Assembly (NCBI GenBank): GCA_003164215.1
Contig: PLSR01000003.1
Coordinates: forward strand, 28,892-92,891
Reading direction: 5' to 3'
DNA: 64,000 nucleotides
Origin: Candidatus Kaiserbacteria bacterium
Lineage (GTDB): Bacteria; Patescibacteriota; Minisyncoccia; Phycocordibacterales; UBA2100
Shown here: positions 1 to 64,000 of the stretch, one piece after another
Position numbering within the stretch: position 1 is the stretch's first letter
Layout of the letters: every line of letters starts with the position of its first letter
Made by a program: the position numbers and the translations under genes
Notes under the pieces: generated by a model
What the model was told of the DNA's origin: nothing
Database searches by the model: none
Seen by the model: the letters and a program-made list of their open reading frames with translations, nothing else

Positions 1-63
1 CCCTGATCAGAGCCGGTTCTCCTATCTTTTGATTGAGATCTCCTATAAAGGTCCGTTCCATAT

Positions 64-999
64 TTATATCGTAACACCGAGCTTCGTGCGTACTTCCGCC
101 ATCTTTTTCGATGCGATCGCACGGGCTCGCTCCCCGCCTTCTCTCAAAATATTTCTCACGTCCTCATCCGTGATCGCTTCTCGTACTTCACGCATTGGAG
201 CAGCGAAGGCCTCGATATCCTCGATCAGGGATTCCTTGAGCGCCTTATATTTACCTTTGTTCTCTGTGTAGATAATGCTGAGATCGTCTTTTGATCGAAA
301 AAGCGAATGAATGGCGTAGACATTCTCAGGACTCTCTGCCTTGGAATCAGTCACGATCGACATCACCGCCTTCGCGATCTCATCTTTGGTGCCGAAAAGA
401 GGAATGGTGTTGCCGTAACTTTTGCTCATTTTGCGTCCGTCGGTGCCGGGTACGACTGCAACAGTCTCTAGTATGTGTTCTTTGGGCTCCTTGAACGTAT
501 CGCCGAACGTGTTGTTGAACTTCGCCGCCGCCTCGCGCGCGTATTCAACGTGCTGCTGCTGATCTTTACCGACCGGAACGATGTCAGTGTCATATAGAAG
601 AATGTCTGCCGCCATGAGCATCGGGTAATCAAAAAGTCCCATGTTCGCCTCCTTACCATTGGCGACCGCATCCTTGTACGCGTGCGCTTGCATAAGGAAC
701 GAAACAGAGACGAGACTATTGAAGACCCACGTGAGTTCGGTGTGCTCGGGCACGTCGGATTGCTTGAAGATGATGGACTGCGCAGGATCGATGCCGATGG
801 CGACGTATGCCGCAGCGATGTCGATGATGCCTGCGCGAAGCTCGCCTGGGTCGCGTAGCGAGTTGATGGAATGGTAATCGGCAACCATAAACATACAGTC
901 ATATCGAGGAGCCAATTCAACGAATTGACGCATCGCGCCAAAGTAGTTGCCCAGGTGCAAGGTGCCCGTTGGCTTTATTCCGCTAAAAAGCTTCTGCAT
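64..999 (-). CDS. trpS: tryptophanyl-tRNA synthetase
   Basis: 311 aa; N-terminal GIKPTG.LHLGN (HIGH-like) motif and KMSKS motif; class I aaRS architecture. Confidence 0.9.
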   Translation of the reverse strand: MQKLFSGIKPTGTLHLGNYFGAMRQFVELAPRYDCMFMVADYHSINSLRDPGELRAGIIDIAAAYVAIGIDPAQSIIFKQSDVPEHTELTWVFNSLVSVSFLMQAHAYKDAVANGKEANMGLFDYPMLMAADILLYDTDIVPVGKDQQQHVEYAREAAAKFNNTFGDTFKEPKEHILETVAVVPGTDGRKMSKSYGNTIPLFGTKDEIAKAVMSIVTDSKAESPENVYAIHSLFRSKDDLSIIYTENKGKYKALKESLIEDIEAFAAPMREVREAITDEDVRNILREGGERARAIASKKMAEVRTKLGVTI

Positions 1000-1031
1000 A
1001 GAGCTTCATAATACCAGAAAATCTGGCTTTT

Positions 1032-2645
1032 TTAAGCCGCAGGTAATTCGACGACGAATCGCGAACCTTTGCCGGCCCCTTGCGATTCAGCCCATATCTT
1101 CCCGCCGTGCGATTCGACGATGGTCTTTGCAATGAAGAGGCCGTAGCCGGTCGAGTGAACATTGACCTTGATGGAATCCTTGCCGTGGCCGCCTTCAGTA
1201 AAGAGACGCGCCTTGTCTTCGCCCGTGATGCCAACGCCGCTATCTTGCACTGAAAATCTCACGATGGTGCCTACACGCACAACTTCGATCGTGATAGAAC
1301 CAGTCGGAGTATATTTGATCGCGTTATCAACGAGGTTACGCACCACGTGGTCACGGATCTTTTCTTCATCGCCGCTCACCTTGCATGGCACTTCCCATGC
1401 GAGCGACATGTTCATGGTGAGATGTTTCTCATCGACCGCGGGTTTGAGATGATCGACCACGCCCCGTACGACATCCTTGAGATCGAAAACATCTTTCTTA
1501 TACGAGACAGTGCCACGTTTTAGATTCGAAGCATCGAGAATATCCATCACCGTTCGAACGCCACGGCGCACGTCGATCAAAGCTTCGTTCGCCATCGTGG
1601 AAATATCCGATGAGACCGGTCCGAAATCTCCCTGCGCTATCGCCGCAAATCCGGCCTCGCTCTTGGTAAGATAGCCCTTGATCTCATGGCTGATGAAGTG
1701 GAGCAGGCTCACCTGCTGTGCATTCACGTTCTCTAATTCAACTTCTTGTTTTTGAATCACCTCGCGTTGCTCGACCTCATTGAAAACACCTCGAATGAGG
1801 AGAATTCCGACGGCCAAGACTAGCACGAATACGCTTAATCGAAAGATAAGGATCGTTGGATCGGACGACAAGAGGATATCGAACAGGGTCAGAATAGCCA
1901 CGCTCCCGACAAGTAACGCCGTCGCGATGATCTTCACATTGAACAGATGATGTCTCGATATGGCATACGCGGTCAATATGATGAACGGAAAAATGAACAG
2001 AGGGCCATACTGAACGAACGAAGAATTACCAAGCACGGCTGGAGCTATGAAGTTAAACGCGAGGATGAGCGTGAATGTGATGACCGTACCCAAGAGAATA
2101 GTTCTATACGCCGCACGCTCTTCGTTCCGCGCTCGATATGTTTGAATGGCGAATTTGATGAAGCTTGTAATGATGAGCATCCCGACGAATAGACCGAAGA
2201 TCGCAATGGCAGGTCCGTTTGTCACATTTTGAACACGTCCGGTCTCAGAAAAACTCGTGATCTTCTCAAAAACGAACGGCGATAGGGTGAGCAGTGAGAC
2301 AAGCGCGGTCAGCGGAATGAGCACATGACGATACCACGCGGGAAGCGACCTCTTTTCAGCGGGAAAAACGTAATAAAAGTGAAAGAGCGAGAACGCGAAC
2401 CATGTCGCGGAGAACAGCAATGCTCGCAGAAGCCAGAGGACTATCTGCGGCGAAGAAGATTCATAGATCTCAATATTCAGAACGCACCAAATGATGGATG
2501 AGATCGCGATGTAGAGGAATGCTTGATGAGTCACACTTTTGCGATTGCTGATGAAAACGGCGAACCCGATGACAAGCATGAACGCAGCTACTACTGCGAC
2601 AAAAAAAAGATCAATATTCGTAAGATCGAAGTAGGCGTTTGTCAT
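1032..2645 (-). CDS. sensor histidine kinase with multi-TM N-terminal sensor domain
   Basis: 537 aa; about 7 hydrophobic helices at the N-terminus, then an H-box (LHFISHEIKGYL) and HATPase_c motifs (DSGVGI, GLGL-like); no adjacent response regulator. Confidence 0.8.
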   Translation of the reverse strand: MTNAYFDLTNIDLFFVAVVAAFMLVIGFAVFISNRKSVTHQAFLYIAISSIIWCVLNIEIYESSSPQIVLWLLRALLFSATWFAFSLFHFYYVFPAEKRSLPAWYRHVLIPLTALVSLLTLSPFVFEKITSFSETGRVQNVTNGPAIAIFGLFVGMLIITSFIKFAIQTYRARNEERAAYRTILLGTVITFTLILAFNFIAPAVLGNSSFVQYGPLFIFPFIILTAYAISRHHLFNVKIIATALLVGSVAILTLFDILLSSDPTILIFRLSVFVLVLAVGILLIRGVFNEVEQREVIQKQEVELENVNAQQVSLLHFISHEIKGYLTKSEAGFAAIAQGDFGPVSSDISTMANEALIDVRRGVRTVMDILDASNLKRGTVSYKKDVFDLKDVVRGVVDHLKPAVDEKHLTMNMSLAWEVPCKVSGDEEKIRDHVVRNLVDNAIKYTPTGSITIEVVRVGTIVRFSVQDSGVGITGEDKARLFTEGGHGKDSIKVNVHSTGYGLFIAKTIVESHGGKIWAESQGAGKGSRFVVELPAA

Positions 2646-3670
2646 CGTTGTTCGTTCAATGCCAAGTAATGACCGTGAGAATAAAACCTGAGCGAAGACC
2701 CTGCGTGTCTACGCTTTATATTCTGTTTTGTAGCGAAGCGCAAATTTGAGAATACCACGGCGTTCAGAAAGACGGGGTGCGACCAGCCGGTCAATGTTTG
2801 CGGCAGCAGGTGGATATCGCTTCGCAACCCGTCATAATTGAGGGAATATCTCCCCAGTACGGACATGATCTCCATAAGTTTGATCACCCCATCGTTGTCG
2901 AGGTGGTGTAAGAAAAGCATTGTCATCACCACAGTAAAATCTCGCGGTTGAAATTCCCGAGAAAGATCGAAAATATCATTTTGACATTGCACGATCAAAA
3001 CGGGGGTCTTGTGTTCTCTCTCAAGCCTAAGCAGGACATCTCTGCTAACGACATTCTCGCGCACGATCGTAACGCGAGGATCATGAGTCTCGTTGAACGT
3101 CTGCGCGACCAGTGTGTGGGCTAATTCAGATGTGTCGATGGTCATGATGGTGACGTTGCGCACCTGATCCCCGGAAAGGAGCGTGGTGACGAATTGTCGC
3201 TCGGCCTCAGCGGCACCGCTACCGAGCGATGCGATTCGAATGCGGCTATCTTTTGAAATTTGCACAAGACGCAGAAGGCATTCTACGACCGGTCGCGCGA
3301 TACCTGGAAAAGGTCGACGTTCGACCTCGGACAATTTGGCATGCATGATGTGGTCAAGGTCAGGCAGTATCTCATTGATCTCAAGAAGGTCATCCGGTTT
3401 GATCGAGTGGGAATGGATAAGCCATTTCACATATGAAGGCACCGTTCGTATCGCCTCAAAAAAACGCAGATTCTGCTCAATCGCGTACGCATTAGTCAGC
3501 GGATGATCGTCACGTTTCAGACCTTTCAATTGAGACAAAATATAAGTGATCTGCGCTGAACGATCCTCGGGCACTGTTCCAGTGCTCGGCGTTCGCTCTG
3601 CGGTGCTCATATTGTCCGTTTCGTTACTGCTCATAGGTAATGTGTGGAGCTCGTCGCTTTGTTCGCGCAC
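2642..3670 (-). CDS. hypothetical protein with Rossmann-like GxGxxA motif (possible NAD/SAM-binding enzyme)
   Basis: 342 aa ORF; IASLGSGAAEAE motif; 4-nt overlap with the upstream kinase gene; true start may be an internal Met near 3610-3634. Confidence 0.4.
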   Translation of the reverse strand: MREQSDELHTLPMSSNETDNMSTAERTPSTGTVPEDRSAQITYILSQLKGLKRDDHPLTNAYAIEQNLRFFEAIRTVPSYVKWLIHSHSIKPDDLLEINEILPDLDHIMHAKLSEVERRPFPGIARPVVECLLRLVQISKDSRIRIASLGSGAAEAERQFVTTLLSGDQVRNVTIMTIDTSELAHTLVAQTFNETHDPRVTIVRENVVSRDVLLRLEREHKTPVLIVQCQNDIFDLSREFQPRDFTVVMTMLFLHHLDNDGVIKLMEIMSVLGRYSLNYDGLRSDIHLLPQTLTGWSHPVFLNAVVFSNLRFATKQNIKRRHAGSSLRFYSHGHYLALNEQR

Positions 3671-4772
3671 TCGCTGGACGGTGCGGGAGGCCGATGCGCA
3701 AAATCATGACAACGCCTTTAGACCCGACGGCCTGTTCAATTGACTCTTGCGCCGCAAGGATCCTTTTTCGAAGCTGCGACGCGATATCCGGGTCATTTGT
3801 TCGCCTCACGTATTCCGCAAGATAGAGAAGTCCTGCAAGTGGTTGAGCGGCGAGACCTTCGGCAGTCGTGGTAAGCCACGCACGTTCCATGCACCTGCCT
3901 GCGTTTATAAAATCCTCTTGCGTGGTTCCGGTGAGTATGACCGCTATACAGGCTCCAGTTCTCGCGTATAAGGCGGAATTACCCAATGCCGCGCCTCGCG
4001 CGAAGCCGATACGATTGAGTGTCGCCGTCACGGGCCAGAAATTCAACGCCCGAAAAAGAAGTTGCACCGGGGGCGGTAATTCCATCGTCTTAATATACAT
4101 GCCTGCCTCACCATTCTCGTTCTTATTCTCATCCCAAAAAATACTATCGAAAAAAGATCGGTGAAGTTTCTTTGTTCGCAATGCGGCCTCTTCCATGAGC
4201 ACAGACGAATGAGCGATGGTCTCAATTGCGTGGCGATCAGTGACAAGTAGCGCCCGAGCATCGCCCTCATGAATATCGCGAAGATGCTCAAAGAAAGACG
4301 GCTGAATGATCTGATGATATGGATTGCGATTCGTGTGACGCTTTTCGATCGTGTGAAATAAAGGATGCCCCGAACGATCACGCTCGTCAAAATGTACACG
4401 TGCGACGGCGTCGTCCTCTCCGTGAGAAAGATCAATAGCGGTATCGAGCCCGTCTTCCTGTGCGGCGATCGAGATATTTTCCACGAGCGCTCCGATCGCG
4501 ATCATCGTGCCGCGAGCCTCAATATTGAGGATCGGGTTATCGAGCTCGGGAAGCGCGTAAACATAGACCGTGTCACCCTTGACGGCAAAACGCCACGGTT
4601 GCGTATTATCGCCGGAAGGCGCCTTGGTACCGTGATGAAGAATTCGCTCGAGACGACTGCGGTCGATCATACGTATGATCTCATGGAAGTCCGATCGCGC
4701 GACGGAATTCGGCACGACGAGCATCTCGCTCAGTTTTTCCATCTGCATACGTCGGGTCGAAGATCGAGTCAA
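3624..4772 (-). CDS. nitroreductase-family (SagB/McbC-like dehydrogenase-type) protein, probably tandem NTR fold
   Basis: 382 aa; APSGDNTQPWRF matches the nitroreductase FMN-site signature; about twice the single-domain NTR length; overlaps neighbouring genes. Confidence 0.7.
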   Translation of the reverse strand: MTRSSTRRMQMEKLSEMLVVPNSVARSDFHEIIRMIDRSRLERILHHGTKAPSGDNTQPWRFAVKGDTVYVYALPELDNPILNIEARGTMIAIGALVENISIAAQEDGLDTAIDLSHGEDDAVARVHFDERDRSGHPLFHTIEKRHTNRNPYHQIIQPSFFEHLRDIHEGDARALLVTDRHAIETIAHSSVLMEEAALRTKKLHRSFFDSIFWDENKNENGEAGMYIKTMELPPPVQLLFRALNFWPVTATLNRIGFARGAALGNSALYARTGACIAVILTGTTQEDFINAGRCMERAWLTTTAEGLAAQPLAGLLYLAEYVRRTNDPDIASQLRKRILAAQESIEQAVGSKGVVMILRIGLPHRPASARTKRRAPHITYEQ

Positions 4773-5796
4773 GGCTTATTTCCACCTTCTGCTGAGTCAG
4801 CGGTTGCTTGAGCGCGATCCGCCTCAATGCGTAGGCGATGGCAACACCGGAAAGCGTCGCGGCGTCACCCAGTTGTGGCCAGGAGTAGATCGTCTTCCCC
4901 ACCTGTAACAACGACTCTGTCATGCGTATGGTGACGAGGTCAGGACCCGCGATCTTCGTCGCCAATCGAGGCAATTCCTGCGGCGGGAACGATCTGAATT
5001 CTTCGATCGTGATGTCCCCTATCGCGCCGTTGAAAAGCTGAGCATTGCGATCGAGATCGAACCGATCTGCTTCAAAAATGATGTTGTCGCCATTATCAGT
5101 TGCCATGATGACCGGAATACCGCGCTTACGCGCCTCGAATCGAAGGCGTATTTTCATCTCAAGGTTGTCTGTTTCTTCGACCAGGACGTCGATATCGGAC
5201 AGAAATGCATCCATGTTCGCTTCCGAAACTCCATCAGGAAATGACTCCACATCGGCATACGGATTGAGCTGGTAGAGATATTCGCTCGTTAGATCAGTTT
5301 TCTTCTTACCGACATCAAGAAAATCGAAGCGTATGCGGTTCAGATTAGAGGGCGACACTGTATCCGGGTCCGCGATCTTCACGTGACGGCCGCCACCCAT
5401 GAGCGCAAAGGTCGCGACGCCGTGACTGCCTACTGATAGACCAGCGTATGCGACTCGCAAGCCGTAGAGCGCGGCTTGCTCGTCCTTCTTGATGATCTCT
5501 CTATTGCGCGCGGTGCGTATCTCAAGATGCTCTGATTCTGTGAGATAGTGGGCGCATGTTCGATTCCAAGGAAAGTAGAACCATTCGCCGCATTCCGACA
5601 GCGATTTACCGACAGCGTATTCTCTCGTGAATTGTTCAAGTTCAGAAACGTGATCTTTGATGAATTTGAAACGCGGATTCCGTATGAGGAAAAGATCCTC
5701 AAGGAGCAGTTCGTACTGATCGATGATATTTGCCGGCTTCAATCGCCCGACGAACGATCCATATGTCTCAGTGCTTCGGTCAAGTCGTTCAGGCAT
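4681..5796 (-). CDS. ThiF/MoeB/E1-like adenylyltransferase with ~110-aa N-terminal extension
   Basis: 371 aa; nucleotide-binding loop YAGLSVGSHGV..GGG and DPDTVSPSNLNR typical of the E1/ThiF fold. Confidence 0.75.
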   Translation of the reverse strand: MPERLDRSTETYGSFVGRLKPANIIDQYELLLEDLFLIRNPRFKFIKDHVSELEQFTREYAVGKSLSECGEWFYFPWNRTCAHYLTESEHLEIRTARNREIIKKDEQAALYGLRVAYAGLSVGSHGVATFALMGGGRHVKIADPDTVSPSNLNRIRFDFLDVGKKKTDLTSEYLYQLNPYADVESFPDGVSEANMDAFLSDIDVLVEETDNLEMKIRLRFEARKRGIPVIMATDNGDNIIFEADRFDLDRNAQLFNGAIGDITIEEFRSFPPQELPRLATKIAGPDLVTIRMTESLLQVGKTIYSWPQLGDAATLSGVAIAYALRRIALKQPLTQQKVEISLDSIFDPTYADGKTERDARRAEFRRAIGLP

Positions 5797-5819
5797 GCTG
5801 AAATGATATCACGCCATTT

Positions 5820-7316
5820 TCAATTTTGTTTGAGTACCCACCGCTGCTTGATATCTCGCCTGAAATACGCCGGGTCTTCATAGGGCCAGTACACAATTTT
5901 GGGGACGGATCGGGCACCGAGAAAGTTGCACAGTTCACGAAACTCTGAATTCTTCTCTTTGAGATTCTTTATGATCTCGGCGAGCAATAACGCTGAGAAC
6001 TCGGGGCTGGCCTCTCTCCCCTGACGTAACTCGACGTTGATCTCAAGATATTGGTCGTGCGAGTCATCAAAACGCGTAGCAAGTGTCAAGCGGCCCGACA
6101 GGAACGGGGCGAATGATTCTCCGAGCAGGACCTCTTTGACGGTCTCCGGATAGACTTGTAATCCGTACAAAGTCGCCGAGAGATCACTACGCTCATACAC
6201 ATAGACGAACGGCAACAATCGAAGATCATCTGGGATCTTTGCGGCCTTCATTTCCTTCAAAAGATCGACACCGTGATCCGCCATGATCCGTTCAATTTCA
6301 GCGAATGTATACACGCCGCCATTGTCGCCGATCGCATACCGCATAAGCGGCATGGCGCTATCCGCCGAGAGTAGCAATTGCCCTTCGTGTTGTTCGAATG
6401 CAGTGTAGGCGGGAATGTTCTGCGCGAGTGTCGGCGTTTTGCTGATATCGCCGAACAAGGTCTTAAAAATTTCAGGTTTTTGTATCGCGATCTGACGAAC
6501 ACGAATAGAGAGCGGTGTCTCGAACGCCATCGTTCCCACGTCCGCGCTCCCGTATACATTCATTGTATCGGTCAGCGGGTTCTTTATGTTCGCCTTTTTC
6601 ACGACGTAATCTCGAAATTGCTCGGTGAATGCTTCTGCCGCGAAAAGAATTGCCACTTTGTGATTCTTTAAGGAAATACCTGCCTCGGCCGCACCGTCGA
6701 GGACATCTTTGATGAACGGCGGATACCCGGTAAGAATGATCTGTTTGTAGCTGGGAGCAAGTTTTCGAAGTATTTTCAGTATTTCGGTGCGGTTGATGCC
6801 CGGAGTAATGATGGATATCGGATGCCCGCGTTTTGACATAAGCTCGAAGGCTTGGTATGTCAACAGGCCGCCGATCCAGATCCCCATGCCGAAGCATATG
6901 ATGACAAGCGTAGATTCCGTTTTCGAGAGCGAAGTCTGAAGAAAAAAGCGCTCATGGATCAGCGCAGATTGTTCGTCGATGGTCGGTGACCGTCCGAAGA
7001 AGAACGGTTCCCCGGTCGAGCCGGATGTTGAAGTAAGCACATGTGGCGTCGCCAGTGAGCCGCCCCAAAAAAGATCTGCATATTTTGCAGGGCGTAGATA
7101 GTTGTCCTTTGAGGTAAGTGGTATGCGCAACAGATCGTGGTCTGTCTTGATATCCGCAGCTCGAGTCCCTGCATTTTTCAGGAATTTCTTATATGCCGGC
7201 ACTTCTGCCGCCATTTTGTGGAACAATCGCACGAGCGTAGAATCGGCCCGTGGAGATTCTGGGCTACGAACCTTCTTCGTACTCTTTTTCAGCCGTGGGC
7301 GAACCGATTGTTGCAT
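5820..7316 (-). CDS. adenylate-forming enzyme, PaaK/CapK/F390-synthetase-like (ANL superfamily)
   Basis: 498 aa; P-loop-like TSTSGSTGEPFFF (A3 motif) and YGSAD (A5-like) motifs. Confidence 0.6.
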   Translation of the reverse strand: MQQSVRPRLKKSTKKVRSPESPRADSTLVRLFHKMAAEVPAYKKFLKNAGTRAADIKTDHDLLRIPLTSKDNYLRPAKYADLFWGGSLATPHVLTSTSGSTGEPFFFGRSPTIDEQSALIHERFFLQTSLSKTESTLVIICFGMGIWIGGLLTYQAFELMSKRGHPISIITPGINRTEILKILRKLAPSYKQIILTGYPPFIKDVLDGAAEAGISLKNHKVAILFAAEAFTEQFRDYVVKKANIKNPLTDTMNVYGSADVGTMAFETPLSIRVRQIAIQKPEIFKTLFGDISKTPTLAQNIPAYTAFEQHEGQLLLSADSAMPLMRYAIGDNGGVYTFAEIERIMADHGVDLLKEMKAAKIPDDLRLLPFVYVYERSDLSATLYGLQVYPETVKEVLLGESFAPFLSGRLTLATRFDDSHDQYLEINVELRQGREASPEFSALLLAEIIKNLKEKNSEFRELCNFLGARSVPKIVYWPYEDPAYFRRDIKQRWVLKQN

Positions 7317-7340
7317 ATATTGCCCTACACGATGACATAT

Positions 7341-8384
7341 TTACGATCGTTGAACAAGGTCACGCAGGTGCTTCAAAACGATGCCCTGATGCTTGGGAGA
7401 TGGGACCGCCATCCGTATGGTATTACTCAGCAGCGTTCTGGCGGGGTCATACGCGGACATCCATGATCCTTCGGATACGTGAATTTTCCGCTTATGTAGC
7501 AAGCTCGAAAGAGAAACGGCATCCGGAACCCGAAACAAAATGAAATTCGTGGCAGAAGGATAAGCGGTGACGCCGGATATGGTACGGAGCTCGGTCAATA
7601 TATCGTCGCGCATGTCTGCAATAAGTCTGCGGCGTGCCACGAATTCTTTTGCTCGCACAAGTAAAGCCTGTGCGATGACGACGCTGGGATGTGCTACCGG
7701 CCATGGCAGGAGCGCGCGCGTTATGAGAGGGGTAATGTCCGGCGACGACATACAGTAGCCAATTCGTGCTCCCGCAAGCCCGAAGGATTTCGAAAGTGTG
7801 CGAAGAATAACGATCGATTGCGAATCGAGCCGTTCGATCGAGGTTTCTCCACCGAATTCAAAATAGGCTTCATCAACGACGGCAAGTATGCCATACTTTT
7901 GCGCCGCATCGAGCACTTTCTTGAGGTCCTCATGCGGAATAGAAGATCCAAGTGGATTATTTGGTGTACAAAGAAATATACATCCCACGCGACTCGCGGC
8001 GATGGCTTCAAGTACGTCGGCTGTTGGAAAAATAAAAGCTCCATCGACCTCATGGTAATAAAACGGAATGACAGTGGCGCCTTTTTGTTCAGCAATTCGC
8101 TCGTATCCGTAAAATGTGGGTACCGGAAGACCGATGGGCAGACCCGTGTGTTCGCAGTATTCGGTCAAGATAGAGATCGCCGCATCTGAGCCGGCAGTGA
8201 CGTTCACACGTTCCCGATCGACACCCGCATAACGGGCCAATGCGTCCAATAATGCGTCGTATGATGGATAGGTAGACAGTGTCTGCGCTTTCAACAATTC
8301 CGCCAAGCCACCTATGATCGCGTCATCCAGCAACCAATAACTTTCGTTATGTGCCAAAGGAATTATACCCGTACTGCCGTTCAT
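7341..8384 (-). CDS. class I/II PLP-dependent aminotransferase, histidinol-phosphate/aromatic aminotransferase-like
   Basis: 347 aa; PLP-lysine motif LSKSFGLAGARIGY; NPLG motif. Confidence 0.8.
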   Translation of the reverse strand: MNGSTGIIPLAHNESYWLLDDAIIGGLAELLKAQTLSTYPSYDALLDALARYAGVDRERVNVTAGSDAAISILTEYCEHTGLPIGLPVPTFYGYERIAEQKGATVIPFYYHEVDGAFIFPTADVLEAIAASRVGCIFLCTPNNPLGSSIPHEDLKKVLDAAQKYGILAVVDEAYFEFGGETSIERLDSQSIVILRTLSKSFGLAGARIGYCMSSPDITPLITRALLPWPVAHPSVVIAQALLVRAKEFVARRRLIADMRDDILTELRTISGVTAYPSATNFILFRVPDAVSLSSLLHKRKIHVSEGSWMSAYDPARTLLSNTIRMAVPSPKHQGIVLKHLRDLVQRS

Positions 8385-8400
8385 AGTCTTTGAACTCTCA

Positions 8401-8898
8401 TCAGCTTCGAACGAACGCGAGGATGATAAACACCCCTAGGAACCACAGAAGTGCATAGGGTAAGCCGAAAATCGCATGGATCTGATTGCCAGGATTCCAT
8501 AGTGCGACGAGAGCCGGTATCTGCAACCACATGACTATGAGCGCGATAGTTCCACTTATACCGGCGAGGAAGGAATTCATCAGTCCGCCCGATGACCCCC
8601 CGAACGTTGCCGTCATGCGGTTCGTGAGAAGAAATACTGCGATAAAGATCACGACCAAAATACCTGCCATGACATATGTCGATGCCAAAAATGGAGCGAT
8701 CACACTTTCCAATAGGAATGTATGCGGAATGAGACTAAAAAGAAATAGTGATACGGGTGACGTGATTGCGATTATAGAAGCATGTGCCGCACCCGAGCGC
8801 ATCGCATCTATGGTGAGCAGAAGGACAAGTAGAACGAAGACGATCCAGCCGAACGGGATGTGAGTGAGCCAGGTGGGAAAAAGAGCAGAAAGATTCAT
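8401..8898 (-). CDS. hypothetical integral membrane protein (about 5 TM)
   Basis: 165 aa, strongly hydrophobic; start overlaps the dnaJ stop by 4 nt, implying co-transcription. Confidence 0.5.
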   Translation of the reverse strand: MNLSALFPTWLTHIPFGWIVFVLLVLLLTIDAMRSGAAHASIIAITSPVSLFLFSLIPHTFLLESVIAPFLASTYVMAGILVVIFIAVFLLTNRMTATFGGSSGGLMNSFLAGISGTIALIVMWLQIPALVALWNPGNQIHAIFGLPYALLWFLGVFIILAFVRS

Positions 8899-8901
8899 AG
8901 A

Positions 8902-9999
8902 TCAAAGTCCTTCTGCACGCAACTTATCAATAAGGTCTCGCGCAGAGCGGGAAAGTTTCTTCGGAAATTCGATGTCGACGCGAATGATGAGATCGCCACG
9001 GCCGCCGCGAGCGGTTGGGACACCTTTTCCGCGGATCCTGATAGTCTCGCCATGCACAATACCGGCAGGTACCGTGACGACTTCTTCACCATCAAGCGTC
9101 GAGATGCGATACTCGCCGCCGAGAAGTGCATCGGTGAGCTTGATCGGAAGTGCCGTGAGCAAATTATTGCCGTCACGCGAGAATGATGCGTCGGTCTTCA
9201 CGTGCAATTTTACATAAAGATCCCCCGCGCTGCCGCCCTTGGCCGCTTCACCGCGACCCGGCATACGGATCATCTCACCATCTTGGACTCCTCCGGGGAC
9301 AGTAACGTGGATCTCCTCCTGACGCTTCGTCACGCCCGCTCCACGGCAGGTCTCGCATGGTGTCTCCGGGATCTCACCGCGGCCGCTGCAGGTCGGGCAC
9401 AAGCGTGCTGACGTGAAGTTCCCGAAGAAGGTGTTGCGGGTCTCACGAATATCACCCTTGCCGTTGCAGGTCTTGCAGGTGATCATTTTCGAACCCTTCT
9501 TGGCTCCAGTACCGCTGCACACGTCGCAGACCGCCATCTTCGAGATGAGCACCCGGCGATCTGTGCCGAAAATACTCTCTTTAAATGAAAGCTCGATATC
9601 GATGGAAATGTCGCGCCCTCGCTGTTGACCGCGCCCACCGCCACCATTGCCCCCGAAAATATCACCGAAAATATCACCGAGGTCGAATTCGACATTCTGC
9701 CCATTGAAACCCTGGAATCCTTGCTGGAAATTTGAGAAATCGAACCCACCGAATCCTGCGCCGGATGCCGCACCGTTGCCTCCCGCAAATGTCTTGCCGT
9801 ACGTATCGTATTCCGCCCGCTTCTTTTTATCTGAAAGCACGGAATACGCCTCGCTCAGCTCTTTGAATTTGGCCTCATCGCCGCCCTTTTTGTCGGGATG
9901 ATGTTTCTGCGCGAGTTTGCGGAAAGCTTTTTTTATATCGTCTTCAGTCGCGGATTTCGAAAGCCCAAGAATATCGTAGTAATTCTTCATAGAGGTCAT
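8902..9999 (-). CDS. dnaJ: molecular chaperone DnaJ
   Basis: J-domain with HPD motif, G/F-rich region, four CxxCxGxG zinc-finger repeats. Confidence 0.9.
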
Positions 10000-10065
10000 T
10001 ATATTCTCGCATCGCTAAACGCACAACGTGACGCAGTACGTTGAATTTCACACAATGAGCGTTGA

Positions 10066-11922
10066 TTATTTTTGCTCAGCGTCCGGAGCCGGGGGTGTTT
10101 CTTCTGCAGGTGGCTGTTGCTGTCCTTTCGACATCGATTCGCCGATCTTACTCATCTCGCTCGAGAGCGCACCCGTAGCTGTTTTGATGGCAGAAATATC
10201 GGAGCCGGCGCGGGCAGATTTCAAAGCGTCGATCTTTTCCTGAACTCCCTTCTTGATGTCATCGGTCACCTTGTCGCCGTGCTCTTTCAGTGCTTTTTCT
10301 GCAGCATATACCAATTGGTCGGCACTATTCTGTGCCTCCACCAATTCCTGCTTCTGCTTGTCGGTCTCCGCATTCACTTCCGCATCCTTGCGCATCTTTT
10401 CTACTTCTGCATCAGAAAGACCGGACGAAGCTTCAATGCGTATCGATTGTTCTTTATTGGTGGTCTTATCCTTCGCTTTGACCGAAAGAATGCCGTTGGC
10501 GTCGATATCGAATGAGACTTCGATCTGCGGCATGCCGCGCGGCGCCGGCGGAATACCATCGAGATTGAATCTACCGAGCGATTTGTTGTCAGCTGCCATC
10601 GGTCGTTCACCCTGCACGATATGGATCTCGACCGAAGGCTGATTGTCAGATGCAGTCGAGAACGTTTGTGAGCGCGAGGTCGGGATCGTCGTATTGCGCT
10701 CGATAAGCTTGGTCGCTACGCCGCCGTACGTCTCGATCCCGAGCGACAGTGGGATCACATCCAGCAAGAGTACGTCCTTTACATCACCTTGCAAAATTCC
10801 GCCCTGTATAGCTGCGCCGAGTGCAACGACTTCGTCGGGATTCACGCTCAAATTCGGCTTCTTGCTGAAGAATGTCTCGACGGCTTTCTGCATCGCCGGC
10901 ATGCGCGTCTGACCACCGACGAGGATGACTTCGTTGATATCGGGGATCTTGAACGGCGATGCTTCCATCGCGCGCTTGGTGATCGTCATAGCGCGTTCAA
11001 TAAATTCATTGGTGAGCTCTTCGAGCTTCGCGCGCGACATCTTCACGAGCAAGTGGCGCGGACCGGAAGAGTCGGACGTGATGAACGGGATGTTGATCTC
11101 GGTCTCTACAGCAGTCGAGAGCTCGATCTTCGCCTTTTCTGCGGCCTCATCAAGGCGTTGGCGTGCGAGCGGATCATTTCGCACATCGATGCCGGATTCT
11201 TTCTTGAATTCCTCCGCGATCCAATCCATTATTTTTTGATCGATGTCTTTGCCACCGAGATGTGAGTCACCATCTGTTGAACGTACTTCGATGACATCGT
11301 CGCCCACTTCGAGAACGGAAATATCGAACGTACCGCCGCCGAAATCAAAGACGACGATCTTCTCGTTCTTCTTTTTGTTGAATCCGTATGCGAGTGCCGC
11401 TGCCGTCGGCTCATTGATGATGCGCTTCACGTCCAAGCCCGCGATCTTGCCGGCATCTTTCGTCGCTTGACGCTGTGCGTCGTTGAAATATGCCGGCACG
11501 GTGATAACGGCCTCCGTGATCGTCTCTCCGAGGCGGGCTTCCGCATCGACTTTCAATTTTTGAAGTATCATCGCGGAGATCTCTTCCGGGCGGTACCATT
11601 TGTCGCCCATTTTGACCTCTATGCCGCCGGTAGCTGATTTCTGCATCTCGAACGGGACCGACGTGCGATCTTTTTGAACAGCCGATTCGTCGAAGTTGTG
11701 GCCGATGAAGCGCTTGATCTGGTAGATCGTATTCTTAGGATTTGTCACTCCCTGACGGCGTGCGAGCAGACCGACGAGTCGTTCACCCGTCTTCGAGGTG
11801 GCGATCACCGACGGCGTTGTGCGCGCACCTTCCGCATTCTCAATGATCTCCGGCTCACCGCCTTTGACGACCGCCATCGCGGAATTCGTCGTGCCCAAGT
11901 CTATTCCAAGAATTTTTGCCAT
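10066..11922 (-). CDS. dnaK: molecular chaperone DnaK (Hsp70)
   Basis: 618 aa; [10 protein letters not shown] and DLGGGTFD Hsp70 signatures. Confidence 0.95.
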
Positions 11923-11959
11923 AGAATTTATTTATCGTGATAAATAATTGCAGGTAATC

Positions 11960-11993
11960 TATATTATATACACAATAAAAACACGCTTGTCAA
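11960..11993 (-). promoter_or_regulatory. sigma70-like promoter upstream of dnaK (TTGACA - 17 nt - TATATAAT)
   Basis: minus-strand reading TTGACAAGCGTGTTTTTATTGTGTATATAAT about 40 nt upstream of the dnaK ATG, in an AT-rich spacer between grpE and dnaK. Confidence 0.45.
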
Positions 11994-12012
11994 ATTCCGC
12001 GGGTGTGGGAAA

Positions 12013-12570
12013 TTATTTTTTAACGATCACCTGCGCCGGTCGTATTACGCGATCACCCGTTTTGTACCCGAACCGAAGAACGCGGACGATCTCACCACTT
12101 TCCCCCGGCATGTCATCCACTTCCTGCACTGCTTCGTGAAGTTGGTGGTCGAACTGCTCTCCAACCTTAGCAAATCGTTCTATGCCGTGACGCGAGAGCA
12201 CATCGAGAAGTTGGTTGCGGATGAATTCGATGCCGTTGCGCCAATTTTCGTCAACCGCCAGCCACGCCTCTCCACCCGCTGCCATATCGAAGCTGTCCAA
12301 GACCGGGATGATATCCTCTATGACGGTCTCTTTGCCGCGACCGTGCGCACGATCATGCCGCTCTGTCGCCTCTTTGCGTGCATTGATAGAGTCCGCTTTG
12401 CATCGCTGCCATCCATCGAGATATTCATCACGTTTTTCCTTTGTCTCTTTCAACTCGTCGCGCAATTTTTTGACCTTCGCCTGTGCTGCGCCGATATCGC
12501 CCATCTCATCCTCGGGCTCGAAATTTATTTCTTCATCGGAGTGTTCGTTCATACGGGGCGAGTATAGCAT
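12013..12570 (-). CDS. grpE: nucleotide exchange factor GrpE
   Basis: 185 aa; coiled-coil N-terminus and GrpE C-terminal motif (ELRNGIEF-like, RPAQVIV). Confidence 0.85.
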   Translation of the reverse strand: MLYSPRMNEHSDEEINFEPEDEMGDIGAAQAKVKKLRDELKETKEKRDEYLDGWQRCKADSINARKEATERHDRAHGRGKETVIEDIIPVLDSFDMAAGGEAWLAVDENWRNGIEFIRNQLLDVLSRHGIERFAKVGEQFDHQLHEAVQEVDDMPGESGEIVRVLRFGYKTGDRVIRPAQVIVKK

Positions 12571-12688
12571 AATTCGACATCAAAACAGAGGCTCCCACAC
12601 GTTGTCTGGAGGATCAGATCCTCCAGAATAATCGCTTACGCACGAAGCCGCATATCGTTACGTTCGACGGTGTGTTACTGCGTTACCT

Positions 12689-12720
12689 CGAAAGAAAACA
12701 ACCCCGTGTGGGGTTGTTTG
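12689..12720 (-). terminator. intrinsic terminator downstream of rpsI
   Basis: minus-strand hairpin AACAACCCC-ACAC-GGGGTTGTT followed by TTCTTTC, 22 nt after the rpsI stop. Confidence 0.5.
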
Positions 12721-12741
12721 TCTTCGCCGTACTCATCGAAA

Positions 12742-13140
12742 CTAGCGCTTTGACCACTGAGGTGCACGACGTGCCCCCTTGAGGCCGAACTTCTTGCGTT
12801 CCTTAGCTCGAGGATCACGCTTGAGGAACCCACGGACCTTGAGATCTTTGCGTTGCTCTGGGACGATCTCGATCATGGCGCGAGAGATTCCGAGTCGGAC
12901 GGCTTCGGCTTGTGACTTATGTCCGCCGCCTGAAACTTTTGCCGTCACGGTATACGTCGCTCCGAGAAGCGCGATTGGAGCGAACGCTGTCTTTACCATC
13001 ATGGCAAGTGGAAAATATTCCTCAGCCGGTTTGCCGTTGACGACCATCGTCGAGCTCTTGGAGGGCGTGATGCGAACACGGGCAGTCGCGGTCTTCCTGC
13101 GTCCAACCGCTTCCGTATACATCGCTGCTTTTGTTGCCAT
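12742..13140 (-). CDS. rpsI: 30S ribosomal protein S9
   Basis: 132 aa; C-terminal ...PQWSKR, a typical S9 ending. Confidence 0.9.
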   Translation of the reverse strand: MATKAAMYTEAVGRRKTATARVRITPSKSSTMVVNGKPAEEYFPLAMMVKTAFAPIALLGATYTVTAKVSGGGHKSQAEAVRLGISRAMIEIVPEQRKDLKVRGFLKRDPRAKERKKFGLKGARRAPQWSKR

Positions 13141-13147
13141 ACTTGAA

Positions 13148-13504
13148 TTATGCGTTGATAGTAAGATTCTTCATGCGTTCCGTGCGGAACGTGTTGCGCG
13201 GCATCATGCGCTCGATCGCGCGACGCAATGATTCGCCCGGCTTTCGCTTGTTCATCTGCTCGAGCGATTCGATCTTGAGGCCGCCCGGATAACCGCTGTA
13301 GCGCGTGAACTTGGTCTGTACGATCTTCTTCTCGCGGATCGTGATCTTGGAAACGTTCGTGATCGTGACCTTCACATCAGAACGGATGTTGGGCGTATAG
13401 TCGGCGCTGGTCTTACCCATCAGCATCTTCGCGGCCTGTGCCGCGACGCGACCGAGTGACTTACCGGCGGCATCTATTTCGTATGTGGTCTTTTTTGTAG
13501 TCAT
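13148..13504 (-). CDS. rplM: 50S ribosomal protein L13
   Basis: ORF trimmed to internal Met (MTTKKTTYEIDAAGKSLGRVA), an L13 N-terminus; ATG abuts the rplQ stop. Confidence 0.85.
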   Translation of the reverse strand: MTTKKTTYEIDAAGKSLGRVAAQAAKMLMGKTSADYTPNIRSDVKVTITNVSKITIREKKIVQTKFTRYSGYPGGLKIESLEQMNKRKPGESLRRAIERMMPRNTFRTERMKNLTINA

Positions 13505-13505
13505 A

Positions 13506-13862
13506 TTATTTAACGAATTCGATGCGGGCGGATTCTGTCGCTTGCTTGCCGATCTTACCAAGCAGGATGATGCGTGTATAACCCCCGGCACGCTTCGCAA
13601 AGCGTTCACGAAGATCACCATTGAGCTTCGTTACGGCTTCAGGTGCGCCGCCCAAACGAGTTGCGATAAGGCGGCGCGAGGCGACGGTATTTTGCTTACC
13701 AGCAGTCACCAGACGTTCGACGAAGGGACGCAACTCTTTGGCCTTCGCGACTGTCGTCACGATGCCATCCTGAAGAACGAGCGAGCGCGCCAATGAACGA
13801 AGAAGCGCGGTGCGCTGACCCTTCTTTCTCCCGAGCGTTCGACCTTTTTTGTGATGCAACAT
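13506..13862 (-). CDS. rplQ: 50S ribosomal protein L17
   Basis: 118 aa; MLHHKKGRTLGRKKGQR N-terminus typical of L17. Confidence 0.9.
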   Translation of the reverse strand: MLHHKKGRTLGRKKGQRTALLRSLARSLVLQDGIVTTVAKAKELRPFVERLVTAGKQNTVASRRLIATRLGGAPEAVTKLNGDLRERFAKRAGGYTRIILLGKIGKQATESARIEFVK

Positions 13863-13879
13863 ACACGTTATCGACTTAA

Positions 13880-14854
13880 TTATTGTGAGCGAAGAGTAAG
13901 ACCGAGGTTGGAAAGTGCGCGTTTGATGTCCTGCAGGCCCTTTTGGCCCAACCCTTCGATCGCCAAAAGATCATCTTCGCGCTTGCGAACAAGACCGCCA
14001 ACGGTACGAATGGATGCATTGTCGAGCGCCATTTCAACGCGCTGCGGCATGCCGAGTTCGGTGATGCGGGTCTTCAATATCTCGGCGTCCATCGGAGCCG
14101 ATTTATCCTCGCGGGCAGGTGCGCGCAGATCGGAGATCATCGCCGATGATTCCGTCTCCTCCTCTTCCTTGAAACCGACGACCGCTTTGAGCTGATGGAT
14201 CATCGTCTCGATCGAGCGCTCGAGCGCCTCGCGCGGTGCGAGCGTGCCATCGGTCTCGATCATGATGCGTAAGCGATTGAAGTTGGTGCGGTCACCGACA
14301 CGCATGTTCTCAACTTCATAATTAGCGCGGCGGATCGGAGAGAAGATCGCGTCGATCGCGATGGTGCCGATGTCGACACGCTCTTTCTGATGCTCTTCCT
14401 TCGGAATGTAGCCCAAGCCTTGTTCCGCACGGAGCTCAAGCTCGAAATTGACCTTGGAGGTCACATCGGCGATCGGCTGCTCTGGATTGAGGATCTCAAC
14501 CTGGCCCGGGAGCTTAAGATCGGCGGCCGTGACAAGCTTCGGTCCTTTGACGGAGAGCGTTATGGTCTGCGGCTCGTCAGACAAAAGCTTAAAGCGGATC
14601 TTGCGGACATTGAGGAGGATCGTTACGACGTCCTCCTTTACGCCCTCGATCGTTGAGAATTCATGCGGCACGCCGGGGATCTTCACATGCGTGATCGCTG
14701 CACCCGGCAGGGACGAAAGAATGATGCGACGCAATGAATTGCCAAGCGTATTGCCGTAACCCGGATAGAGACCGTCTATTTCGTAGATACCGCTCCGTTC
14801 CGACTCGGAGACGACGCGCGGCTTGCTCGGCAATGCAATGTGGTAGTCCGACAT
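13880..14854 (-). CDS. rpoA: DNA-directed RNA polymerase subunit alpha
   Basis: 324 aa; conserved alpha N-terminal domain and C-terminal domain (ELGMPQRVEMAL...IRTVGGL). Confidence 0.9.
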   Translation of the reverse strand: MSDYHIALPSKPRVVSESERSGIYEIDGLYPGYGNTLGNSLRRIILSSLPGAAITHVKIPGVPHEFSTIEGVKEDVVTILLNVRKIRFKLLSDEPQTITLSVKGPKLVTAADLKLPGQVEILNPEQPIADVTSKVNFELELRAEQGLGYIPKEEHQKERVDIGTIAIDAIFSPIRRANYEVENMRVGDRTNFNRLRIMIETDGTLAPREALERSIETMIHQLKAVVGFKEEEETESSAMISDLRAPAREDKSAPMDAEILKTRITELGMPQRVEMALDNASIRTVGGLVRKREDDLLAIEGLGQKGLQDIKRALSNLGLTLRSQ

Positions 14855-14909
14855 AAAGCAATAAAAGTTAGCGTCCCGAAAGACTAATAAAAAGTTGCGT
14901 CATTATACA

Positions 14910-15515
14910 TTATCTGCTGTAAAACTCAAATACCGTGGGGTAATCAAGTCCCATATCAACACTGTTGTAGGTCGGCTCGCTCTTGATCTCAGCTCGCAGA
15001 AGTTTCTGGTCTGCGACGATCCATGCCGGAACGGCACGTCCGCTCTCGGGATTCACTTCCGCGAGCGCTGCAAAAAGCGGGCTGGTGCGACTTCCCTCTC
15101 GAACCGTTATAACGTCTCCGGTGTGAACACGGTATGAGGGAGTCTTGATACGAACACCGTTGACCACAATATGTCCGTGGCTCACGATCTGGCGTGCGGC
15201 GCGGCGAGTGCTCGCAAGACCGGCACGATAGATCGCCGAATCGGCGCGCATTTCGAGCGCGATGTGGAGCGCACCGGAAGGATCCTTCTCCTTGAAGGCA
15301 GTATGCGCATAGTTGGAAAGCTGACGCTCCGAAAGACCGTACGTGAAGCGGACCTTCTGCTTCTCGATCAGCTGGCGACCGTAATCCGAAGGGGCGCGGC
15401 CGCGCGGCTTTTTCGTGTTCGCTTCGGACAGCGAGAACTTTTGAGACTGCGTCTTTTCGAACACGCCTGCTCCGAGGCGTCGCGCGATCCTATACTGTGA
15501 TTTTACGAGCAACAT
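14910..15515 (-). CDS. rpsD: 30S ribosomal protein S4
   Basis: 201 aa; S4 N-terminal and S4 RNA-binding domain motifs. Confidence 0.9.
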   Translation of the reverse strand: MLLVKSQYRIARRLGAGVFEKTQSQKFSLSEANTKKPRGRAPSDYGRQLIEKQKVRFTYGLSERQLSNYAHTAFKEKDPSGALHIALEMRADSAIYRAGLASTRRAARQIVSHGHIVVNGVRIKTPSYRVHTGDVITVREGSRTSPLFAALAEVNPESGRAVPAWIVADQKLLRAEIKSEPTYNSVDMGLDYPTVFEFYSR

Positions 15516-15527
15516 AGATTTTAAATA

Positions 15528-15962
15528 TTAGATACGACGAGGCTTCGGAGCGCGCGGGCCATTGTGCGGAACCGGAGTGTCGTCTGAGATGCGTACGACA
15601 TCGATCCCCTTACCGGCAAAAGCACGCAGCGCCGACTCACGGCCGGCACCGACACCGCGAATAATAACGTCGACTTCCTTCATGCCGATGATGTTCGCCT
15701 TATCGCCGACAAGCTCACCGACTTTGGCTGCCGCGAACGGTGTGCCCTTCTTCGCCCCGGAGAAACCGAGACTGCCCGAGGACGACCATGCGACGGCGTT
15801 GCCATTCTTATCGGCCAACAGCACCTTTGTGTTGTTGAAGGTCGCATGAATATGCAGGGTGCCCGCGGTGATATTTTTCTTTGCAACACGTGCGAGTGAT
15901 CGCGACTTAAGACCCGCGTCGACGGTACCGCCTGATTTTCTAATGATTCGTTTTTTTCCCAT
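15528..15962 (-). CDS. rpsK: 30S ribosomal protein S11
   Basis: 144 aa; TFNNT...GFSGAKKGTPFAA signature of S11. Confidence 0.9.
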   Translation of the reverse strand: MGKKRIIRKSGGTVDAGLKSRSLARVAKKNITAGTLHIHATFNNTKVLLADKNGNAVAWSSSGSLGFSGAKKGTPFAAAKVGELVGDKANIIGMKEVDVIIRGVGAGRESALRAFAGKGIDVVRISDDTPVPHNGPRAPKPRRI

Positions 15963-15968
15963 ACATCC

Positions 15969-16352
15969 TTATGTCTTCTCGAGCTTACGGCGGCCCGAAG
16001 TCATTGTCTTTCGGACGTTGCCGCGAACTGTTCGTGAATTTGTTTTGGTACCTTGGCCATGCGCAGGCAAGTGCTTGGCATGACGACTACCGCGATATGA
16101 CTTGATGTCCTTGAGACGGCGGATATTACCGCTGATCTCACGCTTCAACTCACCCTCGACGGAGAACTTTTCAATCGCCTCACGGAGAGCGGACTCTTGA
16201 GCAGCGGAAAGATCGGTCGGGCGCTTGCCCGGATCGATGCCGAGTCCCATGAGAGTCTCCTGTGCGCGCGGACGGCCAACACCGTACACTGTCGTAAGGC
16301 CTATCTCAAGGCGCTTATTGTCCGGAATGGTTACTCCTGAAATTCTCAACAT
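15969..16352 (-). CDS. rpsM: 30S ribosomal protein S13
   Basis: 127 aa; MLRISGV.IPDNKR..IGLT.VYGVG N-terminus typical of S13. Confidence 0.9.
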   Translation of the reverse strand: MLRISGVTIPDNKRLEIGLTTVYGVGRPRAQETLMGLGIDPGKRPTDLSAAQESALREAIEKFSVEGELKREISGNIRRLKDIKSYRGSRHAKHLPAHGQGTKTNSRTVRGNVRKTMTSGRRKLEKT

Positions 16353-16359
16353 AAAAAAA

Positions 16360-16473
16360 TTAACCTTGGCGCTGCTTATGACGCGGATTCGTGCAGATGA
16401 CCCACAAGCGACCCCGACGCTTAACGCTGTGGCAGTGCATGCAGATCTTTTTGACTGAAGCTTTGACTTTCAT
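16360..16473 (-). CDS. rpmJ: 50S ribosomal protein L36
   Basis: translated by hand from the minus strand: [37 protein letters not shown] (37 aa, C-x2-C-x12-C-x4-H zinc ribbon); absent from the ORF track because it is under 60 aa. Confidence 0.8.
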
Positions 16474-16515
16474 GTGATTATACGAAATGTGGATCGAAAA
16501 TTTTACTTCTAGCAT

Positions 16516-16722
16516 TTAGCCGCGCCGGGTTATTCGTGCTCGCCCGCCATACGGATCGAGTTGGACTTGGACACGATCCCCGACAAGCACCTTAATGCGA
16601 TGCAGCCGCATTTTCCCGGCCAGATATGCCAGAACTACCTCTCCGCTGCCAAGCTTCACACGGAAGAGGGTATTCGGAAGTGCCTCATCGACAACTCCTT
16701 CCACAACCTCTAGTTCAGCCAT
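16516..16722 (-). CDS. infA: translation initiation factor IF-1
   Basis: ORF trimmed to internal Met; ...LPNTLFRV.L..G.VVLAYLAGKMR...I.VL.GD.V.V.L.PY, an S1-like IF-1 signature. Confidence 0.8.
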   Translation of the reverse strand: MAELEVVEGVVDEALPNTLFRVKLGSGEVVLAYLAGKMRLHRIKVLVGDRVQVQLDPYGGRARITRRG

Positions 16723-16766
16723 ATCTGCGCGTTGGAGAATACCAAAAAGTCCTTCTGCCGTCAAGC

Positions 16767-18281
16767 TTATTGGCCTTTTGCAGTGGAGGACGTTAGCGGT
16801 CCGGTGATTTCGATCTTGATCTTTGAGGGATCGCTCGGAAAACTACTGCTCCAGAATGGCTCTATACGGGCTCGCGCCGCCTCGATCCCGGGGAATCCCC
16901 CAATGACGGTCTGGAAGACGCTCTGGTCACGCCCTGCGAGCGCTTTCGCGAGGGCAGTCGTGTCAATGCTCCAGAGTATCTGCGCAGATCCGACGAGCGA
17001 AAAGTCGATAGGGGCCGTCCCGAGGGCGACCGGCGTTGTATTGGTCGGCTGTGCTCCATACCCTGTCCCGCCGATCACTTGGACCGGAGTGTTGTTCGTA
17101 TCGATCGCCATCGTCTGAGCAATAACTGCCGCAAATGCGTCTGAAGCAAATACCGGCACCTGGATGTGCACACTTTCCCCGATCGTCACCTGACTGCTTG
17201 TCGCAACTACATCAGGAAGGTCGCTGTAGGTTATCTCTGCAAGACCCGTGAATGCGACCGAACCCGGTACATTTTGCGATTGAACGTATTGCGCTGCCCG
17301 TTGTGCCAGACGCGTGCGCATATCTGAAACGGCAGCCTGGCGAATACTCGCGGAAATGCCGGGTTGTGTTCCTGAAAAGCCCCCGGTCATCGAGCCGGAC
17401 GATTGGGCATAAATTCCCGCATACATAGCGGCATTGGACTGGAGGCCGGGAACAGTGAGGCGTGGAGTAGGTCCGATGTTGTACTGCTGACCAACTTGAT
17501 CTGCGAATACGGTGACCGTCACTTGACCGGGGGTCGAACCTTGTTTCCCCGGGATGACGACATCCGCTGGAACACGGAATATCAGGCCGGCAGGCGTCTG
17601 GAAGCGGGTGTCCTTGATGAGTTTGACGCTCGCCGTGGAATAATTGTTGTACACCGTGATGGAGCCCGATGCTTTCATCTGGGTCTCAGTCGTACCGTTG
17701 CTCTGAACCGTTTCAGAATCCTGTAAATCGGTCGTTGCGACGGTATATGCGAGCGTCCCAGTTGCGGCACTCGATGCGGGGTATGCGCTAAATTCAGAGG
17801 TCTGGTCGAAATTCACCGTTTGCGTCCGTGCTGTCAGAGTGACCGTCGTGGAACGGAACATGAAAAGCGCCAGAAATCCAACTACAACCACCCCGATGAC
17901 CGCAAGGATCCAAATCCATACACGGGAATACTTGGAACGCGGCTTCGGAGGCAATCCGCGGCCCGACCCCGTGGACGGTGTCTCGCCGAGTTCGTTCGTC
18001 GATGATCGATAGCGTGCTCGGGGCGGCATGTTTATGTTGCGAATACCACGCGCCGGAGCGGCATCTATTGTTGAAATGTCATCATCGTCGTACTCAGGAG
18101 CTGACTGAGCCATGACAGACGGCTGCTCCGGTTGGTTTGGAGGAGCGATTGGAACCTTTCGCGTTGTCGGGCGAATCGGACGGTCACCCGATGGCGGGAC
18201 AATATCCTGAAAATAATCTTTGGCCATATGACTCAGTAGTATACCACGCACCCGGTCAGGACTGCTCTTCGGTGTTGACAA
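16767..18281 (-). CDS. hypothetical single-pass membrane protein (Pro-rich cytoplasmic N-terminus, TM, large Thr/Ser/Gln-rich extracytoplasmic domain); possible PilN/PilO-like
   Basis: 504 aa; TM segment VWIWILAVIGVVVVGFLALFMF near residue 130; INMPP motif resembling the PilN INLLP motif; 26-nt overlap with the upstream actin-fold gene. Confidence 0.5.
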   Translation of the reverse strand: MSTPKSSPDRVRGILLSHMAKDYFQDIVPPSGDRPIRPTTRKVPIAPPNQPEQPSVMAQSAPEYDDDDISTIDAAPARGIRNINMPPRARYRSSTNELGETPSTGSGRGLPPKPRSKYSRVWIWILAVIGVVVVGFLALFMFRSTTVTLTARTQTVNFDQTSEFSAYPASSAATGTLAYTVATTDLQDSETVQSNGTTETQMKASGSITVYNNYSTASVKLIKDTRFQTPAGLIFRVPADVVIPGKQGSTPGQVTVTVFADQVGQQYNIGPTPRLTVPGLQSNAAMYAGIYAQSSGSMTGGFSGTQPGISASIRQAAVSDMRTRLAQRAAQYVQSQNVPGSVAFTGLAEITYSDLPDVVATSSQVTIGESVHIQVPVFASDAFAAVIAQTMAIDTNNTPVQVIGGTGYGAQPTNTTPVALGTAPIDFSLVGSAQILWSIDTTALAKALAGRDQSVFQTVIGGFPGIEAARARIEPFWSSSFPSDPSKIKIEITGPLTSSTAKGQ

Positions 18282-19410
18282 GTGCCCCCGCGATCAAAAG
18301 TTCGACATCGGGCGGTGTAGCAGCATCGAAAGCAATGAGATGTGCAAGCTCCGCGCGACCGAGTGCATGAACGGAAAACGGCTGCGCCGTGAGCGTGCAT
18401 TGCGTGAAATCGATGCGCGCAAAAAAGGTCGTGAGCCATGGGACAAGATCGCTGTGGGTCACCAAAATAAGATCGGGTGGAAGACGCCTCGGTACTGCCA
18501 CTTTCGTCAACGCTTCTCCATATACCCGCGCCAGATCGATCTCGACACGTGCCATTGATGCCGTCACTGCATCGCAGACATCGCCCGTACATTCATCGCG
18601 CTCGATCATGCGTAAAAGAGAAAGCGTTTCCTCCGGTGTGCTTTTTTCGGCAATTCTTTTAACGATGGTGCGTACTCCTTCCGCGATCTGCAGATGCTGC
18701 ATCGCAAGACCGTCACGTATGACAAGCACATTGGTCGCCTCTGCCGTGACCGCAAGGATCACGCAATCTTTGCCGATATTCGGGATGACATTCATCGCCG
18801 AGACGAGCGCACGCGAGCCGGAACGCAACGTCAGTTTCGCACCCGGGAAAAGATGTGCAAGTGATCCAGCGACCTCTTTTTGTATCGTATCATCGCAATC
18901 GCTTAAGAGTACTGCTACGGAGATCCGATGAGCCATTTTACCGATGGGAGATCCGGTGGGATAGCCGTTGAGCTCAACGCGGACGACGGTAGATTCGATC
19001 AGGCGGTCTTTAACTATTTCAGTGTCCGCGCCAATAGCTTTTTGAGCGGACTCCTGGATCATCGCGCCGGTGACCCGCGTCTCTTTATCGAACGTAGTTG
19101 TGGCTCGCACCGTATGTGAACGTATCCAGGGGGCGTCAATGACCGCATACACTTCAGTGATCTTGTGTCCCTTATGTGGACCGATCGCGTATCGAGCGAG
19201 CAACTTCTGACCTGCATCTGACAGGCTTGCCAAGACACCTGTTCTCATCGCGCTTTCCGTGCGATCTTCGAACGGTAAGGTCACACGCTCGGCTTCGATG
19301 ACAGTAGCCGGTCCGTCGTTGTTCATAATGAGCAACGCAATACCGGCGCTCGCGCTTCCGATATCCGCAACGGCAACTACTCTCTTTGATGCGATCGTTC
19401 TTCCGAACAT
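18256..19410 (-). CDS. ASKHA (actin-like ATPase) fold protein, PilM/FtsA-like or Ppx/GppA-like
   Basis: 384 aa; N-terminal phosphate-1 loop VVAVADIGSASAGIAL and later glycine-rich ATPase motifs; family assignment uncertain. Confidence 0.5.
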   Translation of the reverse strand: MFGRTIASKRVVAVADIGSASAGIALLIMNNDGPATVIEAERVTLPFEDRTESAMRTGVLASLSDAGQKLLARYAIGPHKGHKITEVYAVIDAPWIRSHTVRATTTFDKETRVTGAMIQESAQKAIGADTEIVKDRLIESTVVRVELNGYPTGSPIGKMAHRISVAVLLSDCDDTIQKEVAGSLAHLFPGAKLTLRSGSRALVSAMNVIPNIGKDCVILAVTAEATNVLVIRDGLAMQHLQIAEGVRTIVKRIAEKSTPEETLSLLRMIERDECTGDVCDAVTASMARVEIDLARVYGEALTKVAVPRRLPPDLILVTHSDLVPWLTTFFARIDFTQCTLTAQPFSVHALGRAELAHLIAFDAATPPDVELLIAGALVNTEEQS

Positions 19411-19447
19411 CGTATATCAGTATACCAGAGCAAAACGATACAACGCG

Positions 19448-21394
19448 CTACTGGATGACCGCTTTAATGCGACGAACACCCGCCGCGACAGCTTCTTCTT
19501 TTTGGATCTTGAATGTGCCGGCAAGTTCGCGCGTATTGGATACGTGCGGTCCGCCGCAAAATTCTATCGAGAATGCTTGATCGTACTGAGGGTTTGACTC
19601 ACTGGCGCTCGCTGGCCCGATCGAATACACAGAGACCATATCGGGATATTTCGCACCGAATTCATGTTCGGCGCCAAGCTTCTCAGCATCTTCCCTTGGA
19701 AGCGTGCTGCGGACGACGGGTAATGCCGCCTTGATCTCGTCGTTGACGATCTTCTCTACTTCAGCGATCTGATCCGGAGTCATTTTCACTGTGTGCGAGA
19801 AGTCGATGCGCAAACGTTCGCTCGTGATATTGCTTCCGCGTTGCTTGACGTGATCGCCGAGAACTATTTGCAACGCCTTCAGCAACAAGTGGTGCGCGGT
19901 ATGCAGACGCGTCGTCGCTTCGGAATGATCGGCCAGTCCCCCTTTGAATTTTTGTTCACTGCCCGCGCGGGAAAGCTCCTGATGACGCTTCATATGTTCT
20001 CGAAAACTTGCCTCGTCGACTCTGATGCCGCGCTCTTGCGCGATCTCCATCGTCATCTCGAATGGAAAACCGTATGTAGTGAATAGCATGAACGCCTGCT
20101 CACCGGAAATGGTCTTAGCATCTTGCGTAATTTTTTCGAATTCTTTCATTCCGGTCACGAGCGCATGACCGAATTGCTTCTCCTCTTTCCAAATTTCCGA
20201 AGTGATCGTCTCATACATCTCTTCTGCTGCCAGCTCGGGATACGCCTCTTTATATTTTTCAATAATGATCACGGCGCAGCGATTGAGCATGCTCTCCTCC
20301 TTCTGGTCGTTCTCCACGCCAAGTTTCTGCGCATGCTGTGCCGCACGGCGCAAAAGGCGACGCAAGACGTAGCCACGATCGGTATTGCTTGGTCGCACGC
20401 CATCGGCAAGCATGAATACAGAGGCGCGCATATGATCGGCGACGATCCGATAGGATCTTATCCACGCCACATCATCGTATGATCTGCCCGAGAAGTGGAC
20501 CAAGAGATCAATAACATCTTTGAATGCGTCGATCTGAAAAACGTCCGCATTATCATTGCTCGCCGCCGTAATACGTTCCAATCCCCCGCCGAAATCAACG
20601 TTTTGCTTCGGGAGGAGTCCGAAGGAGCCATCCTCTTTTTTAAGGTATTGCATGAAGACCGAATTACCGATCTCCATGAATCGCCCGCAATCACAATTCG
20701 GATGACAATTTGGCCCATAGGCCTCATCATGCGGCAGTCCAAAGTCATAAAAGACCTCACTATCGGGGCCGCCCGGCTCACCCGCCGGCATTTTGTCCGG
20801 CGTGCCGGCACGGCTCCACCAATTTTTCTTCGCTTCGTAATAGAAAATGCGTCCGCCTTGCATGCCTTTCTCATAGCCGTCAGCCTCGGAACCGATCTCA
20901 ACGGTCTTTGCTTCGATCCCTTTGCCAGCGAATAACTCCTTCCAGATGTCGGTCGCCTCAGTATCGCGCGGCAAAATATTTTTTTCATCGCCCATGAATG
21001 CCGTCACATAGAGCATGTTCGGGTCGATACCGATCTCATCCGTCAAAAACTCGAAGAACCATTTCAGCTGCTCCTTCTTGAAATAATCGCCCAGTGACCA
21101 GTTACCGAGCATCTCGAAGAACGTTGTATGACGGTTGTCACCAACTTCTTCGATGTCTTCCGCGCGAAAGCTCTTTTGACTGTCGACGAGACGGCTCCCC
21201 TTCGGATGTGCTTCTCCGAGAAGATACGGCAAAAGCGGCTGCATGCCGCTGCCAGTGAAAAGCGTTGTTGGATCATTCTGTGGTACCAGGGGCGCCGACG
21301 GGATCTCTACGTGTCCGCGCGCCTTGAAATACTCAAAATATTTTGTACGAACATCGTTAACATTCATGGCGCTCAGCGTATCGTATTTTGCCAA
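19448..21394 (-). CDS. alaS: alanyl-tRNA synthetase, short form (catalytic, tRNA-recognition and editing domains; lacks C-Ala domain)
   Basis: 648 aa; class II AlaRS N-terminus (FTGSGMQP...); editing-domain H..H and C..H motifs. Confidence 0.9.
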   Translation of the reverse strand: MAKYDTLSAMNVNDVRTKYFEYFKARGHVEIPSAPLVPQNDPTTLFTGSGMQPLLPYLLGEAHPKGSRLVDSQKSFRAEDIEEVGDNRHTTFFEMLGNWSLGDYFKKEQLKWFFEFLTDEIGIDPNMLYVTAFMGDEKNILPRDTEATDIWKELFAGKGIEAKTVEIGSEADGYEKGMQGGRIFYYEAKKNWWSRAGTPDKMPAGEPGGPDSEVFYDFGLPHDEAYGPNCHPNCDCGRFMEIGNSVFMQYLKKEDGSFGLLPKQNVDFGGGLERITAASNDNADVFQIDAFKDVIDLLVHFSGRSYDDVAWIRSYRIVADHMRASVFMLADGVRPSNTDRGYVLRRLLRRAAQHAQKLGVENDQKEESMLNRCAVIIIEKYKEAYPELAAEEMYETITSEIWKEEKQFGHALVTGMKEFEKITQDAKTISGEQAFMLFTTYGFPFEMTMEIAQERGIRVDEASFREHMKRHQELSRAGSEQKFKGGLADHSEATTRLHTAHHLLLKALQIVLGDHVKQRGSNITSERLRIDFSHTVKMTPDQIAEVEKIVNDEIKAALPVVRSTLPREDAEKLGAEHEFGAKYPDMVSVYSIGPASASESNPQYDQAFSIEFCGGPHVSNTRELAGTFKIQKEEAVAAGVRRIKAVIQ

Positions 21395-21414
21395 TGTTGG
21401 AAAGTGAAGCCTTC

Positions 21415-22680
21415 CTATTCTTTGGGTATAGGACCCGCCGCTGATTCTGAAAGATCACCAGAGATCAAATACTTTTTCAATGCCGCATTGACTTGCCGCG
21501 CAGTGACCGTAAGAACGCGTTGCGGGAAGTCATCCAGCCACGAGGGTGTATGTCCTTCGATCGTAATATCATGCGCCGCGCGTGCGAGATCGCCTGAATT
21601 CGCGAGCGTGACGCGCGAGCGCGCCTCATACATCGTGCGATGTTTTTTCACCTCGATATCCGTAGCGCCATTATCAACGATCAAGCGAACTTCACGCATC
21701 ACGGCCGTCCTTCCGCGCTCATATAGTTGCGGTGCGAATGTCGCCCATACGCAGATATATCCATCCGCGGATGAAAATCCGGCCGGATATGCATAAACGC
21801 CGTACGTTAAGCCCTCGACTTCGCGAACGGTTTTCATCAGACGACCGGTAAAACCACTTCGATTACCGAGGATCTGTAGGCCAAGCATAAGCGCAGGATA
21901 ATCGACGTAATCTTTCGTGATCCCTGTCGCGATCCCAAGCATATAATCGATGCTTGCCTTATCTTCAATGTGAACTGCAATTGACTGGGTGGTACGACGC
22001 TCGGCAGGTGCGAACGATGGAATTTTGATATCTGCCTTCGGTAGTTTCGCGAACGATGACTCGATCACCCGAAGAAGCTCCAATCCGTTCATACTTCCCG
22101 TCGCAGAAATGACAAGAGAATTCCCATCGATCGCGCGCGCATGGAATTTTACGAGATCGGATCGCGATATCTTTGAAAGCTGAGTACGTGAATCTTCGGT
22201 TGATGTTTGATAATTCGGATGCTCTGGGTCGTATAAGAGATGTGAGAGATTGATCCCCGCTTGCGCGCGCGTGTCCTGGCCTTCAAGGGAAAGTTCCGCT
22301 GTCGTGCGCTCCTTGAGAATGGCAAGTTCGCGGGTCGGAAATGAAGGCTCACGCAACACTTCAGTTATGAGCATGAGCAAGTTTTTGAGATACGCGTCGC
22401 GAACATGTGCGCTGAAGCTCAGACGGTCGCGCTCGACGGTGAATGAAAGCGACGCTCCCATCGAATCCAATGCAATCTGAATCGCGGTCTTATTCCTTTT
22501 TTTTGTCCCTTCCAAAAGCATCGCTGCGTGCATTTGTGCCAACATGTCACTACCCGCCAGTCGCGCTCCGCCTGCAACGCTACCGACGATCGACACCATG
22601 CCGTGCGACGGGAACGAAGATATGAGCGCGGTGCCACCCGTGCGAAGCTTTAGTACTTTTATACGTTTTGCGTAGCTCAT
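21415..22680 (-). CDS. M16-family peptidase subunit (probably non-catalytic partner)
   Basis: 421 aa; insulinase-like fold without the HxxEH motif; overlaps the upstream M16 gene by 4 nt. Confidence 0.75.
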   Translation of the reverse strand: MSYAKRIKVLKLRTGGTALISSFPSHGMVSIVGSVAGGARLAGSDMLAQMHAAMLLEGTKKRNKTAIQIALDSMGASLSFTVERDRLSFSAHVRDAYLKNLLMLITEVLREPSFPTRELAILKERTTAELSLEGQDTRAQAGINLSHLLYDPEHPNYQTSTEDSRTQLSKISRSDLVKFHARAIDGNSLVISATGSMNGLELLRVIESSFAKLPKADIKIPSFAPAERRTTQSIAVHIEDKASIDYMLGIATGITKDYVDYPALMLGLQILGNRSGFTGRLMKTVREVEGLTYGVYAYPAGFSSADGYICVWATFAPQLYERGRTAVMREVRLIVDNGATDIEVKKHRTMYEARSRVTLANSGDLARAAHDITIEGHTPSWLDDFPQRVLTVTARQVNAALKKYLISGDLSESAAGPIPKE

Positions 22681-23987
22681 ATCGTCGTTTTCGTTTGAGA
22701 TGATAACGTATCAAAAAGTATTCCCGCAGTTTCGTTCGAGGTTGAAAGATACTTCTTGGCGACTTTATTAACCTCGGAGACTTTCATCTTCTTCACACGG
22801 TCCTCAAATGTATACCCGAGCGTCCAGTCTCCGGCGGCGACGGATTCAGAGACGGAGCGAATCTCACTGAATATACCATCATGTTCGTCAGCGATCTGCG
22901 AGAGTATGCGCTCCCGCGCACGAGTGAGCTCAGCAGAAAGGATCCCTTTTCGTGCTACCGCCTGCAGCTCCCGCCGCATGATATCGAGCACGCGTTTCGG
23001 TTTGACATTCTTACCGACCGTCGCAGTGAATGACATCGTCCCAGGATCATAGAGCGGAAACACTGCGGTGTGGATCTCTGCGGCAAGTCCCTTGTCGACA
23101 ATGCGTTTCTGCAATCTGCTGGAGAATCCGCCGGCGAGGATTGTGGCAAGCATGAAGATCGGAACAAAGTCCGAGTCTGTCGCGCGCGGCGCTTTGTAGG
23201 CGAGCGTCGCGATAGATACGCCGGCGGGTTTGCGTATCTCACACGAATGCGGCTCCATCTGCACCGGCTCGATGATCGTCATTACAGGAATCGAATGTGG
23301 TGAGCTTGAGATCGAGCCAAAATTCTTTATAACGAGATGCTCGAGCTCGTCCGGAGAGACGTCACCGAAAACGGCCAAAGTCGCGTTATTGGGCCAGTAA
23401 AATTGATCATAAAATTCGCGTAATTTCGCGGCAGTTGATCCCTCGATATCTTCTTTGAGACCGATCGTCGGGATACGATACGGATGAGTCGTGAAGGCTG
23501 TCGACATGACCGCTTCGTCGAGGATCTCATAGGGATTATTGCGAGAACGCTCGAACTCATTTCGCACCACCGTCATTTCGGAAGCGAGATCTGCATCATT
23601 GAATAGCGATCCGCGCATGCGGTCGGCTTCCATCGCGATCGCCTCGCCAACGCGCTCCGCAGGCAATAGTTCAAAATAATTCGTGCGGTCGAGCCACGTG
23701 GTGGCATTCATCAATGCCCCCATCCATTCGAGATGATCAGTGATCGAATTCCCTTTTGCCTTACTGTAATGTTTCGAATCCTTGAAAAGCAGGTGTTCGA
23801 GAATGTGCGTCGCACCAGTGTGCCCTGTAGCTTCATTGCGGCTTCCCACATGGAAGGTCACGCAGAGCGCCGCGATTGGTAGCGTTGTATCGCGTTTATA
23901 CAGCGCGCGCAGCCCATTCGATAGAGCGTATTCGGTGATCCCGTAGGCAGTGCGGACTTTTTTGAGCGTCGCCTTCATAGCGACCAA
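22677..23987 (-). CDS. M16-family zinc peptidase (catalytic subunit)
   Basis: 436 aa; inverted zinc-binding motif HILEHLLF (HxxEH). Confidence 0.8.
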   Translation of the reverse strand: MVAMKATLKKVRTAYGITEYALSNGLRALYKRDTTLPIAALCVTFHVGSRNEATGHTGATHILEHLLFKDSKHYSKAKGNSITDHLEWMGALMNATTWLDRTNYFELLPAERVGEAIAMEADRMRGSLFNDADLASEMTVVRNEFERSRNNPYEILDEAVMSTAFTTHPYRIPTIGLKEDIEGSTAAKLREFYDQFYWPNNATLAVFGDVSPDELEHLVIKNFGSISSSPHSIPVMTIIEPVQMEPHSCEIRKPAGVSIATLAYKAPRATDSDFVPIFMLATILAGGFSSRLQKRIVDKGLAAEIHTAVFPLYDPGTMSFTATVGKNVKPKRVLDIMRRELQAVARKGILSAELTRARERILSQIADEHDGIFSEIRSVSESVAAGDWTLGYTFEDRVKKMKVSEVNKVAKKYLSTSNETAGILFDTLSSQTKTTI

Positions 23988-24001
23988 GAATAGCCTACTT
24001 T

Positions 24002-24682
24002 TTACAGCCAGTCGATAGGCTTTTTATGGTGCGATTCGAGATACGCGTTCACGCGACTGAAATGCTTATTGCCGAAAAATCCATAATGAGCGGAGAACGG
24101 CGACGGATGTGCCGACTCCAGTACGAGATGTTTCGTTCGATCGATGTGCTCGCCTTTTGCTTTCGCGTAATTGCCCCACAACATGAAGACGAGATTTTCG
24201 CGCTCATCGGAAAGCACTTTGATCGCCGCATCGGTGAATTGTTCCCATCCCTTACCTTGATGTGATCCGGCATGGTGTGCATCGACGGTCAGCGTTGCGT
24301 TCAGTAAAAGAACTCCTTGCTTCGCCCATCGTTCCAAGTCACCCGTACGATGGATCATCGGTCGAGAAAGATCGCTCTCGATCTCTTTAAATATATTTTG
24401 AAGGGAAGGCGGGAGATTGATGCCATCGCCCACTGCAAAGCACAGACCGTTGGCCTGCTTCGGTCCGTGATACGGATCCTGACCGAGAATGACCACTTCG
24501 ACATCATCGAAGGGGCAGAGATCGAAGGCACGAAAAATGTTCTTCGGCGACGGATATACGATCGCATTTTGATACCGTTCACGAACGAACGAGGTCAGTT
24601 CTTGAAAATACGGCTGTTTGAATTCTCCGTGCAAATGCGCTAGCCACGACGGATCGATCTTAACCTCTTTGGTGTCGCCCAT
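24002..24682 (-). CDS. ung: uracil-DNA glycosylase, family 1
   Basis: ORF trimmed to internal Met; GQDPYHGP water-activating motif and HPSPLS-like C-terminal motif. Confidence 0.85.
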   Translation of the reverse strand: MGDTKEVKIDPSWLAHLHGEFKQPYFQELTSFVRERYQNAIVYPSPKNIFRAFDLCPFDDVEVVILGQDPYHGPKQANGLCFAVGDGINLPPSLQNIFKEIESDLSRPMIHRTGDLERWAKQGVLLLNATLTVDAHHAGSHQGKGWEQFTDAAIKVLSDERENLVFMLWGNYAKAKGEHIDRTKHLVLESAHPSPFSAHYGFFGNKHFSRVNAYLESHHKKPIDWL

Positions 24683-24692
24683 GCAGCGCATC

Positions 24693-24947
24693 TTACAACG
24701 CGCCTTCTGCCTTGAGAATCGCCTTCTTACGAAGCGCACCTCCGCGATTGTAGCTGCCGAACGAGCCATCACTTTTGATGACACGGTGGCACGGTATATC
24801 CGGATCGAAATTCGTTCGCATAATTGCCCCGACCGCGCGAGCGGCTTTCTCATTGCCGGCTTTTTTTGCAACTTCCTTATACGTCATTGTCTTCCCTTTC
24901 GGAATTTTCCTGACGACATCTCTGACCTTGTCTGCGAAGGTTTTCAT
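24693..24947 (-). CDS. minimal O6-alkylguanine-DNA alkyltransferase (MGMT C-terminal domain only)
   Basis: 84 aa; PCHRV active-site motif with the cysteine retained, so a potentially active transferase rather than an ATL. Confidence 0.7.
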   Translation of the reverse strand: MKTFADKVRDVVRKIPKGKTMTYKEVAKKAGNEKAARAVGAIMRTNFDPDIPCHRVIKSDGSFGSYNRGGALRKKAILKAEGAL

Positions 24948-25744
24948 ATCGCGAGTGTACCATTCGTCCCTATTTTAGCCTTGGCAGCCTGCGCTTGGAG
25001 CGCCTTCCCTGCTGCTTCGCGATAGTGGCAGTAGTCGCAGTCCTCGCCAGCTGGAGGGATTTGTTCCGAATCAAGGCACGCCTTCAATTCGACAAGAGCA
25101 CCGTCGATCCAGTCGGTCGAACCTTTGTACGGCACGAGCGTCAATTCAAAATCGAGACGTCCATCGAATGCGTCACGATCTTTTGTCGCATTCGCGTAGA
25201 ACCAGTACCCGGTATCAGAGACCATGAATCCATTCTGACGCAAGAGCCATTGATAGATTTCGATCTGACGCTTGTACCCGCGGTGCCACTCTTCATCGAG
25301 GCTTTCGATCTTCCCATCTTTGCTTGTCGCCTTGTAATCGATCACGATCAGTTCGCCGTCTTTGTTTACCCAAATATCGTCGACACCGCCACGTACCGTG
25401 AGGCCGGTCGCTTTGTGAACGAATTTAACGCCTTGATTCAACGCGTTGCGCCACTCATCCATTCGCTCGTGCGCGAACGGTATGGCGTCGAGACCGTATG
25501 CCTTCGCGAGCGGATGCTGCGTACCGTTCGCGCGGTGCGTGTCGAGCTCTTTCTTTAAGAGCGCATCGACCGCCGAGTTAAGATTGAATGGATAGCCGGG
25601 CGGACGGGCGGTGCCGAGTTTGTTGTCGATATAAAAACAGCGCTGGCACTCCATGAAAAGATCGATCTTCGAACGCGAGAGCGTCCACTTTGATCCCCCG
25701 TAGCACCAGTCGGGATTGCGCTTGGGCTTATAGAAATCGCTCAT
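24944..25744 (-). CDS. PD-(D/E)XK nuclease, Cas4/RecB-like (DUF83-type) with Cys cluster
   Basis: 266 aa; DIWVNKDGELIVIDYK (D..ExK-like) nuclease core; N-terminal C..C and C-terminal C...CDYC cysteines suggesting an Fe-S cluster. Confidence 0.65.
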   Translation of the reverse strand: MSDFYKPKRNPDWCYGGSKWTLSRSKIDLFMECQRCFYIDNKLGTARPPGYPFNLNSAVDALLKKELDTHRANGTQHPLAKAYGLDAIPFAHERMDEWRNALNQGVKFVHKATGLTVRGGVDDIWVNKDGELIVIDYKATSKDGKIESLDEEWHRGYKRQIEIYQWLLRQNGFMVSDTGYWFYANATKDRDAFDGRLDFELTLVPYKGSTDWIDGALVELKACLDSEQIPPAGEDCDYCHYREAAGKALQAQAAKAKIGTNGTLAI

Positions 25745-25757
25745 ACGGCCCAGTATA

Positions 25758-26588
25758 TCAGATACCGCTCAAGAGCTTCGCTTCTTCGATCACTTTTGGA
25801 ATCCGATCGGGCTTCACACCGTATTCCTGAAGGATATGCGGCGCTTGGATCTGCTTACAGAGAACGATCTTCTGATCAAGGAGACGGCGTTTCTCACCAT
25901 CCGTCAGGGTCGTGAGACACGTGAGCGGGTGTACGCCGGCCTCTTCAATGAGATTTAAAAGGCCGCGTGTGCGCGGATAATCCCAACCGATGATGCGAAG
26001 GTTGGAACATTGCGCATAGCGGATCGCATTGCGAGTGAATCGCGTATTGGTGATGAGGCAGCCTTCATCGACCCGAGAGCTCGCTTCCGGCGCTTGTCGC
26101 AGATCGTCATAGCGAGCCTTCACATAGAGCGCGTCTTTGATGTCGGTCTTTCCACCGGGATCGTTATGAAATTTCGCCTCAATGCCGACACGATTCCCAT
26201 CTTTTTCCATGAGAACGTCGATCTCGTGCGTCACGCAGCGCCCCATCAAGGTGACATCGGTTCGTACGCTCCAACCATGCCCGCGAAATACTTCAGCGAG
26301 AAAACGTTCGAACGGAAATCCGGAGGGGCCAAGCGCGAAGACCGCGCGCTTCATCGAATAGCGAGCGGCGACCGGCGGCTTTTCTTCTTGCTTGAGTATA
26401 TCGAACGCGTGTCGATAAATTTCTTCCGTCATTATGCCGGGATGCAGGTCGTGCAGTACGCGCGCGACCACCTTCGCGCGCATCGTTGACGTCGCACCCG
26501 CGTGAGCGAGCGAGTGCTCTAATTTCGCCGGGTCGAAGAGCTCAAGCTGGCCGTCGGCTTTGGTGATCGAGATCTGATCCATGAGCAT
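25758..26588 (-). CDS. ATP-cone domain fused to Mrr-like restriction endonuclease catalytic domain
   Basis: 276 aa; N-terminal ATP-cone-like segment (ISITKADGQLELFDPAKLEHSL...); C-terminal Mrr_cat-like D...E.K (HEIDVLMEK...GIEAKFH). Confidence 0.6.
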   Translation of the reverse strand: MLMDQISITKADGQLELFDPAKLEHSLAHAGATSTMRAKVVARVLHDLHPGIMTEEIYRHAFDILKQEEKPPVAARYSMKRAVFALGPSGFPFERFLAEVFRGHGWSVRTDVTLMGRCVTHEIDVLMEKDGNRVGIEAKFHNDPGGKTDIKDALYVKARYDDLRQAPEASSRVDEGCLITNTRFTRNAIRYAQCSNLRIIGWDYPRTRGLLNLIEEAGVHPLTCLTTLTDGEKRRLLDQKIVLCKQIQAPHILQEYGVKPDRIPKVIEEAKLLSGI

Positions 26589-26661
26589 TCATTGTAACGT
26601 GCCGATGAAGCGTTCGTACCTTGCTATGCACATATTTGTGAAACACGGGATTCTTGATCCG

Positions 26662-27726
26662 TTATTTTTTTGATTCATCGATCACTCCGCCTCCGAGACA
26701 CAAGTCGCCATCATAAAGCACGAGTGATTGACCGGGCGACGCGATATGCGGCGTGTTGAATACACATCGGATCCCACCGTCGGCCTCGGAGATCTCTGCT
26801 CCGACCGGCATTTCGTGATACCGAGTTTGCACTTCGCAACGGTGTGGAAGCGTCGGAGTCACTCCGATCCAATGCATATCCGATATCTCCGCTGATCTTC
26901 GCGCCGCGTCTTGGCGGTTCATCGACACGGTCAGTGTGTTGGCATCGGTATCGACGTCAACGATGAAATGTGCGGCACCAGACGAGCTATCTGTGATAGT
27001 GAACCCGTGCCGCTGCCCGATCGTATACAGTGCCGCCCCGTCATGCCCCCCAATGGTCTTTCCGTTCACATCGAGTACATTTCCGGGATCGACCGTAATG
27101 TATCTGCGCAGAAAATCCCGCATCGAAACATCGCCGACAAAACATAATCCCTGACTATCGGGTTTCTCGCTGACCGGTAATCCAAAACGACGCGCCTCGT
27201 TGCGCACAGCGGGTTTTTTTATACCACCGATCGGGAACATGATCTTCGTCAGATCTTCCGAAGACGCACGGTACAAAAAATATGACTGGTCTTTCGCAGG
27301 ATCAATTCCACGCAGGAGATCGGTGCGCGACCCATCCTTGCGAGATGCTTGTGTGCGGGCATAGTGTCCTGTCGCGATTGCATCTGCACCCTCCGCGAGC
27401 GCCCACCTCAGGAACGAGCCGAACTTAATGCGTTCGTTGCAAAGGACGTCTGGATTCGGGGTGATACCGCGACGGTAGTCGGCGATCATGGAATCGATCA
27501 CCTGCCGCTTATATTCCTCTGAAAGATCGACCTCGCGAAATGGAATTGAAAGAGCGGCGCAAACACGCATCGCGTCGAGGCGATCTTCGCGCCATGTGCA
27601 TTCAATGAACTCCGGCTGCCAGATCCTGATGAAAACACCGGTCACATCATATCCCTGCTCTTTTAACAATGCTGCAGACGTCCCTGAATCCACGCCACCC
27701 GAAAGCCCAACAAAAACCTTTTGCAT
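26662..27726 (-). CDS. mnmA: tRNA-specific 2-thiouridylase MnmA
   Basis: PP-loop VGLSGGVDSG; start set to internal Met (MQKVFVGLSGG), since the 16 upstream codons of the ORF lie inside an inverted repeat. Confidence 0.85.
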   Translation of the reverse strand: MQKVFVGLSGGVDSGTSAALLKEQGYDVTGVFIRIWQPEFIECTWREDRLDAMRVCAALSIPFREVDLSEEYKRQVIDSMIADYRRGITPNPDVLCNERIKFGSFLRWALAEGADAIATGHYARTQASRKDGSRTDLLRGIDPAKDQSYFLYRASSEDLTKIMFPIGGIKKPAVRNEARRFGLPVSEKPDSQGLCFVGDVSMRDFLRRYITVDPGNVLDVNGKTIGGHDGAALYTIGQRHGFTITDSSSGAAHFIVDVDTDANTLTVSMNRQDAARRSAEISDMHWIGVTPTLPHRCEVQTRYHEMPVGAEISEADGGIRCVFNTPHIASPGQSLVLYDGDLCLGGGVIDESKK

Positions 27727-27745
27727 GTTGCCACAATACAACAAG

Positions 27746-27870
27746 GAGCTGTGGCATGCACTGTTTTGGAGCATCGCCTAACGAGTCAGAAATTCAGTAG
27801 CTAGTCCGTCGCAAGACAAAAGATCTCACGCCGCTCAATCGTCGCTCCAAAACAGTGCATGCCACAGCTC
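27746..27870. repeat. 125-bp element with perfect 27-bp terminal inverted repeats (MITE-like / long stem-loop)
   Basis: GAGCTGTGGCATGCACTGTTTTGGAGC at 27746-27772 is the exact reverse complement of 27844-27870; 71-nt spacer; sits between the mltG stop and the mnmA start. Confidence 0.6.
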
Positions 27871-27879
27871 TACACCACG

Positions 27880-28923
27880 TCACTTCCCCAAATATTCCCG
27901 TTCATTCGCCTGCTGACATGCATATGTCGCACAGTAGTGCGTGACGCCACTGCTGTCGGCAAGATAATACAAATAGTTACTTTTGATCGGCGTTACGGTG
28001 GCGAGCAATGAGTTAAGCGAGGGGCTTCCGATCGGGCCGGGCGGCAAACCCTTGTGCGTATAGGTGTTATACGAGGACTGACTTTTGAGATCGGTCATCG
28101 TGAGCTGTGAGTCCGCCTTCGGAAGCGTGTATTGCAACGTCACATCGGTCTGAAGCGGCATGCCTCGTGCGATGCGGTTCCACAGAACGCCCGCGATCAT
28201 CTGTCGGTCCTGCATATTATTAGCCTCACGTTCCGTGATCGACGCCATGATGACATCATCGGAGAGCGGTCTTCCAAAAGCTTCGATCTGAGATTGGATC
28301 GTTGCAACGTGCAGGTCAAAATCCTGACGCATTGATTCAATGACCGTGTTCTCATTCGCATTGGGTAGAAAATAGTAGGTGTCAGGGAACAAATATCCTT
28401 CGAGCGGAGTCGCTTGAGCGAGGAAATTTTGGGCGTTGAAATCCTGCAATTCGATCGAAAAGATCGTCGCCATTTGTCGCACCGTCTCCCCCTCACTGAT
28501 CCTGATCTTGAGGGGTTCAAGACCGAACGCGCCAATACCTATCGTGCGCGCAACATGAAATACATCGAGCGGTTCCGTAAAAATATAATCCCCCGCATGT
28601 AGATCGCGTTCATGCCCGAGAAGTGTCGCCATAACGCGGAACGTAAAGGCGGATCGGACGACCCCGTCTTGTTGGAGGATCTCGCTGACTGCTCTGCCGG
28701 ATTGCCCTGCCGGTATAGTAATGATCTTTTGCAGCGGAAAATTATCCGGTGGGCGGACCAAATAAAGATATGCATAGATCGAGAGCAGTCCGAGGATCAA
28801 TATGATCAGAACGGTGCGCCGGTTGGCGTTCTCGCGCCAACGGCCTGATAATGAGCGTTCAAGCCCGTCAAGATACGCAAGGATCTGCGTGACAAAGTTG
28901 TCCGATGATGGATCCATAGACAT
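27880..28923 (-). CDS. mltG: endolytic murein transglycosylase MltG (YceG family)
   Basis: 347 aa; N-terminal TM anchor and YceG-like C-terminal domain (..YYLADSSGVTHYCATY..). Confidence 0.8.
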   Translation of the reverse strand: MSMDPSSDNFVTQILAYLDGLERSLSGRWRENANRRTVLIILILGLLSIYAYLYLVRPPDNFPLQKIITIPAGQSGRAVSEILQQDGVVRSAFTFRVMATLLGHERDLHAGDYIFTEPLDVFHVARTIGIGAFGLEPLKIRISEGETVRQMATIFSIELQDFNAQNFLAQATPLEGYLFPDTYYFLPNANENTVIESMRQDFDLHVATIQSQIEAFGRPLSDDVIMASITEREANNMQDRQMIAGVLWNRIARGMPLQTDVTLQYTLPKADSQLTMTDLKSQSSYNTYTHKGLPPGPIGSPSLNSLLATVTPIKSNYLYYLADSSGVTHYCATYACQQANEREYLGK

Positions 28924-28929
28924 ATCGAA

Positions 28930-30408
28930 CTATTTGGGCAGGTTCGCCGGCGGCTCTGCTTTTGTCGCCGGGATGCGTTCGAGTCCGGGCACCATGATGC
29001 CCGCGCTCGGGAAATGGAACATCGTTGCGATGACCTCATTCGTCATGACCTTATAGGGAACGGTCCACGGCGCGAAGAACGCGCAGCGACGTCGATACGC
29101 ATCGATATAACGGCGGATCAAAATAGTATCGCGGATGCCCATAAAATCCTGCCAGGGGTAATCGAATGGATTGTGTCCGCGCGTCGGGCGTAGCTCGTTG
29201 AGATAACCGGGATTGTTGATGGATTTCCAAAACCAACGCATACCATTAAGCGTCGCGCCATTGTAGACAGCGTTCTCGGCGATATAGAGCCCGCGCACCG
29301 CGACGTCGAATGGGATCTTGCCCAATTGTCGTTCCATGATCCGCATCTGTTCCGTCTGGCTCCACGTCGGGCGGGGAAATCCGTATTTGCGATCGTCGGT
29401 CTCCGGTGCGTCTTCCTTTCCCGGTGTTAATGAGGCTTCTTTGCGGATCTTTTGAATTTCTTTCTTCACACGTTCCATCCACAGCTTGTCGCCGGCTTTC
29501 GGATTGAAGAGACTGTCTTGTTTCGCGGACGCTCGAAAAATGATCTGCACCCAGACCTGTTCGCCCTTATTGAGGGAGCTCAAGTACTCGAATATCTGTG
29601 CGATCGGATCTACTTTGAATTCCTCTTTGGGATCTTTGTCGAGCTCGAATTCGACATAGGTCTTCAGCGGAAAGGCATCGCTCTTCGTGTAGAGATGCTC
29701 ATTGACAAAGGCTCGGTGTTTGCTGGGATCGAATTTGAACTTGGACGCATAGTCCTCTGCTTGGTGGATCTCTATCTCGGGAAATTGCGCGTAGAGCGCC
29801 GCCTCAACGACGTGACGGTGGCTCTTCCAGCACCAAATGAACATATGAACTTCACCACCGAAAGATGCGTACTCGAAGGAATACCAGACACGCACCTGAC
29901 CATGCCAGATGCGATGCAGGAATGCGCCCTCGCCGGAGGTGTTGTATAAGCTCGCGAGCGCGACCTCCATCGCCCGCGGCGATTTTGTGATATCGCGCGG
30001 GATCTTTATATCGAGCACGACCGGGTCGCGGCCGGATATGAAAAGCCCCTGTACATACCAGACCCATACCGACCACGATGCCAGGATGAGAACGATCGGT
30101 AACCAGAGCGGCGCTGTTCCCGCAAGCCATTCGAGCGTGAAGAGCGATAGTCCCGGGATCTCGAACGCGAGAATGAGCAGGAGACCGATGAACGTGACCC
30201 AGAGCGACAAGGCGCGCGATACGCCCCATTCGGCGAGCCATTCAAAAATGAACCACCCGAACCACGTATTGTGCACAAGGTAGTCGAATGACGTTACCGG
30301 ATACTGCTCATGATCGGCATGGTCGCCATGCGAACCGCCGAACAGCCCGTCCTCAAAGATGGTACCGCCGAATACGCCCGACGGAGCTTCATGTGCGTCG
30401 TCTGCCAT
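28930..30408 (-). CDS. hypothetical membrane protein (N-terminal TM region plus ~300-aa soluble domain)
   Basis: 492 aa; Trp/Phe-rich TM helices at residues 45-130; no family recognised. Confidence 0.45.
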   Translation of the reverse strand: MADDAHEAPSGVFGGTIFEDGLFGGSHGDHADHEQYPVTSFDYLVHNTWFGWFIFEWLAEWGVSRALSLWVTFIGLLLILAFEIPGLSLFTLEWLAGTAPLWLPIVLILASWSVWVWYVQGLFISGRDPVVLDIKIPRDITKSPRAMEVALASLYNTSGEGAFLHRIWHGQVRVWYSFEYASFGGEVHMFIWCWKSHRHVVEAALYAQFPEIEIHQAEDYASKFKFDPSKHRAFVNEHLYTKSDAFPLKTYVEFELDKDPKEEFKVDPIAQIFEYLSSLNKGEQVWVQIIFRASAKQDSLFNPKAGDKLWMERVKKEIQKIRKEASLTPGKEDAPETDDRKYGFPRPTWSQTEQMRIMERQLGKIPFDVAVRGLYIAENAVYNGATLNGMRWFWKSINNPGYLNELRPTRGHNPFDYPWQDFMGIRDTILIRRYIDAYRRRCAFFAPWTVPYKVMTNEVIATMFHFPSAGIMVPGLERIPATKAEPPANLPK

Positions 30409-30520
30409 TGCCCAAATAATACCACTTCAACGGCATCGCGAGCATTGATACCAACATATTCGAAAACCGACCGAACGAATTCACGTTGCGGCCGGTCATT
30501 CTTAGTATTTCAATTTGAAA

Positions 30521-31546
<1,026 letters not shown>

Positions 31547-31641
31547 GGTAATGGTGGGTCAAATTGACTATTGAGATTCGTATGTCTTATGTTGTATCAA
31601 ACATATCCTTAGCCGTCAAGGGCAATCGGCCCCAGGATATT

Positions 31642-31664
31642 TGAGCAAGGCGAAACCTTGCTCA
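31642..31664. repeat. REP-like hairpin copy 1 (TGAGCAAGG-CGAAA-CCTTGCTCA)
   Basis: 9-bp stem, 5-nt loop; same unit recurs at 31880 and, inverted, at 31911. Confidence 0.6.
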
Positions 31665-31715
31665 TGATCTTCCGAAGCTCCGGGCGAGTCGCATTTAGAG
31701 TATACTTGTACCTAT

Positions 31716-31860
31716 ATGCGAAAGGGGTCATTCGCACCGGGAGAGTTCTATCATTTGTATAACCGCGGGACTGACAAGCGGAAGGTCTTTTCGTGTGAAC
31801 GCGACTACAAACGCTTCATTTCTTTGCTGTACCTCTGTAACAGTACAGGAGCTATCAGAG
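31716..31860 (+). pseudogene. remnant of IS200/IS605-family (Y1, REP-associated-like) transposase, N-terminal fragment only
   Basis: GEFYHLYNRGTDKRKVFSCERDYKRFISLL matches the conserved N-terminal block of Y1 transposases; the reading frame then runs into the REP hairpin and stops, with no HuH/Tyr motifs. Confidence 0.55.
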
Positions 31861-31878
31861 TTGATAATCTAGGGAGAA

Positions 31879-31933
31879 ATGAGCAAGGCGAAACCTTGCT
31901 CATTATAATTTGAGCAAGGTTTCGCCTTGCTCA
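31879..31933. repeat. inverted REP-like doublet (REPIN-like)
   Basis: ATGAGCAAGGCGAAACCTTGCTCAT-TATAATT-TGAGCAAGGTTTCGCCTTGCTCA: two copies of the hairpin in opposite orientation. Confidence 0.6.
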
Positions 31934-31967
31934 GTGATAACTGTGGCTTGCACACATCTAGTAGTCA

Positions 31968-31994
31968 TAGTGGCCATGGTGCCCATGGCCACTA
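31968..31994. repeat. perfect 12-bp-stem palindrome (TAGTGGCCATGG-TGC-CCATGGCCACTA)
   Basis: seen directly; 11 nt downstream of the stop of the 32005..32553 gene; no U-tract. Confidence 0.5.
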
Positions 31995-32004
31995 GCTCCC
32001 GCGG

Positions 32005-32553
32005 TTAGAGGAACTTCCAGGTCTGCATGATCTGGCCCAGCCAGCTGTCGAGCTCCTTAAAGGTCGTGACCTCGTAGAGATAGCTATCGTGGGTGAACCA
32101 AACCTCACGCGTATCGCCCAGTATGTCGTTGTGGCCGAAGAACATAGTCGCCGTTACTCCGCCGATAACGACGGCGGTCGGCTGATCCATCACACCGGAG
32201 GGCTCGTCGAGCTTGAAGCGTTGCTCGGTCACCTTCGTATCGGGGTATGGCGTGACGTATATTTCGAACCCTTCGTTCGTATCGGGATCCTGAAATGAGA
32301 AGGTGTATGCACCGCCGGGCTCTTGAGTCTGAGTCGGTACCAAGTCAGGCGGATACGAAAGTGAAAAACCAAACTGCTGATTCGAGAATGGAATAAAATC
32401 CGACGGCGTAGAAGATGATGCGGCATACGTGTCCGCGATCGCTTGCTGTCCAGCAACGTTGGACGACTGACACCAAATGAACAATCCGGCAATAACAACG
32501 GCGAGTGTTGTCCCCCATATTGCAATACCCATCAGAAAAGATTTGTTCTTCAT
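32005..32553 (-). CDS. hypothetical secreted/membrane-anchored protein
   Basis: 182 aa; N-terminal signal/anchor (LMGIAIWGTTLAVVIAGLFIW); start 5 nt after the stop of the Gly-rich protein gene. Confidence 0.5.
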   Translation of the reverse strand: MKNKSFLMGIAIWGTTLAVVIAGLFIWCQSSNVAGQQAIADTYAASSSTPSDFIPFSNQQFGFSLSYPPDLVPTQTQEPGGAYTFSFQDPDTNEGFEIYVTPYPDTKVTEQRFKLDEPSGVMDQPTAVVIGGVTATMFFGHNDILGDTREVWFTHDSYLYEVTTFKELDSWLGQIMQTWKFL

Positions 32554-32557
32554 ATCG

Positions 32558-33187
32558 CTACAACTTCGGCCAGTAGGTTATGACAATGATTCCCGACCCA
32601 CCAGTGCCGCCGCTGAATGCAGTCGCTCCATCCACGCCGCCACCGCCAGGTTTTCCCAAAGCGGCGTCCCCCGTACCGCCGATTCCTCCGGAAAATCCCG
32701 TACCGGTACCAACGACGCCCGCCGCTCCTGCGGTAGCGTTCGTGCCATTACCTGCACCTGTGCAAGAAAGAACCGTCGTGCTTGTTTTGTCTTGAAAGTA
32801 TGTTGCGAGCCCGGTGCCGCCGCCACCCGCCTCAACATAGAGATTTACTGTGGACTGGCTCGCGCTTACGTTGTTGACATACGCGTAGGAGCCTCCGCCT
32901 CCGCCGGCACCGGCATATCCAGAAGTACCATAGTGTACCCCGTTGCCGCCCGAGCCGATGCACTCGACCTTGTTGTTGCCGTCGTTCCAGTCGGAAGGAG
33001 CGGTGAAAGTGCTCACACCCGTCGCGGTGACGAAGGCAACACAGGTGCTCCCGATGACGGAGAACGTGAGGTTGCCATTGTTTAGACAAGTGGTCGCCGA
33101 TGCCGTAATTGGCATCGAACACATGATGAGGATGAATATGGGGAGCGGTAGCAATGACGTGAGGAACTTTTTCATGTTATCGAGCAT
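32558..33187 (-). CDS. glycine-rich secreted protein
   Basis: 209 aa; signal peptide then G/T/A/S-rich repeats (GGGGGSYAY, GTGTGFSGGIGGTG, GGTGGSG). Confidence 0.5.
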   Translation of the reverse strand: MLDNMKKFLTSLLPLPIFILIMCSMPITASATTCLNNGNLTFSVIGSTCVAFVTATGVSTFTAPSDWNDGNNKVECIGSGGNGVHYGTSGYAGAGGGGGSYAYVNNVSASQSTVNLYVEAGGGGTGLATYFQDKTSTTVLSCTGAGNGTNATAGAAGVVGTGTGFSGGIGGTGDAALGKPGGGGVDGATAFSGGTGGSGIIVITYWPKL

Positions 33188-33314
33188 TACGATTCCATTT
33201 TACCGCAATTTTGGAGCCCAAGGGATGTTGTTCTTTGAATATCCACATGCAACGCACATATCTGCATGATTATGTCCATATTGTGTATTCGGTAGTGGTG
33301 ATAGAATCACCCGC

Positions 33315-34712
33315 ATGGCAACCAGTGCGGTGCGGACCCCTCCGCAAGATATCGAGATGGAGAAGGCCCTTTTGGGTGCCTTGATGCTCAATCAGAACGC
33401 GATGTACGAGGTCGCGGATCTCGTCGCGGTGGATTCATTTTATTCCGGCAAGCACCGGATCATTTTCGATGCAATGCTCGGCCTCTACGCGAAGACCGAG
33501 CCGGTGGATGTCGTGACCGTCTCAGCGAAGCTCAAAGAACGGAAACAATTGAAAGAAATTGGCGGCGCGGCATATCTCACCGAGCTCGCCAACGCCGCGG
33601 CGAGTCCGGGAAGCGCACGACACTACGCACAGACCGTGCAGACGAAATTCGTCTTGCGCAGTCTCATCGATGCATCAGCAAAGATCGGCGAGATCGCTTT
33701 TGAAGAAGACCGTGATATCGAAGAAGTGCTCGATGAGGCACAGTCAGCCGTATTTTCCGTATCCCAGGCGCCGATGCTACGCACATTTACTACGATCAAG
33801 GAAGAATTGACCGAGGCATGGGAGCGTCTCGAAGCTTTGCAGAAACATTCCGGCACCATGCGCGGTGTCCCGTCGGGATTCCCGCAGCTCGACAACATGC
33901 TCGCTGGTTTTCAAAAATCCGACCTCATTATTCTCGCAGCCCGTCCTTCAATCGGTAAGACCGCGCTCGCATTGGACATCGCTCGCCAGACCGCGACGAA
34001 ATATAAAACTCCGGTCGGCATTTTTTCACTTGAAATGTCATCGCAACAATTGGTCGATCGTATGCTTGCCGCACAATCCGGTGTGAATTCCTGGAAATTA
34101 CGCACCGGCAAGATCAACAGTGACGAGGAGTTCGAACGGTTGCAGGCGGGCATGGCCGCGCTCTCCGAAGCGCCGATCTACATCGACGACAAGCCAGGCT
34201 CGACCGTGCTTGCGATGCGCTCCGTCGCGCGCCGTTTGAAAATGGAAAAGAATCTCGGGCTCATCATCATCGACTATTTGCAACTCATTACACCGACCCA
34301 CATGCATGCGGGCGATAATCTCGTTCAGCAGATCACCGAGATCTCGCGCTCGCTCAAAGGCATGGCACGTGAACTCGACATACCCGTCTTGGCACTTTCA
34401 CAGCTCTCGCGCGCCGTCGAGCAACGCGGCGGCCGACCGCGTCTTTCGGACCTTCGCGACTCAGGATCCATTGAACAAGACGCGGACGTCGTCATGTTCA
34501 TCCACCGCGAAGACATGATGAAAGGCCGCAGCGACAACGGAGAGGAGCGTACCAACATCGCCGAAATTCTTATTGAGAAACACCGCAACGGCCCCATCGG
34601 CAAGATCGATCTTCGCTTCGATGAGGAGAAAACGACGTTCGTCTCGATCGAGAAAAGTGACTTCGGTGATTTTGTGCAAGAGGCAGAGGTCGAAGGAGGC
34701 GCACCATTTTGA
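33315..34712 (+). CDS. dnaB: replicative DNA helicase DnaB
   Basis: 465 aa; N-terminal DnaB domain and Walker A (ARPSIGKTALAL) with RecA-like C-terminal domain; no intein. Confidence 0.9.
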   Translation: MATSAVRTPPQDIEMEKALLGALMLNQNAMYEVADLVAVDSFYSGKHRIIFDAMLGLYAKTEPVDVVTVSAKLKERKQLKEIGGAAYLTELANAAASPGSARHYAQTVQTKFVLRSLIDASAKIGEIAFEEDRDIEEVLDEAQSAVFSVSQAPMLRTFTTIKEELTEAWERLEALQKHSGTMRGVPSGFPQLDNMLAGFQKSDLIILAARPSIGKTALALDIARQTATKYKTPVGIFSLEMSSQQLVDRMLAAQSGVNSWKLRTGKINSDEEFERLQAGMAALSEAPIYIDDKPGSTVLAMRSVARRLKMEKNLGLIIIDYLQLITPTHMHAGDNLVQQITEISRSLKGMARELDIPVLALSQLSRAVEQRGGRPRLSDLRDSGSIEQDADVVMFIHREDMMKGRSDNGEERTNIAEILIEKHRNGPIGKIDLRFDEEKTTFVSIEKSDFGDFVQEAEVEGGAPF

Positions 34713-34718
34713 TCTCGT

Positions 34719-35324
34719 ATGGATCCGCTTGAACGCCTCTCCGCGCTTTTTGAACGCTTTCCGGGCATCGGTCCGCGACAAGCGAATCGCTTCGTGCAAT
34801 TTCTCTTGCGAAGCTCACCAGCGGTGCGTCGTGAGTTGATCGATTCGATCGCCGCGGTCGGATCCGGTGTCCATCAGTGTCCGCAGTGCATGCGCTACCA
34901 CGCCGGTGTATTGAAGGTCTGTGGCATCTGTGATAACCCGCGACGCGATTCGAAGACCCTGGCGATCATCGCAACCGATACCGATCTTTCTGCGCTCGAG
35001 CGTTCCGGAACATTTCGCGGATATTATTTCGTGATGGGTGGAACCGTCTCTCTCGCATCCGAAAAGGGCGATAATTTGCGAACACAGCAACTCCTTGATT
35101 CGCTCTCGAAGCGTGCTGATGACGGTCTTGAAGAGATCATTCTTGCATTTCCTGCCAATCCCGAAGGCGATGCGACACTTATATTCGTTCGTGAACATTT
35201 GGAACCAGTCGCGCAAGTTCTGGCTGTAAAAATCACGTCTCTCGGCCGCGGCCTTTCGACTGGAAGCGAGCTTGAGTACGCCGATCCGGACACGATTCGA
35301 AGCGCCTTCGAGAGTCGGAAGTGA
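34719..35324 (+). CDS. recR: recombination protein RecR
   Basis: 201 aa; HhH (FPGIGPRQANR), C4 zinc finger (CPQC...CGIC) and Toprim domain. Confidence 0.85.
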   Translation: MDPLERLSALFERFPGIGPRQANRFVQFLLRSSPAVRRELIDSIAAVGSGVHQCPQCMRYHAGVLKVCGICDNPRRDSKTLAIIATDTDLSALERSGTFRGYYFVMGGTVSLASEKGDNLRTQQLLDSLSKRADDGLEEIILAFPANPEGDATLIFVREHLEPVAQVLAVKITSLGRGLSTGSELEYADPDTIRSAFESRK

Positions 35325-35340
35325 GGCGGGCGTGAATCCT

Positions 35341-35396
35341 CGAATCCCGAAGCTCCGACCTTGGAATCCCTTAAGGTCAGAGCTTAAGGATTCGTC
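35341..35396. repeat. palindromic repeat (GACCTTGG..CCTTAAGGTC / GAATCC..CTTAAGGATTC family), intergenic copy
   Basis: imperfect palindrome sharing about 75% identity over ~55 nt with an element inside uvrB at 56430-56486. Confidence 0.5.
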
Positions 35397-35404
35397 GGGT
35401 TCAT

Positions 35405-35434
35405 TCAAAAACCCGCCTTTCGGCGGGTCTTGTT
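35405..35434. terminator. bidirectional intrinsic terminator between convergent recR and rplU
   Basis: AAAAA-CCCGCC-TTTC-GGCGGG-TCTTGTT: the hairpin has an A-tract on one side and a U-rich tract on the other. Confidence 0.55.
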
Positions 35435-35753
35435 ACGGCAATGCTGTGATCTTCACTTTGAGGTATGGTTGACGATGGCCGCGCTTCTTGAAATAGCGGC
35501 TCTTCTGGCGATATTTGATGACAGTAACGGTCTGGTTGCGTCCCTCTTCGATGACCTCTGCGGACACTTTTGAGCCCTTGAGATACGGCGCGCCGACTTC
35601 CGTCTTCGCACCGTCGTCGGTCAAGAGGACATTCTCAAATGAAATTGCGTCGCCTTCCTTATGCTCGCCTTTTATCTTTTCAACCTTAAGGACAGTGCCC
35701 TCGGCGACGAGGTACTGCTTTCCGCCCGTTTCAATTATTGCAATCTTGGCCAT
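35433..35753 (-). CDS. rplU: 50S ribosomal protein L21
   Basis: ORF trimmed to MAKIAIIETGGKQYLV, the L21 N-terminal signature. Confidence 0.85.
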   Translation of the reverse strand: MAKIAIIETGGKQYLVAEGTVLKVEKIKGEHKEGDAISFENVLLTDDGAKTEVGAPYLKGSKVSAEVIEEGRNQTVTVIKYRQKSRYFKKRGHRQPYLKVKITALP

Positions 35754-35811
35754 ATCGCTTGTTTTGTCGGGCAACTATAACCTATCTGCAAGATTTCTGC
35801 AAATTATAGGG

Positions 35812-36891
35812 CTATTCGGCGTCGTCGAATGCCGGCTTGTCCAAAAGTACCGCATCAAGCCCCGCTGCCGTGCCGGTTATCTTCAAAACGTCCTTATCAA
35901 TCTGAGCAAAAGCCTTACTTCCGGCGTTGTAATGATTCACGGTCGTTGAAAGTGAATTCCCAACTTTCTTATAAAAATCCTCATACGATTTGAGGTGCTT
36001 TCCCAGGGCATCGATATTTTTTTGAATATCTTTGAAATTCTCCTCGACTTTGAATGCTTTCAAACCGTTGGCGACCATTGCGAGATACGCCATGAACGTC
36101 GTCGGGCTCGTGATAATGACCTTCTTCTCGCGATACGCGTAATCGATGAGATTGCGCGCATTGACCTTGCCCGGATTCACTTCACCCACGAGCAGGTCGT
36201 AGTAGATCGCCTCAGCCGGGATGAACATGAATGCGATCGGCAGCGTCCCCTCCTTCGGCCGCACATATTTCGATGTCTCATCAATGCGCAATTTTAGATC
36301 GTTCTTGAAGGTTTTTTCCAGCTCTGTTTTCTGAGTTTCATCTATAGCATTTGAGAGGCGGTTGTAATTATCGAGCGAGAATTTCGCATCAACGGGTATA
36401 ATGCCTTCCTTGGTGAAGATCGCCGCATCGACTGTCTCACCATCCTCGAATTGATACTGCATTTTGAACTGATTCGGCGGCAGGAAATTGCCCAGCACAA
36501 GTTCGAGCGATGCTTCACCCCAGTTACCGCGCTGTTTCTGGTGCGTGAGAACCTTTTCAAGGTTTCCCAATTGTTCGGCGATCGTCATGAAGCGCGTTGT
36601 CGCTTCGTTCGTCTTCGTCTGCTCCTTCGCAACCTCGGTCAGTTGGCGAGACATGAGCTCTTGAATATTCGAAATAAGCCGTTGCGATTCTTGGAATTGA
36701 TTTCGAACCGATTCATTCATCGTGCGCGTGCCCTCGCCAAGTCGCGTGTCCATTGAACGCGCGAGTTCTTGCATCTGTTGCTGAAGCAACAGCATACTGC
36801 GATCGTCTTCCTTCGCCGGCGGCTTGCGCATCAAGAGATACCCCAAAAGCCCCAAAATGGCGACCAGTAATATAATAATGACGAGTTCCAT
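35812..36891 (-). CDS. rmuC: DNA recombination protein RmuC
   Basis: 359 aa; N-terminal TM, long coiled-coil, RmuC C-terminal region. Confidence 0.75.
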   Translation of the reverse strand: MELVIIILLVAILGLLGYLLMRKPPAKEDDRSMLLLQQQMQELARSMDTRLGEGTRTMNESVRNQFQESQRLISNIQELMSRQLTEVAKEQTKTNEATTRFMTIAEQLGNLEKVLTHQKQRGNWGEASLELVLGNFLPPNQFKMQYQFEDGETVDAAIFTKEGIIPVDAKFSLDNYNRLSNAIDETQKTELEKTFKNDLKLRIDETSKYVRPKEGTLPIAFMFIPAEAIYYDLLVGEVNPGKVNARNLIDYAYREKKVIITSPTTFMAYLAMVANGLKAFKVEENFKDIQKNIDALGKHLKSYEDFYKKVGNSLSTTVNHYNAGSKAFAQIDKDVLKITGTAAGLDAVLLDKPAFDDAE

Positions 36892-36964
36892 GCGGCGATT
36901 GTATCACGGCAAATTGCAAAGGTCGGTCCTCTGGATTTTGTTCATGGTGTTGTATACTTTCCCC

Positions 36965-37420
36965 ATGATCACTCAACAGATCCGTTCCGAAATAGCCGTC
37001 GCGATGAAGGCGCGCGATACGATCCGCCTCAATACGTTACGCGGTGCGGTAACGGCCTTTACCAACGAGCTTGTATCCAAGGGTCGCAAACCGACCGAAG
37101 AACTGAATGACGCGGATGCCATCATCGTCCTTAAGCGCCTCGCAAAGCAGCGCAAAGATTCCATCGAGCAGTTCGAAAAGGGCGGCCGAGATGATCTGGT
37201 CGCGAAAGAAACTGCCGAGCTGAAGATCATCGAGGCATATTTGCCGGTAGGCCCATCGCGCGCTGACATTGAACGCGTCGCAAAACTTAAGATCGTGGAG
37301 CTCAGCGTCACGGACATGTCCGGTATCGGCAAGCTGACGGGCGCGATCATGAAGGAATTCGCCGGGACCGCAGATGGAAATGAGGTCAAGGATATCGTCG
37401 CTGAACTTTTTAAAGCGTAA
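36965..37420 (+). CDS. GatB/YqeY domain protein
   Basis: ORF trimmed to MITQQIRSEIAVAMKARD...; conserved YqeY motifs (LKRLAKQRKDSIEQF, AEL.IIEAYLP). Confidence 0.7.
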   Translation: MITQQIRSEIAVAMKARDTIRLNTLRGAVTAFTNELVSKGRKPTEELNDADAIIVLKRLAKQRKDSIEQFEKGGRDDLVAKETAELKIIEAYLPVGPSRADIERVAKLKIVELSVTDMSGIGKLTGAIMKEFAGTADGNEVKDIVAELFKA

Positions 37421-37507
37421 TCGTAGCTTTGTCGCATCGCTCGGCACCGTTAATAGACAATTCATCATATCGTGTTACAACTATCGGAGCATATAGGAGG
37501 AGGTGGC

Positions 37508-37768
37508 ATGGAACCGCTCAAAGAGTCGGTTGTGACTGGCATCGTGAACCGCGTTCGCGAGCGCATGAAGCACGGTAGCGAATACAACCTTACAGCCTTG
37601 ATCGAGTTCGAAATCCCGAAGATGTACAAGGCCGATCGCCGAGAGAGATACTTCAAGGAGATTCAAAGTCGATTTGCCAAGCGCAGCGCCGAAGCACGTC
37701 ACGAACGAGCCGTGAACCCCAAGCTCGCCGAGGAATCGGCTAGAGAAGCCGAGCGGAGGTACCCGTGA
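37508..37768 (+). CDS. small charged hypothetical protein
   Basis: ATG preceded by GGAGGAGG; 86 aa from this start; helical Arg/Glu/Lys-rich sequence. Confidence 0.35.
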   Translation: MEPLKESVVTGIVNRVRERMKHGSEYNLTALIEFEIPKMYKADRRERYFKEIQSRFAKRSAEARHERAVNPKLAEESAREAERRYP

Positions 37769-38073
37769 TCTGGCAGGTAGATGAATCTGGCCTCGAGGAT
37801 GAGGGTCGGTCGACGCTGCTTGTCGATATTGGGATCGCCGAACGTAGGAGGGAGTGCGAGATCGAACGCGTCACGAGCGTTCTCATGGTCCGCAAATTGA
37901 AACGGCGATACGAGGCTCATCTCGACTTCGAGGAACTTCTAGAGTCAGTCATCAACGAAGAAACGTCGATCACTGATGCGCAGCGCCATGCGTACAAATA
38001 CGTTGTCGGCAGAGAATTCTGGAGGAGACAGCGAAAGAAACAACTGCAGACTTCCAAAGGCAGGAATACGTGA
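37765..38073 (+). CDS. small charged hypothetical protein (GTG start)
   Basis: GTG start overlaps the upstream stop (GTGA) with GGAGG 7 nt upstream; 102 aa, Arg/Glu-rich. Confidence 0.35.
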   Translation: MIWQVDESGLEDEGRSTLLVDIGIAERRRECEIERVTSVLMVRKLKRRYEAHLDFEELLESVINEETSITDAQRHAYKYVVGREFWRRQRKKQLQTSKGRNT

Positions 38074-38103
38074 ATGCGTACCCTGCCTTTTGATTTGAAT
38101 ATA

Positions 38104-39294
38104 TTACATTGTCGATCCCGCGGTGTTCGACGCAATGACGGACAGCCCCGCCGCGATTCCTGCAATGACAAAGGCGGCGCCGAATGCGACGAACAACGAG
38201 AACAAGCTCGCGACAAAAGCGAAAACGATACACAAAAGTATGCGACCGATGAGTAGTCCGATCTCGCGTACGACTGTATATTCGTCGATGAAATGACCGG
38301 CATCGGATGTTTGTTCGAACGCGCTGTGGTCGGTGCTGATCTTCGGATTGCCCGTGTGAAGATACGCGTCCGCAACGATGATGCTCGCTGGATTGAAGAC
38401 GAGTATTCTGCCGATCCATGCTGAAGATACGATGGCGACGCGAACCGGCAACGAGCGCACGGTGCGCAGGCGTCGTGCGAATCCGTCCATACCGTCGCGA
38501 ACGATGAGAAGAACGAGAAGTGTGAATGAGAGAAGCAAGCCTAGCAGTTCATATGACCATCCAACAATAAGGAAGATCGCTAACGGCCAGATAAGGAGTA
38601 GCGCGGTGCCCTGAATGCCATCGGTGATCGCACCGAACACGAGACGGCGATGCGCGTGGTCGATCAGGCGCGCGAACGTCTCTCGATATCCCCACGGGAA
38701 TCCTTCATATCTGTCCGGGATCCAAATGAGCGGTATGAGCGACAGACTCATCACGAAGCCGGAGATCATGAGCAACCACGAGTCGAGCAAACCATACGAT
38801 ACCAGTAACGTGCCGACGAATGCCGGCATAAGTGCGACACAAATCTCGATAGCAAAGCGGGAGGCAGGCGTCTGAATGGTGCGTCGTTCGATCTCGTAAG
38901 GTACCCAATACAGCGCGCGGTACACACCAAGCGCTATCGCAAAACCGGTGATAGCAACCGTGTAGAAGTAAAAACCATTAAGCGGACCATGAACGACATG
39001 CCCCAATTGGAATGCCTCACCAAGACAAAAGAATGCTACTGCTGCCATTGCAACTCCACAAATTATTTCCCGCAACATGCCGTGCCGAAGCCAACGGGCA
39101 GAGAGCGGTGTGAAAAGCGTGGCAATCGTTTGTGAGAGCGCGTACAGCAACAGTGTGTGCACAATTGCTATGCCGGTATCGCCGGAAACGCGGTAGAAAT
39201 ATTCAAATATGAACAACCATGCAAAAAGATTGCTCGCCGAAAAAGCCATCCGGAGAAGGAGACGATGCGTACGCAACGCAGTGCCGGCATGCAT
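38104..39294 (-). CDS. MFS-like transporter (about 12 TM)
   Basis: 396 aa polytopic membrane protein with two-fold repeat arrangement. Confidence 0.55.
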   Translation of the reverse strand: MHAGTALRTHRLLLRMAFSASNLFAWLFIFEYFYRVSGDTGIAIVHTLLLYALSQTIATLFTPLSARWLRHGMLREIICGVAMAAVAFFCLGEAFQLGHVVHGPLNGFYFYTVAITGFAIALGVYRALYWVPYEIERRTIQTPASRFAIEICVALMPAFVGTLLVSYGLLDSWLLMISGFVMSLSLIPLIWIPDRYEGFPWGYRETFARLIDHAHRRLVFGAITDGIQGTALLLIWPLAIFLIVGWSYELLGLLLSFTLLVLLIVRDGMDGFARRLRTVRSLPVRVAIVSSAWIGRILVFNPASIIVADAYLHTGNPKISTDHSAFEQTSDAGHFIDEYTVVREIGLLIGRILLCIVFAFVASLFSLFVAFGAAFVIAGIAAGLSVIASNTAGSTM

Positions 39295-39295
39295 A

Positions 39296-39700
39296 TTATG
39301 AGATCATCCCTCCCTCGTCTTTTCGTGACCTGGTGAGCGGAGCCGCGAGCGGCAACAGCATGACGAGCGCATATCCGATCCACAAGTTCCAATTCGCGTA
39401 CATCTGCACTCCGCTGAACGGAAGCGTGAATACCGCATCGAGTGCGAGCACGGTGACCGTCCAAAGAACAGCATACGGCAAAATATCCTTCCACGAATTG
39501 AAACGGAGCGCCCTGCCGGCGATGGTCGTTATGATGACGAGCATGACCAGCCGCTCCGCGATCGCCGGAATACCGCCGGCAAATCCGTAAATAGCAAGAG
39601 CATTAGAAAAGAGATACATGATCGCATATATCACAATTCCCCAGGAAAGACGGGAGAGATATTTCATACGTACATTATGTACGACAAACGGACGCACCAT
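39296..39700 (-). CDS. small hypothetical membrane protein (about 4 TM)
   Basis: 134 aa hydrophobic ORF directly upstream of the MFS-like gene. Confidence 0.4.
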   Translation of the reverse strand: MVRPFVVHNVRMKYLSRLSWGIVIYAIMYLFSNALAIYGFAGGIPAIAERLVMLVIITTIAGRALRFNSWKDILPYAVLWTVTVLALDAVFTLPFSGVQMYANWNLWIGYALVMLLPLAAPLTRSRKDEGGMIS

Positions 39701-39774
39701 GATGACATGTGTGGATAGCCGCTACCGATCGCCGTTCGTATGTATTGATCCGTGCCGTCGATCGACGGCTAACA

Positions 39775-40908
39775 CTAATCAGATGTTGAGGTAGATGAAG
39801 ATGTGCTCGCGTCTTGATATGCACCGGTCGATGTCGAGTTGTCCGAAATATCGATAGTCGGTATCGTAATACGCGCTCCAAAATCCGCCTGAGCCTGCGC
39901 CGCGATCTGCACCGCGCGCGTGCCGCGAGTCATTGCCTGAAATGCCTGGAATGCTTGTTTGAGATCTCCATGCGCCAGACTTGTTTTGCCCGCATCCATC
40001 GCCTGCTGAGTCGACGAGGCATCGATCGCCACTTGACCGGTATCCGACGCACTCGATGATGCAGATCCAATGAGATCACTGGCATCATTTAATTGCGATG
40101 CGGCAGCCTGCATCTGACTGTTTATTGCACTACCGATCGATGAGGTCGCATTCGCATTAAGCGCAGAAAATGCGGCGATTCGAGCAATGCGTGCCGAAGC
40201 CGCCTGTGCGCGCACAGCAGCCACAAGTGGCGCGATCACACTTTGAACAGTCGGACTGGTGCTGGCGAGCGCGTCGAGCACTTGTACATGCGCCGAGAGC
40301 GAAGCTTCAAGATCTGATTGAGCATCGGATGCCTGTGCGATGGCAGCGACTTGTGTCGGACTACTGGTGGCTGCCACTGTCGAAGTCGCAGCCGGCGCCG
40401 TTGTCGCGGTCGCCACACTTGCATTGAGGTTCTGCGTCACATCAGCGAGCTGTGTTTGAACTATTTGTACATTGGTCGCGGTCAAGGCGCCTGTAGCCGC
40501 AAGTTTTTCCGCTTCCTCGAGGCGTCTGTTCGCCAAGGTGACGTCCCATTGCGCCTGGGTTTCTCCGGAAGCTGTAAGTACCCGCTCGACCGGCTCGGCC
40601 ACGTTCACTTTGATGCCATACAGCGGATCGCCCGGCAATGAATTTTCCGCCGCATAGGTCGTGCCCGCCCCCGCGACCAATACGATCACGAGCGACATCG
40701 CGACGAGTCGATACCCTGTAAATGCGTGTCGTGATGAAGCCATATCCAGGACGTGCGAACTATATGAAAATGCACGTACCAAAAATGGCGCCCGCGCAGG
40801 GTGTTCATCGATGAATACTGCAAGATCGAGCCGCATTTCGGTGCGTTCTCGACCTGTAAGCGATATTGATCGATGTTTTTTTGCGAGTTTCCTTAAAAAT
40901 TCTTCCAT
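39775..40908 (-). CDS. DUF5667-like membrane-anchored Ala/Ser/Thr-rich protein (possible anti-sigma factor)
   Basis: 377 aa; TM anchor then PGDPLYGIKV motif and a long low-complexity Ala/Ser/Thr/Gln helical region; ECF sigma factor gene nearby. Confidence 0.5.
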   Translation of the reverse strand: MEEFLRKLAKKHRSISLTGRERTEMRLDLAVFIDEHPARAPFLVRAFSYSSHVLDMASSRHAFTGYRLVAMSLVIVLVAGAGTTYAAENSLPGDPLYGIKVNVAEPVERVLTASGETQAQWDVTLANRRLEEAEKLAATGALTATNVQIVQTQLADVTQNLNASVATATTAPAATSTVAATSSPTQVAAIAQASDAQSDLEASLSAHVQVLDALASTSPTVQSVIAPLVAAVRAQAASARIARIAAFSALNANATSSIGSAINSQMQAAASQLNDASDLIGSASSSASDTGQVAIDASSTQQAMDAGKTSLAHGDLKQAFQAFQAMTRGTRAVQIAAQAQADFGARITIPTIDISDNSTSTGAYQDASTSSSTSTSD

Positions 40909-41100
40909 GATGTTCCGTAATACGGTGTCCGTAGAACAGGTTGCACGCTCACGATTATATCCCTTGTCCTCTATTTATGTCATCCATCATGCGCGCGCGA
41001 CACCTCCACATCATTTCGACGTATGAGAACCTCACTTCTTACTGCAAAAGCCCCGGCAGATCGCTCTGTCGGGGCTTTGCGTGTACGGTTGGTTATGGAA

Positions 41101-41457
41101 TTACCAACTGCGGCCGCCGCCGCCGTTGCTACCACCGCGACTACCGCCGCCGTATCCGCCGCGATCATTGCTGCCGCCACGGTATCCGCCGCTGGTCTTC
41201 GGCCGTTCCTCCATCGGGCGCGCCTCATTTACCGTGAGGGTGCGTCCGCCGAAGTCCTTCCCGTTCCACATATCGATCGCGCTCTGCGCTTCCGAATCGG
41301 AAGACATTTCGACGAAGCCGAAACCCTTCGAGCGACCGCTCATCTTGTCCATGATGATGACGGATGACTCGACGGCACCGGCTTGCGCGAATGCGTCCTT
41401 GAGCTGATCGTCGGTCGTGCTGTAGGGCAGCCCGCCGACATAAAGCTTCTTTGCCAT
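41101..41457 (-). CDS. RRM-type RNA-binding protein with Gly/Arg-rich tail
   Basis: 118 aa; RNP2 (LYVGGL) and RNP1 (KGFGFVEM) motifs; GGYRGG/GGYGGG repeats. Confidence 0.8.
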   Translation of the reverse strand: MAKKLYVGGLPYSTTDDQLKDAFAQAGAVESSVIIMDKMSGRSKGFGFVEMSSDSEAQSAIDMWNGKDFGGRTLTVNEARPMEERPKTSGGYRGGSNDRGGYGGGSRGGSNGGGGRSW

Positions 41458-41570
41458 GTGTAATTTCTCAGTACGTATCTGTTTCCTCTAAAAATGTAAA
41501 CCAACCATTTCCTTGCCTTCGCTTTGGAAAAATTACATTCACCGCAACATTAACCTATCCATGGCAACAG

Positions 41571-42119
41571 TCAAGGCCTTTTTGGCGGACTGTTGAAAAG
41601 TATCTTCAATCGCTCTATACCGCGATGTATTCGCACCGAGACGACGTTCTCCGATACCCCAAGCACGCGCGCGATCTCACTCGGCGACATTTCGTCGATA
41701 TAACGCAGGGTAATGACGACACGATACATCTCATCGAGAGATTCGAGTAATTTCAGTGCTTCGCGCACGCCCTGTATTTCCGCCGGATCGGTGATCGATT
41801 CGTCAACAACTTCATATCCGTTTTCCTCCACCATCACATCGAGGGACGATGTGTGTTTTCGTCTTGCGGTATCGACGATTAGATTATTGGCGACGCGGAA
41901 AAGGAATGCCTTGATATGCTCGATCTTTTTCCTATCCGACAGATAGACCCAGGTGCGCGAGAATGCCTCCTGTACGATGTCTTTCGCCCGTTCGCGGTCT
42001 CGCACGCGCAAGAGCACATGCCGGAAAAGTGCGTCCGCATGCGCCTCGTAGGCAGCCAAGAATTCTCGCTCAAGCGCTTCGGCCCATTCTTTTTGGGTAT
42101 CTTTTCTTTTTGACGCCAT
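41571..42119 (-). CDS. ECF-family RNA polymerase sigma factor
   Basis: 182 aa; region 2 and region 4 (PSEIARVLGVSENVVSVRIHRGIERLK). Confidence 0.8.
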   Translation of the reverse strand: MASKRKDTQKEWAEALEREFLAAYEAHADALFRHVLLRVRDRERAKDIVQEAFSRTWVYLSDRKKIEHIKAFLFRVANNLIVDTARRKHTSSLDVMVEENGYEVVDESITDPAEIQGVREALKLLESLDEMYRVVITLRYIDEMSPSEIARVLGVSENVVSVRIHRGIERLKILFNSPPKRP

Positions 42120-42199
42120 ATATAACGTTCAACGCATGTCTCACGTATCAATGATAAGTCGAAGTGGCGTATTGGAGAAGCTCCTATCGGCACGACATG

Positions 42200-43054
42200 C
42201 TACGGCAAAAACGGTGAAATGGAAAGCATGATCGAAAAAATAAGAAGCGTGATAAGCGACAGAAAAAAGACTTGTCGTGCCCATTTTGAATCATCGACCA
42301 CCGTGAATCCGCGGAAACCATATATGAGCCACCATATGCTTGCCGCTCCGACCACGAGCAGAAATACATAGCCGGTATGTGCAACGATCGCGAGCGAGGC
42401 AACGGAGAGCAAAAAGAGGACGATATATATGACAATATTCATTTTTGTGATCTTCAGACCTTTTTCGATCGGTAGTACCGGGATTTTGGCCGCGCGATAG
42501 TCAGCCAAGCGGTTCAGCGCGATCGCATAAAAATGCGGCATCTGCCATACGACGAGTATCAGAAAGAGAAGAAGTCCGGTCGCATCGACACGGTCGGTGA
42601 ACGCCGTATAACCGACAAGTATCGGCACAGCTCCCGAAACACTTCCGACCAATGTTCCCCAATGACCCGCGCGTTTGGTATATGAGTACAGGATGACGTA
42701 AAAAATGAATCCGACGCCGGCGATACATGCCGCAAGAACGTTCACCTCAAAGATCATGAGGCAAAATCCGATGATCCCAAGACACGTCGCGTAAACGAGA
42801 GCGGCGCGATTTGAAATACTTCCGACGACGAGCGCACGACCTCTCGTCCGTTCCATCTTGCCGTCGATAACTCGATCGATGTAATTATTGAACACACATG
42901 CCGATGCGATGACGAGCGCGAGCCCCATTACCGTCATCACGAGCAAAAGCGGATCAATATGCCACCGCGATGCAAAGAGGAACGCCGCGAGCGTCGTAAT
43001 GATATTCCCGTAGACAATTCCCGGCTTGGCGAGATCATAGAAGCGTTTGAACAT
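42200..43054 (-). CDS. cyoE: protoheme IX farnesyltransferase (heme O synthase)
   Basis: 284 aa; UbiA-family motifs (NNYIDRVIDGKMERT); 9 TM. Confidence 0.85.
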   Translation of the reverse strand: MFKRFYDLAKPGIVYGNIITTLAAFLFASRWHIDPLLLVMTVMGLALVIASACVFNNYIDRVIDGKMERTRGRALVVGSISNRAALVYATCLGIIGFCLMIFEVNVLAACIAGVGFIFYVILYSYTKRAGHWGTLVGSVSGAVPILVGYTAFTDRVDATGLLLFLILVVWQMPHFYAIALNRLADYRAAKIPVLPIEKGLKITKMNIVIYIVLFLLSVASLAIVAHTGYVFLLVVGAASIWWLIYGFRGFTVVDDSKWARQVFFLSLITLLIFSIMLSISPFLP

Positions 43055-43062
43055 AATGGCGG

Positions 43063-43458
43063 TTATATCCCCTGTTGATCCTGCATATATTGTTCCATCT
43101 GCGACGGGTCAGCCATCATGCGTTCATTGAGGTGCGTCATGATCCACAGAGATCCGACGACCAGAATGAGAACGATCACGAGAATGGCACCGAGCGCGAT
43201 AAGACGTTCACGCGAGGCAGAAGCCGAGTCAAGATGCAAGAAGCACATGATCTGCACGATGAATTGCACGCCTGCGAGTGATAGCAGAACGACAATGAGC
43301 GGCGAAGCCTGCAACAGGCGATCCACTGCGGTCACATATGCTACGAGTGTGATTATGAGCGAAAGCACGAACCCGATCACATACGAACGCGCGAGTGTAC
43401 GGAAATCTCTCGGCCAAGCGCCGATCTCTTCGAAATAATGTTTGATGTGGTCGGTCAT
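43063..43458 (-). CDS. cyoD: cytochrome o ubiquinol oxidase subunit IV
   Basis: 131 aa; 3 TM; position and size match CyoD. Confidence 0.7.
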   Translation of the reverse strand: MTDHIKHYFEEIGAWPRDFRTLARSYVIGFVLSLIITLVAYVTAVDRLLQASPLIVVLLSLAGVQFIVQIMCFLHLDSASASRERLIALGAILVIVLILVVGSLWIMTHLNERMMADPSQMEQYMQDQQGI

Positions 43459-43462
43459 ATTT

Positions 43463-44086
43463 TTAATTGATCCCCATCATATAGACAATCGTGAAAATGA
43501 ATATCCAAACGATGTCGAGAAAATGCCAGAACAGGCTCATGAGCATCAGCTTGCGAAGATTGCCACGAGTCAGTCCACGCATCACGATCGAAGTCGTTAG
43601 TACGATCATCCAGACGACGCCGAGCGCTACATGCAGCCCGTGCGTGCCGACAAGCGTGAAATACGATGAAAGGAATCCGCTCGTCTGCCATCCAACGCCG
43701 CCCGCGACGAGCCGTCCGAATTCGGAAAGTTCCATGGCAACGAACGATGCGCCCAAAAGTGCAGTTACACCGAGCCAAAACACGACGAATCGCTTGCTAT
43801 TTTTGTGAGCTGAAAGTAGCGCAAGCCCGCAGGTGAAGCTGCTCGACAAAAGCAAGATCGTTTCAGTGAGGATATATGGCGCGTTGAAGATGTCTTTCCC
43901 TGCAGGTCCGCCGAATGTGTTGCCGCGCAAAACTGCATAGACCGCAAAGAGGCTCGCGAAGAGCACGAAGTCCGTCATCAGGAACATCCAGAAGCCGAAG
44001 ACTGTCGTATTATCGGCGGCACGAGATTCGATAGGAAGCTTCTCGTTCCCTATGGTCAATGATTCATGTGCTATAGAGCTTTTCAT
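43463..44086 (-). CDS. cyoC: cytochrome o ubiquinol oxidase subunit III
   Basis: 207 aa; 5 TM; conserved GTHGLHV motif. Confidence 0.8.
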
Positions 44087-46068
44087 ATAGTTGCGTGGCG
44101 ACTATGATGTGCCGCTTCATGGACGCGTATGTGTTCCGCCGAGATGATCTCTTCAGTATCGTCGTCAAACATGCGCAACAGCATCGAAACAAATTCGCCG
44201 ATGAGTCCAAGGATCGCGAGCCACCAGATGTGCCACACGATCCCGAAGCCAATGAGGAAAACGAATCCCGCTATGAAAATTCCGATCGCCGAATTTCTCG
44301 GCATGACGATATCTTCGTAACGATGCGCGGCAACGGTCCCCGATTGTTTCGCAGTCCAGAACGCATCACGTCCGTGTACGACTGGCAGCACGGCGAAGTT
44401 ATATGCGGGCGGCGGCGAAGAGGTCGACCATTCAAGCGATCTGCCGCCCCACGGATCTCCCGTCGTATCGCGATTCTTGTGCCGATTCTTGATGCTTACG
44501 TACATCTGGATCACTTGGCATATAAGTCCGAGACCAATGATCGCGGCTCCGATCCCTGCGACGATGAACAAGGGCTGCCATCCGAGATTTGCAGCGTAGT
44601 GATCGAGGCGGCGCGTCGCACCCATGAATCCGAGAATATACAGTGGGCCGAAGGCAAGAATGAAACCGACAAGCCATGCCCAAAATGCACGTTTGCCCCA
44701 GCGTTCATCGAGTGTGAATCCGAATATCTTTGGGAACCAAAAAGTGAAACCCGCGAAGTAGCCGAAAAGGACGCCGCTCACGATCATCGTATGGAAATGC
44801 GCGACGAGAAAGAGGCTGTTGTGCAGTTGGAAATCCGCCGCAGGCTCGGCGAGCAACACTCCCGCTACACCACCCAAAGTGAAGAGGACGACGAAGCCCA
44901 TGAACCAGAGCATCGGCGACGTGAATCGAATGCGTCCGCGATACATCGTGAAGAGCCAGTTGAATATCTTCACACCCGTCGGTATCGCGATCACTGCCGT
45001 CATTATGCCGAAGAACGCGTTCACGTCGCCGCCCGCGCCCATGGTGAAGAAGTGATGCAGCCACACGGTGAACGAAAGGAACACGATCGCGATGACCGAG
45101 AGCACCATCGAGGTATAGCCGGCAAGTTTCTTTCCCGAGAATACCGGAACGACTTCGGAGAATATCCCGAATGCCGGCAAGATCAAGATATAAACTTCCG
45201 GATGACCCCACGCCCAGATGAGGTTCACGTACATCATCATGTTGCCTCCACCGCCCGCAGTGAAGAAGTGCATACCGAGTGTGCGATCGAGCGCAAGCAA
45301 CGCCAAAGTCGCGGTCAAGATCGGAAATGCGAATACGACGAGCGACATCGCCCCGAGGACCGTCCAGCTGAACATCGGCATGCGCATAAAGGTCATGCCG
45401 GACGCGCGATTCTTGACGATCGTGACAAGAAAATTGATGCCACTAAGCAGACTTCCGAGCCCGCCGATCTGCAGGCTCCATATCCAATAATCGACGCCCG
45501 AGGTCGGGCTGAACGCGAGCTCGGAAAGCGGCGGATACGAGAGCCAGCCCGCCGTCGAGAAATCACCCACGATGAGCGAGAGATTGATGAGCGCGGCGCC
45601 AGCGACGAAGAGCCAGAAACTCACTGAATTCAAGAAGGGGAACGCGACGTCGCGCGAGCCGATCTGCAACGGCACGACGAGATTGATAAGGCCGAACATG
45701 AGCCCCATCGCGACGAAGAAGATCATGATGGAACCGTGCGCCGAGAAGATCTGTTGGAAATGGCTCGCGCTTAATATTCCCTGTGATGCGCCGACGGATG
45801 TCGCCTGTTGTGCACGCATCAGGAATGCATCTGCACTGCCGCGCACGAGCATGACGACCGATACCGCGATGTACATCACGCCGATCTTCTTGGGGTCGAG
45901 CGAGGTGAACCAATGCTTCCACAGGTAACCCCATTTTTTGTAGTAGGTAATAAGGAAAATTATGGCAAAGCCGACGAGCACCATGAATATGCCTCCGCCC
46001 ATAGCTATCGGGCTTTGCGGAAAGACCGACCACGAGAGCTTGCCAAATATGAATTCAGTCCAGTTCAT
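44083..46068 (-). CDS. cyoB: cytochrome o ubiquinol oxidase subunit I (heme-copper oxidase catalytic subunit)
   Basis: start set at [12 protein letters not shown] (ATGA overlap with the cyoA stop); [17 protein letters not shown] and heme/CuB His ligands. Confidence 0.9.
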
Positions 46069-47045
46069 TGCATTGGTGCGTCGCCCATTGGCATATTCAT
46101 GCCGTTCATATCGTTTGAAGATGCCGACGTCGGTGCCAGCGTCGCAGCCATATCCGCCGCTGACATATATTTCATGGTGATCGCAGTATACAGGCTCGCA
46201 TCTATTGGCGCATAGATCGCAACGGCGTTGTACGTGCTCGGCGCAACGAGAGACGCGTATACGGCATTTGTGAGCGGCGTTGATGATGCCTTTACGCCGT
46301 TGATCCATGATTCAAAATCACTCTCTGAAACCGCGTGCACAGCAAATGTCATCCCTGCGAATCCCGCTCCACTGATGTTTCCCGAGACGCCGTTGAATAC
46401 GCCCGCATTGCTTGCGAGCAGATTAAGCTGGGTCGTCATGCCCGGCATGACCATGATCTGGCCGCCCAAGGCCGGTATCCAAAACGAATTCATCGGCGCG
46501 TCGGCGGTCAATTCAAAATGGACCGGACTGTTCACCGGGATCTCAAGATAATTGACCGTTGCGATACCCTCCTCCGGATAAATGAAAAGCCATTTCCAAT
46601 CGAGCGCGACGACTTGGATCGTCATCGGTGCATTCGATCCCTTAAGCGGCACATACGGATCAAGCGCATGCGCGCTCTGCCACGCGACGACGGCCAATAC
46701 CGCAATGATCGCCGTCGGTGCGAGCCACCACGAAAATTCGAGCCATGCGCTCGAGTGATCCCATTCGGGGCGATGATGTTTGGCGGTCTCCGGATTGGAT
46801 GCGCGATATTTCCAGGCGAACCAAAAGAGAAGCACGAAGACCGGCACGACGATGATCGCGCACAAGAGCAACGTGATATACATCACTGACAGTTCCCCAC
46901 TGGCGACCGGCCCCTGCGGCTCAAGCACCGGAATATTCGCTCCGTGCAAATACGCGACCGTCGCCCACACCGCCGCGACAAGAGCCAGCACCACTGCCAC
47001 GATGAATGATCGGTTCATCATTGTGGGATTAAGTGTAGCATCCAA
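46065..47045 (-). CDS. cyoA: ubiquinol oxidase subunit II (no CuA cysteines)
   Basis: 326 aa; two N-terminal TM then cupredoxin fold lacking the CuA Cys/His motif, which indicates the quinol-oxidase type. Confidence 0.8.
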
Positions 47046-47411
47046 CTAATCATCATCCCCCACATTATTATCTTCCCTATTACCCGATTCAACATGCGAC
47101 CTGACAATCGAAGATAATTCTGCCCATTCGTTTTCTGAAAGCAACCGCCTCGGAAACATTATGAATTGCCGATCTGAAACGTAGAGAAGAAGCACTTTGT
47201 TATCTTGCACAAAACGCACATACGCTTTCCAATAAGCCTCGCCAGTACCTATTTCTGGAGTGTCTGTATGAACACCCATTTCTGTGATCTCGAAATTATG
47301 CTGAACTCGCAGACTAGGGGCCCTTTGGAAGGCGTTCTTGGTTTTAAAACGCAAATAAATATATGGGAACGTCAAAAGATAACCGCTGACAATGAGTTCT
47401 AAAATCCCCAT
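47046..47411 (-). CDS. hypothetical protein
   Basis: 121 aa; an in-frame hydrophobic segment lies upstream of the called Met but has no canonical start codon. Confidence 0.35.
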   Translation of the reverse strand: MGILELIVSGYLLTFPYIYLRFKTKNAFQRAPSLRVQHNFEITEMGVHTDTPEIGTGEAYWKAYVRFVQDNKVLLLYVSDRQFIMFPRRLLSENEWAELSSIVRSHVESGNREDNNVGDDD

Positions 47412-47627
47412 CGAAACTGCAAAAGCGTTGCCGAGAAATAGAAATACTATTCCAATAACAAGAAAGACTACACCAAAAACTATCGGGATAAACCTCCACC
47501 TGTAATATGAATAAAATAACCTCTACGCATCATAATAATCTTTCTCCGTATATTGTAGGCTCAACTTCATAGAATCTAGGAAAAATGGTTTTAAGTCCCT
47601 TTCCCTCGTAAAGAAGTATAATACGGC

Positions 47628-48203
47628 ATGGTTAACGACGCGAACTGCATTATCATTCACGGCTGTCCTTCGAGCCCAGAGGGTCAAATAAATATTCAGA
47701 CTCGCTCATACGACAAGCACTGGATCCCGTGGGTTCGGGAGCAATTGAACGAGCAGGGCGTCCCGACGATATCGCCGCGAATGCCGGATCCCTGGGCGCC
47801 GGATTATGACGCTTATCGGAAAGAATTCGAGAAGTATCCGATCTCGGGGAAAACAATTCTCATCGGACATAGTTGCGGGTGCGCTTTTCTCGTTCGCTGG
47901 CTCGGCGACTCAAAACAAAAGATAGATACCTTGGTACTCGTCGCACCGTGGAAAATTCCGAAGGAGGGCGATACAGGCCGCAAAGCGTTTTACGATTATC
48001 CGATCGACGAGACGATCAAATCGCGTGTCCGCAAGATCGTGATGTTCACGTCAGATAACGATGAGGAGGACGGTAAAAGAAGCCTGAAAATTTTCCATGC
48101 TGCGCTTGGCGGGAAAATTGTAAATCTGCACGGCAAAGGCCACTACATCGGCCAGGATATGGGCAATCAAGAGTTTCCAGAACTGCTCAAGGAACTGGAT
48201 TAG
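47628..48203 (+). CDS. alpha/beta-hydrolase fold serine hydrolase (YdeN/RBBP9-like)
   Basis: 191 aa; IIHG oxyanion region and GHSCG nucleophile elbow. Confidence 0.65.
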   Translation: MVNDANCIIIHGCPSSPEGQINIQTRSYDKHWIPWVREQLNEQGVPTISPRMPDPWAPDYDAYRKEFEKYPISGKTILIGHSCGCAFLVRWLGDSKQKIDTLVLVAPWKIPKEGDTGRKAFYDYPIDETIKSRVRKIVMFTSDNDEEDGKRSLKIFHAALGGKIVNLHGKGHYIGQDMGNQEFPELLKELD

Positions 48204-48225
48204 CAAAGTGGATAAACTCGATTCC

Positions 48226-48257
48226 AAAAAAAGCGCCTCGACAATTGCCGAGGCGAA
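48226..48257 (-). terminator. possible intrinsic terminator, minus orientation
   Basis: CGCCTCG-N8-CGAGGCG hairpin; the minus strand reads hairpin then CTTTTTTT. Confidence 0.4.
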
Positions 48258-48463
48258 AAGAAGTGGACAGAGTTATTTAGGCGCCCCTGCCGAAGCAGCT
48301 TCACCCCTTGCGGGAAGGTCACTGTCATGCCCTGTCCTCATATATCGTAAATCCTTTGCGGCAAATTGCAAAGGACTTATTGCTGACATCTACATTGCAA
48401 ATGTAGCGCTCCCCGCCCGAACAACTGAATCGTTCAGTCGGGCGGGTACCAACTGAACTCATG

Positions 48464-48536
48464 TGGACCGTGCCGGTTTCGAACCGGCTACCTCCGCATT
48501 GCAAATGCGGCGCTCTACCAATTGAGCTAACGGCCC
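48464..48536 (-). tRNA. tRNA-Ala (anticodon UGC); CCA not encoded
   Basis: folded by hand: 7-bp acceptor stem with G3:U70, D-loop AGCTCAATTGGTAGAGC, anticodon stem-loop CCGCA-TTTGCAA-TGCGG, T-arm GGTTCGAAACC, discriminator A. Confidence 0.85.
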
Positions 48537-48772
48537 ATTAGTTTATCTTTAAGAAAACGACGGCCTGCGGCCGATTTGAAATACAACTCTCGTTTTCTTG
48601 CCTGCTCAAAGGTATCAAAATTCTCCGTATATGCAACAACGAAATCTTTCATTCTCGAGGTAGTTCGCGTGTGGCCGCTTCGGTGATCCTTCAAACGTTG
48701 CTGAAGATCGGATGTCATCCCTTTATATAATTTACCATCAACATCTTTTAAAACGTACGTGGTGAATTTCAT
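48527..48772 (-). CDS. GIY-YIG nuclease family protein (YhbQ/UPF0213-like)
   Basis: ORF trimmed to MKFTTYVL...; GIY-YIG core (YVLKDVDGKLYKGMTSDL...R...H); last 10 nt including the stop overlap the 5' end of tRNA-Ala. Confidence 0.65.
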   Translation of the reverse strand: MKFTTYVLKDVDGKLYKGMTSDLQQRLKDHRSGHTRTTSRMKDFVVAYTENFDTFEQARKRELYFKSAAGRRFLKDKLMGR

Positions 48773-48830
48773 GCATCGCGCTCCTTGCCCGAATCGAGCT
48801 GTAAGCTCGGGCGGGCCCGCCTGTATGACT

Positions 48831-49805
48831 TTAGCGTCGCTCGCGCGCAAGTCGGATAGCGTGTTCGAGGAATTCGGGGACCGAAGAGCCGACACTTTCG
48901 AGCATCGGCGGGAATGAGGCGCCCTCGTAGAGCCCGGGCACGGAATTGACCTCCAAGAGATACGTCGTGCGCGGCGTTTTGATCATGTCAGCGCGGGAAA
49001 AATGATCCATGCCCAGGGCTTGATGAGCTCTCCTTGCCAGCTCCATGATCTGCGCCTTTTCTTCATGCGTGAAGTGCGACGGGACTTCATGCTGGAGCAG
49101 CGCGTCGTGATGATGGCGATTCTCGATGAATCGCGAGCCGTCGGGGATCTTTTGATACGACGGCGGCAGCGCATAGAGCTCTTCGTTGCGGAAATCTTCG
49201 ATGACACCCGCGCTTACATGCTCACCGCGAATGAATTGTTCAACGAGCGCCGCACCGTATGCATCCAACACGTCGCCGATCGCATCGGGAAGATCGATCA
49301 CACCGTCCACGATCTTGATACCATTCGATGCGCCCTCGCTCGCCGGCTTAACGATATAGGGCGGCCCGAAATTCACGAATGCGGCGCGTGCCATTTCTGC
49401 GGTATCGAGATCGTCGTTCAGAGAAAAGGCAACGAAGCCTGGCATACGGATTCCGGCCTCCTCAAGCAATTCATGCGCACGGACTTTATTCATCGACGAT
49501 GCGGCACCTCGCGCGCCACTGCCCGCGTACGGGACGCCGGTCGTATCGAGGAATCGCTGAACGGTGCCATCCTCGCCCATGCCGCCATGGAGCGCGTTCA
49601 AGACGACATCAACCTGTTGCAATGCACGTGCTGACGGCACCGGCATACCGCGCATGTGCCAGATACCACGCTTGTCGATGAAGATATCGCGTGTGTCGTA
49701 GCGATCTTCCGGAAGACCAGCCAGCATCGCGGCACCCGTTTTGAGCGAAAGATCATATTCGCTCGAAGTTCCTCCGCGCAAGACGCCGACTATCGTGCGT
49801 GCCAT
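48831..49805 (-). CDS. ddl: D-alanine--D-alanine ligase
   Basis: 324 aa; ATP-grasp fold with Ddl N-terminal and C-terminal signatures. Confidence 0.85.
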   Translation of the reverse strand: MARTIVGVLRGGTSSEYDLSLKTGAAMLAGLPEDRYDTRDIFIDKRGIWHMRGMPVPSARALQQVDVVLNALHGGMGEDGTVQRFLDTTGVPYAGSGARGAASSMNKVRAHELLEEAGIRMPGFVAFSLNDDLDTAEMARAAFVNFGPPYIVKPASEGASNGIKIVDGVIDLPDAIGDVLDAYGAALVEQFIRGEHVSAGVIEDFRNEELYALPPSYQKIPDGSRFIENRHHHDALLQHEVPSHFTHEEKAQIMELARRAHQALGMDHFSRADMIKTPRTTYLLEVNSVPGLYEGASFPPMLESVGSSVPEFLEHAIRLARERR

Positions 49806-49877
49806 GGGGGAATTATATCATTAAAGGAACGAGCGCCAGTGGAGGCGCTCGTAGTTTCGGGGCGGACATTGATCTGT

Positions 49878-50174
49878 TCATTTGTCCTTGACATGGATGC
49901 GTGTTCCGCACGTACACACGACATCGCGACCGCTCCAGACAGAGTGGAACGTGTTGCATGTCGGGCAGTCGTACGCGATCCTCCAGTGATCGAGCCACAC
50001 CGTGACCTCATAGCGACGCCGTTCGAGCTGAGCGGACACTTCCTGCCGCGGATGAAGACGGGCATACGTCGTCCGACGATGCCCATCCAGCTGGGCTTTA
50101 TTGAGCGGCTTACCGCCGCAGTTGTTGCAGTGATAGCGATCGCGCGCTCGCGGTGAAAAGGTACATTCCAACAT
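49878..50174 (-). CDS. small Cys-rich zinc-ribbon-like hypothetical protein
   Basis: 98 aa; CNNC ... CPTC ... CTCG cysteine pairs. Confidence 0.35.
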   Translation of the reverse strand: MLECTFSPRARDRYHCNNCGGKPLNKAQLDGHRRTTYARLHPRQEVSAQLERRRYEVTVWLDHWRIAYDCPTCNTFHSVWSGRDVVCTCGTRIHVKDK

Positions 50175-50215
50175 TGGTATCTCCTATTCGTTGGTTGGGA
50201 GTTTATACATTATAT

Positions 50216-51505
50216 TTAATCGCGTGTCAAACTTCGGTCTCGTCGCTTCCGATGCCAGCTGATAGCGAAACGATGCGCTTCGGCGTTGGCGAGCAGGATG
50301 TCGTGCTCGTAGGCTTTAATCGCACGCGAATCCCCTATCAAATGATCCGCCTTATGCGCATCATTTTTCACGACGCCGACGATCGGAATCTCAACGCCTG
50401 CACTTTTCAAGACTCGCTGTGCCGCACGAAGCTGCGCCGTACCGCCATCGACGACAAATACGCGCGGTAGAGGCCATTCGGCGTGCTCTAGGCGGCGTGA
50501 GAGCACCTCCTCGAGTGATGCGACATCGTCGTTGGTCGAGGTTTTGATCTTGAACTTTCGATATGCTTCCTTCAGTGCCATCCCATCGCGGACGACGGTC
50601 ATTACAGCGACAGTCTCCGTGCCGCCAGTGTGCGCCGTGTCATACGCCTCGATACGGCCATTTACCCCGAGTTCACTCGAGGGGCCGCCCGAGGAGATTC
50701 GATTCTCATCGTTCTTGATGAGCGACACATCGCGGATATGTTCAAGCGCTCCGATTTGTCGATGCAGCATCTGTGCATCTTCGAATCGCTCGGCGACAGC
50801 GGCGGCTTTCATCTCACGCGCGAGTTGCCGTTTGAGTCCTTGGAAATTCCCGGAGAAAAGCGCCGTGATATGCGATACGTACCGTGCATATTCTTTCTTG
50901 TCGACTTCCCCACTGCACACACCTGGACAAAGCCCGAGCTGACGGTTGAAACAAGGCTTGCACTTAGATACAAAGATCAGATCTTTGTATTTTTGGGTAT
51001 TTTCAGGGCTACACGGTGTGCACGTGTCGCGAAATGGGAATATCTTGCGTACGATCTTCAGCGCTTCCTTGAGAGACCCACCTTCCGGGAACGGTCCAAA
51101 TAATTTCTTAATATCCTTGTCGTTCCATTTCTGGAAAAGATCTCGCCCGCGCACGATCAAGACACGCGGGAAATCTTCTTTGGTGACGACCAGATAGTTG
51201 AAACTTTTGTTGTCCTTGTCGCGAATGTTGTACGGAGGCTGGTATTGCTTGATGAGATTTGCTTCGAGTATCAACGCCTCGAGAACGGAGCCGGTTTCTG
51301 TCCACGTAAGTGTATGCGCCGTCGCAGCCATCTTCGCAATGGCAGAACTTCGCGTCTCGGCGATATCCAATGCGAAATAACTCCGCACGCGATCGCGCAG
51401 CGATGCAGCTTTACCGATATACAAGATCTCATGCTTGGTGCCACGGAACATGTACACCCCCGGATGATCCGGGAGTTTGAGCGCTGCAAGTTCTTCACGT
51501 GTCAT
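50216..51505 (-). CDS. uvrC: excinuclease ABC subunit C, short form
   Basis: start set to MTREELAALKLPDHPGVYMF; GIY-YIG N-terminal domain and UvrBC-interaction region; only ~429 aa, so a C-terminal HhH/RNaseH-like part is probably missing. Confidence 0.8.
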   Translation of the reverse strand: MTREELAALKLPDHPGVYMFRGTKHEILYIGKAASLRDRVRSYFALDIAETRSSAIAKMAATAHTLTWTETGSVLEALILEANLIKQYQPPYNIRDKDNKSFNYLVVTKEDFPRVLIVRGRDLFQKWNDKDIKKLFGPFPEGGSLKEALKIVRKIFPFRDTCTPCSPENTQKYKDLIFVSKCKPCFNRQLGLCPGVCSGEVDKKEYARYVSHITALFSGNFQGLKRQLAREMKAAAVAERFEDAQMLHRQIGALEHIRDVSLIKNDENRISSGGPSSELGVNGRIEAYDTAHTGGTETVAVMTVVRDGMALKEAYRKFKIKTSTNDDVASLEEVLSRRLEHAEWPLPRVFVVDGGTAQLRAAQRVLKSAGVEIPIVGVVKNDAHKADHLIGDSRAIKAYEHDILLANAEAHRFAISWHRKRRDRSLTRD

Positions 51506-51576
51506 CAGGCAACAATATACAAATATCGAAAGTATGCAAAAGAAGTCGCCGCGATCCATGGGATCGCGGCTTTGAC

Positions 51577-51882
51577 TTATGCGGAGATCTCTGATGCCCG
51601 CTTCTCGGCATAGAACTTCGTTCGTGAGCCCGTCCGTGCCATGCGCGCGATCGTGACCCAACACAGGCTCGATCTGGTCGCCCCGCGAAGGAAATTCTTA
51701 AGCTTCCGGTCCAGCGCACCCTGCGGTGTAAGAATGTTGGCCACAAACGCGACCGCCCCGTCATCGATTGGCAACGCAACGGACTTGCCGATCTGCGCGA
51801 GAAGTCGATTTTCGATGGCGGCATTGTCCGCTCCCGACGCCATTGCCTCGACGAGATTCGCTTCGGTTATGCGATTTTCCAT
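51577..51882 (-). CDS. hypothetical small protein
   Basis: 101 aa ORF occupying the uvrA-uvrC gap on the same strand; no recognised motif. Confidence 0.3.
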   Translation of the reverse strand: MENRITEANLVEAMASGADNAAIENRLLAQIGKSVALPIDDGAVAFVANILTPQGALDRKLKNFLRGATRSSLCWVTIARMARTGSRTKFYAEKRASEISA

Positions 51883-51962
51883 TGCAACCCCCTAGGAACA
51901 CACTAAAAATATATTGTCCCACGCAAATATATCGTCCGAAGCGTCTTTCTATGGGGACAAGC

Positions 51963-54620
51963 CTATTTCTTGGCTCGTTTTAAGACTCGTTTCAGGTAGT
52001 AGCCAGTGTGCGATCCATCGGTCTTCGAAACTTCTTCGGGTGTGCCCTTCGCGACGATCTTGCCGCCGCGCGCGCCGCCTTCAGGGCCCATGTCGATGAT
52101 GTAATCCGCACATTTGAGGACGTCGAGATTATGTTCGATGACGATCACCGTATTACCTCGTTCGACGAGCTTCTGCAAAATGTCGATCAGCTTGTTCACG
52201 TCGTCATAATGCAAACCGACCGTCGGCTCATCGAGAAGATAGACGGTCTTCGTCATGAGCGGTCGGTATAATTCCGACGCGATCTTCACGCGCTGTGCTT
52301 CGCCGCCGGAAAGTGTCGTCGCGCTCTGTCCGAGCTCGAGATAGCCAAGACCAACGTCAGCAAGTGATTTCAAGCGGTCGGTCACCGCCGGTATATCTTC
52401 GAAAAAGTCGATCGCTTGTTCGACCGTCATCGTCAGCACTTCGTAAATATTCTTCTTCTTGTATTTGACATCGAGCGTTTCCTTCATAAATCGCTTGCCG
52501 TTGCAGACATCGCAGGTCACATAAACCGTCGGCAGGAAGTGCATTTCGACAGCGACGAGCCCGTTGCCCTGGCACGCCTCACAGCGCCCGCCCTTCACAT
52601 TGAATGAAAATCTGCCCGGTCCCCAGCCTCGCGCGCGTGCTTCCTCGCTCATCGCAAACATGTCACGAATGTGCGTCCAGGCACCCGTGTAGGTCGCCGG
52701 ATTCGAGCGTGGCGTGCGACCGATCGGCGATTGATCAATGAGAATGGAGCGTCCGAGATATTCGGTGCCGCTGAATTCCTTACAGTTGTAAATTTTTGCC
52801 GTACGGAAGCGTTTGTCGAATTTTGCGAGCAAGTTGCGATGCAAAACTTCGTAGAGAAATGTTGATTTTCCAGAACCGGAGACGCCGGTGATGCAGACGA
52901 GTTTAGAAAGCGGCACGTCAACGTTCAGATCTTTCATATTGAACTTGCTTGCCCCGCGTATCTTGATCTTGCCGCGGTCGGCGGTGCGGCGTTTCTCCGG
53001 GATCTCAATAGCCGTTTCCTCACGTAAATATGACAGCGTACGTGAACCCGATTTGTTGGTCTTTGCAGTAAGCAGATCTTCGAGCCAACCGGAAGCGACG
53101 ATATTGCCACCGTGCACGCCCGCGCCCGGACCGATATCAACGATATAGTCCGACGCATAGATCGTGTCCTCGTCGTGCTCGACGACGATGACGGTGTTCC
53201 CCAGGTCTCGCAGGTGCTTCAGGGTCTCGATAAGCTTGTCGTTATCGCGTTGATGTAAGCCGATCGTCGGTTCATCGAGCACGTACAGTGCTCCGACAAG
53301 GCCTGAACCGAGCTGTGATGCCAGACGGATACGCTGCGCCTCTCCGCCCGAGAGTGTATTTGCTTTGCGGTCGAGCGTCAGATATTCGATTCCGACATTG
53401 AGCATGAATTGCAGGCGCGACGTGATCTCTTTGTTGATGCCGCGCGATATGTCGGTTTCTTTGGCCGAAAGTTTGAGATGATCGAAAAACGATTGCGCAT
53501 TTTCGATCGACAGCGAGGAAAGACTCACGATGTTCATGCCCGTTGCTGGACCTTTATGATCCGCTGGCTCTTTAACGGGGCCCAGAAATACGTTCAACGC
53601 TTCGGGTCGCAGACGCGCACCTTTGCAGACCGGGCACTCTTCATCACTAAAGAGATAGAGCGTGCCGAGGCCTTTGCATTCGGGACAAGCACCATACGGA
53701 CTATTGAATGAGAAAAGGCGCGGCTCGACTTCGGGAAATGAAAAGCCATCATACGGGCACATAAATTTCGCCGAGACGATGTGCGGCGCACCTGCTGCGT
53801 CAGTGATCTTGACCAAACCTTCCGATTCGTGGAGCGCGCGCTCGATCGCCTCGCTCGCACGCTCTCGGGCAGCCTTTGAATCGTCGACGAATTCCGAGAC
53901 AAAGATCTCATCAACAATCACATCGATATCATGCCGATCATTCTTCTCAAGGATGATACGTTCGCGCAGTGATTTTTCCTCGCCGTCAATGACGACTTTC
54001 TCGTAGCCCTTGTTCAAGAGATCATAGAGCAACTGGTAGTACTCGCCTTTGCGACCAACGACGATCGGCGAACTGATGCGGATCTTCGCGTCCGTAACTC
54101 CAGCGATCAAGGTCTGACCTTTCGATTTCCCCAAGGTCGGCCCTTTTGACTTTCGGGCCTTTTCAACGATATCAAGAACAGATGCGAGTATTTCTTCGTT
54201 CGATTGTTTCTTCACTTCCCTGCCGCATTCCGGACAATGCGGATGACCGATACGCGCATAGAGGACACGCAGGTAGTCATAGATCTCGGTGATCGTCGCA
54301 ACGGTCGAACGCGGGTTGTTGGAACGCGATTTTTGATCAATAGAAATTGCGGGCGAAAGGCCGGTGATCTCGTCGACATCGGGCTTCTGCATTTGCCGCA
54401 AGAATTGCCGCGCATAGGCGGAAAGCGACTCGACATATTTGCGCTGACCTTCGGCGAAGATCGTATCGAACGCGAGCGATGACTTCCCCGAACCCGAAAG
54501 TCCGGTGAATACCACCATTTTATTGCGCGGGATCTCCACGTTCACGTTCTTCAAGTTGTGCGTCCGCGCGCCCTTGATGACGATCTTGCCAGCGTCGAAG
54601 TTTTTTGATTTATCATCCAT
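51963..54620 (-). CDS. uvrA: excinuclease ABC subunit A
   Basis: start set to [25 protein letters not shown]; two ABC ATPase modules with Walker [10 protein letters not shown] and GVSGSGKST and zinc-finger inserts. Confidence 0.9.
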
Positions 54621-54758
54621 ATGTATACGTATTTTCCACTTAGAAACTCGGCTCTCAAGTACTTTCGTCCACACCAACTCCGACCCCCGCTTTGCACTAG
54701 GGGTTGGCTTGTCCCGAGGGAGCTCGCTCCTTTTCGGGGTATGGGCACTATACCATAG

Positions 54759-55685
54759 TCAGAAAATCGCCGCTTCTTCTGTCAGGGTGACGCCGAATTT
54801 CTCATGCACGGCGATCTTGATCTCCATCGCAAGATTGCGAACGTCATCTGCCGTCGCATTGCCGGTATTCACGATGTAATTAGGATGCTGGAGGCTCGCC
54901 ATCGCATCGCCGACTTTTGCTCCTTTCATGCCGGATTTTTCGATAAGCCAACCGGCGGGCACGCGGCCTTCGCGCGCCGTCGTATTCTTTTCTTGTTCGA
55001 ACATTTCTTGCACGTGCCGCGGAGCTCGAGGATTCATAAAAAAAGAGCCGGCAGCTTTGACATTCTGCAGATGGCGTTTCTCGCGCTCGGCAATCGTTCG
55101 TTCAATCAGATTCAGACTTTCTTCACGATCAACACCTCTAAGATTCATAAACTCCGCATCCGTGATAATCCATTCAGGATGATCTTTAAAATAGGAGTGT
55201 CGATAGGCAAAATTACATTCCGCGTTCGTGAATTCTTTGATTTCTTCAGTATTTGCATTTACAGCCCGGACAAGAGTGACAAAATCTTTGATTTCGGAAC
55301 CGAAAGCTCCTGCATTACCACGTATTGCACCACCAACACTTCCAGGGATTCCTGCAAGTTTCTCCCACCCACCAAGTGTCGCATCTGACGCACCTCTGAT
55401 TGTTGAAAGTAAATTCACTCCCGCACAAACCCCGTTATCTCCGCCCCCAAAGTCATAACCTTCAAGTAATATATGAACAACAAGCGCATCGATTCCGCTA
55501 TCGGACACCAAAACATTACTCCCACCTCCAAGCACAACTAGCTCGATATCTCTGGTTTTACTCCATGAAATGGCTTCGCGGATTTCTGAAATTGATTTTA
55601 CATCGACAAAGTATTTCGCCTTTCCACCGATCTTGAATGTCGTAAGTAGTGCGAGCGGAACATCTTGTCGAATATCCAATGTCAT
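54759..55685 (-). CDS. murB: UDP-N-acetylenolpyruvoylglucosamine reductase
   Basis: start set to [21 protein letters not shown]; FAD-binding PCMH domain and MurB C-terminal domain. Confidence 0.85.
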
Positions 55686-55689
55686 ATCG

Positions 55690-57774
55690 TTACTCTTTGA
55701 GTTTCGCCTTTTTCTTCGCCGCCGGATCTTTCGGCGGATTTTCAAGGCGTGAAATTTCATCGCGCAGTAGGGCGGCGGTTTCGAAGTCGAGGGCATCAGC
55801 CGCCTTATGCATTTCCTGGCGTTTCTCTTTGATCAATTTCTTTACATCGCCACCATATGCCGCAACGTCGGTCTGCGCCAGGTCGGATACCGCGCGCGTG
55901 CGTGCCTTTTGAATATCGCCGACGATGTCGTGAATGCGTTTGATGATCGTTTGCGGAGTAATGCCATGTGCCTTGTTGTATGCGATCTGTATATCGCGAC
56001 GACGATTCGTTTCGCCAACGGCACGGTCAAGTGAGCCCGTCATATGATCTGCATACAGAATGACGCGTCCTTCGACGTTGCGTGCCGCACGTCCAATAGT
56101 TTGAATGAGGGACGTCTCACTACGAAGGAATCCTTCTTTGTCCGCGTCGAGAATTCCCACAAGCTCGACTTCGGGAAGATCGAGTCCTTCGCGCAAGAGG
56201 TTCACGCCCACAAGCACATCGAATTCCCCACGACGAAATGCGGTAAGGATCTCGATACGTTCGATCGTTTTGATGTCGCTGTGAATGTATTTGGCGCGGA
56301 TCTGTTTTTCGACCAGGAATTGGGCAAGGTCTTCAGCCATCTTTTTGGTGAGCACCGTTACCATACTTCGTGCTCCGCGTGCCGTGACCTTTTCTGCCTC
56401 CGTAATGAAATCTTTGACCTGCCCCGGGTACGGATTCCCAAAGGTCTGACCTTGGGCTCCCTTAAGGTCGGACCTTGAGGAATCCGCCGACCCACTTACC
56501 ACCGGCCGGATAACGATCTCCGGATCAACGAGACCCGTCGGACGAATAACTTGCGAGATCGGTTCGCCGCTGCGCTCAAGTTCAAATGTGCCGGGTGTTG
56601 CTGATGTATAGATCGTCTGCCCGTGGCGCTTTTGGAATTCATCGAATTTGAGCGGACGATTGTCCAATGCACTTGGAAGTCGAAAACCATATTGTATGAG
56701 CGTCTCTTTGCGGGCACGATCGCCCGCGTACATCCCGCCAATCTGCGGGATCGTCACGTGCGATTCATCAATAACGGTAAGGAAATCCTTCGGAAAATAA
56801 CTCAAAAGTGTATAAGGTGGTTCGCCGGGTTTTCTTCGATCGAAATGGCGAGAATAATTCTCGATACCGTTGCAATAGCCGAACTCCTTGATCATCGAAA
56901 TATCTTGTCGTACGCGGCGCTTGAGGCGCTCATGCTCGATCACTTTGTCAGGGCCCTCCAATTGCTTCAACCGTTCGGCAAGCTCCTGTTCGATATCGGC
57001 GACCGCCGCATCTTGAACGTCTTTCGGCGTAACATAATGCTTTGCGGGAAAGAAGAATACTGAATCGACAGATCGCTCAATGACGCGTGTGATCGCGTTG
57101 ATCTCCTCGATCTTCGTGACTTTACCACCCATGAGATCAATGCGGTGAATGACGCGTTCATTCGCCGGCATGACTTCAATGGTCGAACCGAGTGCACGAA
57201 AGGTGCCTGGCGAAAGATCCCCTGCAACCCGCTCGAAATACATGCCGATCAGTTTTCGCGTGAGCGCGGCACGCGTCATCGCCTCTCCTTTTGCAATTTT
57301 CAAATTCACCTTTTGATATTCAATCGGGCTACCGAGTCCATAGATGCACGAGACCGACGCGACGACAATAACGTCATCGCGCGAAAGCAGAGCTTGTGTC
57401 GCTGCATGTCGCAGACGTTCGATGTCTTCGTTCACCATCGCTTCCTTCTCGATGAACGTGTCCGTTACCGGCATATATGCCTCCGGCTGATAGTAGTCGT
57501 AGTACGAAACGAAATAGTGCACAGCCGCATCTGGAAAGAACTCGCGATATTCGGCAGCGAGTTGTGCGGCGAGCGTCTTATTGTGTGCGATGACCAAGGT
57601 CGGCTTCTGCCATTGTTCAATGACATTCGCGATCGTGAACGTTTTACCCGAGCCCGTCACGCCCAAAAGCGTCTGGTCGCGCGTACCCGATTTAAGCCCA
57701 TTAACTAAGGACGTTATCGCCTTCGGCTGATCCCCCGCCGGTGTATAGTCCGATTTGATCTTGAACTGCGCCAT
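55690..57774 (-). CDS. uvrB: excinuclease ABC subunit B (carries an in-frame ~24-aa insertion encoded by a palindromic repeat)
   Basis: 694 aa; helicase motifs (GVTGSGKT, DESH), beta-hairpin, UVR C-terminal domain; insertion VSGSADSSRSDLKGAQGQTFGNPYP relative to canonical ..RPV-(A/E)-GQ(V/I)DDL.. Confidence 0.9.
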   Translation of the reverse strand: MAQFKIKSDYTPAGDQPKAITSLVNGLKSGTRDQTLLGVTGSGKTFTIANVIEQWQKPTLVIAHNKTLAAQLAAEYREFFPDAAVHYFVSYYDYYQPEAYMPVTDTFIEKEAMVNEDIERLRHAATQALLSRDDVIVVASVSCIYGLGSPIEYQKVNLKIAKGEAMTRAALTRKLIGMYFERVAGDLSPGTFRALGSTIEVMPANERVIHRIDLMGGKVTKIEEINAITRVIERSVDSVFFFPAKHYVTPKDVQDAAVADIEQELAERLKQLEGPDKVIEHERLKRRVRQDISMIKEFGYCNGIENYSRHFDRRKPGEPPYTLLSYFPKDFLTVIDESHVTIPQIGGMYAGDRARKETLIQYGFRLPSALDNRPLKFDEFQKRHGQTIYTSATPGTFELERSGEPISQVIRPTGLVDPEIVIRPVVSGSADSSRSDLKGAQGQTFGNPYPGQVKDFITEAEKVTARGARSMVTVLTKKMAEDLAQFLVEKQIRAKYIHSDIKTIERIEILTAFRRGEFDVLVGVNLLREGLDLPEVELVGILDADKEGFLRSETSLIQTIGRAARNVEGRVILYADHMTGSLDRAVGETNRRRDIQIAYNKAHGITPQTIIKRIHDIVGDIQKARTRAVSDLAQTDVAAYGGDVKKLIKEKRQEMHKAADALDFETAALLRDEISRLENPPKDPAAKKKAKLKE
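56430..56486. repeat. palindromic repeat element inside the uvrB coding sequence
   Basis: GGATTCC..GACCTTGG-GCTC-CCTTAAGGTC..GGAATCC imperfect palindrome; same family as 35341-35396. Confidence 0.55.
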
Positions 57775-57819
57775 GGAGACTACTGTAGCAGGATTGCGCG
57801 AATATATAAATCTCGACGT

Positions 57820-60325
<2,506 letters not shown>

Positions 60326-60373
60326 GACGTGAAATATAGCACCTGCCTTCGCCCAAGGCTACGGGCGGACGGG

Positions 60374-60406
60374 TAAAAAAGAGACCGCCATGTCGCCACG
60401 GCGGCC
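60374..60406 (-). terminator. intrinsic terminator/attenuator hairpin 50 nt upstream of tyrS and 127 nt downstream of cfa
   Basis: minus-strand GGCCGCC-GUGGCGACAU-GGCGGUC followed by UCUCUUUUUU. Confidence 0.45.
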
Positions 60407-60532
60407 TGAGTCTAGGGAGGAAACGCCCAAGGAGGGCATATGCGGCAGGTCATGCCACACCTCCTTCACCGTAGCAGTTCATCCAAATTTGTCTATGTGC
60501 GAGAGGTGTGGATAACATAAACCCCCATCGTG

Positions 60533-61648
60533 CTAACGAACTGCTGTATACCGCTCTCGCGCTCCTACCTTGGTGAATACGATCTGCCATAGTTGTAGAT
60601 TGCGGACTCGGAAGGAAGCTGCGCTTGACAGCAGATAATATTTCCACATGCGATAGAAACGATCGTCGTAACTGCTTTTGACAGAATCCCAATTCGTATC
60701 GAAGTTGGAGAACCAAGCCATAAGGGTCGTGTCATAATCCGGACCGAAGTTGTGCCAATCTTCCATAGAGAAAAGATCACCCGCCGCACGTCCAATCTGT
60801 TCGATCGATGGAACGAGCCCGTTGGGGAAAATGTATTTTTCGATCCAGGGGTCGGTGCCATAGGTCGACTTATTACCGCCGATCGTATGTAAAAGAAAAT
60901 ACCCGTCTCTTTTCAAGAGCGCATGTACCTTCTCCATATAGGAACGGTAATTCTTATAGCCAACATGTTCGAACATGCCGATCGAGATCACATGGTCATA
61001 CGCGCCTTCGTGCTCGTGATAATCCTGGAGAAGCGTCTCGATCGGTAAACCTCTCCGGTGTTCGTCGGCATACGCCTTCTGTGCGCGCGACACGGTGAGC
61101 CCTGTGCCGGATGCATCATACCGCTCTGCGGCGAACCGCAAGAAACTTCCCCATCCGGATCCGATATCGAGAATGTGCTGCCCCTTTTCCAATCCGATCT
61201 TTCTACACACTAAGTCGAGCTTCGCTTCCTGTGCCTCGTCAAGTGTCGTCGCGTTATTCCAATAGCCGCACGAGTAGACGAGCCGCTCGCCGAGCATTGC
61301 CGCATAGAGATCGTTGCCGATGTCATAGTGACGCTCACCGACCTCGAACGCGTGTCGTTTCTGCAGATTGATGATCCGTGCACGTAGATAGTGCCAGATG
61401 ACGGCGGGATTGATCCCGACCTTTTGTTCCAGATTACCGCTCAAGATCTTTGCGATAAGTTCATCGACGCGCTCCGCATCCCACCAGCCATCCATGTACG
61501 ACTCACCGAAACCCAGGGTCCCGCTTGCAAGCACCCGATCATAAAAGCGCGCATCGTGGACCTGAATATCCCACGTTCGATTACCGTTCACTTCAATGCC
61601 CGCCTTCGCGAAGGCGTCTCTGAATATTCGCTCCGTTTTTGCGGTCAC
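60533..61648 (-). CDS. cfa: cyclopropane-fatty-acyl-phospholipid synthase
   Basis: 371 aa; SAM-binding motif ILDIGSGWG and CFA-synthase C-terminal region. Confidence 0.8.
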   Translation of the reverse strand: MTAKTERIFRDAFAKAGIEVNGNRTWDIQVHDARFYDRVLASGTLGFGESYMDGWWDAERVDELIAKILSGNLEQKVGINPAVIWHYLRARIINLQKRHAFEVGERHYDIGNDLYAAMLGERLVYSCGYWNNATTLDEAQEAKLDLVCRKIGLEKGQHILDIGSGWGSFLRFAAERYDASGTGLTVSRAQKAYADEHRRGLPIETLLQDYHEHEGAYDHVISIGMFEHVGYKNYRSYMEKVHALLKRDGYFLLHTIGGNKSTYGTDPWIEKYIFPNGLVPSIEQIGRAAGDLFSMEDWHNFGPDYDTTLMAWFSNFDTNWDSVKSSYDDRFYRMWKYYLLSSAASFRVRNLQLWQIVFTKVGARERYTAVR

Positions 61649-61816
61649 AGCGCGGTCATTCTAGGCATCATTCGTGAAGGGATCGTGAGCAGAAGTAACG
61701 AAGGTATTCGTCTTCATGAAAGCTTAATCATCGATTTGGCATGATGTAGGCATGCAAAGGGTCGATCGGTTTTCATTTGGTACGTCTATTAATCTAATTT
61801 CTTCACAACATCCTGT

Positions 61817-62383
61817 ATGAACAAAAATATCGTTATCGGCGGTATTATCGTCGTTATTATCATTCTGATCGGTTTCTGGTATGTCGCATCTATGACCCCT
61901 ACCACACCGGCTGTGGGCACATCTACTACTGCGACAACAACGGCAACGTCTACCGCGACGACCGTGCCGGCTACTACGGCACCAGCGACGGTCGCGACCA
62001 AGAGCGCATTCAAAAGTATCTTTACGCAGTCCGGAAATCACGAGTGCACCTATCAGCAAGTCGGAGCGTCCACGCAAACGACGAGCGTCATTTACATCTC
62101 CGACGGAAAGATGCGCGGCGAATTCCGCACTACGGGTACCGTCACTTCATCGAATCTCATGATCTACAACGGCGGTTATCTCTATAGTTGGGTCGAGGGC
62201 ACAACAGTCGGAAAGAAGACGAGCATCAATTCCCTTGCGGATCTGCCGGCGGTCATTCCGCAAGATCTCACGAGCGGAGCGATATACGGCACGGCGAGCG
62301 ACAGCGTGGGCTGGGACTGCCAAGATTGGTTGACGGACAACAGTATTTTCGTCATCCCGACGTACGTGAAGTTTACGACGTAG
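61817..62383 (+). CDS. hypothetical membrane-anchored secreted protein with Thr/Ala-rich linker
   Basis: 188 aa; N-terminal TM (IVIGGIIVVIIILIGFWYV), TTATTTATSTATT linker, ~120-aa domain with two Cys. Confidence 0.45.
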   Translation: MNKNIVIGGIIVVIIILIGFWYVASMTPTTPAVGTSTTATTTATSTATTVPATTAPATVATKSAFKSIFTQSGNHECTYQQVGASTQTTSVIYISDGKMRGEFRTTGTVTSSNLMIYNGGYLYSWVEGTTVGKKTSINSLADLPAVIPQDLTSGAIYGTASDSVGWDCQDWLTDNSIFVIPTYVKFTT

Positions 62384-62437
62384 GAATTCATTTCCTGCAC
62401 AGCAAGATCGCCGCACTTCGCGGCGATCTTGTTTTAA

Positions 62438-63166
62438 TTATGAACTTTCGTTGATCCTAAAACGCATCAAATGCGTTAGTGCTTTATCTTTCACGCTGGC
62501 ATATTTCGGCGCTCGCTTCATTTGTGTTTCAGTTGGCATCATCGCCTTTTCTTCGATCAATTCGAGACCGGCCGCCTTTGCCGCCGCAGCATAGATCGCC
62601 AGTCGACGAACAATATCGGCAAGCGTACCGGATTCTCTCGTGACCGCTATCGCATATTGATCCTGGTCGATATCTTGTATCTCGATCCCGTATCCGTGCC
62701 GTGATGTCTTGAAATACTCGTAATCAGGAACGACTATGAGAACCTCTCCACCATCGGTGAGCATTGATCGTATCTTCTTGAAAGCCGCATCAAGGTCGGC
62801 GATATGCGGGAACGACATCACCGCAACGATCTCATCGAAAAGTTGGCCCGCATTATCGAATGCTTCGAGCGAACTCTTTACGAGTTCGACACCTGGATGA
62901 TCCTGCTGTCCTTGCGCAATATTTTTCTCCGACGGCTCGACCCCGATCGCGACCGCCGCGCCCTTTTCCAGCGCATGACTGACGAGCCACCCGGTCCCGG
63001 CTCCAATGTCAAGGACGGCCTTGTCCTTCCACAGTTCCGCATACGGTTCGAGATATTCCCAGAAAAAACCCGTGCGCGTGGATTCGGAACGACCTTCCTT
63101 GGCCCACTGGAGATCGCCAAGATCATACTGATCTTCTTTTGTTGCGCGCTGAAGCGGGGTCGTCAT
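62438..63166 (-). CDS. class I SAM-dependent methyltransferase
   Basis: 242 aa; motif I VLDIGAGTGW, motif post-I GVEPSE. Confidence 0.7.
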   Translation of the reverse strand: MTTPLQRATKEDQYDLGDLQWAKEGRSESTRTGFFWEYLEPYAELWKDKAVLDIGAGTGWLVSHALEKGAAVAIGVEPSEKNIAQGQQDHPGVELVKSSLEAFDNAGQLFDEIVAVMSFPHIADLDAAFKKIRSMLTDGGEVLIVVPDYEYFKTSRHGYGIEIQDIDQDQYAIAVTRESGTLADIVRRLAIYAAAAKAAGLELIEEKAMMPTETQMKRAPKYASVKDKALTHLMRFRINESS

Positions 63167-63190
63167 AATTGATATTCAATAAAAAAGCGA

Positions 63191-63697
63191 CTATTCTCGT
63201 TCTCTTTCGAAGATCTGATGCTCTTTATCTTCTTGTACGTTATCCCAAGGAAAAAGGTCACCGTTCATCGCAACGTATACGCCAGAATCAACCCGCAGAA
63301 GAGCTCCGATCGCAAACCCGACATTAAATGAGGCATCAGAATTCGGTTGACTGAACTGCACCATGGAGCCGACCAATATGATCGCCTTATTATGTTGTAT
63401 CTTCGGACCAAGATATTTCGAAGTTTCCGCCATCGTCGCAGTGCCGTGCGTAATGATGATCCGATCTTCTTGGCAAGAATTGCAGCGTTCGAGCATTAAC
63501 CCTCGATCAGCTTCGGTAATATCGAGTGAGTCCTTCTGCATTAATTCCTCCACGTTGATAGGTATTTGAACTCTCGCCTGATTTAAAATGTCCGGCATAT
63601 ACGAGCCGCGGGTAAAAACAGACTTCTTGATAAGGGAATCATAGAGCTCCGAATCAATGGTTCCGCCGGTCGTTATGATCCGTATTGAATCGCTCAT
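63191..63697 (-). CDS. asparaginase/glutaminase N-domain-like protein
   Basis: start set to MSDSIRIITTGGTIDS (the asparaginase TGGTI threonine motif); only ~168 aa, so a single domain. Confidence 0.5.
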   Translation of the reverse strand: MSDSIRIITTGGTIDSELYDSLIKKSVFTRGSYMPDILNQARVQIPINVEELMQKDSLDITEADRGLMLERCNSCQEDRIIITHGTATMAETSKYLGPKIQHNKAIILVGSMVQFSQPNSDASFNVGFAIGALLRVDSGVYVAMNGDLFPWDNVQEDKEHQIFERERE

Positions 63698-63704
63698 ATG
63701 GAAA

Positions 63705-64000
63705 TTATAGCAAGTCTTCCCGCTCGCGTACCTCCTGCTCATTCATCCCGAAATGGTGTGCGAATTCATGCCAGATGGTTTCGGCGACGACTTGTTCAAT
63801 AGGCATACTGTCTTCTTCGGCCGCCTCCTCGATCGGCAATTGATACAGGGTGATGGTATCGGGCATGACCATACCGATACCATATGATTCCCCGCGTTCT
63901 GACAGCGGTATTCCTTTGTATAAGCCGAGGAGCGTCTCATCCGCATCCAATCCCTGTGCTTTGCGCTCCTCCGCACTCGGCTCATCCTCTATTAATAGCG
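63705..64000 (-). CDS. zincin-like metallopeptidase family protein, 5'-truncated by window edge
   Basis: HEFAHHFG (HExxH) motif; the reading frame stays open to position 64000, so the N-terminus lies outside the window. Confidence 0.45.
   Translation of the reverse strand, partial: LLIEDEPSAEERKAQGLDADETLLGLYKGIPLSERGESYGIGMVMPDTITLYQLPIEEAAEEDSMPIEQVVAETIWHEFAHHFGMNEQEVREREDLL

Follow-up and report, generated by a model that had tools for sequence, protein, structure and literature searches.

Oxazolone synthetases characterised so far are OxzB (2021), TyzB/TyzC (2023) and TrzS, which is Rv1355c (2025) (bioRxiv 10.1101/2020.06.11.147165; PMC10404671; PMC12856293), and, according to a review of ThiF-like proteins, the OxzAB synthetase is the sole ThiF-like enzyme for which action on a small molecule has been validated (PMC12596934). 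The known oxazolones are derived from Tyr, Phe or Trp. In the TrzAS system (Rv1356c-Rv1355c), present in M. tuberculosis, M. smegmatis and Rhodococcus, a ThiF-like cyclase is followed by an Acg-type FMN oxidase; biochemical work has demonstrated cyclisation and desaturation of N-acyl-Trp by TrzS, and a D217A substitution in the ThiF adenylation motif of this enzyme abolishes cyclisation (PMC12856293). The TrzAS loci also adjoin signalling genes, namely those for c-di-GMP enzymes in M. tuberculosis and for a GGDEF protein on a Rhodococcus plasmid. The TyzACB system of M. tuberculosis (Rv2336-2338c) is split, like the locus described here, with a stand-alone ThiF protein (TyzB) beside a stand-alone flavin-dependent oxidase (FDO) of ~370 aa (TyzC), and produces an N-acyl oxazolone from an aromatic amino acid; its acyl step is carried out by TyzA, an AHL-synthase-like acyl-CoA N-acyltransferase, and it contains neither a ligase nor a kinase (PMC10404671). 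In the proteobacterial OxzAB system of Pseudoalteromonas rubra, similar ATP-dependent ThiF-nitroreductase chemistry acts on a small molecule, OxzB being a fusion and OxzA an N-acyltransferase that takes fatty acyl-CoA (bioRxiv 10.1101/2020.06.11.147165). Our comparison with TyzACB and OxzAB is by description, whereas the likeness to TrzS is based on the NF005901 profile and a Rhodococcus family member and not on the TrzS sequence itself.

The locus described here occupies part of a 64-kb window, the whole stretch of DNA that was analysed, and consists of seven ORFs that are all located on the minus strand, as the initial annotation had reported. They encode, in order of transcription, a membrane protein, an aminotransferase, a PaaK-like ligase, a ThiF-like cyclase, a nitroreductase-like Acg-type FDO, a Rossmann/methyltransferase-like protein and a sensor histidine kinase. 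The first four genes are separated by spacers of 16, 24 and 23 nt, the FDO and methyltransferase-like genes overlap by 11 nt, and the latter shares a 4-nt ATGA overlap with the kinase gene, in agreement with the gaps or overlaps of at most 25 nt noted earlier. The start of the FDO gene (4742-3624) is uncertain, with candidates at 4772 (TTG), 4742 (ATG, the public gene call) and 4670 (ATG), so that it either overlaps the ThiF gene by 62-92 nt or follows it after a gap of 10 nt. The stop codon of dnaJ lies at 8904-8902 and the ATG of the membrane protein (8898) is located 3 nt downstream, so the overlap once assigned to these two genes does not exist. Since six of the seven ORFs can be assigned to a family or fold and the same gene order is seen again in public contigs, these are not chance ORFs. 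A weak terminator-like hairpin on the minus strand (1025-1038), with a 5-bp stem followed by a T-run, is positioned at the kinase stop codon as a possible operon end, although this is only a hint because the number of terminator-like sites in the region is not above the shuffled expectation.

We compared gene neighbourhoods across 160 related loci, all but one of which carry Patescibacteria-type or unclassified MAG labels; counts are given for 48 genome loci and 26 ThiF-anchored metagenome loci with enough flanking sequence. The operon is real and is kept across hundreds of Patescibacteria (CPR) species with tiny genomes, and a search of species-representative genomes gives at least 585 stretches that match the PaaK-like ligase. 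Its core is a four-gene operon encoding the PaaK-like ligase, the ThiF-like cyclase, the Acg-type FDO and a HisKA_7TM kinase. All four genes are present and adjacent, rather than scattered, in 42/48 genome loci; among the metagenome loci the ligase is found in 25/26, the FDO in 26/26 and the kinase in 25/26, with the core adjacent in 25/26. This bears out the earlier view that the kinase is embedded in a biosynthetic-looking operon. Median gaps between the genes of the unit are 2-26 nt and gene order varies among loci, with the kinase last throughout. Across the 160 loci the conserved unit comprises either a HisC-like aminotransferase or a Leu/Phe/Trp-type amino-acid dehydrogenase, but in no case the two together, the ligase, the ThiF-like protein, the FDO, an optional methyltransferase and the histidine kinase, the extras in the present genome being the HisC-like aminotransferase upstream and the methyltransferase-fold protein before the kinase. 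The original figure of seven genes is too high for the unit: the aminotransferase and methyltransferase are replaceable or optional and the membrane protein follows dnaJ. This protein (8898-8401, 165 aa, ~5 hydrophobic segments) has no family match in profile searches; it or a similar protein (154-169 aa, with one 125-aa call) is found only in the nine loci with dnaJ immediately upstream and is missing from units located elsewhere in the genome. It therefore probably goes with dnaJ and lies outside the conserved unit.

The ThiF-like protein (5796-4681, 371 aa) matches the NCBIfam ‘Rv1355c family’ profile NF005901 with 250 bits (residues 25-354 against profile positions 39-347), and the FDO matches positions 359-715 of the same profile with 155 bits and the Acg family NF047509 with 144 bits. 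Jointly, the two proteins span the whole NF005901 profile collinearly, scoring 407.9 bits when concatenated, and natural ThiF-FDO fusions of 731-733 aa, present in two patescibacterial loci, match it over their full length with 450.5 bits; both halves and the fusions remain below the curated equivalog cut-off of 476 bits. A protein encoded on a Rhodococcus plasmid and annotated as an ‘Rv1355c family’ member shares 36% identity over 287 aa (E 2e-57) with the ThiF-like protein, and its FDO half shares 22% identity over 349 aa with the FDO. By sequence, the nearest solved structure to the FDO is Acg (2YMV), as also reported for TrzS. Residues G119/G123, D143/D145, N151/N153/R154, K166 and D210 of the ThiF-like protein are invariant in 12 diverse relatives, its DN motif aligns with the UBA1 adenylation motif, and D210 falls in the conserved ThiF adenylation motif, where it is likened to TrzS D217 by motif and not by residue alignment. 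Judged by homology, the ThiF-FDO pair is a split form of the oxazolone synthetases of the ‘Rv1355c family’. Substrate or even ring chemistry could differ, because of the sub-cut-off scores and the identity of only 22-36% to the actinobacterial member. Unlike TrzAS, the unit encodes the two modules as separate genes and has no TrzA-type N-acyltransferase, containing instead a PaaK-like ligase and a histidine kinase together with an aminotransferase or dehydrogenase and, in some loci, a methyltransferase. The hosts differ as well, mycolic-acid actinobacteria in the case of TrzAS and Patescibacteria here. Many Patescibacteria inhabit anoxic settings and the characterised FDOs use O2, which is a point against the desaturation proposed below. 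The initial annotation knew of no characterised pathway of this kind. For the ThiF-FDO pair that has been overtaken by the oxazolone synthetase work, yet we found no literature description of an operon with this composition, and the exact combination, with a PaaK-like ligase in place of an acyltransferase plus a kinase, appears to be new to the literature.

The PaaK-like adenylate-forming ligase (7316-5820, 498 aa) has no Pfam match and matches the PaaK model TIGR02155 weakly at its N-terminus (44 bits against a cut-off of 646). Foldseek comparison of its AF2 model (pLDDT 81) with the PDB gave PaaK1/2 (E about 1e-20), BT_0428 and HCL as best matches, followed by the ligases ClxA and AjiA1, which are not known to require CoA. 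Our ligase shares its two-domain ANL/PaaK fold and adenylation motifs with PaaK, AjiA1 and ClxA, but is ~70 aa longer and only 13-19% identical to them. Its ANL motifs are found at residues 97 (TSGSTG), 255 (YGSAD), 327 (YAIGD) and 376 (RSD...G), and K490 is invariant. The unit contains no OxzA/TyzA-type N-acyltransferase, and tblastn with the putative TrzA-like protein encoded next to the Rhodococcus gene gave no match in the window or the 160 loci. We propose that the ligase activates a carboxylic acid and supplies the N-acyl amino acid, for which its PaaK fold, intact ANL motifs and the presence of ClxA and AjiA1 among its structural matches make it a plausible candidate; amide formation is suggested by the absence of an acyltransferase, although the nearest ligase structures are those of CoA ligases, which counts against it.

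A scheme in which the ligase supplies an N-acyl amino acid, the ThiF-like enzyme cyclises it with ATP, the FDO desaturates the ring and the kinase may sense the product has, in our estimation, about an even chance of being correct; every chemical step, the part played by the ligase and the connection with the kinase are read from homology and gene order. The aminotransferase would interconvert an amino acid, probably aromatic or branched-chain, and its 2-oxo acid, a Leu/Phe/Trp-type dehydrogenase doing so in its stead elsewhere. The PaaK-like enzyme would adenylate a carboxylic acid and transfer its acyl moiety onto that amino acid at the amino group, directly or via CoA, the resulting N-acyl amino acid being that otherwise made by an acyl-CoA-dependent N-acyltransferase (OxzA/TyzA/TrzA). 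The ThiF-like enzyme would then adenylate the alpha-carboxylate, with attack by the amide oxygen forming an oxazol-5(4H)-one ring, and the FMN oxidase would desaturate C-alpha to C-beta to give an unsaturated oxazolone, as do OxzB, TyzBC and TrzS. The methyltransferase, if present, may decorate substrate or product, and the membrane kinase at the end of the operon may have the hydrophobic product, or a cue related to it, as its ligand. Since relatives of oxazolone enzymes are joined to an acid-activating ligase and a sensor kinase, the operon probably makes, and perhaps senses, an undescribed small amino-acid-derived molecule.

The sub-cut-off NF005901 scores and low identities to the actinobacterial member would also suit a product other than an oxazolone, made by the same enzymes, as would an acyl donor system unlike that of every known oxazolone pathway. 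The ThiF-like enzyme would in that case activate the carboxylate of a ligase-made conjugate, such as a dipeptide-like or 2-oxoacyl-amino acid, and another nucleophile would close the ring or accept the transfer, yielding a diketopiperazine, a hydantoin-like ring, an ester or amide, or a dehydro-amino-acid derivative, with the FDO serving as a desaturase like AlbA. The reactions of the ThiF family are indeed diverse (TcdA, MccB, PaaA), and AlbA, a cyclodipeptide oxidase, is itself a member of the nitroreductase superfamily (bioRxiv 10.1101/2020.06.11.147165). We nevertheless consider such a product unlikely, if worth serious attention, since the full-length collinear match to the TrzS family and the natural fusions make conserved chemistry the simpler expectation, and the unit has no further conserved partner enzyme.

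The aminotransferase (8384-7341, 347 aa) is a HisC/CobD-like PLP enzyme that matches PF00155 (E 6e-45), has a PLP-lysine motif, SKSFG, at residue 198, and scores 194 bits with hisC (cut-off 276.55) and 178 with CobD (cut-off 290.55). Immediately 5′ of the ligase there is an aminotransferase in 9/48 loci, an ELFV dehydrogenase of the Leu/Phe/Trp type in 18/48 (best model, the Trp dehydrogenase ScyB) and both in 0/48, while in 21/48 complete loci (about 44%) neither is beside the ligase, which counts against the scheme. Because the two exclude each other at the same position, an amino-acid/2-oxo-acid step in the pathway is indicated. The presence of one or the other immediately upstream in 27/48 loci could also speak for salvage or catabolism of acids or amino acids. 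The ligase would then be a plain aryl- or acyl-CoA ligase acting with these enzymes on aromatic or branched-chain acids obtained by scavenging, while a side reaction would fall to ThiF and FDO and the kinase would control uptake or use. In anaerobes, routes from aryl acids to aromatic amino acids pair PaaK-like ligases with aminotransferases, and the CoA ligases among the nearest structures of our ligase (PaaK1/2, BT_0428 and HCL) are in keeping with this. Salvage is nonetheless improbable: ThiF (48/48) and FDO (45/48), which belong to a biosynthetic family, accompany the ligase more constantly than any other protein, the aminotransferase and dehydrogenase included, and the unit has no conserved 2-oxoacid:ferredoxin oxidoreductase or other enzyme of a CoA pathway.

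The methyltransferase-like protein (3634, or 3670, to 2642; 330 aa), encoded between FDO and kinase in 5/48 loci, has a class I SAM-methyltransferase fold with an N-terminal helical lid. Its AF2 model (pLDDT 90.9) is closest in Foldseek to the CurJ C-MT, CmoA, NovO and SgvM (E about 1e-7 to 1e-8), which are natural-product and small-molecule methyltransferases. The family forms 21 clusters with few source names, all of them Patescibacteria, and a weak Methyltransf_11/25/12 match is found in 8/18 members.

As in TOMM BCD machinery, an E1-superfamily protein and a nitroreductase-superfamily flavoenzyme are encoded together in the unit and the product, here by prediction, has a five-membered heterocycle; the initial annotation had likened the two proteins to TOMM C and B components with a SagB/McbC-type nitroreductase. 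The E1-like protein would then dock a precursor, the nitroreductase would oxidise azolines, and the ligase and aminotransferase would tailor the peptide; in a different genome, a distant member of the kinase family does adjoin YcaO and a C39-type peptidase. This reading is largely refuted and very improbable, since the unit has no YcaO, the oxidase is instead of the Acg type, no SagB (TIGR03605) or ‘ocin’ E1 docking model matches at E<=0.01, intergenic gaps of <=32 nt leave no space for a precursor peptide ORF, and the substrates of the best homologues are small molecules (PMC12856293). A chance array of housekeeping enzymes (a ThiF/MoeB sulfur-carrier activator, an FMN reductase, HisC and an unrelated kinase), to which the weak ThiF, MoeB and HisC model matches might point, is the least credible reading and is refuted both by gene neighbourhood and by score cut-offs, as every protein scores far below its equivalog cut-off (ThiF 66 against 159 and MoeB 44 against 449, besides the HisC and PaaK values above), there is no ThiS/MoaD-like gene, and adjacency is kept over 100 or more loci despite rearranged orders and extends to natural ThiF-FDO fusions.

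The histidine kinase (2645-1032, 537 aa), which is part of the conserved unit, contains PF16927 HisKA_7TM and PF02518 domains, with ~9 hydrophobic segments in residues 14-283, an H-box (FISHEIK) at 320, an N-box at 440, and G1 and G2 boxes at 468 and 500. It is an orphan, as first supposed, in that tblastn detected no receiver domain or response regulator anywhere in the 64-kb window. From adjacency to the biosynthetic genes, it may sense an oxazolone-type product. Pairs of an autoinducer synthase and a polytopic-membrane kinase include CqsA/CqsS, LuxM/LuxN and AgrBD/AgrC. These share with our operon a biosynthesis gene adjoining the gene for a kinase with a multi-pass sensor and no large extracytoplasmic domain; the likeness is one of gene arrangement, whereas the proteins are non-homologous and a DNA-binding regulator is usually absent here. 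Single-domain receivers without an output domain are neighbours of the unit in 9/48 genome loci and 8/26 metagenome loci.

Seven minus-strand ORFs are flanked in the window by dnaJ (8902-9999) and trpS (64-999). In order of transcription they encode a membrane protein (8898-8401), an aminotransferase (8384-7341), a PaaK-like ligase (7316-5820), a ThiF-like protein (5796-4681), a nitroreductase-like protein of the Acg-type flavin-dependent oxidases (FDO; start at 4742, or alternatively 4772 or 4670, end at 3624), a Rossmann-like protein with a methyltransferase fold (3634, or 3670, to 2642) and a histidine kinase (2645-1032). The initial annotation described these genes as co-oriented and tightly packed, which is borne out: after spacers of 16, 24 and 23 nt come short overlaps or, with another choice of start, a 10-nt gap, the Rossmann-like and kinase genes share a 4-nt ATGA overlap, and 32 nt separate the kinase stop from trpS. 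The first gene had been thought to overlap the dnaJ stop codon, but its start actually lies 3 nt beyond it. The public gene call for FDO, at 4742, creates a 62-nt overlap with ThiF (region 4670-4772, minus strand); an alternative ATG at 4670 lies 10 nt past the ThiF stop and gives a product of 348 aa, relatives usually being 345-358 aa long. Region 1008-1038 (minus strand) has a weak terminator-like hairpin that overlaps with the stop codon of the kinase gene and, just ahead of trpS, a promoter-like site bearing an extended -10 (TG). Since counts for either class of site were not above shuffled expectation, the promoter and terminator scans give nothing firm on the operon boundaries. A public metagenome contig of 170 kb encodes an identical ThiF and shares the gene order of the window; it begins with a ribosomal-protein operon and continues with grpE-dnaK-dnaJ, these seven genes and trpS-aspS-scpAB to cell-wall genes. 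Together with the names attached to close homologues (Kaiserbacteria, Paceibacterota or Patescibacteria group), this arrangement assigns the window to the Patescibacteria/CPR.

To define the conserved unit, one genome per species was scanned with a profile of the PaaK-like protein, yielding at least 585 matching stretches in species-representative genomes. The best 80 of these at least 585 matches carry Patescibacteria-type or unclassified metagenome-assembled genome labels, apart from one labelled Gammaproteobacteria. Gene content was compared in 48 genome loci anchored on the ligase, with enough flanking sequence, and in 26 metagenome loci anchored on ThiF. In the genome loci, the ligase is accompanied by ThiF in all 48, by FDO in 45 and by the kinase in 42, with all four core genes together in 42 of the 48, a count made for the genome loci, confirming that the neighbourhood is conserved in related genomes, a check proposed at the outset. 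The metagenome loci contain FDO in all 26 cases and the ligase and kinase in 25 each. Core genes are separated by median gaps of 2-26 nt, and the unit occurs in the orders ligase-ThiF-FDO-kinase, ligase-FDO-ThiF-kinase and FDO-ThiF-dehydrogenase-ligase-kinase, the kinase being last in every one. Four of the related public loci (L018, L048, L055 and L074) carry an insert between the ligase and FDO, directly upstream of the latter, in the context ligase...FDO-ThiF-kinase in three and ligase-ThiF...FDO-kinase in L048. The inserted genes encode a TrmB-like regulator, a GTP cyclohydrolase II-like protein (PF00925), an ORF of ~108 aa and a CMP-kinase-like ORF, and the insert may be tied to flavin supply. 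Another locus, L040 (5430 bases), has two dnaJ-ligase pairs facing each other across a 97-aa ORF in a perfect inverted arrangement, apparently an artefact of assembly and not a biological feature.

The best NCBIfam model for both ThiF and FDO is NF005901, the 'Rv1355c family', named for the oxazolone synthetase TrzS (Rv1355c). ThiF scores 250 bits over profile positions 39-347 and FDO 155 bits over positions 359-715; ThiF also matches PF00899 (76 bits) and FDO the Acg family of FMN oxidoreductases (NF047509). When concatenated, the window ThiF and FDO score 407.9 bits, and a 733-aa protein of a Magasanikbacteria genome in which the two are naturally fused (L056, 2876-5077) scores 450.5 bits across the full profile; neither reaches the NCBIfam equivalog cut-off of 476 bits, although the fusion falls just under it. 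A similar fusion of 731 aa is present in a second Magasanikbacteria locus (L058, 11415-13610), and in both the junction is the exact point at which the ThiF and FDO genes of the window meet. A protein encoded on a Rhodococcus plasmid and annotated as Rv1355c family shares 36% identity with the window ThiF over 287 aa (E 2e-57), and the C-terminal half of the same protein shares 22% identity with FDO over 349 aa.

The founding member of the oxazolone synthetases is OxzB of Pseudoalteromonas rubra (bioRxiv 10.1101/2020.06.11.147165), TyzB and TyzC of the tyrazolone pathway represent a split version (PMC10404671), and TrzS turns N-acyl-tryptophan into an N-acyl tryptazolone, with a cyclisation that depends on ATP and then a desaturation that depends on O2 (PMC12856293). 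In the window ThiF, residues G119/G123, D143/D145, N151/N153/R154, K166 and D210 are invariant among 12 diverse relatives and represent, respectively, the Gly-rich loop, DxD, SNLNR, a Lys and the adenylation Asp; D210 belongs to the conserved adenylation motif in which the D217A change inactivates TrzS (PMC12856293). The only solved relative of FDO by sequence, Acg (2YMV), is also the structure that the TrzS authors found closest to theirs (PMC12856293). When the Rhodococcus homologue was used to place TrzS R540 on the window FDO, the numbering offsets were inconsistent. Two features of an oxazolone synthetase, a ThiF domain with an intact ATP-binding/adenylation motif and an adjoining or fused Acg-type FDO, are thus present.

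Oxazolone synthetases are known from Proteobacteria and from Actinomycetota and, to our knowledge, invariably have an acyl-CoA N-acyltransferase as their partner. No gene for an OxzA/TyzA/TrzA-type N-acyltransferase was detected in the window unit, nor was any further conserved gene family, N-acyltransferases included, found in the unit across 80 loci. On a plasmid of Rhodococcus sp. AQ5-07 (L165, 2004-6097), an Rv1355c-family gene lies beside a GGDEF-domain gene, mirroring the c-di-GMP neighbourhood of trzAS in Mtb, and adjoins a divergently transcribed gene for a 259-aa hypothetical protein that is probably a TrzA-type acyltransferase. The presumed TrzA-like Rhodococcus neighbour, its identity inferred, gave no match in the window or in 160 loci when used as a tblastn probe; as it has no Pfam match either, this is a weak negative test.

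The ligase has no Pfam domain, and against the PaaK model TIGR02155 it scores 44.4 bits, over its N-terminal half only, compared with a cut-off of 646.3. Its AlphaFold model (pLDDT 81) most closely resembles PaaK1/2, BT_0428 and 2-hydroxyisobutyryl-CoA ligase in Foldseek searches, followed by ClxA and AjiA1. The matches to 2y27 and 2y4o (E 1e-20) identify a PaaK-type two-domain ANL fold, and the ANL adenylation motifs are intact, in agreement with the ANL-type adenylating enzyme first proposed. The family comprises at least 1,700 protein clusters without a Pfam domain. CoA-independent couplers with the PaaK fold exist, namely NatL2, AjiA1 and ClxA of benzoxazole pathways. An amide-forming role for the ligase would nevertheless be the weakest link of the mechanism set out below, the nearest structures to its model being CoA ligases.

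The aminotransferase contains the PLP-lysine motif SKSFG but scores 194.3 bits against the HisC model TIGR01141 (cut-off 276.55) and likewise misses the CobD equivalog cut-off. It is therefore a PLP enzyme, as first assigned, of the HisC/CobD class, while NCBI's criterion does not make it a HisC. The gene immediately before the ligase encodes a HisC-like aminotransferase in 9 of the 48 loci and a Glu/Leu/Phe/Val-family dehydrogenase in 18, and no locus has both; the dehydrogenase is ~350 aa long, matches PF02812 and PF00208, and has the Trp dehydrogenase ScyB as its best NCBIfam model. The presence in one slot of two unrelated enzymes that interconvert amino acids and 2-oxo acids argues that the pathway needs such a step. 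The 'Rossmann-like' protein is a predicted class I SAM-dependent methyltransferase: its model (pLDDT 91) has a helical lid and matches the natural-product and small-molecule methyltransferases CurJ, CmoA and NovO (E about 1e-7 to 1e-8), and a GSG motif is invariant. Its family comprises 21 clusters, the few attached source names being all Patescibacteria; weak Methyltransf_11/12/25 matches occur in 8 of 18 relatives and none was obtained for the window protein. The gene is present in 5 of the 48 loci. The membrane protein belongs to no recognisable family. Every locus that encodes it, or a similar protein of 154-169 aa (called as 125 aa in L082), has dnaJ immediately upstream, so we rejected it as a member of the unit and assign it to the dnaKJ neighbourhood.

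Given the observed homology and operon structure, the most economical reading would be a variant oxazolone pathway, each chemical step of which we infer from sequence. The ligase would activate a carboxylic acid to give an N-acyl amino acid, as OxzA, TyzA or TrzA do elsewhere from acyl-CoA, ThiF would adenylate the alpha-carboxylate with closure of the ring, and FDO would install the C-alpha=C-beta double bond. The aminotransferase or dehydrogenase may supply or recycle the amino acid and the methyltransferase may decorate substrate or product. Such a pathway would work like that of the oxazolone synthetases, but the proteins score below NCBI's cut-off and the defining acyltransferase partner is missing; moreover, desaturation by TrzS is O2-dependent, whereas the Patescibacteria hosts considered here are mostly anoxic. 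The initial annotation likened the operon instead to thiazole/oxazole (TOMM) machinery. We have abandoned this reading: none of the seven proteins matches YcaO, SagB (TIGR03605) and the 'ocin' E1-like models (TIGR03603/03882/03693) are absent among NCBIfam matches at E<=0.01, and there is no precursor-peptide gene in the cluster, where no spacer between 999 and 8902 exceeds 32 nt. Membership of the housekeeping families ThiF, MoeB, HisC or PaaK was rejected as every score lies below the curated cut-offs; the initial annotation had named housekeeping families, ThiF and HisC among them, as a finding that would count against its reading. An anti-phage E1-E2 system was dismissed, PADLOC matching the ThiF domain only weakly (32 bits or less) and none of the other genes.

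The kinase combines HisKA_7TM and HATPase_c domains with intact H, N, G1 and G2 boxes and has about nine hydrophobic segments. Its description as an orphan holds, since no receiver domain was found in the 64-kb window, and kinases of 68 loci include no hybrid kinase or hidden receiver domain. A single-domain response regulator adjoins the unit in 9/48 genome and 8/26 metagenome loci. In L043 the unit is followed by three tandem kinases (585, 532 and 532 aa), and in L059 by two kinase and receiver pairs. Histidine kinases in Patescibacteria number about 0.29 per 100 genes (PMC10805038); the kinase of the unit would therefore be one of very few in the genome, and it is nevertheless fixed to the operon across classes. 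We looked up the genomic context of five homologues of its sensor domain. The closest (L167) is again located behind ligase, ThiF and FDO. In L168 (4940-9259), the kinase follows an MvdD-type ATP-grasp gene and a methyltransferase gene, with a radical-SAM/SPASM gene nearby, and occupies the same chromosomal slot ahead of trpS-aspS as the window unit, as do two in all of the four distant loci (L168-L171). It lies behind genes for a PlsC-type acyltransferase and an NAD-dependent reductase-like protein in L169 (5174-8455) and L171 (753-5756), and in L170 (6847-12032) a 50-aa ORF precedes the kinase, which is followed by a C39-type peptidase and YcaO. These four loci suggest that the kinase family pairs with changeable biosynthetic cassettes.

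The purely membrane-embedded sensor of the kinase resembles receptors of hydrophobic autoinducers. In the case of TrzS, c-di-GMP genes adjoin trzAS and a signalling role has been raised by its authors (PMC12856293). A speculative and, in our judgement, rather unlikely extension is that the operon constitutes a Patescibacteria signalling system, making a hydrophobic oxazolone-type (azlactone) compound in a ligase-dependent manner with the adjacent kinase as its receptor. If true, this, with the other cassettes that precede more distant kinases of the family, would indicate interchangeable modules of signal synthase and receptor and would be the first autoinducer-like system proposed for episymbiotic Patescibacteria.

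We found no description of this operon of the Patescibacteria (CPR) in the literature, in a search that was thin on subscription journals. It is absent from a 2025 review of the chemistry of ThiF-like enzymes, which counts OxzB as the sole member validated to act on a small molecule (PMC12596934). The oxazolone synthetases were discovered between 2021 and 2025, and the TrzS study leaves their role in physiology open (PMC12856293). The operon would take oxazolone chemistry to a third, very large lineage with a different acyl-supply logic, and would give the ligase family its first functional context. With the biosynthetic capacity of Patescibacteria minimal and their histidine kinases so few (PMC10805038), the linkage of a conserved biosynthetic operon to a kinase offers a concrete, testable lead on sensing or signalling. 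The unit is widespread in this lineage, for which conserved biosynthesis would not be expected, and is directly testable: its genes are short and the products, except for the kinase, are soluble, leaving the chemistry open to reconstitution in E. coli or in vitro.

Elsewhere in the window, a 207-nt intergenic gap separating two minus-strand ORFs contains a gathering-level Rfam match to suhB/mmgR (RF00519; 60368-60444, minus strand), which covers the full model with 64.4 bits against a 41-bit threshold. We take this to be an alphaproteobacterial sRNA family, represented here in a Patescibacteria genome.

Follow-up and report, generated by a model that had tools for sequence, protein, structure and literature searches.

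The stretch of DNA analyzed here (the window, 64,000 nt) carries on its minus strand a cassette of genes for a PaaK-like adenylate-forming (ANL) enzyme, a ThiF/E1-like protein, a flavin-dependent oxidase (FDO) homolog and a 7TM histidine kinase, accompanied by a HisC-like aminotransferase and a methyltransferase-like protein (Table 1). Gaps within the cassette measure 10–25 nt, or the genes overlap. A sequence-only reading of this DNA had drawn attention to an E1-like and nitroreductase pair without a YcaO or an evident precursor, and both ORFs are indeed present. Neither is there by chance: both are genuine genes under strong conservation, and the ThiF-like protein alone has 1096 database matches at E ≤ 1e-5, the top one at 76% identity. 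The mechanical ORF call for the flavoprotein runs from 3624 to 4772 (382 aa). Because its relatives measure 345–358 aa and an in-frame ATG lies 10 nt past the ThiF-like stop codon, the true gene probably starts at that ATG.

Table 1. Genes and features of the cassette
Feature	Coordinates	Strand	Remarks
HisKA_7TM sensor histidine kinase, 537 aa	1032..2645	minus	Fourth core cassette gene; Pfam HisKA_7TM and HATPase_c
Class I methyltransferase-like protein, ~310–342 aa	2642..3670	minus	Optional member between FDO and kinase
Acg-type tandem nitroreductase-fold FDO homolog, ~348 aa	3624..4670	minus	Probable extent, start at ATG 4670; equivalent to C-terminal half of Rv1355c/TrzS
ThiF/E1-like ATP-dependent cyclase homolog, 371 aa	4681..5796	minus	Equivalent to N-terminal half of Rv1355c/TrzS
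N-terminal extension of ThiF-like protein (residues 1–95)	5512..5796	minus	Autonomous alpha/beta domain, predicted to fold alone
PaaK-like adenylate-forming (ANL) enzyme, 498 aa	5820..7316	minus	Proposed activator of the acyl donor
HisC-like class I/II aminotransferase, 347 aa	7341..8384	minus	Accessory cassette gene; Pfam Aminotran_1_2, E 5.8e-45

Conservation of the cassette

At least 148 species of the ultra-small Patescibacteria, bacteria that depend on their hosts for metabolites, carry this cassette. We compared gene neighborhoods across 83 related Patescibacteria loci, taking counts over the evaluable loci. In 71 of 72 loci the ligase gene precedes the ThiF-like gene and shares its strand, the FDO is present in 79 of 80, and the kinase follows downstream in 65 of 69. 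These four genes make up the core, and the flanking genes vary, the next commonest neighbor occurring in 20 of the 83 loci only. Several members are also found fused: ThiF-like protein and FDO in loci L075 and L079; FDO and methyltransferase-like protein in L027; dehydrogenase, PaaK-like enzyme and ThiF in a single ORF of 1242 aa in L092; and ThiF, FDO and an alpha/beta-hydrolase in L095. Judged by length, 103 of the best 150 cluster representatives have the split architecture and 43 the fused one. The ligase can be assigned to the ThiF-like/FDO system, because it is co-located with it in all but one of the evaluable loci and because L092 joins it to the ThiF-like domain in one protein.

Among 65 homologs of the kinase, conservation covers the H-box His as well as the N, G1 and G2 boxes. 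The kinase is kept even in the rearranged cassettes of L091, L092, L093 and L095. A search of the 64,000-nt window for a response regulator (a gene with a receiver domain) found none; single-domain receivers adjoin the cassette in 12 loci. Gene position is the sole tie of the kinase to the pathway discussed below, of which it may form part.

The ThiF-like protein, the flavoprotein and TrzS

The protein Rv1355c has been described as TrzS, which cyclizes N-acyl-Trp with ATP and then performs an O2-dependent desaturation to give an oxazolone (2025, PMC12856293). Its family is represented in NCBIfam by the model NF005901, with a curated equivalog cutoff of 476 bits. Against this model the ThiF-like protein alone scores 250 bits (residues 25–354 on profile positions 39–347), far higher than against any other, and the FDO alone scores 155.5 bits over profile positions 359–715. 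A virtual fusion of the two aligns in one stretch, residues 25–714 on positions 39–715 of 722, at 409.5 bits, which is below the cutoff. The fused protein of L075 reaches 452 bits, that of L079, a Patescibacteria ortholog that is fused by nature and sits in the same type of cassette, passes with 534, and the Rhodococcus reference scores 839. The ThiF-like protein is 36% identical to a Rhodococcus protein that PGAP names as Rv1355c family, and the FDO is collinear with residues 380–723 of a Rhodococcus protein of this family, although its identity to the actinobacterial FDO domain is only 22%. On balance, it is somewhat probable that the two proteins correspond to the two halves, here split, of an oxazolone synthetase of the TrzS/OxzB type. 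Precedents are OxzB (bioRxiv 10.1101/2020.06.11.147165) and the split pair TyzB/TyzC (PMC10404671).

The catalytic features are in line with this assignment. Pfam PF00899 (ThiF) covers residues 98–232 of the ThiF-like protein (E 2.3e-21), and 120 homologs show no variation at G119, S121, G123, D143, N151, N153, R154, K166 and D210; the predicted nucleotide-binding and catalytic residues are all kept. No conserved Cys was found in these 120 homologs, the best column having 51, which would leave the protein with neither a Zn site nor a catalytic Cys. In the FDO, an alignment of 65 homologs shows conservation of two FMN-type motifs, APSxxNxQPW and RxxNRxxY. TrzS variants D217A and R540A have been reported (PMC12856293), and the window pair appears intact in the ThiF residues of the D217 class and in the FMN-site motifs, a correspondence by class and not position by position.

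The AF2 model of the ThiF-like protein has a pLDDT of 92.8. The extension in front of the adenylation domain, to which the sequence-only reading had pointed, is real, folded and conserved, but it measures about 95 residues and not about 110. Its pLDDT exceeds 90 within the whole-protein model and is 90.8 when it is modeled by itself. Several of its residues (D26, R39, K44, G70, W72, P76, L85 and H90) are invariant in the 120 homologs, with conservation beginning at around residue 22 in most of the best 150 representatives of 50% clusters. Actinobacterial Rv1355c proteins keep the extension in part, from residue 40 or 66, and we regard it as a trait of the Rv1355c family. The proposal that it could be a RiPP-recognition domain finds no support: Foldseek gave no match for it in the PDB (best E 1.0) and no similarity to RRE-containing structures (best E = 1.0, TM ≤ 0.28).

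The flavoprotein had been described as about twice the usual single-domain length, and this is borne out by its ~348 aa. The NCBIfam model of the tandem Acg family spans residues 44–375 of the ORF (E 5.8e-42, 144 bits), and MsAcg (PDB 2YMV) aligns with ORF residues 37–315 (E 2.5e-6). At E ≤ 0.01 its NCBIfam matches are Rv1355c, PRK14851, the Acg family and PRK14852 only, and the SagB/McbC-type dehydrogenase model TIGR03605 is absent from them; we class the protein as Acg/FDO-type, not SagB/McbC-type. A haem-copper oxidase gene set is also found in the window, which fits an O2-using flavoprotein.

TOMM/LAP complexes likewise place an E1-superfamily protein beside a nitroreductase-superfamily FMN dehydrogenase (their C and B proteins), as in the window. 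Moreover, the N-terminal extension is positioned as the RRE is in MccB and PaaA (review, PMC12596934). One could thus picture a YcaO-less TOMM/RiPP system, in which the E1-like protein docks a peptide via its N-domain, the ANL enzyme activates backbone amides and the nitroreductase oxidizes azolines. We consider this very improbable, and the TOMM reading as such is already largely refuted. No YcaO came up when the cassette genes, and beyond 16 kb the ORFs of at least 98 aa, were scanned with Pfam; DnaK, DnaJ, GrpE and several ribosomal-protein ORFs at 8.9–16.4 kb were assigned by synteny only. Besides the missing SagB-type match and RRE fold, the gaps in the cassette are too short to house a precursor gene, and clustering of ORFs of at least 70 aa gave no conserved small-ORF cluster among the 83 loci. 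TOMM E1-like proteins of the docking-only kind are not known to keep all nucleotide-binding and catalytic residues, whereas the window protein keeps its adenylation residues. A YcaO D protein, a SagB/McbC B protein, an RRE and a precursor all belong to TOMM/LAP complexes, and the window cassette is without these. The closest characterized relative, TrzS, works on small molecules.

A different possibility is the activation of a sulfur-carrier or ubiquitin-like protein, the function of ThiF, MoeB and E1, which would suit the Pfam ThiF domain and weak matches to ThiF and MoeB models. These matches, however, reach 42–66 bits against cutoffs of 152–449; no ThiS/MoaD-like ORF of 40–130 aa ending in Gly-Gly was found in the whole window; and both the lack of a conserved Cys and the near-constant company of the FDO and PaaK-like genes speak against such a function, which we hold to be highly unlikely. 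Sulfur transfer and an ordinary split TOMM both miss the closest relative, TrzS/Rv1355c. As a split homolog of this small-molecule enzyme, the pair most likely has a substrate other than a peptide, one of the two options that the sequence-only reading had offered. The other, an ANL enzyme that activates in place of a YcaO, stands insofar as the ligase belongs to the system, but what it most likely replaces is an N-acyltransferase.

A possible route to an oxazolone

The cassette is best read as encoding a variant of oxazolone biosynthesis that does not depend on a CoA-transferase and that may be coupled to signaling. From the homology, collinearity, catalytic residues, cassette and fusions that we observe, we infer its chemical steps, its substrates and the role of the kinase as follows. 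The ThiF-like protein would use ATP to adenylate the carboxylate of an N-acyl amino acid, whose amide oxygen would then close a 5(4H)-oxazolone ring, and the Acg-type FDO would strip two hydrogens across C-alpha/C-beta with FMN and O2 to give the unsaturated oxazolone. The N-acyl amino acid probably does not come from an acyl-CoA-dependent N-acyltransferase as in known systems; a gene for one was not detected among those of the cassette. Pfam scans of the window found no acyltransferase family that could stand for TrzA, TyzA or OxzA; the TrzA-type acyltransferase has no Pfam model. A tblastn search with the 252-aa neighbor of a Rhodococcus Rv1355c gene, a presumed TrzA homolog, found nothing in the window or the 83 loci.

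Instead, the PaaK-like enzyme could activate a carboxylic acid derived from a deaminated amino acid, probably aromatic or hydrophobic, and couple it, directly or via a thioester, to the amino group of another amino acid. Amide formation by this enzyme is purely conjectural; its product could also be a CoA thioester, to be used by an acyltransferase whose gene lies elsewhere. The PaaK NCBIfam model (TIGR02155) matches the window ligase at E 7.8e-12 and 44 bits, against an equivalog cutoff of 646, and the profile of the ligase family matches PaaK structures at E 1.2e-14. The motifs TSGSxGxP, YG and GD and the C-terminal Lys are kept by 69 ligase homologs. By its predicted fold the ligase is a member of the PaaK subfamily, a distant relative and not PaaK itself. 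The FlxY model is also weakly matched by the window ligase (E 6e-5), as are the 6SIW and 6WUQ chains by the family profile.

Deamination would fall to the HisC-like aminotransferase in the window and to an amino-acid dehydrogenase or an MIO ammonia-lyase/aminomutase in other species. The aminotransferase, which scores under the cutoffs of the hisC and CobD models, is found near the cassette in 18–19 loci, mostly directly upstream of the ligase. An ELFV amino-acid dehydrogenase occupies this position in 19 loci, and in L093 the ThiF-like protein carries a fused MIO lyase/aminomutase domain; this domain scores 547 bits with the tyrosine 2,3-aminomutase model, over the cutoff of 501, and by score fits an aminomutase as well as a lyase. 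Within the cassette or next to it, mostly directly before the ligase gene, three non-homologous types of deaminating enzyme thus take turns, and one of them adjoins the cassette in only about half of the loci. The aminotransferase and dehydrogenase reactions are reversible and could supply the amino group as well as remove it. The methyltransferase-like protein, which may tailor the product, sits between FDO and kinase in 10–11 loci; it has conserved GxGxxE and LHHL motifs, and one of its homologs weakly matches Methyltransf_25/11 in Pfam. Some clades carry an extra alpha/beta-hydrolase or methyltransferase-like protein.

The same families could also carry out a different chemistry. If the ligase builds not a classical N-acyl alpha-amino acid but, say, a conjugate of a beta-amino acid or one with an arylpyruvoyl or cinnamoyl group, the two enzymes would yield another heterocycle or an activated ester and not a TrzS-type 4-arylidene-oxazolone. 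This is possible, though we would not expect it. The window pair scores under the equivalog cutoff and has a divergent FDO, the upstream enzymes are wholly unlike TrzA and OxzA, the MIO domain of L093 exceeds an aminomutase cutoff, and extra enzymes are added in some clades; against this, collinearity with Rv1355c extends from end to end and includes the family-specific N-terminal extension, and L079 is over the cutoff. In addition, no small-molecule chemistry other than oxazolone formation is known for ThiF-like enzymes (2025 review, PMC12596934).

A catabolic role appears decidedly unlikely. Here the cassette would process host compounds, such as N-acyl amino acids or aromatic acids, in salvage or detoxification, and the kinase would sense the substrate. 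Patescibacteria rely on hosts for metabolites (PMC11665869), PaaK proper is catabolic, and deaminating enzymes are typical of catabolism. An ATP-driven cyclization followed by desaturation would, however, give a reactive azlactone, which is no catabolic intermediate, and the characterized relatives are all biosynthetic.

In the oxazolone pathway that we prefer, the 7TM kinase would be either a sensor, whether of the lipophilic product or of some related cue, or a regulator of the pathway. The former invites a further reading, which we put forward only tentatively and consider rather improbable: the cassette could be a self-contained small-molecule signaling module that needs neither acyl-CoA nor fatty-acid metabolism to turn two amino acids into an oxazolone that is electrophilic and lipophilic. 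One amino acid would lose its amino group to become an aryl acid, which the PaaK-like enzyme would attach as amide ligase, the other would supply the ring, and the 7TM kinase would be the receptor. If so, the product could be considered as an autoinducer or a signal of host contact in ultra-small, host-dependent bacteria; we know of no earlier candidate of either kind for them.

Comparison with known systems

TrzA and TrzS (Rv1356c/Rv1355c) form the N-acyl tryptazolone pathway of M. tuberculosis, M. smegmatis and Rhodococcus jostii (PMC12856293). The window pair shares with TrzS a ThiF-like cyclase, the extension at its N-terminus and a subsequent Acg-type FDO, and the two are collinear over their whole length. 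Unlike TrzS, the pair is encoded by two genes 10 nt apart, with identities (Rhodococcus/actinobacterial) of 36% in the ThiF half and 22% in the FDO half. The cassette further differs from TrzA/TrzS in its PaaK-like ANL ligase, deaminating enzyme and 7TM histidine kinase, with no TrzA-like gene found by the searches above, and in its host, TrzS belonging to mycolic-acid actinobacteria and the window cassette to Patescibacteria.

The tyrazolone system TyzACB of M. tuberculosis (Rv2336-2338c) resembles the window in that the ThiF-like cyclase TyzB and the single-domain FDO TyzC are encoded by separate adjacent genes (PMC10404671). However, TyzA is an acyl-CoA-dependent N-acyltransferase, and no kinase is reported for the system (PMC10404671). 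TyzB and OxzB share a ThiF subcluster apart from TrzS, and TyzC falls in its own FDO subcluster, A23 (PMC12856293; PMC10404671). In OxzAB of Pseudoalteromonas rubra, a ThiF-nitroreductase di-domain enzyme makes oxazolones from N-acyl aromatic amino acids (bioRxiv 10.1101/2020.06.11.147165). OxzB comes with the N-acyltransferase OxzA, unlike the window cassette. We take PRK14851, a ThiF and nitroreductase model of 679 positions, to represent the OxzB type; its similarity to the ThiF half is weak (71 bits, against 250 for the Rv1355c model), whereas the FDO scores about equally against both.

For the upstream part of the cassette, partial parallels come from other pathways. NatL2 and AjiA1, of benzoxazole biosynthesis, are PaaK-like ligases that join acids to nucleophiles without CoA. 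Neither their pathways nor the flexirubin pathway has a ThiF-like or FDO step, and similarity to the window ligase is very weak. Nevertheless, the flexirubin enzymes FlxA (a tyrosine ammonia-lyase) and FlxY (a PaaK-like ligase) pair a deaminase with an aryl-acid activator of the PaaK family, as is proposed for the cassette.

Homology of the ThiF-like protein and its flavoprotein partner

The ThiF-like protein and the flavoprotein (FDO), a nitroreductase-fold flavin-dependent oxidase homolog, are both present as the sequence-only reading had described them, and in an NCBIfam scan they fall on consecutive stretches of a single model, NF005901 ("Rv1355c family protein"), with the former on profile positions 39-347 (250 bits) and the latter on 359-715 (155 bits). 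End-to-end joining of the two yields one alignment (25-714 vs NF005901 39-715 of 722) of 409.5 bits, below the curated cutoff of 476 bits. A PGAP-named Rv1355c family protein from a Rhodococcus qingshengii plasmid is 36% identical to the ThiF-like protein (66-348 vs 68-352; E 4e-58) and 22% identical to the FDO across its whole length (5-343 vs 380-723). Rv1355c was characterized in December 2025 as TrzS, which converts N-acyl-L-tryptophan into N-acyl tryptazolone by cyclization with ATP and then desaturation with O2, its substrate being supplied by the acyl-CoA-dependent acyltransferase TrzA (PMC12856293). OxzB (2021; bioRxiv 10.1101/2020.06.11.147165) and the split pair TyzB/TyzC (2023; PMC10404671) perform an equivalent reaction on tyrosine, and a 2025 review describes the oxazolone-forming type as the sole known ThiF-like enzyme whose substrate is a small molecule instead of a protein, peptide, or tRNA (PMC12596934). 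On sequence homology, the enzyme pair is assigned to the oxazolone synthetases, an already known kind.

The nucleotide-binding and catalytic residues expected of the ThiF fold are invariant among 120 homologs (the G119/S121/G123 loop, D143, N151, N153, R154, K166, and D210). Since no cysteine of the ThiF-like protein is conserved among homologs, we consider a Zn site and thioester or persulfide chemistry to be absent. The N-terminal extension, thought earlier to span ~110 residues and perhaps to be a RiPP recognition element (RRE), does exist, but is ~95 residues long (Pfam ThiF begins at residue 98), and several of its residues are invariant among the 120 homologs. It forms a compact alpha/beta domain in the model of the whole protein (pLDDT 92.8, pTM 0.91), and was modeled alone with a pLDDT of 90.8. 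The RRE suggestion did not survive structural comparison, in which the isolated domain had no PDB relative (Foldseek best E 1.0, TM <= 0.28); AclA, MoeB, ThiF, PaaA, and MccB align to the full-length model only across the ~260-residue adenylation domain. Structurally, the ThiF domain matches AclA (PDB 9egb) best, and our literature search on AclA returned nothing relevant. Relatives of the ThiF-like protein form 871 clusters (50% identity) at E <= 1e-30; in most of the best 150 of these 871 representatives, which we inspected, the query match begins at about residue 22, in split and fused forms alike, and the extension is therefore a family trait. Alignments to actinobacterial Rv1355c proteins begin at residue 40 or 66. 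Possible roles of the extension are those of a substrate lid or of an interface between subunits.

Because FDO homologs are 345-358 aa long and the ThiF stop is followed after 10 nt by an in-frame ATG, we placed the FDO start at 4670. The resulting 348 aa bear out the observation that this nitroreductase is about twice the usual length, which is explained by membership in the Acg family: the NCBIfam Acg-family model spans residues 44-375 of the FDO ORF, and MsAcg (PDB 2YMV) aligns with ORF residues 37-315. Members of the FDO subgroup are monomers that imitate the usual nitroreductase homodimer with a single active site (PMC10404671). The motifs APSxxNxQPW and RxxNRxxY are retained. FDO-type genes are currently labeled "nitroreductase" in databases, and the oxazolone-synthase reading mends a likely annotation trap in the labels of both genes.

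A TOMM/RiPP system, as which the pair had first been read, appears very improbable, as neither a YcaO, a SagB/McbC-type dehydrogenase, an RRE, nor a precursor peptide was found, the last being sought in the gaps between cassette genes and among the clustered ORFs >= 70 aa of 83 loci. That the window lacks a YcaO had been noted before and holds when the cassette genes and the ORFs >= 98 aa beyond 16 kb are scanned against Pfam; at 8.9-16.4 kb, the ORFs of DnaK, DnaJ, GrpE, and several ribosomal proteins were recognized by synteny only. Activation of a sulfur carrier, the usual partner chemistry of which involves a Gly-Gly terminus, is just as hard to credit: there is no Gly-Gly-terminated ORF of 40-130 aa anywhere in the window, no conserved cysteine, and the scores are low. 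The tRNA ct6A dehydratase TcdA was considered as it likewise forms an oxazolone, and was rejected as its model scores 23 bits vs 250 for Rv1355c; to our knowledge, TcdA also has no FDO partner, which counts against it.

Other ThiF-family proteins were seen on plasmids. The Nitratidesulfovibrio vulgaris plasmid pDV encodes a 989-aa protein amid PEP-CTERM/exosortase genes; the PRK14852 model (989 positions) has a ThiF region at ~310-460, a nitroreductase region at ~610-810, and extra N-terminal sequence, and this protein may belong to a further oxazolone-type system in other surroundings. In a 616-aa protein from a Kitasatospora plasmid, the C-terminal 326 aa are 34% identical to the window ThiF-like protein, N-terminal extension included; an unassigned 290-aa region precedes this part, and a KAS III gene follows the protein's gene.

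A four-gene cassette and its rearrangements

The window comes from Patescibacteria (Paceibacteria/Kaiserbacteria-like), its named best protein matches being "Candidatus Paceibacterota", "Kaiserbacteria", and "Parcubacteria". The cassette region is a compact row of minus-strand genes, with cassette genes overlapping or spaced by 10-25 nt.

Features of the window and of comparison loci (L handles)
Source	Feature	Position	Strand
Window	TrpRS	64-999	-
Window	Terminator-like hairpin	1008-1038	-
Window	HisKA_7TM histidine kinase	1032-2645	-
Window	Methyltransferase-like protein	2642-3670	-
Window	Nitroreductase-fold protein (FDO); mechanical ORF	3624-4772	-
Window	ThiF-like protein	4681-5796	-
Window	PaaK-like ANL enzyme	5820-7316	-
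Window	HisC-like aminotransferase	7341-8384	-
Window	DnaK, DnaJ, 165-aa membrane protein (before aminotransferase in gene row)		-
Window	ORFs without Pfam family	16767-19410	-
Window	ORFs without Pfam family	37472-39700	
Window	Nuclease and restriction endonuclease genes	24944-26588	-
Window	RRM_1 protein	41101-41457	-
Window	Heme-copper oxidase set	42200-46308	-
L027	670-aa FDO + methyltransferase-like protein	11120-13132	
L038	Receiver-only gene(s)	218-1033	
L047	Receiver-only gene(s)	6905-7738	
L075, L079	ThiF + FDO fused		
L085	616-aa ThiF-family protein (Kitasatospora plasmid)	6137-9021	
L088	989-aa ThiF-family protein (plasmid pDV)	5086-8055	
L091	Order: FDO, dehydrogenase, ligase, ThiF, alpha/beta-hydrolase, kinase		
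L092	Single 1242-aa ORF: dehydrogenase + PaaK-like + ThiF-like domains	8001-11729	
L093	924-aa ThiF-like + MIO-type aromatic ammonia-lyase/aminomutase	153-2927	
L095	1010-aa ThiF + FDO + alpha/beta-hydrolase	3556-6588	

Relatives were sought by a pattern search of genome contigs, one genome per GTDB species. A close relative was found in at least 148 species, and all examined are Patescibacteria, to which the clade-specific patterns confine the scan (Paceibacteria; Kaiser-, Wolfe-, Lipton-, Lloyd-, Magasanik-, and Doudnabacteria); contexts from other bacteria come only from plasmids and six distant cluster representatives. We compared 83 loci by tblastn and clustering of all ORFs, limiting core-gene counts to loci whose contig reaches far enough. 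In 71 of 72 loci, a same-strand PaaK-like gene lies upstream (in 58, immediately so); an FDO gene lies downstream in 79 of 80, with 74 adjacent, and the 7TM kinase gene next in 65 of 69, whereas the next commonest neighbors (AspRS, DnaJ, TrpRS, and others) reach at most 20 loci; this near-constancy indicates a four-gene cassette and not background synteny. We rejected mere conserved Paceibacteria synteny since DnaK/DnaJ and TrpRS flank only ~20 of the 83 loci while the core four stay together, and since the core genes survive rearrangements and fusions.

Other genes join the cassette less regularly. A HisC-like aminotransferase (18-19 loci, the window among them) or an ELFV-type amino-acid dehydrogenase (19 loci; best curated match tryptophan dehydrogenase ScyB, 284 bits, under cutoff) is mostly encoded directly upstream of the ligase, and in 10-11 loci, the window again included, a methyltransferase-like gene stands between FDO and kinase. 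In 12 loci (L038, L047, and 10 others), single-domain response regulators adjoin the cassette, as one or two receiver-only genes, usually upstream of the ligase and without a DNA-binding output domain. A receiver-domain or MIO lyase gene was sought in the window and none was found.

Remoter relatives (32-39% identity) have the same parts in other arrangements. The ThiF-lyase fusion scores 547 bits on a tyrosine 2,3-aminomutase model and 542 on a histidine ammonia-lyase subfamily model, and the ThiF-FDO fusion of L079 reaches 534 bits, above the Rv1355c cutoff. The fusions are independent evidence of the cassette parts working together, and the multi-domain proteins of L092, L093, L095, and L027 would be good expression targets.

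The kinase and TrpRS genes are 32 nt apart, and a weak terminator-like hairpin in this gap, GGCTTAAAAAAGCC, with a T-rich tail may mark the end of the cassette transcription unit; a promoter-like site that carries a TG extension overlaps it. A promoter and terminator scan of window 1-13000 was not above chance (9 vs 11.6 and 16 vs 13.2 in shuffles). Elsewhere in the window, the heme-copper oxidase set (UbiA-family prenyltransferase, CtaB/CyoE-like; COX4_pro; COX3; and a 741-aa COX1 extended N-terminally by 140 residues) is consistent with life exposed to O2 and with the flavoprotein's need for O2. We also noted a small RNA-recognition-motif protein with a tail rich in Gly/Arg/Ser, a PD-(D/E)XK nuclease gene followed by one for an ATP-cone and Mrr-type restriction endonuclease domain protein, and sizeable ORFs (504, 384, and 396 aa) without a Pfam family, the 384-aa one resembling by eye, at its start, an actin-fold PilM/FtsA-type protein.

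Proposed chemistry and comparison with known systems

Judging from homology, the ThiF-like protein would adenylate an N-acylated amino acid at its carboxylate and close the oxazolone ring, and the FDO would next desaturate the oxazolone using FMN and O2. We lean modestly toward explaining the cassette as a variant of oxazolone synthesis; that the same enzymes make a different product seems rather unlikely. From the comparative context, we infer that the precursor is assembled in a manner unlike all described systems. An acyltransferase gene was looked for in the cassette and not found; the constant partner belongs to the PaaK family of adenylate-forming enzymes and has its ANL motifs intact, and three non-homologous enzymes able to strip an amino acid of its alpha-amino group take turns within or next to the cassette. 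If these run in the deaminating direction, an amino acid, probably aromatic or hydrophobic, would yield an arylpyruvate or arylacrylate, and in the simplest reading of this context, the PaaK-like ligase would activate the acid and then attach it to a second amino acid by way of the latter's amine. As for the 7TM kinase, which is strictly co-located, sensing of the lipophilic product and regulation of the pathway are two possible roles.

Flexirubin biosynthesis offers a precedent for combining a deaminating enzyme with a PaaK-like ligase (FlxA/FlxY), and the window ligase matches the FlxY model weakly. CoA-independent coupling by PaaK-like enzymes is known from NatL2/AjiA1 in benzoxazole biosynthesis, whose chains are among the weak profile matches of the ligase family. 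Patescibacteria are generally thought to be without fatty-acid and CoA biosynthesis, and a ligase-based route would suit such organisms. Their genomes are minimal, they are thought to synthesize almost nothing, and hardly any secondary metabolism has been described in them; a small-molecule pathway conserved in at least 148 of their species would, if true, be unexpected.

Oxazolone natural products and their ThiF-plus-flavoprotein makers were discovered only in 2021-2025 and have so far been studied in Proteobacteria and Actinobacteria; we know of no established biological role for them. The literature searched held nothing relevant linking oxazolones, ThiF, or nitroreductases with Patescibacteria. 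Not found there, and apparently new, are the PaaK-like front end, the alternation of deaminating enzymes, and the obligatory 7TM kinase, and the same goes for the limitation to, and spread within, Patescibacteria, as seen in a scan with Patescibacteria-specific patterns. If the proposal is true, the strictly co-located sensor kinase would offer a concrete handle on the purpose of oxazolones, namely signaling, and the ligase with its deaminating front end would be a second route to the N-acyl amino acid precursor, independent of acyl-CoA pools.

Follow-up and report, generated by a model that had tools for sequence, protein, structure and literature searches.

A candidate nucleotide-gated nuclease, an ATP-cone fused to an Mrr-type domain, in a probable housekeeping block of the Paceibacteria chromosome

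To our knowledge, the only understood role of ATP-cones is that of switching ribonucleotide reductases (RNRs) and NrdR. The cone works in these proteins through ATP/dATP-driven oligomerisation (PMC4390871, PMC5794259), with a reductase as the output domain in RNRs and a Zn-ribbon repressor in NrdR. A small-nucleotide sensor joined to a PD-(D/E)XK nuclease is known from Can2, Card1 and Cdn1, in which the sensor is a CARF domain for cyclic oligoadenylates and the setting is a type III CRISPR locus. Mrr_cat nuclease domains are typical of restriction enzymes and are also found in Archaeoglobus fulgidus AF1548 (PDB 1Y88), whose residues D38, E51 and K53 are predicted to be catalytic (PMC1821046). 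Solo Cas4-family genes are enriched in CPR, where they are vertically inherited under ordinary purifying selection, and some of those in DPANN adjoin R-M systems (PMC5704561). Among O6-alkylguanine-DNA alkyltransferases (AGTs), the forms without the N-terminal domain described in a 2023 review are fusions and ATLs only (PMC10779285).

The locus compared here with these systems lies in a 64-kb window, the whole stretch of DNA that was analysed, and reads on the minus strand in the order mnmA, ConeMrr, Cas4L, MGMT, UDG and then an M16 peptidase gene. A first-pass annotation had called a UDG, a minimal MGMT, a Cas4-like nuclease and an ATP-cone-Mrr fusion, and these four domain calls, with their coordinates and strand, proved correct, the domain matches being far beyond chance.

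26662..27774, minus strand: mnmA, a tRNA 2-thiouridylase gene (PF03054/PF20259/PF20258), upstream context outside the repair set
25758..26588, minus strand: ConeMrr, 276 aa, with ATP-cone, Mrr_cat and AF1548-like C-terminal domains (Pfam, PDB 1Y88, AF2 model)
24944..25744, minus strand: Cas4L, 266 aa, a predicted Cas4/RecB/Exo5-type PD-(D/E)XK nuclease having four cysteines as a putative metal site (PF12705)
24693..24947, minus strand: MGMT, 84 aa, a predicted stand-alone C-terminal domain of O6-alkylguanine-DNA alkyltransferase, or minimal AGT (PF01035, TIGR00589)
24002..24691, minus strand: UDG, 229 aa from M61 of a long ORF, a predicted family-1 uracil-DNA glycosylase, Ung (NF003589, TIGR00628, PF03167)

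The same annotation described the four genes as co-oriented with 4-nt overlaps. They do share one strand, but only one of the three junctions overlaps, through an ATGA common to the Cas4L stop and the MGMT start; ConeMrr and Cas4L are 13 nt apart, and MGMT and UDG 1 nt. Gaps of 73 nt and 14 nt separate the block from mnmA and from the M16 peptidase gene, respectively. Since nearly all genes in the window lie on the minus strand, co-orientation is itself weakly informative. The block is flanked by mnmA, mltG, M16 peptidase genes and alaS, and its GC content of 0.52 is the same as that of its flanks.

Relatives of ConeMrr are 274 aa long, so its true start is probably M3 at 26582, inside the 276-aa call that starts at 26588. 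Three domains follow from the N-terminus.

26346..26570, minus strand: ATP-cone domain, residues 7-81 (PF03477, profile A2, Foldseek)
25980..26321, minus strand: Mrr_cat PD-(D/E)XK catalytic domain, residues 90-203 (PF04471)
25767..25976, minus strand: AF1548-like C-terminal helical domain, residues 205-274, aligned to AF1548 residues 120-196

The Pfam ATP-cone model matched ConeMrr marginally, although above its cutoff (27.5 bits against a GA of 25.8). Profile A2, built from 35 N-termini of the family, matched only NrdR, NrdD and NrdA among natural PDB proteins, and the AF2 model (pLDDT 96, pTM 0.90) superposed on the cones of NrdR and RNRs with an rmsd of 1.8-2.3 Å over 82-87 residues in Foldseek, the predicted fold having the beta-hairpin and four helices of an ATP-cone. 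By Pfam, family profile and fold, the N-terminus was confirmed as an ATP-cone, the same sensor domain as in class I and III RNRs and NrdR, and the fusion is a true one in which the output domain is a predicted nuclease.

The marginal Pfam score is one of several points in favor of a reading in which the four are unrelated housekeeping genes, neighbors by chance in a compact genome, and the cone has no ligand control but is left over from a structural or oligomerisation role. Next to K10, where the 'KR' motif of RNRs has its Arg, the ConeMrr family shows no conserved Arg (E. coli NrdR has Ser there), archaeal AF1548 lacks a cone altogether, and in many relatives the block is interrupted by inserted genes. 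However, sequences that are only 26-48% identical all keep K10, G13 and K22, and nearly all (≥90%) keep F18, T54 and Y77, which would argue for a conserved ligand site in the cone. The invariant lysines are presumably equivalent to K9 and K21 of NrdA. Moreover, all 150 listed 50%-identity cluster representatives carry the cone, bar a few fragments, and Cas4L and MGMT stay tightly spaced in nearly every locus that has them, as detailed below. We regard a lack of any coupling as rather improbable.

The nuclease domain scored 39 bits with PF04471 (cutoff 21), and its site columns E94, D124 and E137-x-K139 are invariant in the family. Residues 96-274 matched AF1548 with E=3e-28, at 32% identity and a TM-score of 0.79 on the target, indicating that the nuclease and C-terminal domains are homologous in the two proteins, and D124, E137 and K139 align with D38, E51 and K53, the same D/E-x-K triad as predicted for AF1548. 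AF1548 is a structural-genomics protein of unknown function and sheds no light on the mechanism of ConeMrr. On the C-terminal domain, PF22357 reached a sub-threshold 14.8 bits, although it is recorded on relatives, and two helix-hairpin-helix-like motifs, AGVHP and YGVKP, were seen by eye in the sequence. Judged from sequence and model, ConeMrr combines in one chain an ATP-cone, an intact PD-(D/E)XK site and a C-terminal domain of the AF1548 type.

After AF1548, the nearest Foldseek neighbors of ConeMrr included the modification-dependent enzymes MspJI and AspBHI (about 1e-4; E. coli Mrr is likewise of the PD-(D/E)XK family) and the ligand-gated effectors Can2, Card1 and Cdn1, with NucS/EndoMS found as well. 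The first-pass annotation had framed the genes as a DNA repair/defense islet. Taken as defense, this would make ConeMrr a nuclease of type-IV-like or abortive-infection kind that is freed by phage-perturbed pools of ATP or dNTPs, and Cas4L and the others an antiviral module. Besides the Mrr_cat domain and these fold neighbors, the defense framing can draw on an N6/N4 DNA methyltransferase gene inserted beside ConeMrr in one close relative (L003, 87% identity) and on the DPANN solo Cas4 genes near R-M systems. Nevertheless, neither the domain search nor the AF2 model revealed an Mrr_N winged helix, an SRA-like domain or another modified-DNA reader on ConeMrr, which has an ATP-cone in the place where type IV enzymes have their reader. 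Its resemblance to Can2, Card1 and Cdn1 is one of design and of nuclease fold, whereas its sensor is an ATP-cone and its context is non-CRISPR. PADLOC returned nothing for ConeMrr, MGMT or UDG and only sub-threshold Cas4 models, and the 64-kb window contains no CRISPR-like array and no cas genes. ConeMrr homologues were absent from 50,697 phage records, full-length ConeMrr occurred in only 2 of 72,556 plasmids, and no viral protein had the whole three-domain architecture. ConeMrr is also a conserved single-copy backbone gene, unlike the sporadic defense-island cargo typified by Mrr and type IV enzymes. Together with the fixed chromosomal position, the AlaRS-like conservation and the flank-like GC content of the block and the metabolic contexts of the family outside CPR, these results do not bear out the defense framing, which we consider very unlikely.

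Cas4L had been described as a Cas4-like Fe-S nuclease, and its assignment to the Cas4/RecB-type nucleases was upheld. PDDEXK_1 (PF12705) matched at 2.5e-13, the RecB-type motifs D122/D123, D136-Y-K138, Q160 and Y164 are invariant, and Foldseek matched RecE, Cas4 SSO0001, Cas4-Cas1, AdnA, MGME1 and Exo5. The match to Cas4 itself did not hold, as both specific models fell below threshold (PF01930, 14.6 against 22.7; TIGR00372, 32.8 against 65). Four cysteines, 97-100% conserved, are arranged as C33-X2-C36 ... C236-X2-C239 with no Cys at +6 from C239, that is, as CX2C...CX2C, whereas canonical Cas4 has one N-terminal Cys and a CX2CX5C. Cas4L shares the D, DxK and QxxxY motifs, a putative cysteine metal site and the fold with solo Cas4 and other PDDEXK_1 nucleases (Cas4 SSO0001, the AddB and AdnA nuclease domains, Exo5, RecE), but it differs from solo Cas4 in its cysteine pattern and in being translationally coupled to a minimal AGT. 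As first noted, it stands apart from any cas genes, its neighbors being ConeMrr and MGMT.

The 84-aa MGMT covers 80 of 81 positions of PF01035 (1.3e-28) and scored 73 bits with TIGR00589 (cutoff 46). Its C-domain is shared with Ogt, Ada-C, human AGT, ATLs and, among proteins that have no N-domain, AGT-EndoV and C. elegans AGT-2. Aligned to human AGT, residues Y23, R37, N46, C53, H54, Y66 and E81 correspond to Y114, R128, N137, C145, H146, Y158 and E172, so that the active-site Cys53 in PCHRV, the Arg finger, the Asn hinge, the Tyr and the Glu of the His-water-Glu network are as in AGTs. The retained cysteine and the reading as a minimal alkyltransferase domain, both proposed initially, are upheld by this full predicted catalytic constellation. 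An ATL identity was rejected, since the active-site Cys is kept: neither PWHRV nor PAHRV was found, and PCHRV is present in this protein as well as in each of the 15 relatives compared, which are 83-100 aa long. The N-terminal structural domain of AGTs is entirely absent, and the protein is unfused; with a start that overlaps the upstream gene by 4 nt and a length of 84 aa, there is no space for such a domain. The isolated C-domain of human AGT is poorly active alone, so the predicted activity of the 84-aa protein is not assured. UDG passed both equivalog models (NF003589, 320 bits against 223; TIGR00628, 276 against 186), was also matched by PF03167 and has GQDPYH and HPSPFS motifs in its translation, which identify it as a predicted family-1 uracil-DNA glycosylase (Ung).

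The genes were found linked in relatives, a check proposed in the first-pass annotation. The order DUF8128-mltG-mnmA-ConeMrr-[mgtC]-Cas4L-MGMT-[UDG]-...-alaS is shared across Paceibacteria in 80 species genomes, with ConeMrr identity down to about 43%. Median identities to close relatives were 69 for ConeMrr, 64 for Cas4L, 75 for MGMT and 71 for UDG, compared with 72 for AlaRS, 58 for MnmA and 52 for MltG; in distant CPR, they were 58 for Cas4L, 61 for MGMT and 47 for AlaRS. By these identities, the four proteins are conserved to the same degree as AlaRS and evolve slowly. Cas4L and MGMT form a tight conserved pair: in 29 of 30 loci, the gap between them is -49 to +79 nt. A UDG gene followed the pair within 30 nt in 9 of 14 loci. 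The UDG slot held a family 1 enzyme in 6 loci and a family 4 enzyme in 19, an alternation that looks like in-situ displacement.

The company of ConeMrr bears on a further explanation, in which it would be a lesion- or structure-specific endonuclease acting with UDG, AGT and Cas4L, for instance by cutting at abasic or alkylated positions, and the cone would license incision when dNTPs suffice for resynthesis. Among the 58 CPR loci with enough downstream flank, Cas4L followed ConeMrr in 35, MGMT in 29 and a UDG of any family in 25; 46 loci had one or more of the three within 4 kb. ConeMrr directly adjoins Cas4L in about 11 loci and a family-4 UDG gene in several others (L035, L057, L071). The fold neighbor NucS/EndoMS, the HhH-like look of the C-terminal domain and the AGT-EndoV fusion, a precedent for an AGT C-domain with a nuclease (PMC10779285), all fit such a role. 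On the other hand, the strongest CPR neighbor of ConeMrr is mnmA, upstream in 57 of 64 loci; the linkage may be mere synteny; unrelated membrane genes (mgtC, DUF7282) often interrupt the block and, in the closest relatives, part ConeMrr from Cas4L; and none of the repair genes lies beside ConeMrr outside CPR. A dedicated repair role for ConeMrr is unlikely, if less so than either of the explanations above. In streamlined genomes, the CPR linkage of ConeMrr to repair genes is inseparable from general synteny.

Our preferred reading, to which we assign a probability of roughly 0.55, is that the four genes belong, as a compact segment, to the conserved chromosomal backbone of Paceibacteria (Kaiserbacteria-like CPR), serving DNA-maintenance housekeeping and non-mobile, and that ConeMrr is an adenine-nucleotide-switched nuclease. 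Ung would excise uracil, the minimal AGT would reverse O6-alkylguanine by suicide transfer to Cys53, and Cas4L would process DNA ends, the tight functional unit being Cas4L-MGMT(-UDG). Adenine nucleotides would bind the cone and thereby switch the nuclease activity of ConeMrr, most likely through ATP/dATP-dependent oligomerisation by analogy with RNR and NrdR. Gating by ATP or dNTPs, as first suggested from the domain fusion, would be reasonable, and the best reading of ConeMrr would be a nuclease that is gated by adenine nucleotides and linked to repair or to nucleotide economy.

The family comprises 5,995 homologues in at least 597 species genomes, and the searched literature held no functional study or biochemical data on any member. 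Outside CPR, a beta-CASP/RMMBL nuclease gene lies directly downstream of ConeMrr, with stop and start abutting or overlapping (L045, L075, L076, L083, L084, L087, L088), and is followed in L045, L076, L083 and L084 by thymidine-phosphorylase-family and PRPP-synthetase-like genes. The phosphorylase is also described as a thymidine/AMP-phosphorylase-family enzyme. The wider surroundings include PFK, 2-hydroxyacid dehydrogenase, Usp, P-type ATPase, phosphoketolase, acetate kinase and PPK2 genes, and the beta-CASP, phosphorylase and PRPP-synthetase-like proteins of a Bacteroidota chromosome share 67-73% identity with those of a Chlamydiota plasmid. These contexts point to nucleotide and energy metabolism over an antiviral role. 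In CPR, a YfbR-like HD 5'-deoxynucleotidase gene directly follows ConeMrr in 6 loci and lies within 4 kb in 10. No homologue of the thymidine-phosphorylase-family, PRPP-synthetase-like, beta-CASP or YfbR-like proteins lies in the 64-kb window. Clues to the substrate conflict, the beta-CASP/RMMBL partner suggesting RNA and the HhH-like C-terminal domain DNA.

CPR generally lack nucleotide synthesis and rely on salvage (PMC7304191). We tentatively suggest that ConeMrr frees nucleotides from nucleic acid, with the deoxynucleotide or energy state feeding back on it, as a salvage-side counterpart of RNR control. With a similar likelihood, below that of our preferred reading, the family would be the first ATP-cone-controlled nuclease, feeding salvage under an ATP/dATP (or adenylate) switch as a core CPR enzyme and, in Bacteroidota and Chlamydiota, as part of a horizontally mobile catabolic cassette with beta-CASP, phosphorylase and PRPP synthetase.

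The four-gene islet as such would be ordinary conserved repair housekeeping, and solo CPR Cas4-family genes are already in the literature. The point of interest is the ATP-cone nuclease family, in which the RNR/NrdR sensor is joined to an intact nuclease site, a design found across thousands of genomes and subject to strong purifying selection. Should the cone gate cleavage, genome-reduced symbionts would be matching the degradation of DNA or RNA to the state of their nucleotide supply, and ATP-cone allostery would extend to a new enzyme class. A smaller point of note is the 84-aa alkyltransferase domain, conserved as a stand-alone protein, which would amount to a natural 'SNAP-tag-like' unit of minimal size; another is its tight pairing with a Cas4-type nuclease.

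The first-pass annotation had described 24002-26588 as an islet of four co-oriented genes with 4-nt overlaps. The four-gene group was confirmed with minor corrections, in that the genes are co-oriented but, of their three internal junctions, a single one is a 4-nt overlap. The genes, with mnmA upstream, are as follows.

27774-26662, minus strand, mnmA, then a 73-nt spacer to ConeMrr
26588-25758, minus strand, ConeMrr (276-aa ATP-cone and Mrr_cat nuclease protein), then a 13-nt spacer
25744-24944, minus strand, Cas4-like nuclease (Cas4L), its stop overlapping the MGMT start by 4 nt (ATGA)
24947-24693, minus strand, MGMT-domain protein of 84 aa, then 1 nt to UDG
24691-24002, minus strand, UDG (uracil-DNA glycosylase), followed after 14 nt by an M16 peptidase gene

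The minus strand carries almost all genes of the 64-kb window, so the shared orientation of these four has little meaning, and their GC content (0.52) equals that of the flanks. In a scan of 23.8-27.9 kb, promoter and terminator counts were not above shuffled expectation and no convincing minus-strand site was found between the four genes, making it possible that they are co-transcribed. A 170-kb metagenome contig (ENA ERZ27254231) contains the identical window sequence, and the window's closest relatives are Kaiserbacteria and Paceibacterota genomes.

The fusion of an ATP-cone to an Mrr-type nuclease core, proposed earlier for ConeMrr, was borne out by Pfam, a family profile and a predicted model. 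Pfam scored the ATP-cone at 27.5 bits (GA 25.8) and Mrr_cat at 39 bits. AF1548 (PDB 1Y88) aligned to residues 96-274, C-terminal domain included (E=3e-28), and its predicted catalytic residues D38/E51/K53 (PMC1821046) have the invariant D124/E137/K139 as counterparts, indicating an intact PD-(D/E)XK site; E94 is likewise invariant. A PDB search with the cone as a single sequence gave nothing but noise and a family profile had to be used; one built from 35 family N-termini retrieved, among natural PDB proteins, only NrdR, NrdD and NrdA. The marginal Pfam score is backed by this profile and by the confident three-domain predicted model (pLDDT 96, pTM 0.90), which superposes on NrdR and RNR cones. 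Cone residues K10, G13 and K22 do not vary among sequences only 26-48% identical, and F18, T54 and Y77 hardly do; the family does not conserve the Arg of the RNR 'KR' motif, which E. coli NrdR lacks as well. By our reading, the C-terminal domain contains two helix-hairpin-helix-like motifs, which suggests binding to the DNA backbone. The family comprises 5,995 homologues; clustering at 50% identity gave 429 clusters with E <1e-30, and at least 597 species genomes encode a member. Database labels are only 'restriction endonuclease' or 'ATP cone domain-containing protein', and the searched literature gave no functional study of ATP-cone proteins with nuclease, Mrr or restriction domains, of COG1787 or of the cassette gene set described below. 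The NrdR box ACACWATATATWGTGT, allowing up to three mismatches, gave two distant matches and none near ConeMrr, and hence no sign of NrdR control of the gene.

ConeMrr homologues were followed in 80 species genomes, onto which the window's proteins were mapped. At Bacteroidota and Chlamydiota loci, none of the neighbours seen in the candidate phyla (CPR) bacteria, here Patescibacteria, was present. Instead, a beta-CASP/RMMBL metallo-beta-lactamase nuclease directly follows ConeMrr at seven loci (L075 and the six listed here), with stop and start abutting or overlapping, and thymidine-phosphorylase-family and PRPP-synthetase-like proteins come next in L045, L076, L083 and L084. The cassettes, each in its own locus coordinates, are as follows.

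L045, 5986-10651, ConeMrr cassette
L076, 5995-10610, ConeMrr cassette
L083, 1972-6597, ConeMrr cassette on a Pontibacter plasmid
L084, 8001-12608, ConeMrr cassette on a Criblamydia plasmid
L087, 7001-9177, ConeMrr cassette
L088, 7001-9264, ConeMrr cassette

The three downstream proteins are 67-73% identical between Owenweeksia (Bacteroidota) and the Criblamydia plasmid (Chlamydiota), implying that the cassette moved horizontally as a unit. Its setting consists of fermentation and stress genes, with phosphofructokinase, 2-hydroxyacid dehydrogenase, Usp, P-type ATPase, phosphoketolase, glycogen phosphorylase, acetate kinase, PPK2 and MgtC among the surrounding genes. A gene for a YfbR-like HD_3 5'-deoxynucleotidase lies right after ConeMrr in six Paceibacteria genomes (L033 6846-7451; also L050, L062, L066, L068 and L071) and within 4 kb in ten. 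CPR bacteria generally lack nucleotide synthesis and depend on salvage (PMC7304191). Taken together, the non-CPR contexts, the YfbR-like neighbour and this dependence link the family with nucleotide and energy metabolism.

Given the intact nuclease site and the conserved cone, gating of the nuclease by ATP or dNTPs, as first suggested, is plausible by analogy. Adenine nucleotides on the predicted cone would switch the nuclease, most likely through an altered oligomeric state, the switch used by the cones of RNR and NrdR (PMC4390871, PMC5794259). Our committed guess, to which we give a probability of about 0.3, is that ConeMrr is a salvage nuclease with feedback from dATP or the adenylate state. 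Hints as to its substrate point both ways, to RNA from the beta-CASP/RMMBL partner and to DNA from the helix-hairpin-helix-like domain. Experiments on the ATP-cone nuclease family would be worthwhile and cheap.

The Cas4-like protein passed PF12705 (PDDEXK_1) and did not pass the Cas4-specific models. Nuclease motifs D122/D123, D136-Y-K138, Q160 and Y164 are invariant, and the four Cys of C33-X2-C36 ... C236-X2-C239 are kept at 97-100% (C239 in 37 of 38 sequences), while the third C-terminal Cys canonical for Cas4 is absent. Its predicted model, of medium confidence (pLDDT 75), matched RecE, Cas4, AdnA, MGME1 and Exo5, and a PDB sequence search gave no match. Its family is very large, and conservation is very high (78% identity or more among the best 120 clusters). 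As noted at first reading, the gene stands apart from cas genes, and neither TRF nor a direct-repeat scan found a CRISPR array in the window. Past work describes solo Cas4-family genes in CPR bacteria as vertically inherited under ordinary selection, and PF12705 as having no major CRISPR-associated branch (PMC5704561).

PF01035 matched the 84-aa protein over 80 of the model's 81 positions (1.3e-28), and TIGR00589 was passed as well. In alignment with human AGT it keeps Y23, R37, N46, C53, H54, Y66 and E81 (human Y114, R128, N137, C145, H146, Y158 and E172), and on these catalytic residues we classify it, as the first-pass annotation had suggested from its PCHRV cysteine, as a minimal alkyltransferase domain and not a cysteine-less ATL. 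Truncation or pseudogenisation was ruled out, since the overlapping upstream gene blocks any N-domain and all 15 of 15 relatives are equally short (83-100 aa) with PCHRV. According to a recent review, AGT activity does not strictly need the N-domain, and the forms it lists without one are fusion proteins and ATLs only (PMC10779285); a free-standing C-domain is a modest variant. The UDG scored 320 bits against family-1 Ung equivalog models (cutoff 223) and contains both GQDPYH and HPSPFS. UvrA (51963-54677, minus strand) and UvrB (55690-57774, minus strand) are also encoded in the window, placing nucleotide excision repair alongside the minimal alkyltransferase. The minimal AGT and the Cas4-type nuclease paired with it offer a lesser target for experiments.

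In Patescibacteria, the order DUF8128-mltG-mnmA-ConeMrr-[mgtC and/or DUF7282]-Cas4L-MGMT-[UDG]-...-alaS is kept down to 43% ConeMrr identity, with mnmA upstream in 57 of 64 loci; the islet is thus neither absent from relatives nor scattered. Within 4 kb downstream of ConeMrr, 46 of the 58 loci with enough sequence had one or more of the three repair genes and 12 had all of them (Cas4L 35, MGMT 29, any UDG 25). In 29 of 30 loci the spacing between Cas4L and MGMT is -49 to +79 nt; in 9 of 14, UDG begins within 30 nt after MGMT. The UDG slot holds a family 4 enzyme in 19 CPR loci (e.g. L029 8193-8795) and a family 1 enzyme in six, including the window (24002-24691), in what looks like non-orthologous displacement in place, a hint that repair function is selected at this position. 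The main rival to a salvage role, that ConeMrr is an endonuclease dedicated to repair alongside UDG, AGT and Cas4L, would draw on this linkage, which the Bacteroidota and Chlamydiota loci do not share; we consider it unlikely.

Nearest relatives carry an MgtC-family membrane gene between ConeMrr and Cas4L, which makes the window a compacted form of the arrangement. An MgtC-family protein, sometimes with a DUF7282 protein, occupies this position in 28 of 58 CPR loci and not in the window; Psychroserpens also has an MgtC gene near ConeMrr. Positions recorded for these genes are L015 6832-7416, L024 6857-7869 and L086 3304-4572. In the closest genome (L003, ConeMrr 87% identical), an N6/N4 DNA methyltransferase (PF01555, 1230-2090) is inserted between ConeMrr and Cas4L instead. 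Loss of mgtC as the sole origin of the adjacency is partly true in close relatives and is not the whole story, since ConeMrr and Cas4L adjoin directly in about 11 distant loci. The conserved unit is the whole housekeeping backbone and not a self-contained cassette. That the genes are uncoupled and the cone vestigial is a doubtful reading, less probable than a repair endonuclease; intervening genes and the missing Arg stand on one side, the tight Cas4L-MGMT pair and invariant cone residues on the other. Upstream of the block, a protein with sigma-70 region 4 and HARE-HTH (30521-31546, minus strand) is conserved at about 340-345 aa in relatives.

Median identities in close relatives were 69% for ConeMrr, 64% for Cas4L, 75% for MGMT and 71% for UDG, matching AlaRS (72%) and above MnmA (58%) and MltG (52%); in distant CPR, Cas4L (58%) and MGMT (61%) exceeded AlaRS (47%). 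Judged from these identities, the four genes are under housekeeping-grade purifying selection and not an arms-race pattern. PADLOC gave no match for ConeMrr, MGMT or UDG, tblastn found no phage homologue of ConeMrr, only two of 72,556 plasmids matched it at full length, and a viral fold library gave only partial matches, to the nuclease or to RNR cones, with the full architecture found in no viral protein. Together with the slow evolution and backbone synteny, these results weaken the defence half of the original repair/defence interpretation, a role we regard as quite improbable, and leave the repair half standing. As part of a CPR chromosome, the locus is conserved and ordinary.

Elsewhere in the window, the alanyl-tRNA synthetase (19448-21394, minus strand) is short, about 640 aa; its recorded domains are the catalytic and tRNA_SAD ones only, and the C-terminal region usual in this enzyme is apparently missing. 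Four large minus-strand ORFs (384-504 aa) had no match in a Pfam scan (E<=1e-4).

16767-18281, minus strand, ORF without Pfam match
18256-19410, minus strand, ORF without Pfam match
5820-7316, minus strand, ORF without Pfam match
28930-30408, minus strand, ORF without Pfam match

The last has only a weak precomputed DUF8128 match and belongs to the conserved DUF8128-mltG-mnmA block upstream of ConeMrr. CPR bacteria typically lack a respiratory chain, and the window encodes a 741-aa heme-copper oxidase subunit I (44083-46308, minus strand; PF00115, 475 bits), which is unusual for this group.

Follow-up and report, generated by a model that had tools for sequence, protein, structure and literature searches.

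mltG and mnmA lie in tandem on the minus strand of a 64-kb stretch of DNA (referred to here as the window, meaning the whole sequence analysed), which the relatives of its MnmA protein place among Candidatus Kaiserbacteria-like Patescibacteria and whose scanned genes are housekeeping genes. The two gene names, first given in a sequence-only reading of the window, are right according to profile matches to TIGR00247 for mltG (194.7 bits) and to PRK00143 for mnmA (392.7 bits). mltG begins 6 nt past the stop of an upstream 492-aa gene, and its own stop codon is followed in order by 9 nt, an inverted-repeat unit of 125 bp, 19 nt, and the mnmA ATG (Table 1). The arms of this unit, GAGCTGTGGCATGCACTGTTTTGGAGC at 27746-27772 and its exact reverse complement at 27844-27870, are each 27 nt long, 100% complementary, and 71 nt apart, confirming the geometry described in that reading. 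Its statement that such arms are beyond chance was likewise borne out by a search for the 27-mer at up to three mismatches, which none of 100 shuffles matched. The stem begins 9 nt past the mltG stop, in keeping with the earlier placement of the element directly after that codon.

Five independent assemblies (L001-L005, drawn from ENA, JGI, and Logan) share an identical 153-nt intergenic sequence between mltG and mnmA, and the element is therefore real DNA rather than an assembly artefact. A small ORF within the element was ruled out by stops in all six frames, which leave open stretches of only about 9 aa, and by the lack of conservation of the mnmA extension that crosses one arm.

Table 1. 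Positions of genes, structural parts of the element, and promoter features at the mltG-mnmA boundary.
Feature	Position	Strand	Remark
mltG, 347 aa	27880-28923	-	Last gene of the DUF8128-mltG unit; stop codon 27880-27882
Spacer CGTGGTGTA, 9 nt, mltG stop to stem	27871-27879	-	
P1 5′ arm, 27 nt	27844-27870	-	Upstream arm on the transcribed strand
Asymmetric 5′ bulge, 23 nt	27821-27843	-	Opens with conserved GANGAUU (alignments)
P2 5′ strand	27814-27820	-	UUUGUCU in the window, CUCGCCU in L089
Apical domain, 34 nt	27780-27813	-	Possible 3-bp P3
Invariant UACUGAAUUUCU	27788-27799	-	Within the apical domain
P2 3′ strand	27773-27779	-	AGGCGAU; abuts the P1 3′ arm
P1 3′ arm, 27 nt	27746-27772	-	
CUUGUUG, U-rich	27739-27745	-	Directly past the stem; kept only in element-bearing lineages (alignment)
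Putative -10 box TATTGT of leaderless mnmA promoter	27733-27738	-	6 nt before the ATG
Spurious mnmA N-terminal extension MLQNSACHSSLLYCGN, 16 codons	27727-27774	-	Crosses the P1 3′ arm
mnmA, 354 aa	26662-27726	-	True start ATG 27724-27726

The mnmA start and the mltG-mnmA slot in relatives

Gene callers are split between 354 and 370 aa for mnmA, the longer ORF starting from 27774. The alignment of the MnmA profile to the 354-aa form starts at residue 2-3, MnmA homologues begin M(Q/K/S)KV(F/Y)VGLSGGVDS, and in the element-bearing relatives the extension is either missing (L088-L091) or begins at a different ATG (L087). The 370-aa ORF is thus an over-extension, and the sequence-only reading was correct in regarding an mnmA frame that reaches through one arm as a mis-annotation.

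In the window and in L088, L087, L052, L007, and L097, the distance from the end of the hexamer TATTGT to the mnmA ATG is exactly 6 nt. More broadly, among 65 distinct related upstream regions, 37 have a TANNNT hexamer ending 6 nt before this ATG and a further nine have one ending at 7 nt (46 of 65 at 6-7 nt), and the six nucleotides between the box and the ATG vary among relatives. This pattern is what a -10 box would show if transcription began at the A of the ATG, and mnmA is probably leaderless. If it is, the element precedes the mnmA promoter and belongs to the 3′ end of the DUF8128-mltG unit; the mnmA leader, where the sequence-only reading had put it, is then probably the wrong location. 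The last base pair of the element lies 7 nt upstream of the -10 box.

Similar spacing is seen across the window: of 50 genes, 19 have a TANNNT box, often in the form TGnTAnnnT, whose end lies 5-10 nt upstream of the ATG, and no more than one has a Shine-Dalgarno-like motif at that distance. The genome looks largely leaderless.

The succession of mltG and mnmA is general among relatives, most of which have 5-70 nt between the two genes. In the sister lineages L093 and L097, mltG gives way directly to a homologous hairpin of 22-24 bp with a 4-6-nt loop and flanking A and U tracts, beyond which come TGTATT(G/C)T, 6 nt, and the mnmA ATG. This hairpin, which contains G.U pairs, is a textbook terminator. 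The element resembles it in position, between the mltG stop and the mnmA -10 box, and in having a long G+C-containing stem with compensatory changes that is followed by U-rich sequence. It differs from the sister hairpin in its perfect 27-28-bp stem, in a conserved interior of 71-73 nt in place of the 4-6-nt loop, in lacking an A tract or a clean U tract, and in showing no sequence similarity. Other gene boundaries of the window, for example at 30409-30520 and 1000-1031, also show a stop codon, a hairpin, a -10 box, and an ATG in succession.

In the nearest outgroup, L052/L092, the spacer between the two genes is 39 nt, 29 of which align to the window intergenic sequence once the stretch between two CATG tetramers is taken out, and what is left forms a small hairpin, TGTGG-TACG-CCACA, with 5 bp and a 4-nt loop. 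This alignment indicates that the clade's ancestor gained the interior by insertion, or else that the outgroup lost it by deletion. In other Kaiserbacteria, unrelated long hairpins of up to -79 kcal/mol occupy the mltG-mnmA slot in L011, L057, L073, L036, L029, and L074, and one related set of spacer hairpins (L025/L034/L035/L037) is built from CCAATCT/ACGAAT-like repeats.

Conservation of the stem and its interior

The element is found at one site in three lineages, represented by the window, by L088-L091 (P0003), and by L087 (P0004), whose MnmA proteins are 73-79% identical. The clade P0001-P0004, as used here, is defined by a mutual MnmA identity of 73-78%, and a protein search found no MnmA relatives between 100% and 77% identity. 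The remaining lineage, P0002 (L007, L094, L095), has different DNA upstream of mnmA and does not inform the comparison. Its three readable contigs, and a fourth that is listed without DNA, all stop 120-185 nt upstream of mnmA, and mltG is in none of the three contigs read; these contig ends suggest a rearrangement or an assembly-breaking repeat upstream of mnmA.

The P1 stems of the three lineages are perfect over 27, 28, and 28 bp. They differ between lineages at 3, 7, and 7 positions, each of which is altered on both arms, and the one 2-bp indel in the stem is likewise paired, being present in both arms. In the model-fitted alignment, 12 of the 27 P1 pairs have changed on each side, and pairing holds in 99.3% of cells, compared with 33-45% in slid controls; the observed values were reached in none of 500 shuffles. 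No fixed G.U pair occurs among the 83 P1 pairs of the three lineages. Mutations confined to one arm appear only as polymorphisms, namely an A-to-G change that gives G.U in L088/L090, and an A.G in L091.

The comparison draws on only three deep lineages, so that P2 and P3 are without true covariation. P2 (7 bp, CUCGCCU/AGGCGAG), directly inside the 3′ arm, is paired in 91% of cells, and its changes are one-sided only, three in number, and all to G.U on the sense strand. A possible P0 would join GGUG of the 9-nt spacer to UGUU past the stem through pairs that include G.U; RNAalifold pairs columns 6-9 with 141-144 by G.U or C-G in five of five sequences, a weak pairing without covariation. The wobble changes (three in P2, one P1 polymorphism, and those in the candidate P3 and P0) are all G.U on the sense strand and would be A.C mismatches on the antisense strand.

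Between lineages, 25-26 of the 34 nt of the apical domain (74-76%) are identical, compared with 42-51% of the third codon positions in the flanking mltG and mnmA; in the 5′ bulge, 12-15 of the 23 nt are identical. The 12-mer UACUGAAUUUCU is invariant in the element-bearing loci and occurs nowhere else in the window or in the other loci. Because the interior is far better conserved than synonymous sites, it is under purifying selection.

The two-sided changes in P1 prove that complementarity has been maintained, and do not alone prove that selection acts on RNA, since template switching can also yield perfect arms (PMC5941160). The lack of any fixed G.U pair would not normally be expected of a helix under selection as RNA alone, and fits either a constraint on a DNA palindrome or homogenisation of the arms by template switching. 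The element might be a palindrome that acts only at the DNA level and has no function as RNA, kept up by template switching or acting as a cruciform or protein site that tunes the mnmA promoter, whose expected -35 region is overlapped by the 3′ arm. Template switching has been proposed to perfect imperfect repeats and to account for the evolutionary conservation of perfect inverted repeats (Lavi et al., 2018; PMC5941160), and those repeats, like the element, are perfect, lie at orthologous sites, and show two-arm changes. The strictly Watson-Crick stems of all three lineages, the confinement of single-arm mutations to polymorphisms, and the equal stability of sense and antisense folds in two lineages are also consistent with a DNA-level palindrome. 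However, the repeats of that study are short, whereas the arms here are 27-28 nt long and enclose a long, asymmetric, constrained interior with G.U pairs on the sense strand. Template switching would leave unexplained why this asymmetric interior has been retained at 74-76% identity, with its invariant 12-mer, when synonymous sites are near saturation. A protein reading both arms would fix the arm sequence, but the arms change instead. G.U in the P2, P3, and P0 pairs is confined to the sense strand, and a terminator of RNA type, with G.U pairs of its own, occupies this slot in the sister lineages. Together, these points lead us to consider a palindrome of purely DNA-level significance rather unlikely.

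Copy number, mobility, and inversion

The sequence-only reading had offered two identities for the repeat, a MITE-like element or an RNA hairpin, and had named copy counts, target-site duplications, and RNA folding as checks, with a unique repeat that does not vary between strains counting against mobility. Size and arm length do bring the element close to the Correia elements (CREE) of Neisseria, which are about 105-157 bp long, have 26-bp inverted repeats, lie next to genes, and, once transcribed, fold into a hairpin bound or cleaved by RNase III (PMC2649163). CREE, and also the MITEs ERIC and RUP, share with it the form of an inverted-repeat-bounded intergenic unit near promoters. The element could thus be a non-autonomous, CREE-like insertion, either recent or ancient and since domesticated. 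In line with this reading, the 39-nt spacer of L052/L092 resembles an empty site, with the interior between the CATG tetramers removed (29 of 39 positions aligned), and an interior inserted in this way would carry 14-bp inverted ends of its own, CACTG...CAGTG. CREE, however, exceed 100 copies, target TA sites for insertion, and differ from strain to strain, whereas the element is single copy in the DNA examined, has no duplication, occupies one fixed site in three species, and has co-varying arms.

The copy number was examined at several scales. Apart from the two arms, the 64-kb window contains no copy of the 27-mer with up to three mismatches. The covariance model R1, run with filters off, found no second copy in the window, and it found none in 10 kb of extra sequence on one side of the same contig; at the other end, only a 4-kb contig from another sample came up, which did not extend past the window. 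Across 81 related loci (about 610 kb) and the window, the model returned only six syntenic copies, and a 26-bit match at 31872-31950 belongs to a different palindrome cluster. The exact 27-mer has no match among 185,579 species genomes, which shows only that the locus of this species is absent from that collection. The two-arm pattern TGTTTTGGAGC-N55-85-GCTCCAAAACA had no match in viral contigs and eight in metagenome contigs, all of them unrelated long palindromes, in a search that did not return the known JGI copy L002 and is thus a weak negative. No further copy of the element was found in the window, the extra contig sequence, the related loci, or the public collections searched.

Several other palindromic sequences came to light. 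The intergenic region 31547-32004 holds, at 31642-31933, a 23-nt hairpin-palindrome, TGAGCAAGG-CGAAA/TTTCG-CCTTGCTCA, in three copies, of which two are back to back; the trio lies upstream of a Sigma70_r4 and HARE-HTH gene (30521-31546, minus strand) and resembles repeated operator sites. An imperfect inverted repeat of 32 nt (84% complementary, 5-nt loop) is found at 58659-58727, inside the coding region 57820-59070. The metagenome contigs L079, L080, and L082 contain perfect palindromes of roughly 105-185 nt that are unrelated to the element, and that of L079 starts at the first base of its contig; these are probably assembly artefacts or hairpin-ended DNA.

Target-site duplications are absent from the flanks of the stem in all three lineages, where the sequences on either side are GTGTA and CTTGT in the window, GCGT and TTGT in L089, and GTGA and CCTT in L087. 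The inner CATG pair of the window corresponds to TATG/CATA in L089 and TACG/CGTA in L087, so that these candidate 4-mers are inverted and not direct. The element is carried by all five contigs of the window species and all four of the L088 lineage, and its absence is seen only in a different species (L052/L092, with MnmA about 71-77% identical). The 30 window proteins scanned and the genes adjoining the element include no transposase or recombinase, and the arms co-vary rather than decaying independently. A currently mobile MITE is disfavoured by these results, a single ancient insertion into a terminator loop is possible, and we regard a MITE-like identity in either form as improbable. Of the two identities first offered, the hairpin fits, given the terminator slot and a stem kept perfect through two-arm changes; the mobile element fails as far as it could be tested.

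Perfect inverted repeats that bound a short segment directly upstream of a gene are also what an inverton would show, in which a recombinase flips the 71-bp interior between the 27-bp repeats and so switches mnmA or mltG; the repeats of invertons likewise evolve in concert. Yet the interior has the same orientation in 10 of 10 contigs from three lineages and several samples, and in the window it contains no TANNNT hexamer in either orientation, the mnmA -10 box lying outside the repeats. The search among the 30 scanned window proteins and neighbouring genes, which found no recombinase, bears on this reading as well. The stiffness of DNA disfavours very short recombination loops, and by that reasoning 71 bp would be very short for one. 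Inversion is thus scarcely credible here.

Proposed role at the transcript boundary

What the sequences show is an inverted repeat that is single copy in the available DNA, its conservation at one site, the paired changes of its arms, the constraint on its interior, and the fixed spacing of the promoter behind it. We hypothesize that the element is a vertically inherited, clade-specific structured RNA that ends the mltG transcript ahead of the leaderless mnmA promoter, a reading to which we assign about an even chance. RNA from the minus strand would fold into a rod consisting of P1 (27-28 bp), the 23-nt 5′ bulge, P2 (7 bp), and a possible P3 (3 bp), with an apical loop that presents UACUGAAUUUCU. 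The stem would form in the nascent mltG transcript 9 nt past the stop codon, would set the 3′ end of that transcript by termination and/or as a substrate of the double-strand-specific RNase III, and would shield the end from 3′ exonucleases. Transcription from upstream would in this way be kept out of mnmA, whose leaderless mRNA must begin at its own AUG. A role in 3′-end formation is suggested by the canonical terminator that holds the same slot in the sister lineages, with the same -10 box after it. The conserved interior points to an additional function beyond 3′-end formation, probably the binding of a protein or of another RNA. Action as an RNA, in termination or processing, and any function of the conserved interior are inferred.

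RNA folding gave -73.3 kcal/mol with z = -7.2, and the element region has the strongest energy per nucleotide among 18 folded window intergenic regions of 30-400 nt. Sense and antisense folding energies differ clearly only in the window copy, and are similar in the other two lineages. As expected of an intrinsic terminator, the element is a stable stem-loop just past the stop codon at the end of a unit, and the gene that follows has its own -10 box. A terminator scan of 27500-28100 returned no terminator-like sites. The tail past the stem, CUUGUUGUAUUGU, has 8 U in 13 and is interrupted, and so is not a canonical U-tract, and a 27-bp stem that closes a 71-nt interior is unlike the ordinary terminators of the same window.

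Processing by RNase III would require at least about 20 bp of continuous dsRNA, which the 27, 28, and 28 perfect pairs of the three lineages provide; stems of this length would make a putatively ideal substrate. The RNase III processing stems of polycistronic mRNAs and rRNA precursors are similar in that they place more than 20 bp of uninterrupted dsRNA between cistrons, flanking an interior domain. Classical RNase III sites in mRNA usually have internal loops or bulges, whereas the stem of the element is perfect. No rnc gene, which would encode RNase III, was found among 34 scanned window proteins; at least 90% of CPR genomes are reported to keep rnc (PMC12641178).

Comparison with known RNA families gave no match to the element in Rfam 15 at the gathering threshold. 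At E ≤ 10, the three lineages produced only chance-level matches to generic long-hairpin models (miRNA precursors, and DUF3268 at 15.9 bits where 65 are needed), which differ between lineages. Two specific candidates were rejected. First, mimicry of a tRNA anticodon arm (tRNAs being the substrates of MnmA) by the AAUUUCU loop fails because the loop has no flanking stem and the equivalent of position 37 is a pyrimidine. Second, a hammerhead-like reading of GANGAUU/CUGAA fails because core positions misfit and there is no Rfam match. Elsewhere in the window, the region 60368-60444 on the minus strand matches RF00519 (suhB/mmgR, an alphaproteobacterial sRNA family) at 64 bits, above the gathering score, and has CCUCC loops and a clean terminator.

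The extent of conservation in the interior, beyond what a terminator needs, and the exposure of the invariant 12-mer in the apical loop raise the alternative of a stand-alone or 3′-UTR-derived small RNA, in which P1 would serve as terminator or stabiliser, UACUGAAUUUCU as a seed or protein-binding loop, and 3′-end formation would be a by-product. In all three lineages a box resembling the mnmA promoter, TTGTATTAT, is conserved inside mltG, about 90 nt upstream, and could supply a start site. However, this box falls in codons for a conserved YYL motif, for which coding constraint suffices as an explanation, no complementary target was found in the window, and the element is confined to three lineages and belongs to no Rfam family. 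We consider such a small RNA unlikely. In the window the box is located at about 27965-27973 on the minus strand, in the 3′ coding region of mltG about 90 nt before the stop, and may reflect either coding constraint or an internal promoter serving the element.

A further reading, which we also consider unlikely, is that the element represents an undescribed structured ncRNA of a small Kaiserbacteria clade, in which UACUGAAUUUCU, held out on a perfect rod, would bind a protein or a target RNA. Such an ncRNA may have arisen as a domesticated insertion into an old terminator loop, and with it these reduced and largely leaderless genomes would gain a regulatory RNA at the boundary between mltG and mnmA.

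The element is a genuine, conserved structure specific to one clade, and a putative variant of the operon-boundary hairpin with a conserved interior. The reach of this proposal is that of three uncultivated species, and the function is putative. Within that range, the locus illustrates that an inverted repeat with the appearance of a MITE can instead be a conserved structural element under selection, and it provides a candidate RNA motif (model R1, three lineages) for the poorly studied Patescibacteria. It also suggests how operon boundaries may be built in compact leaderless genomes, with a hairpin in the terminator slot adjoining the promoter of the next gene.
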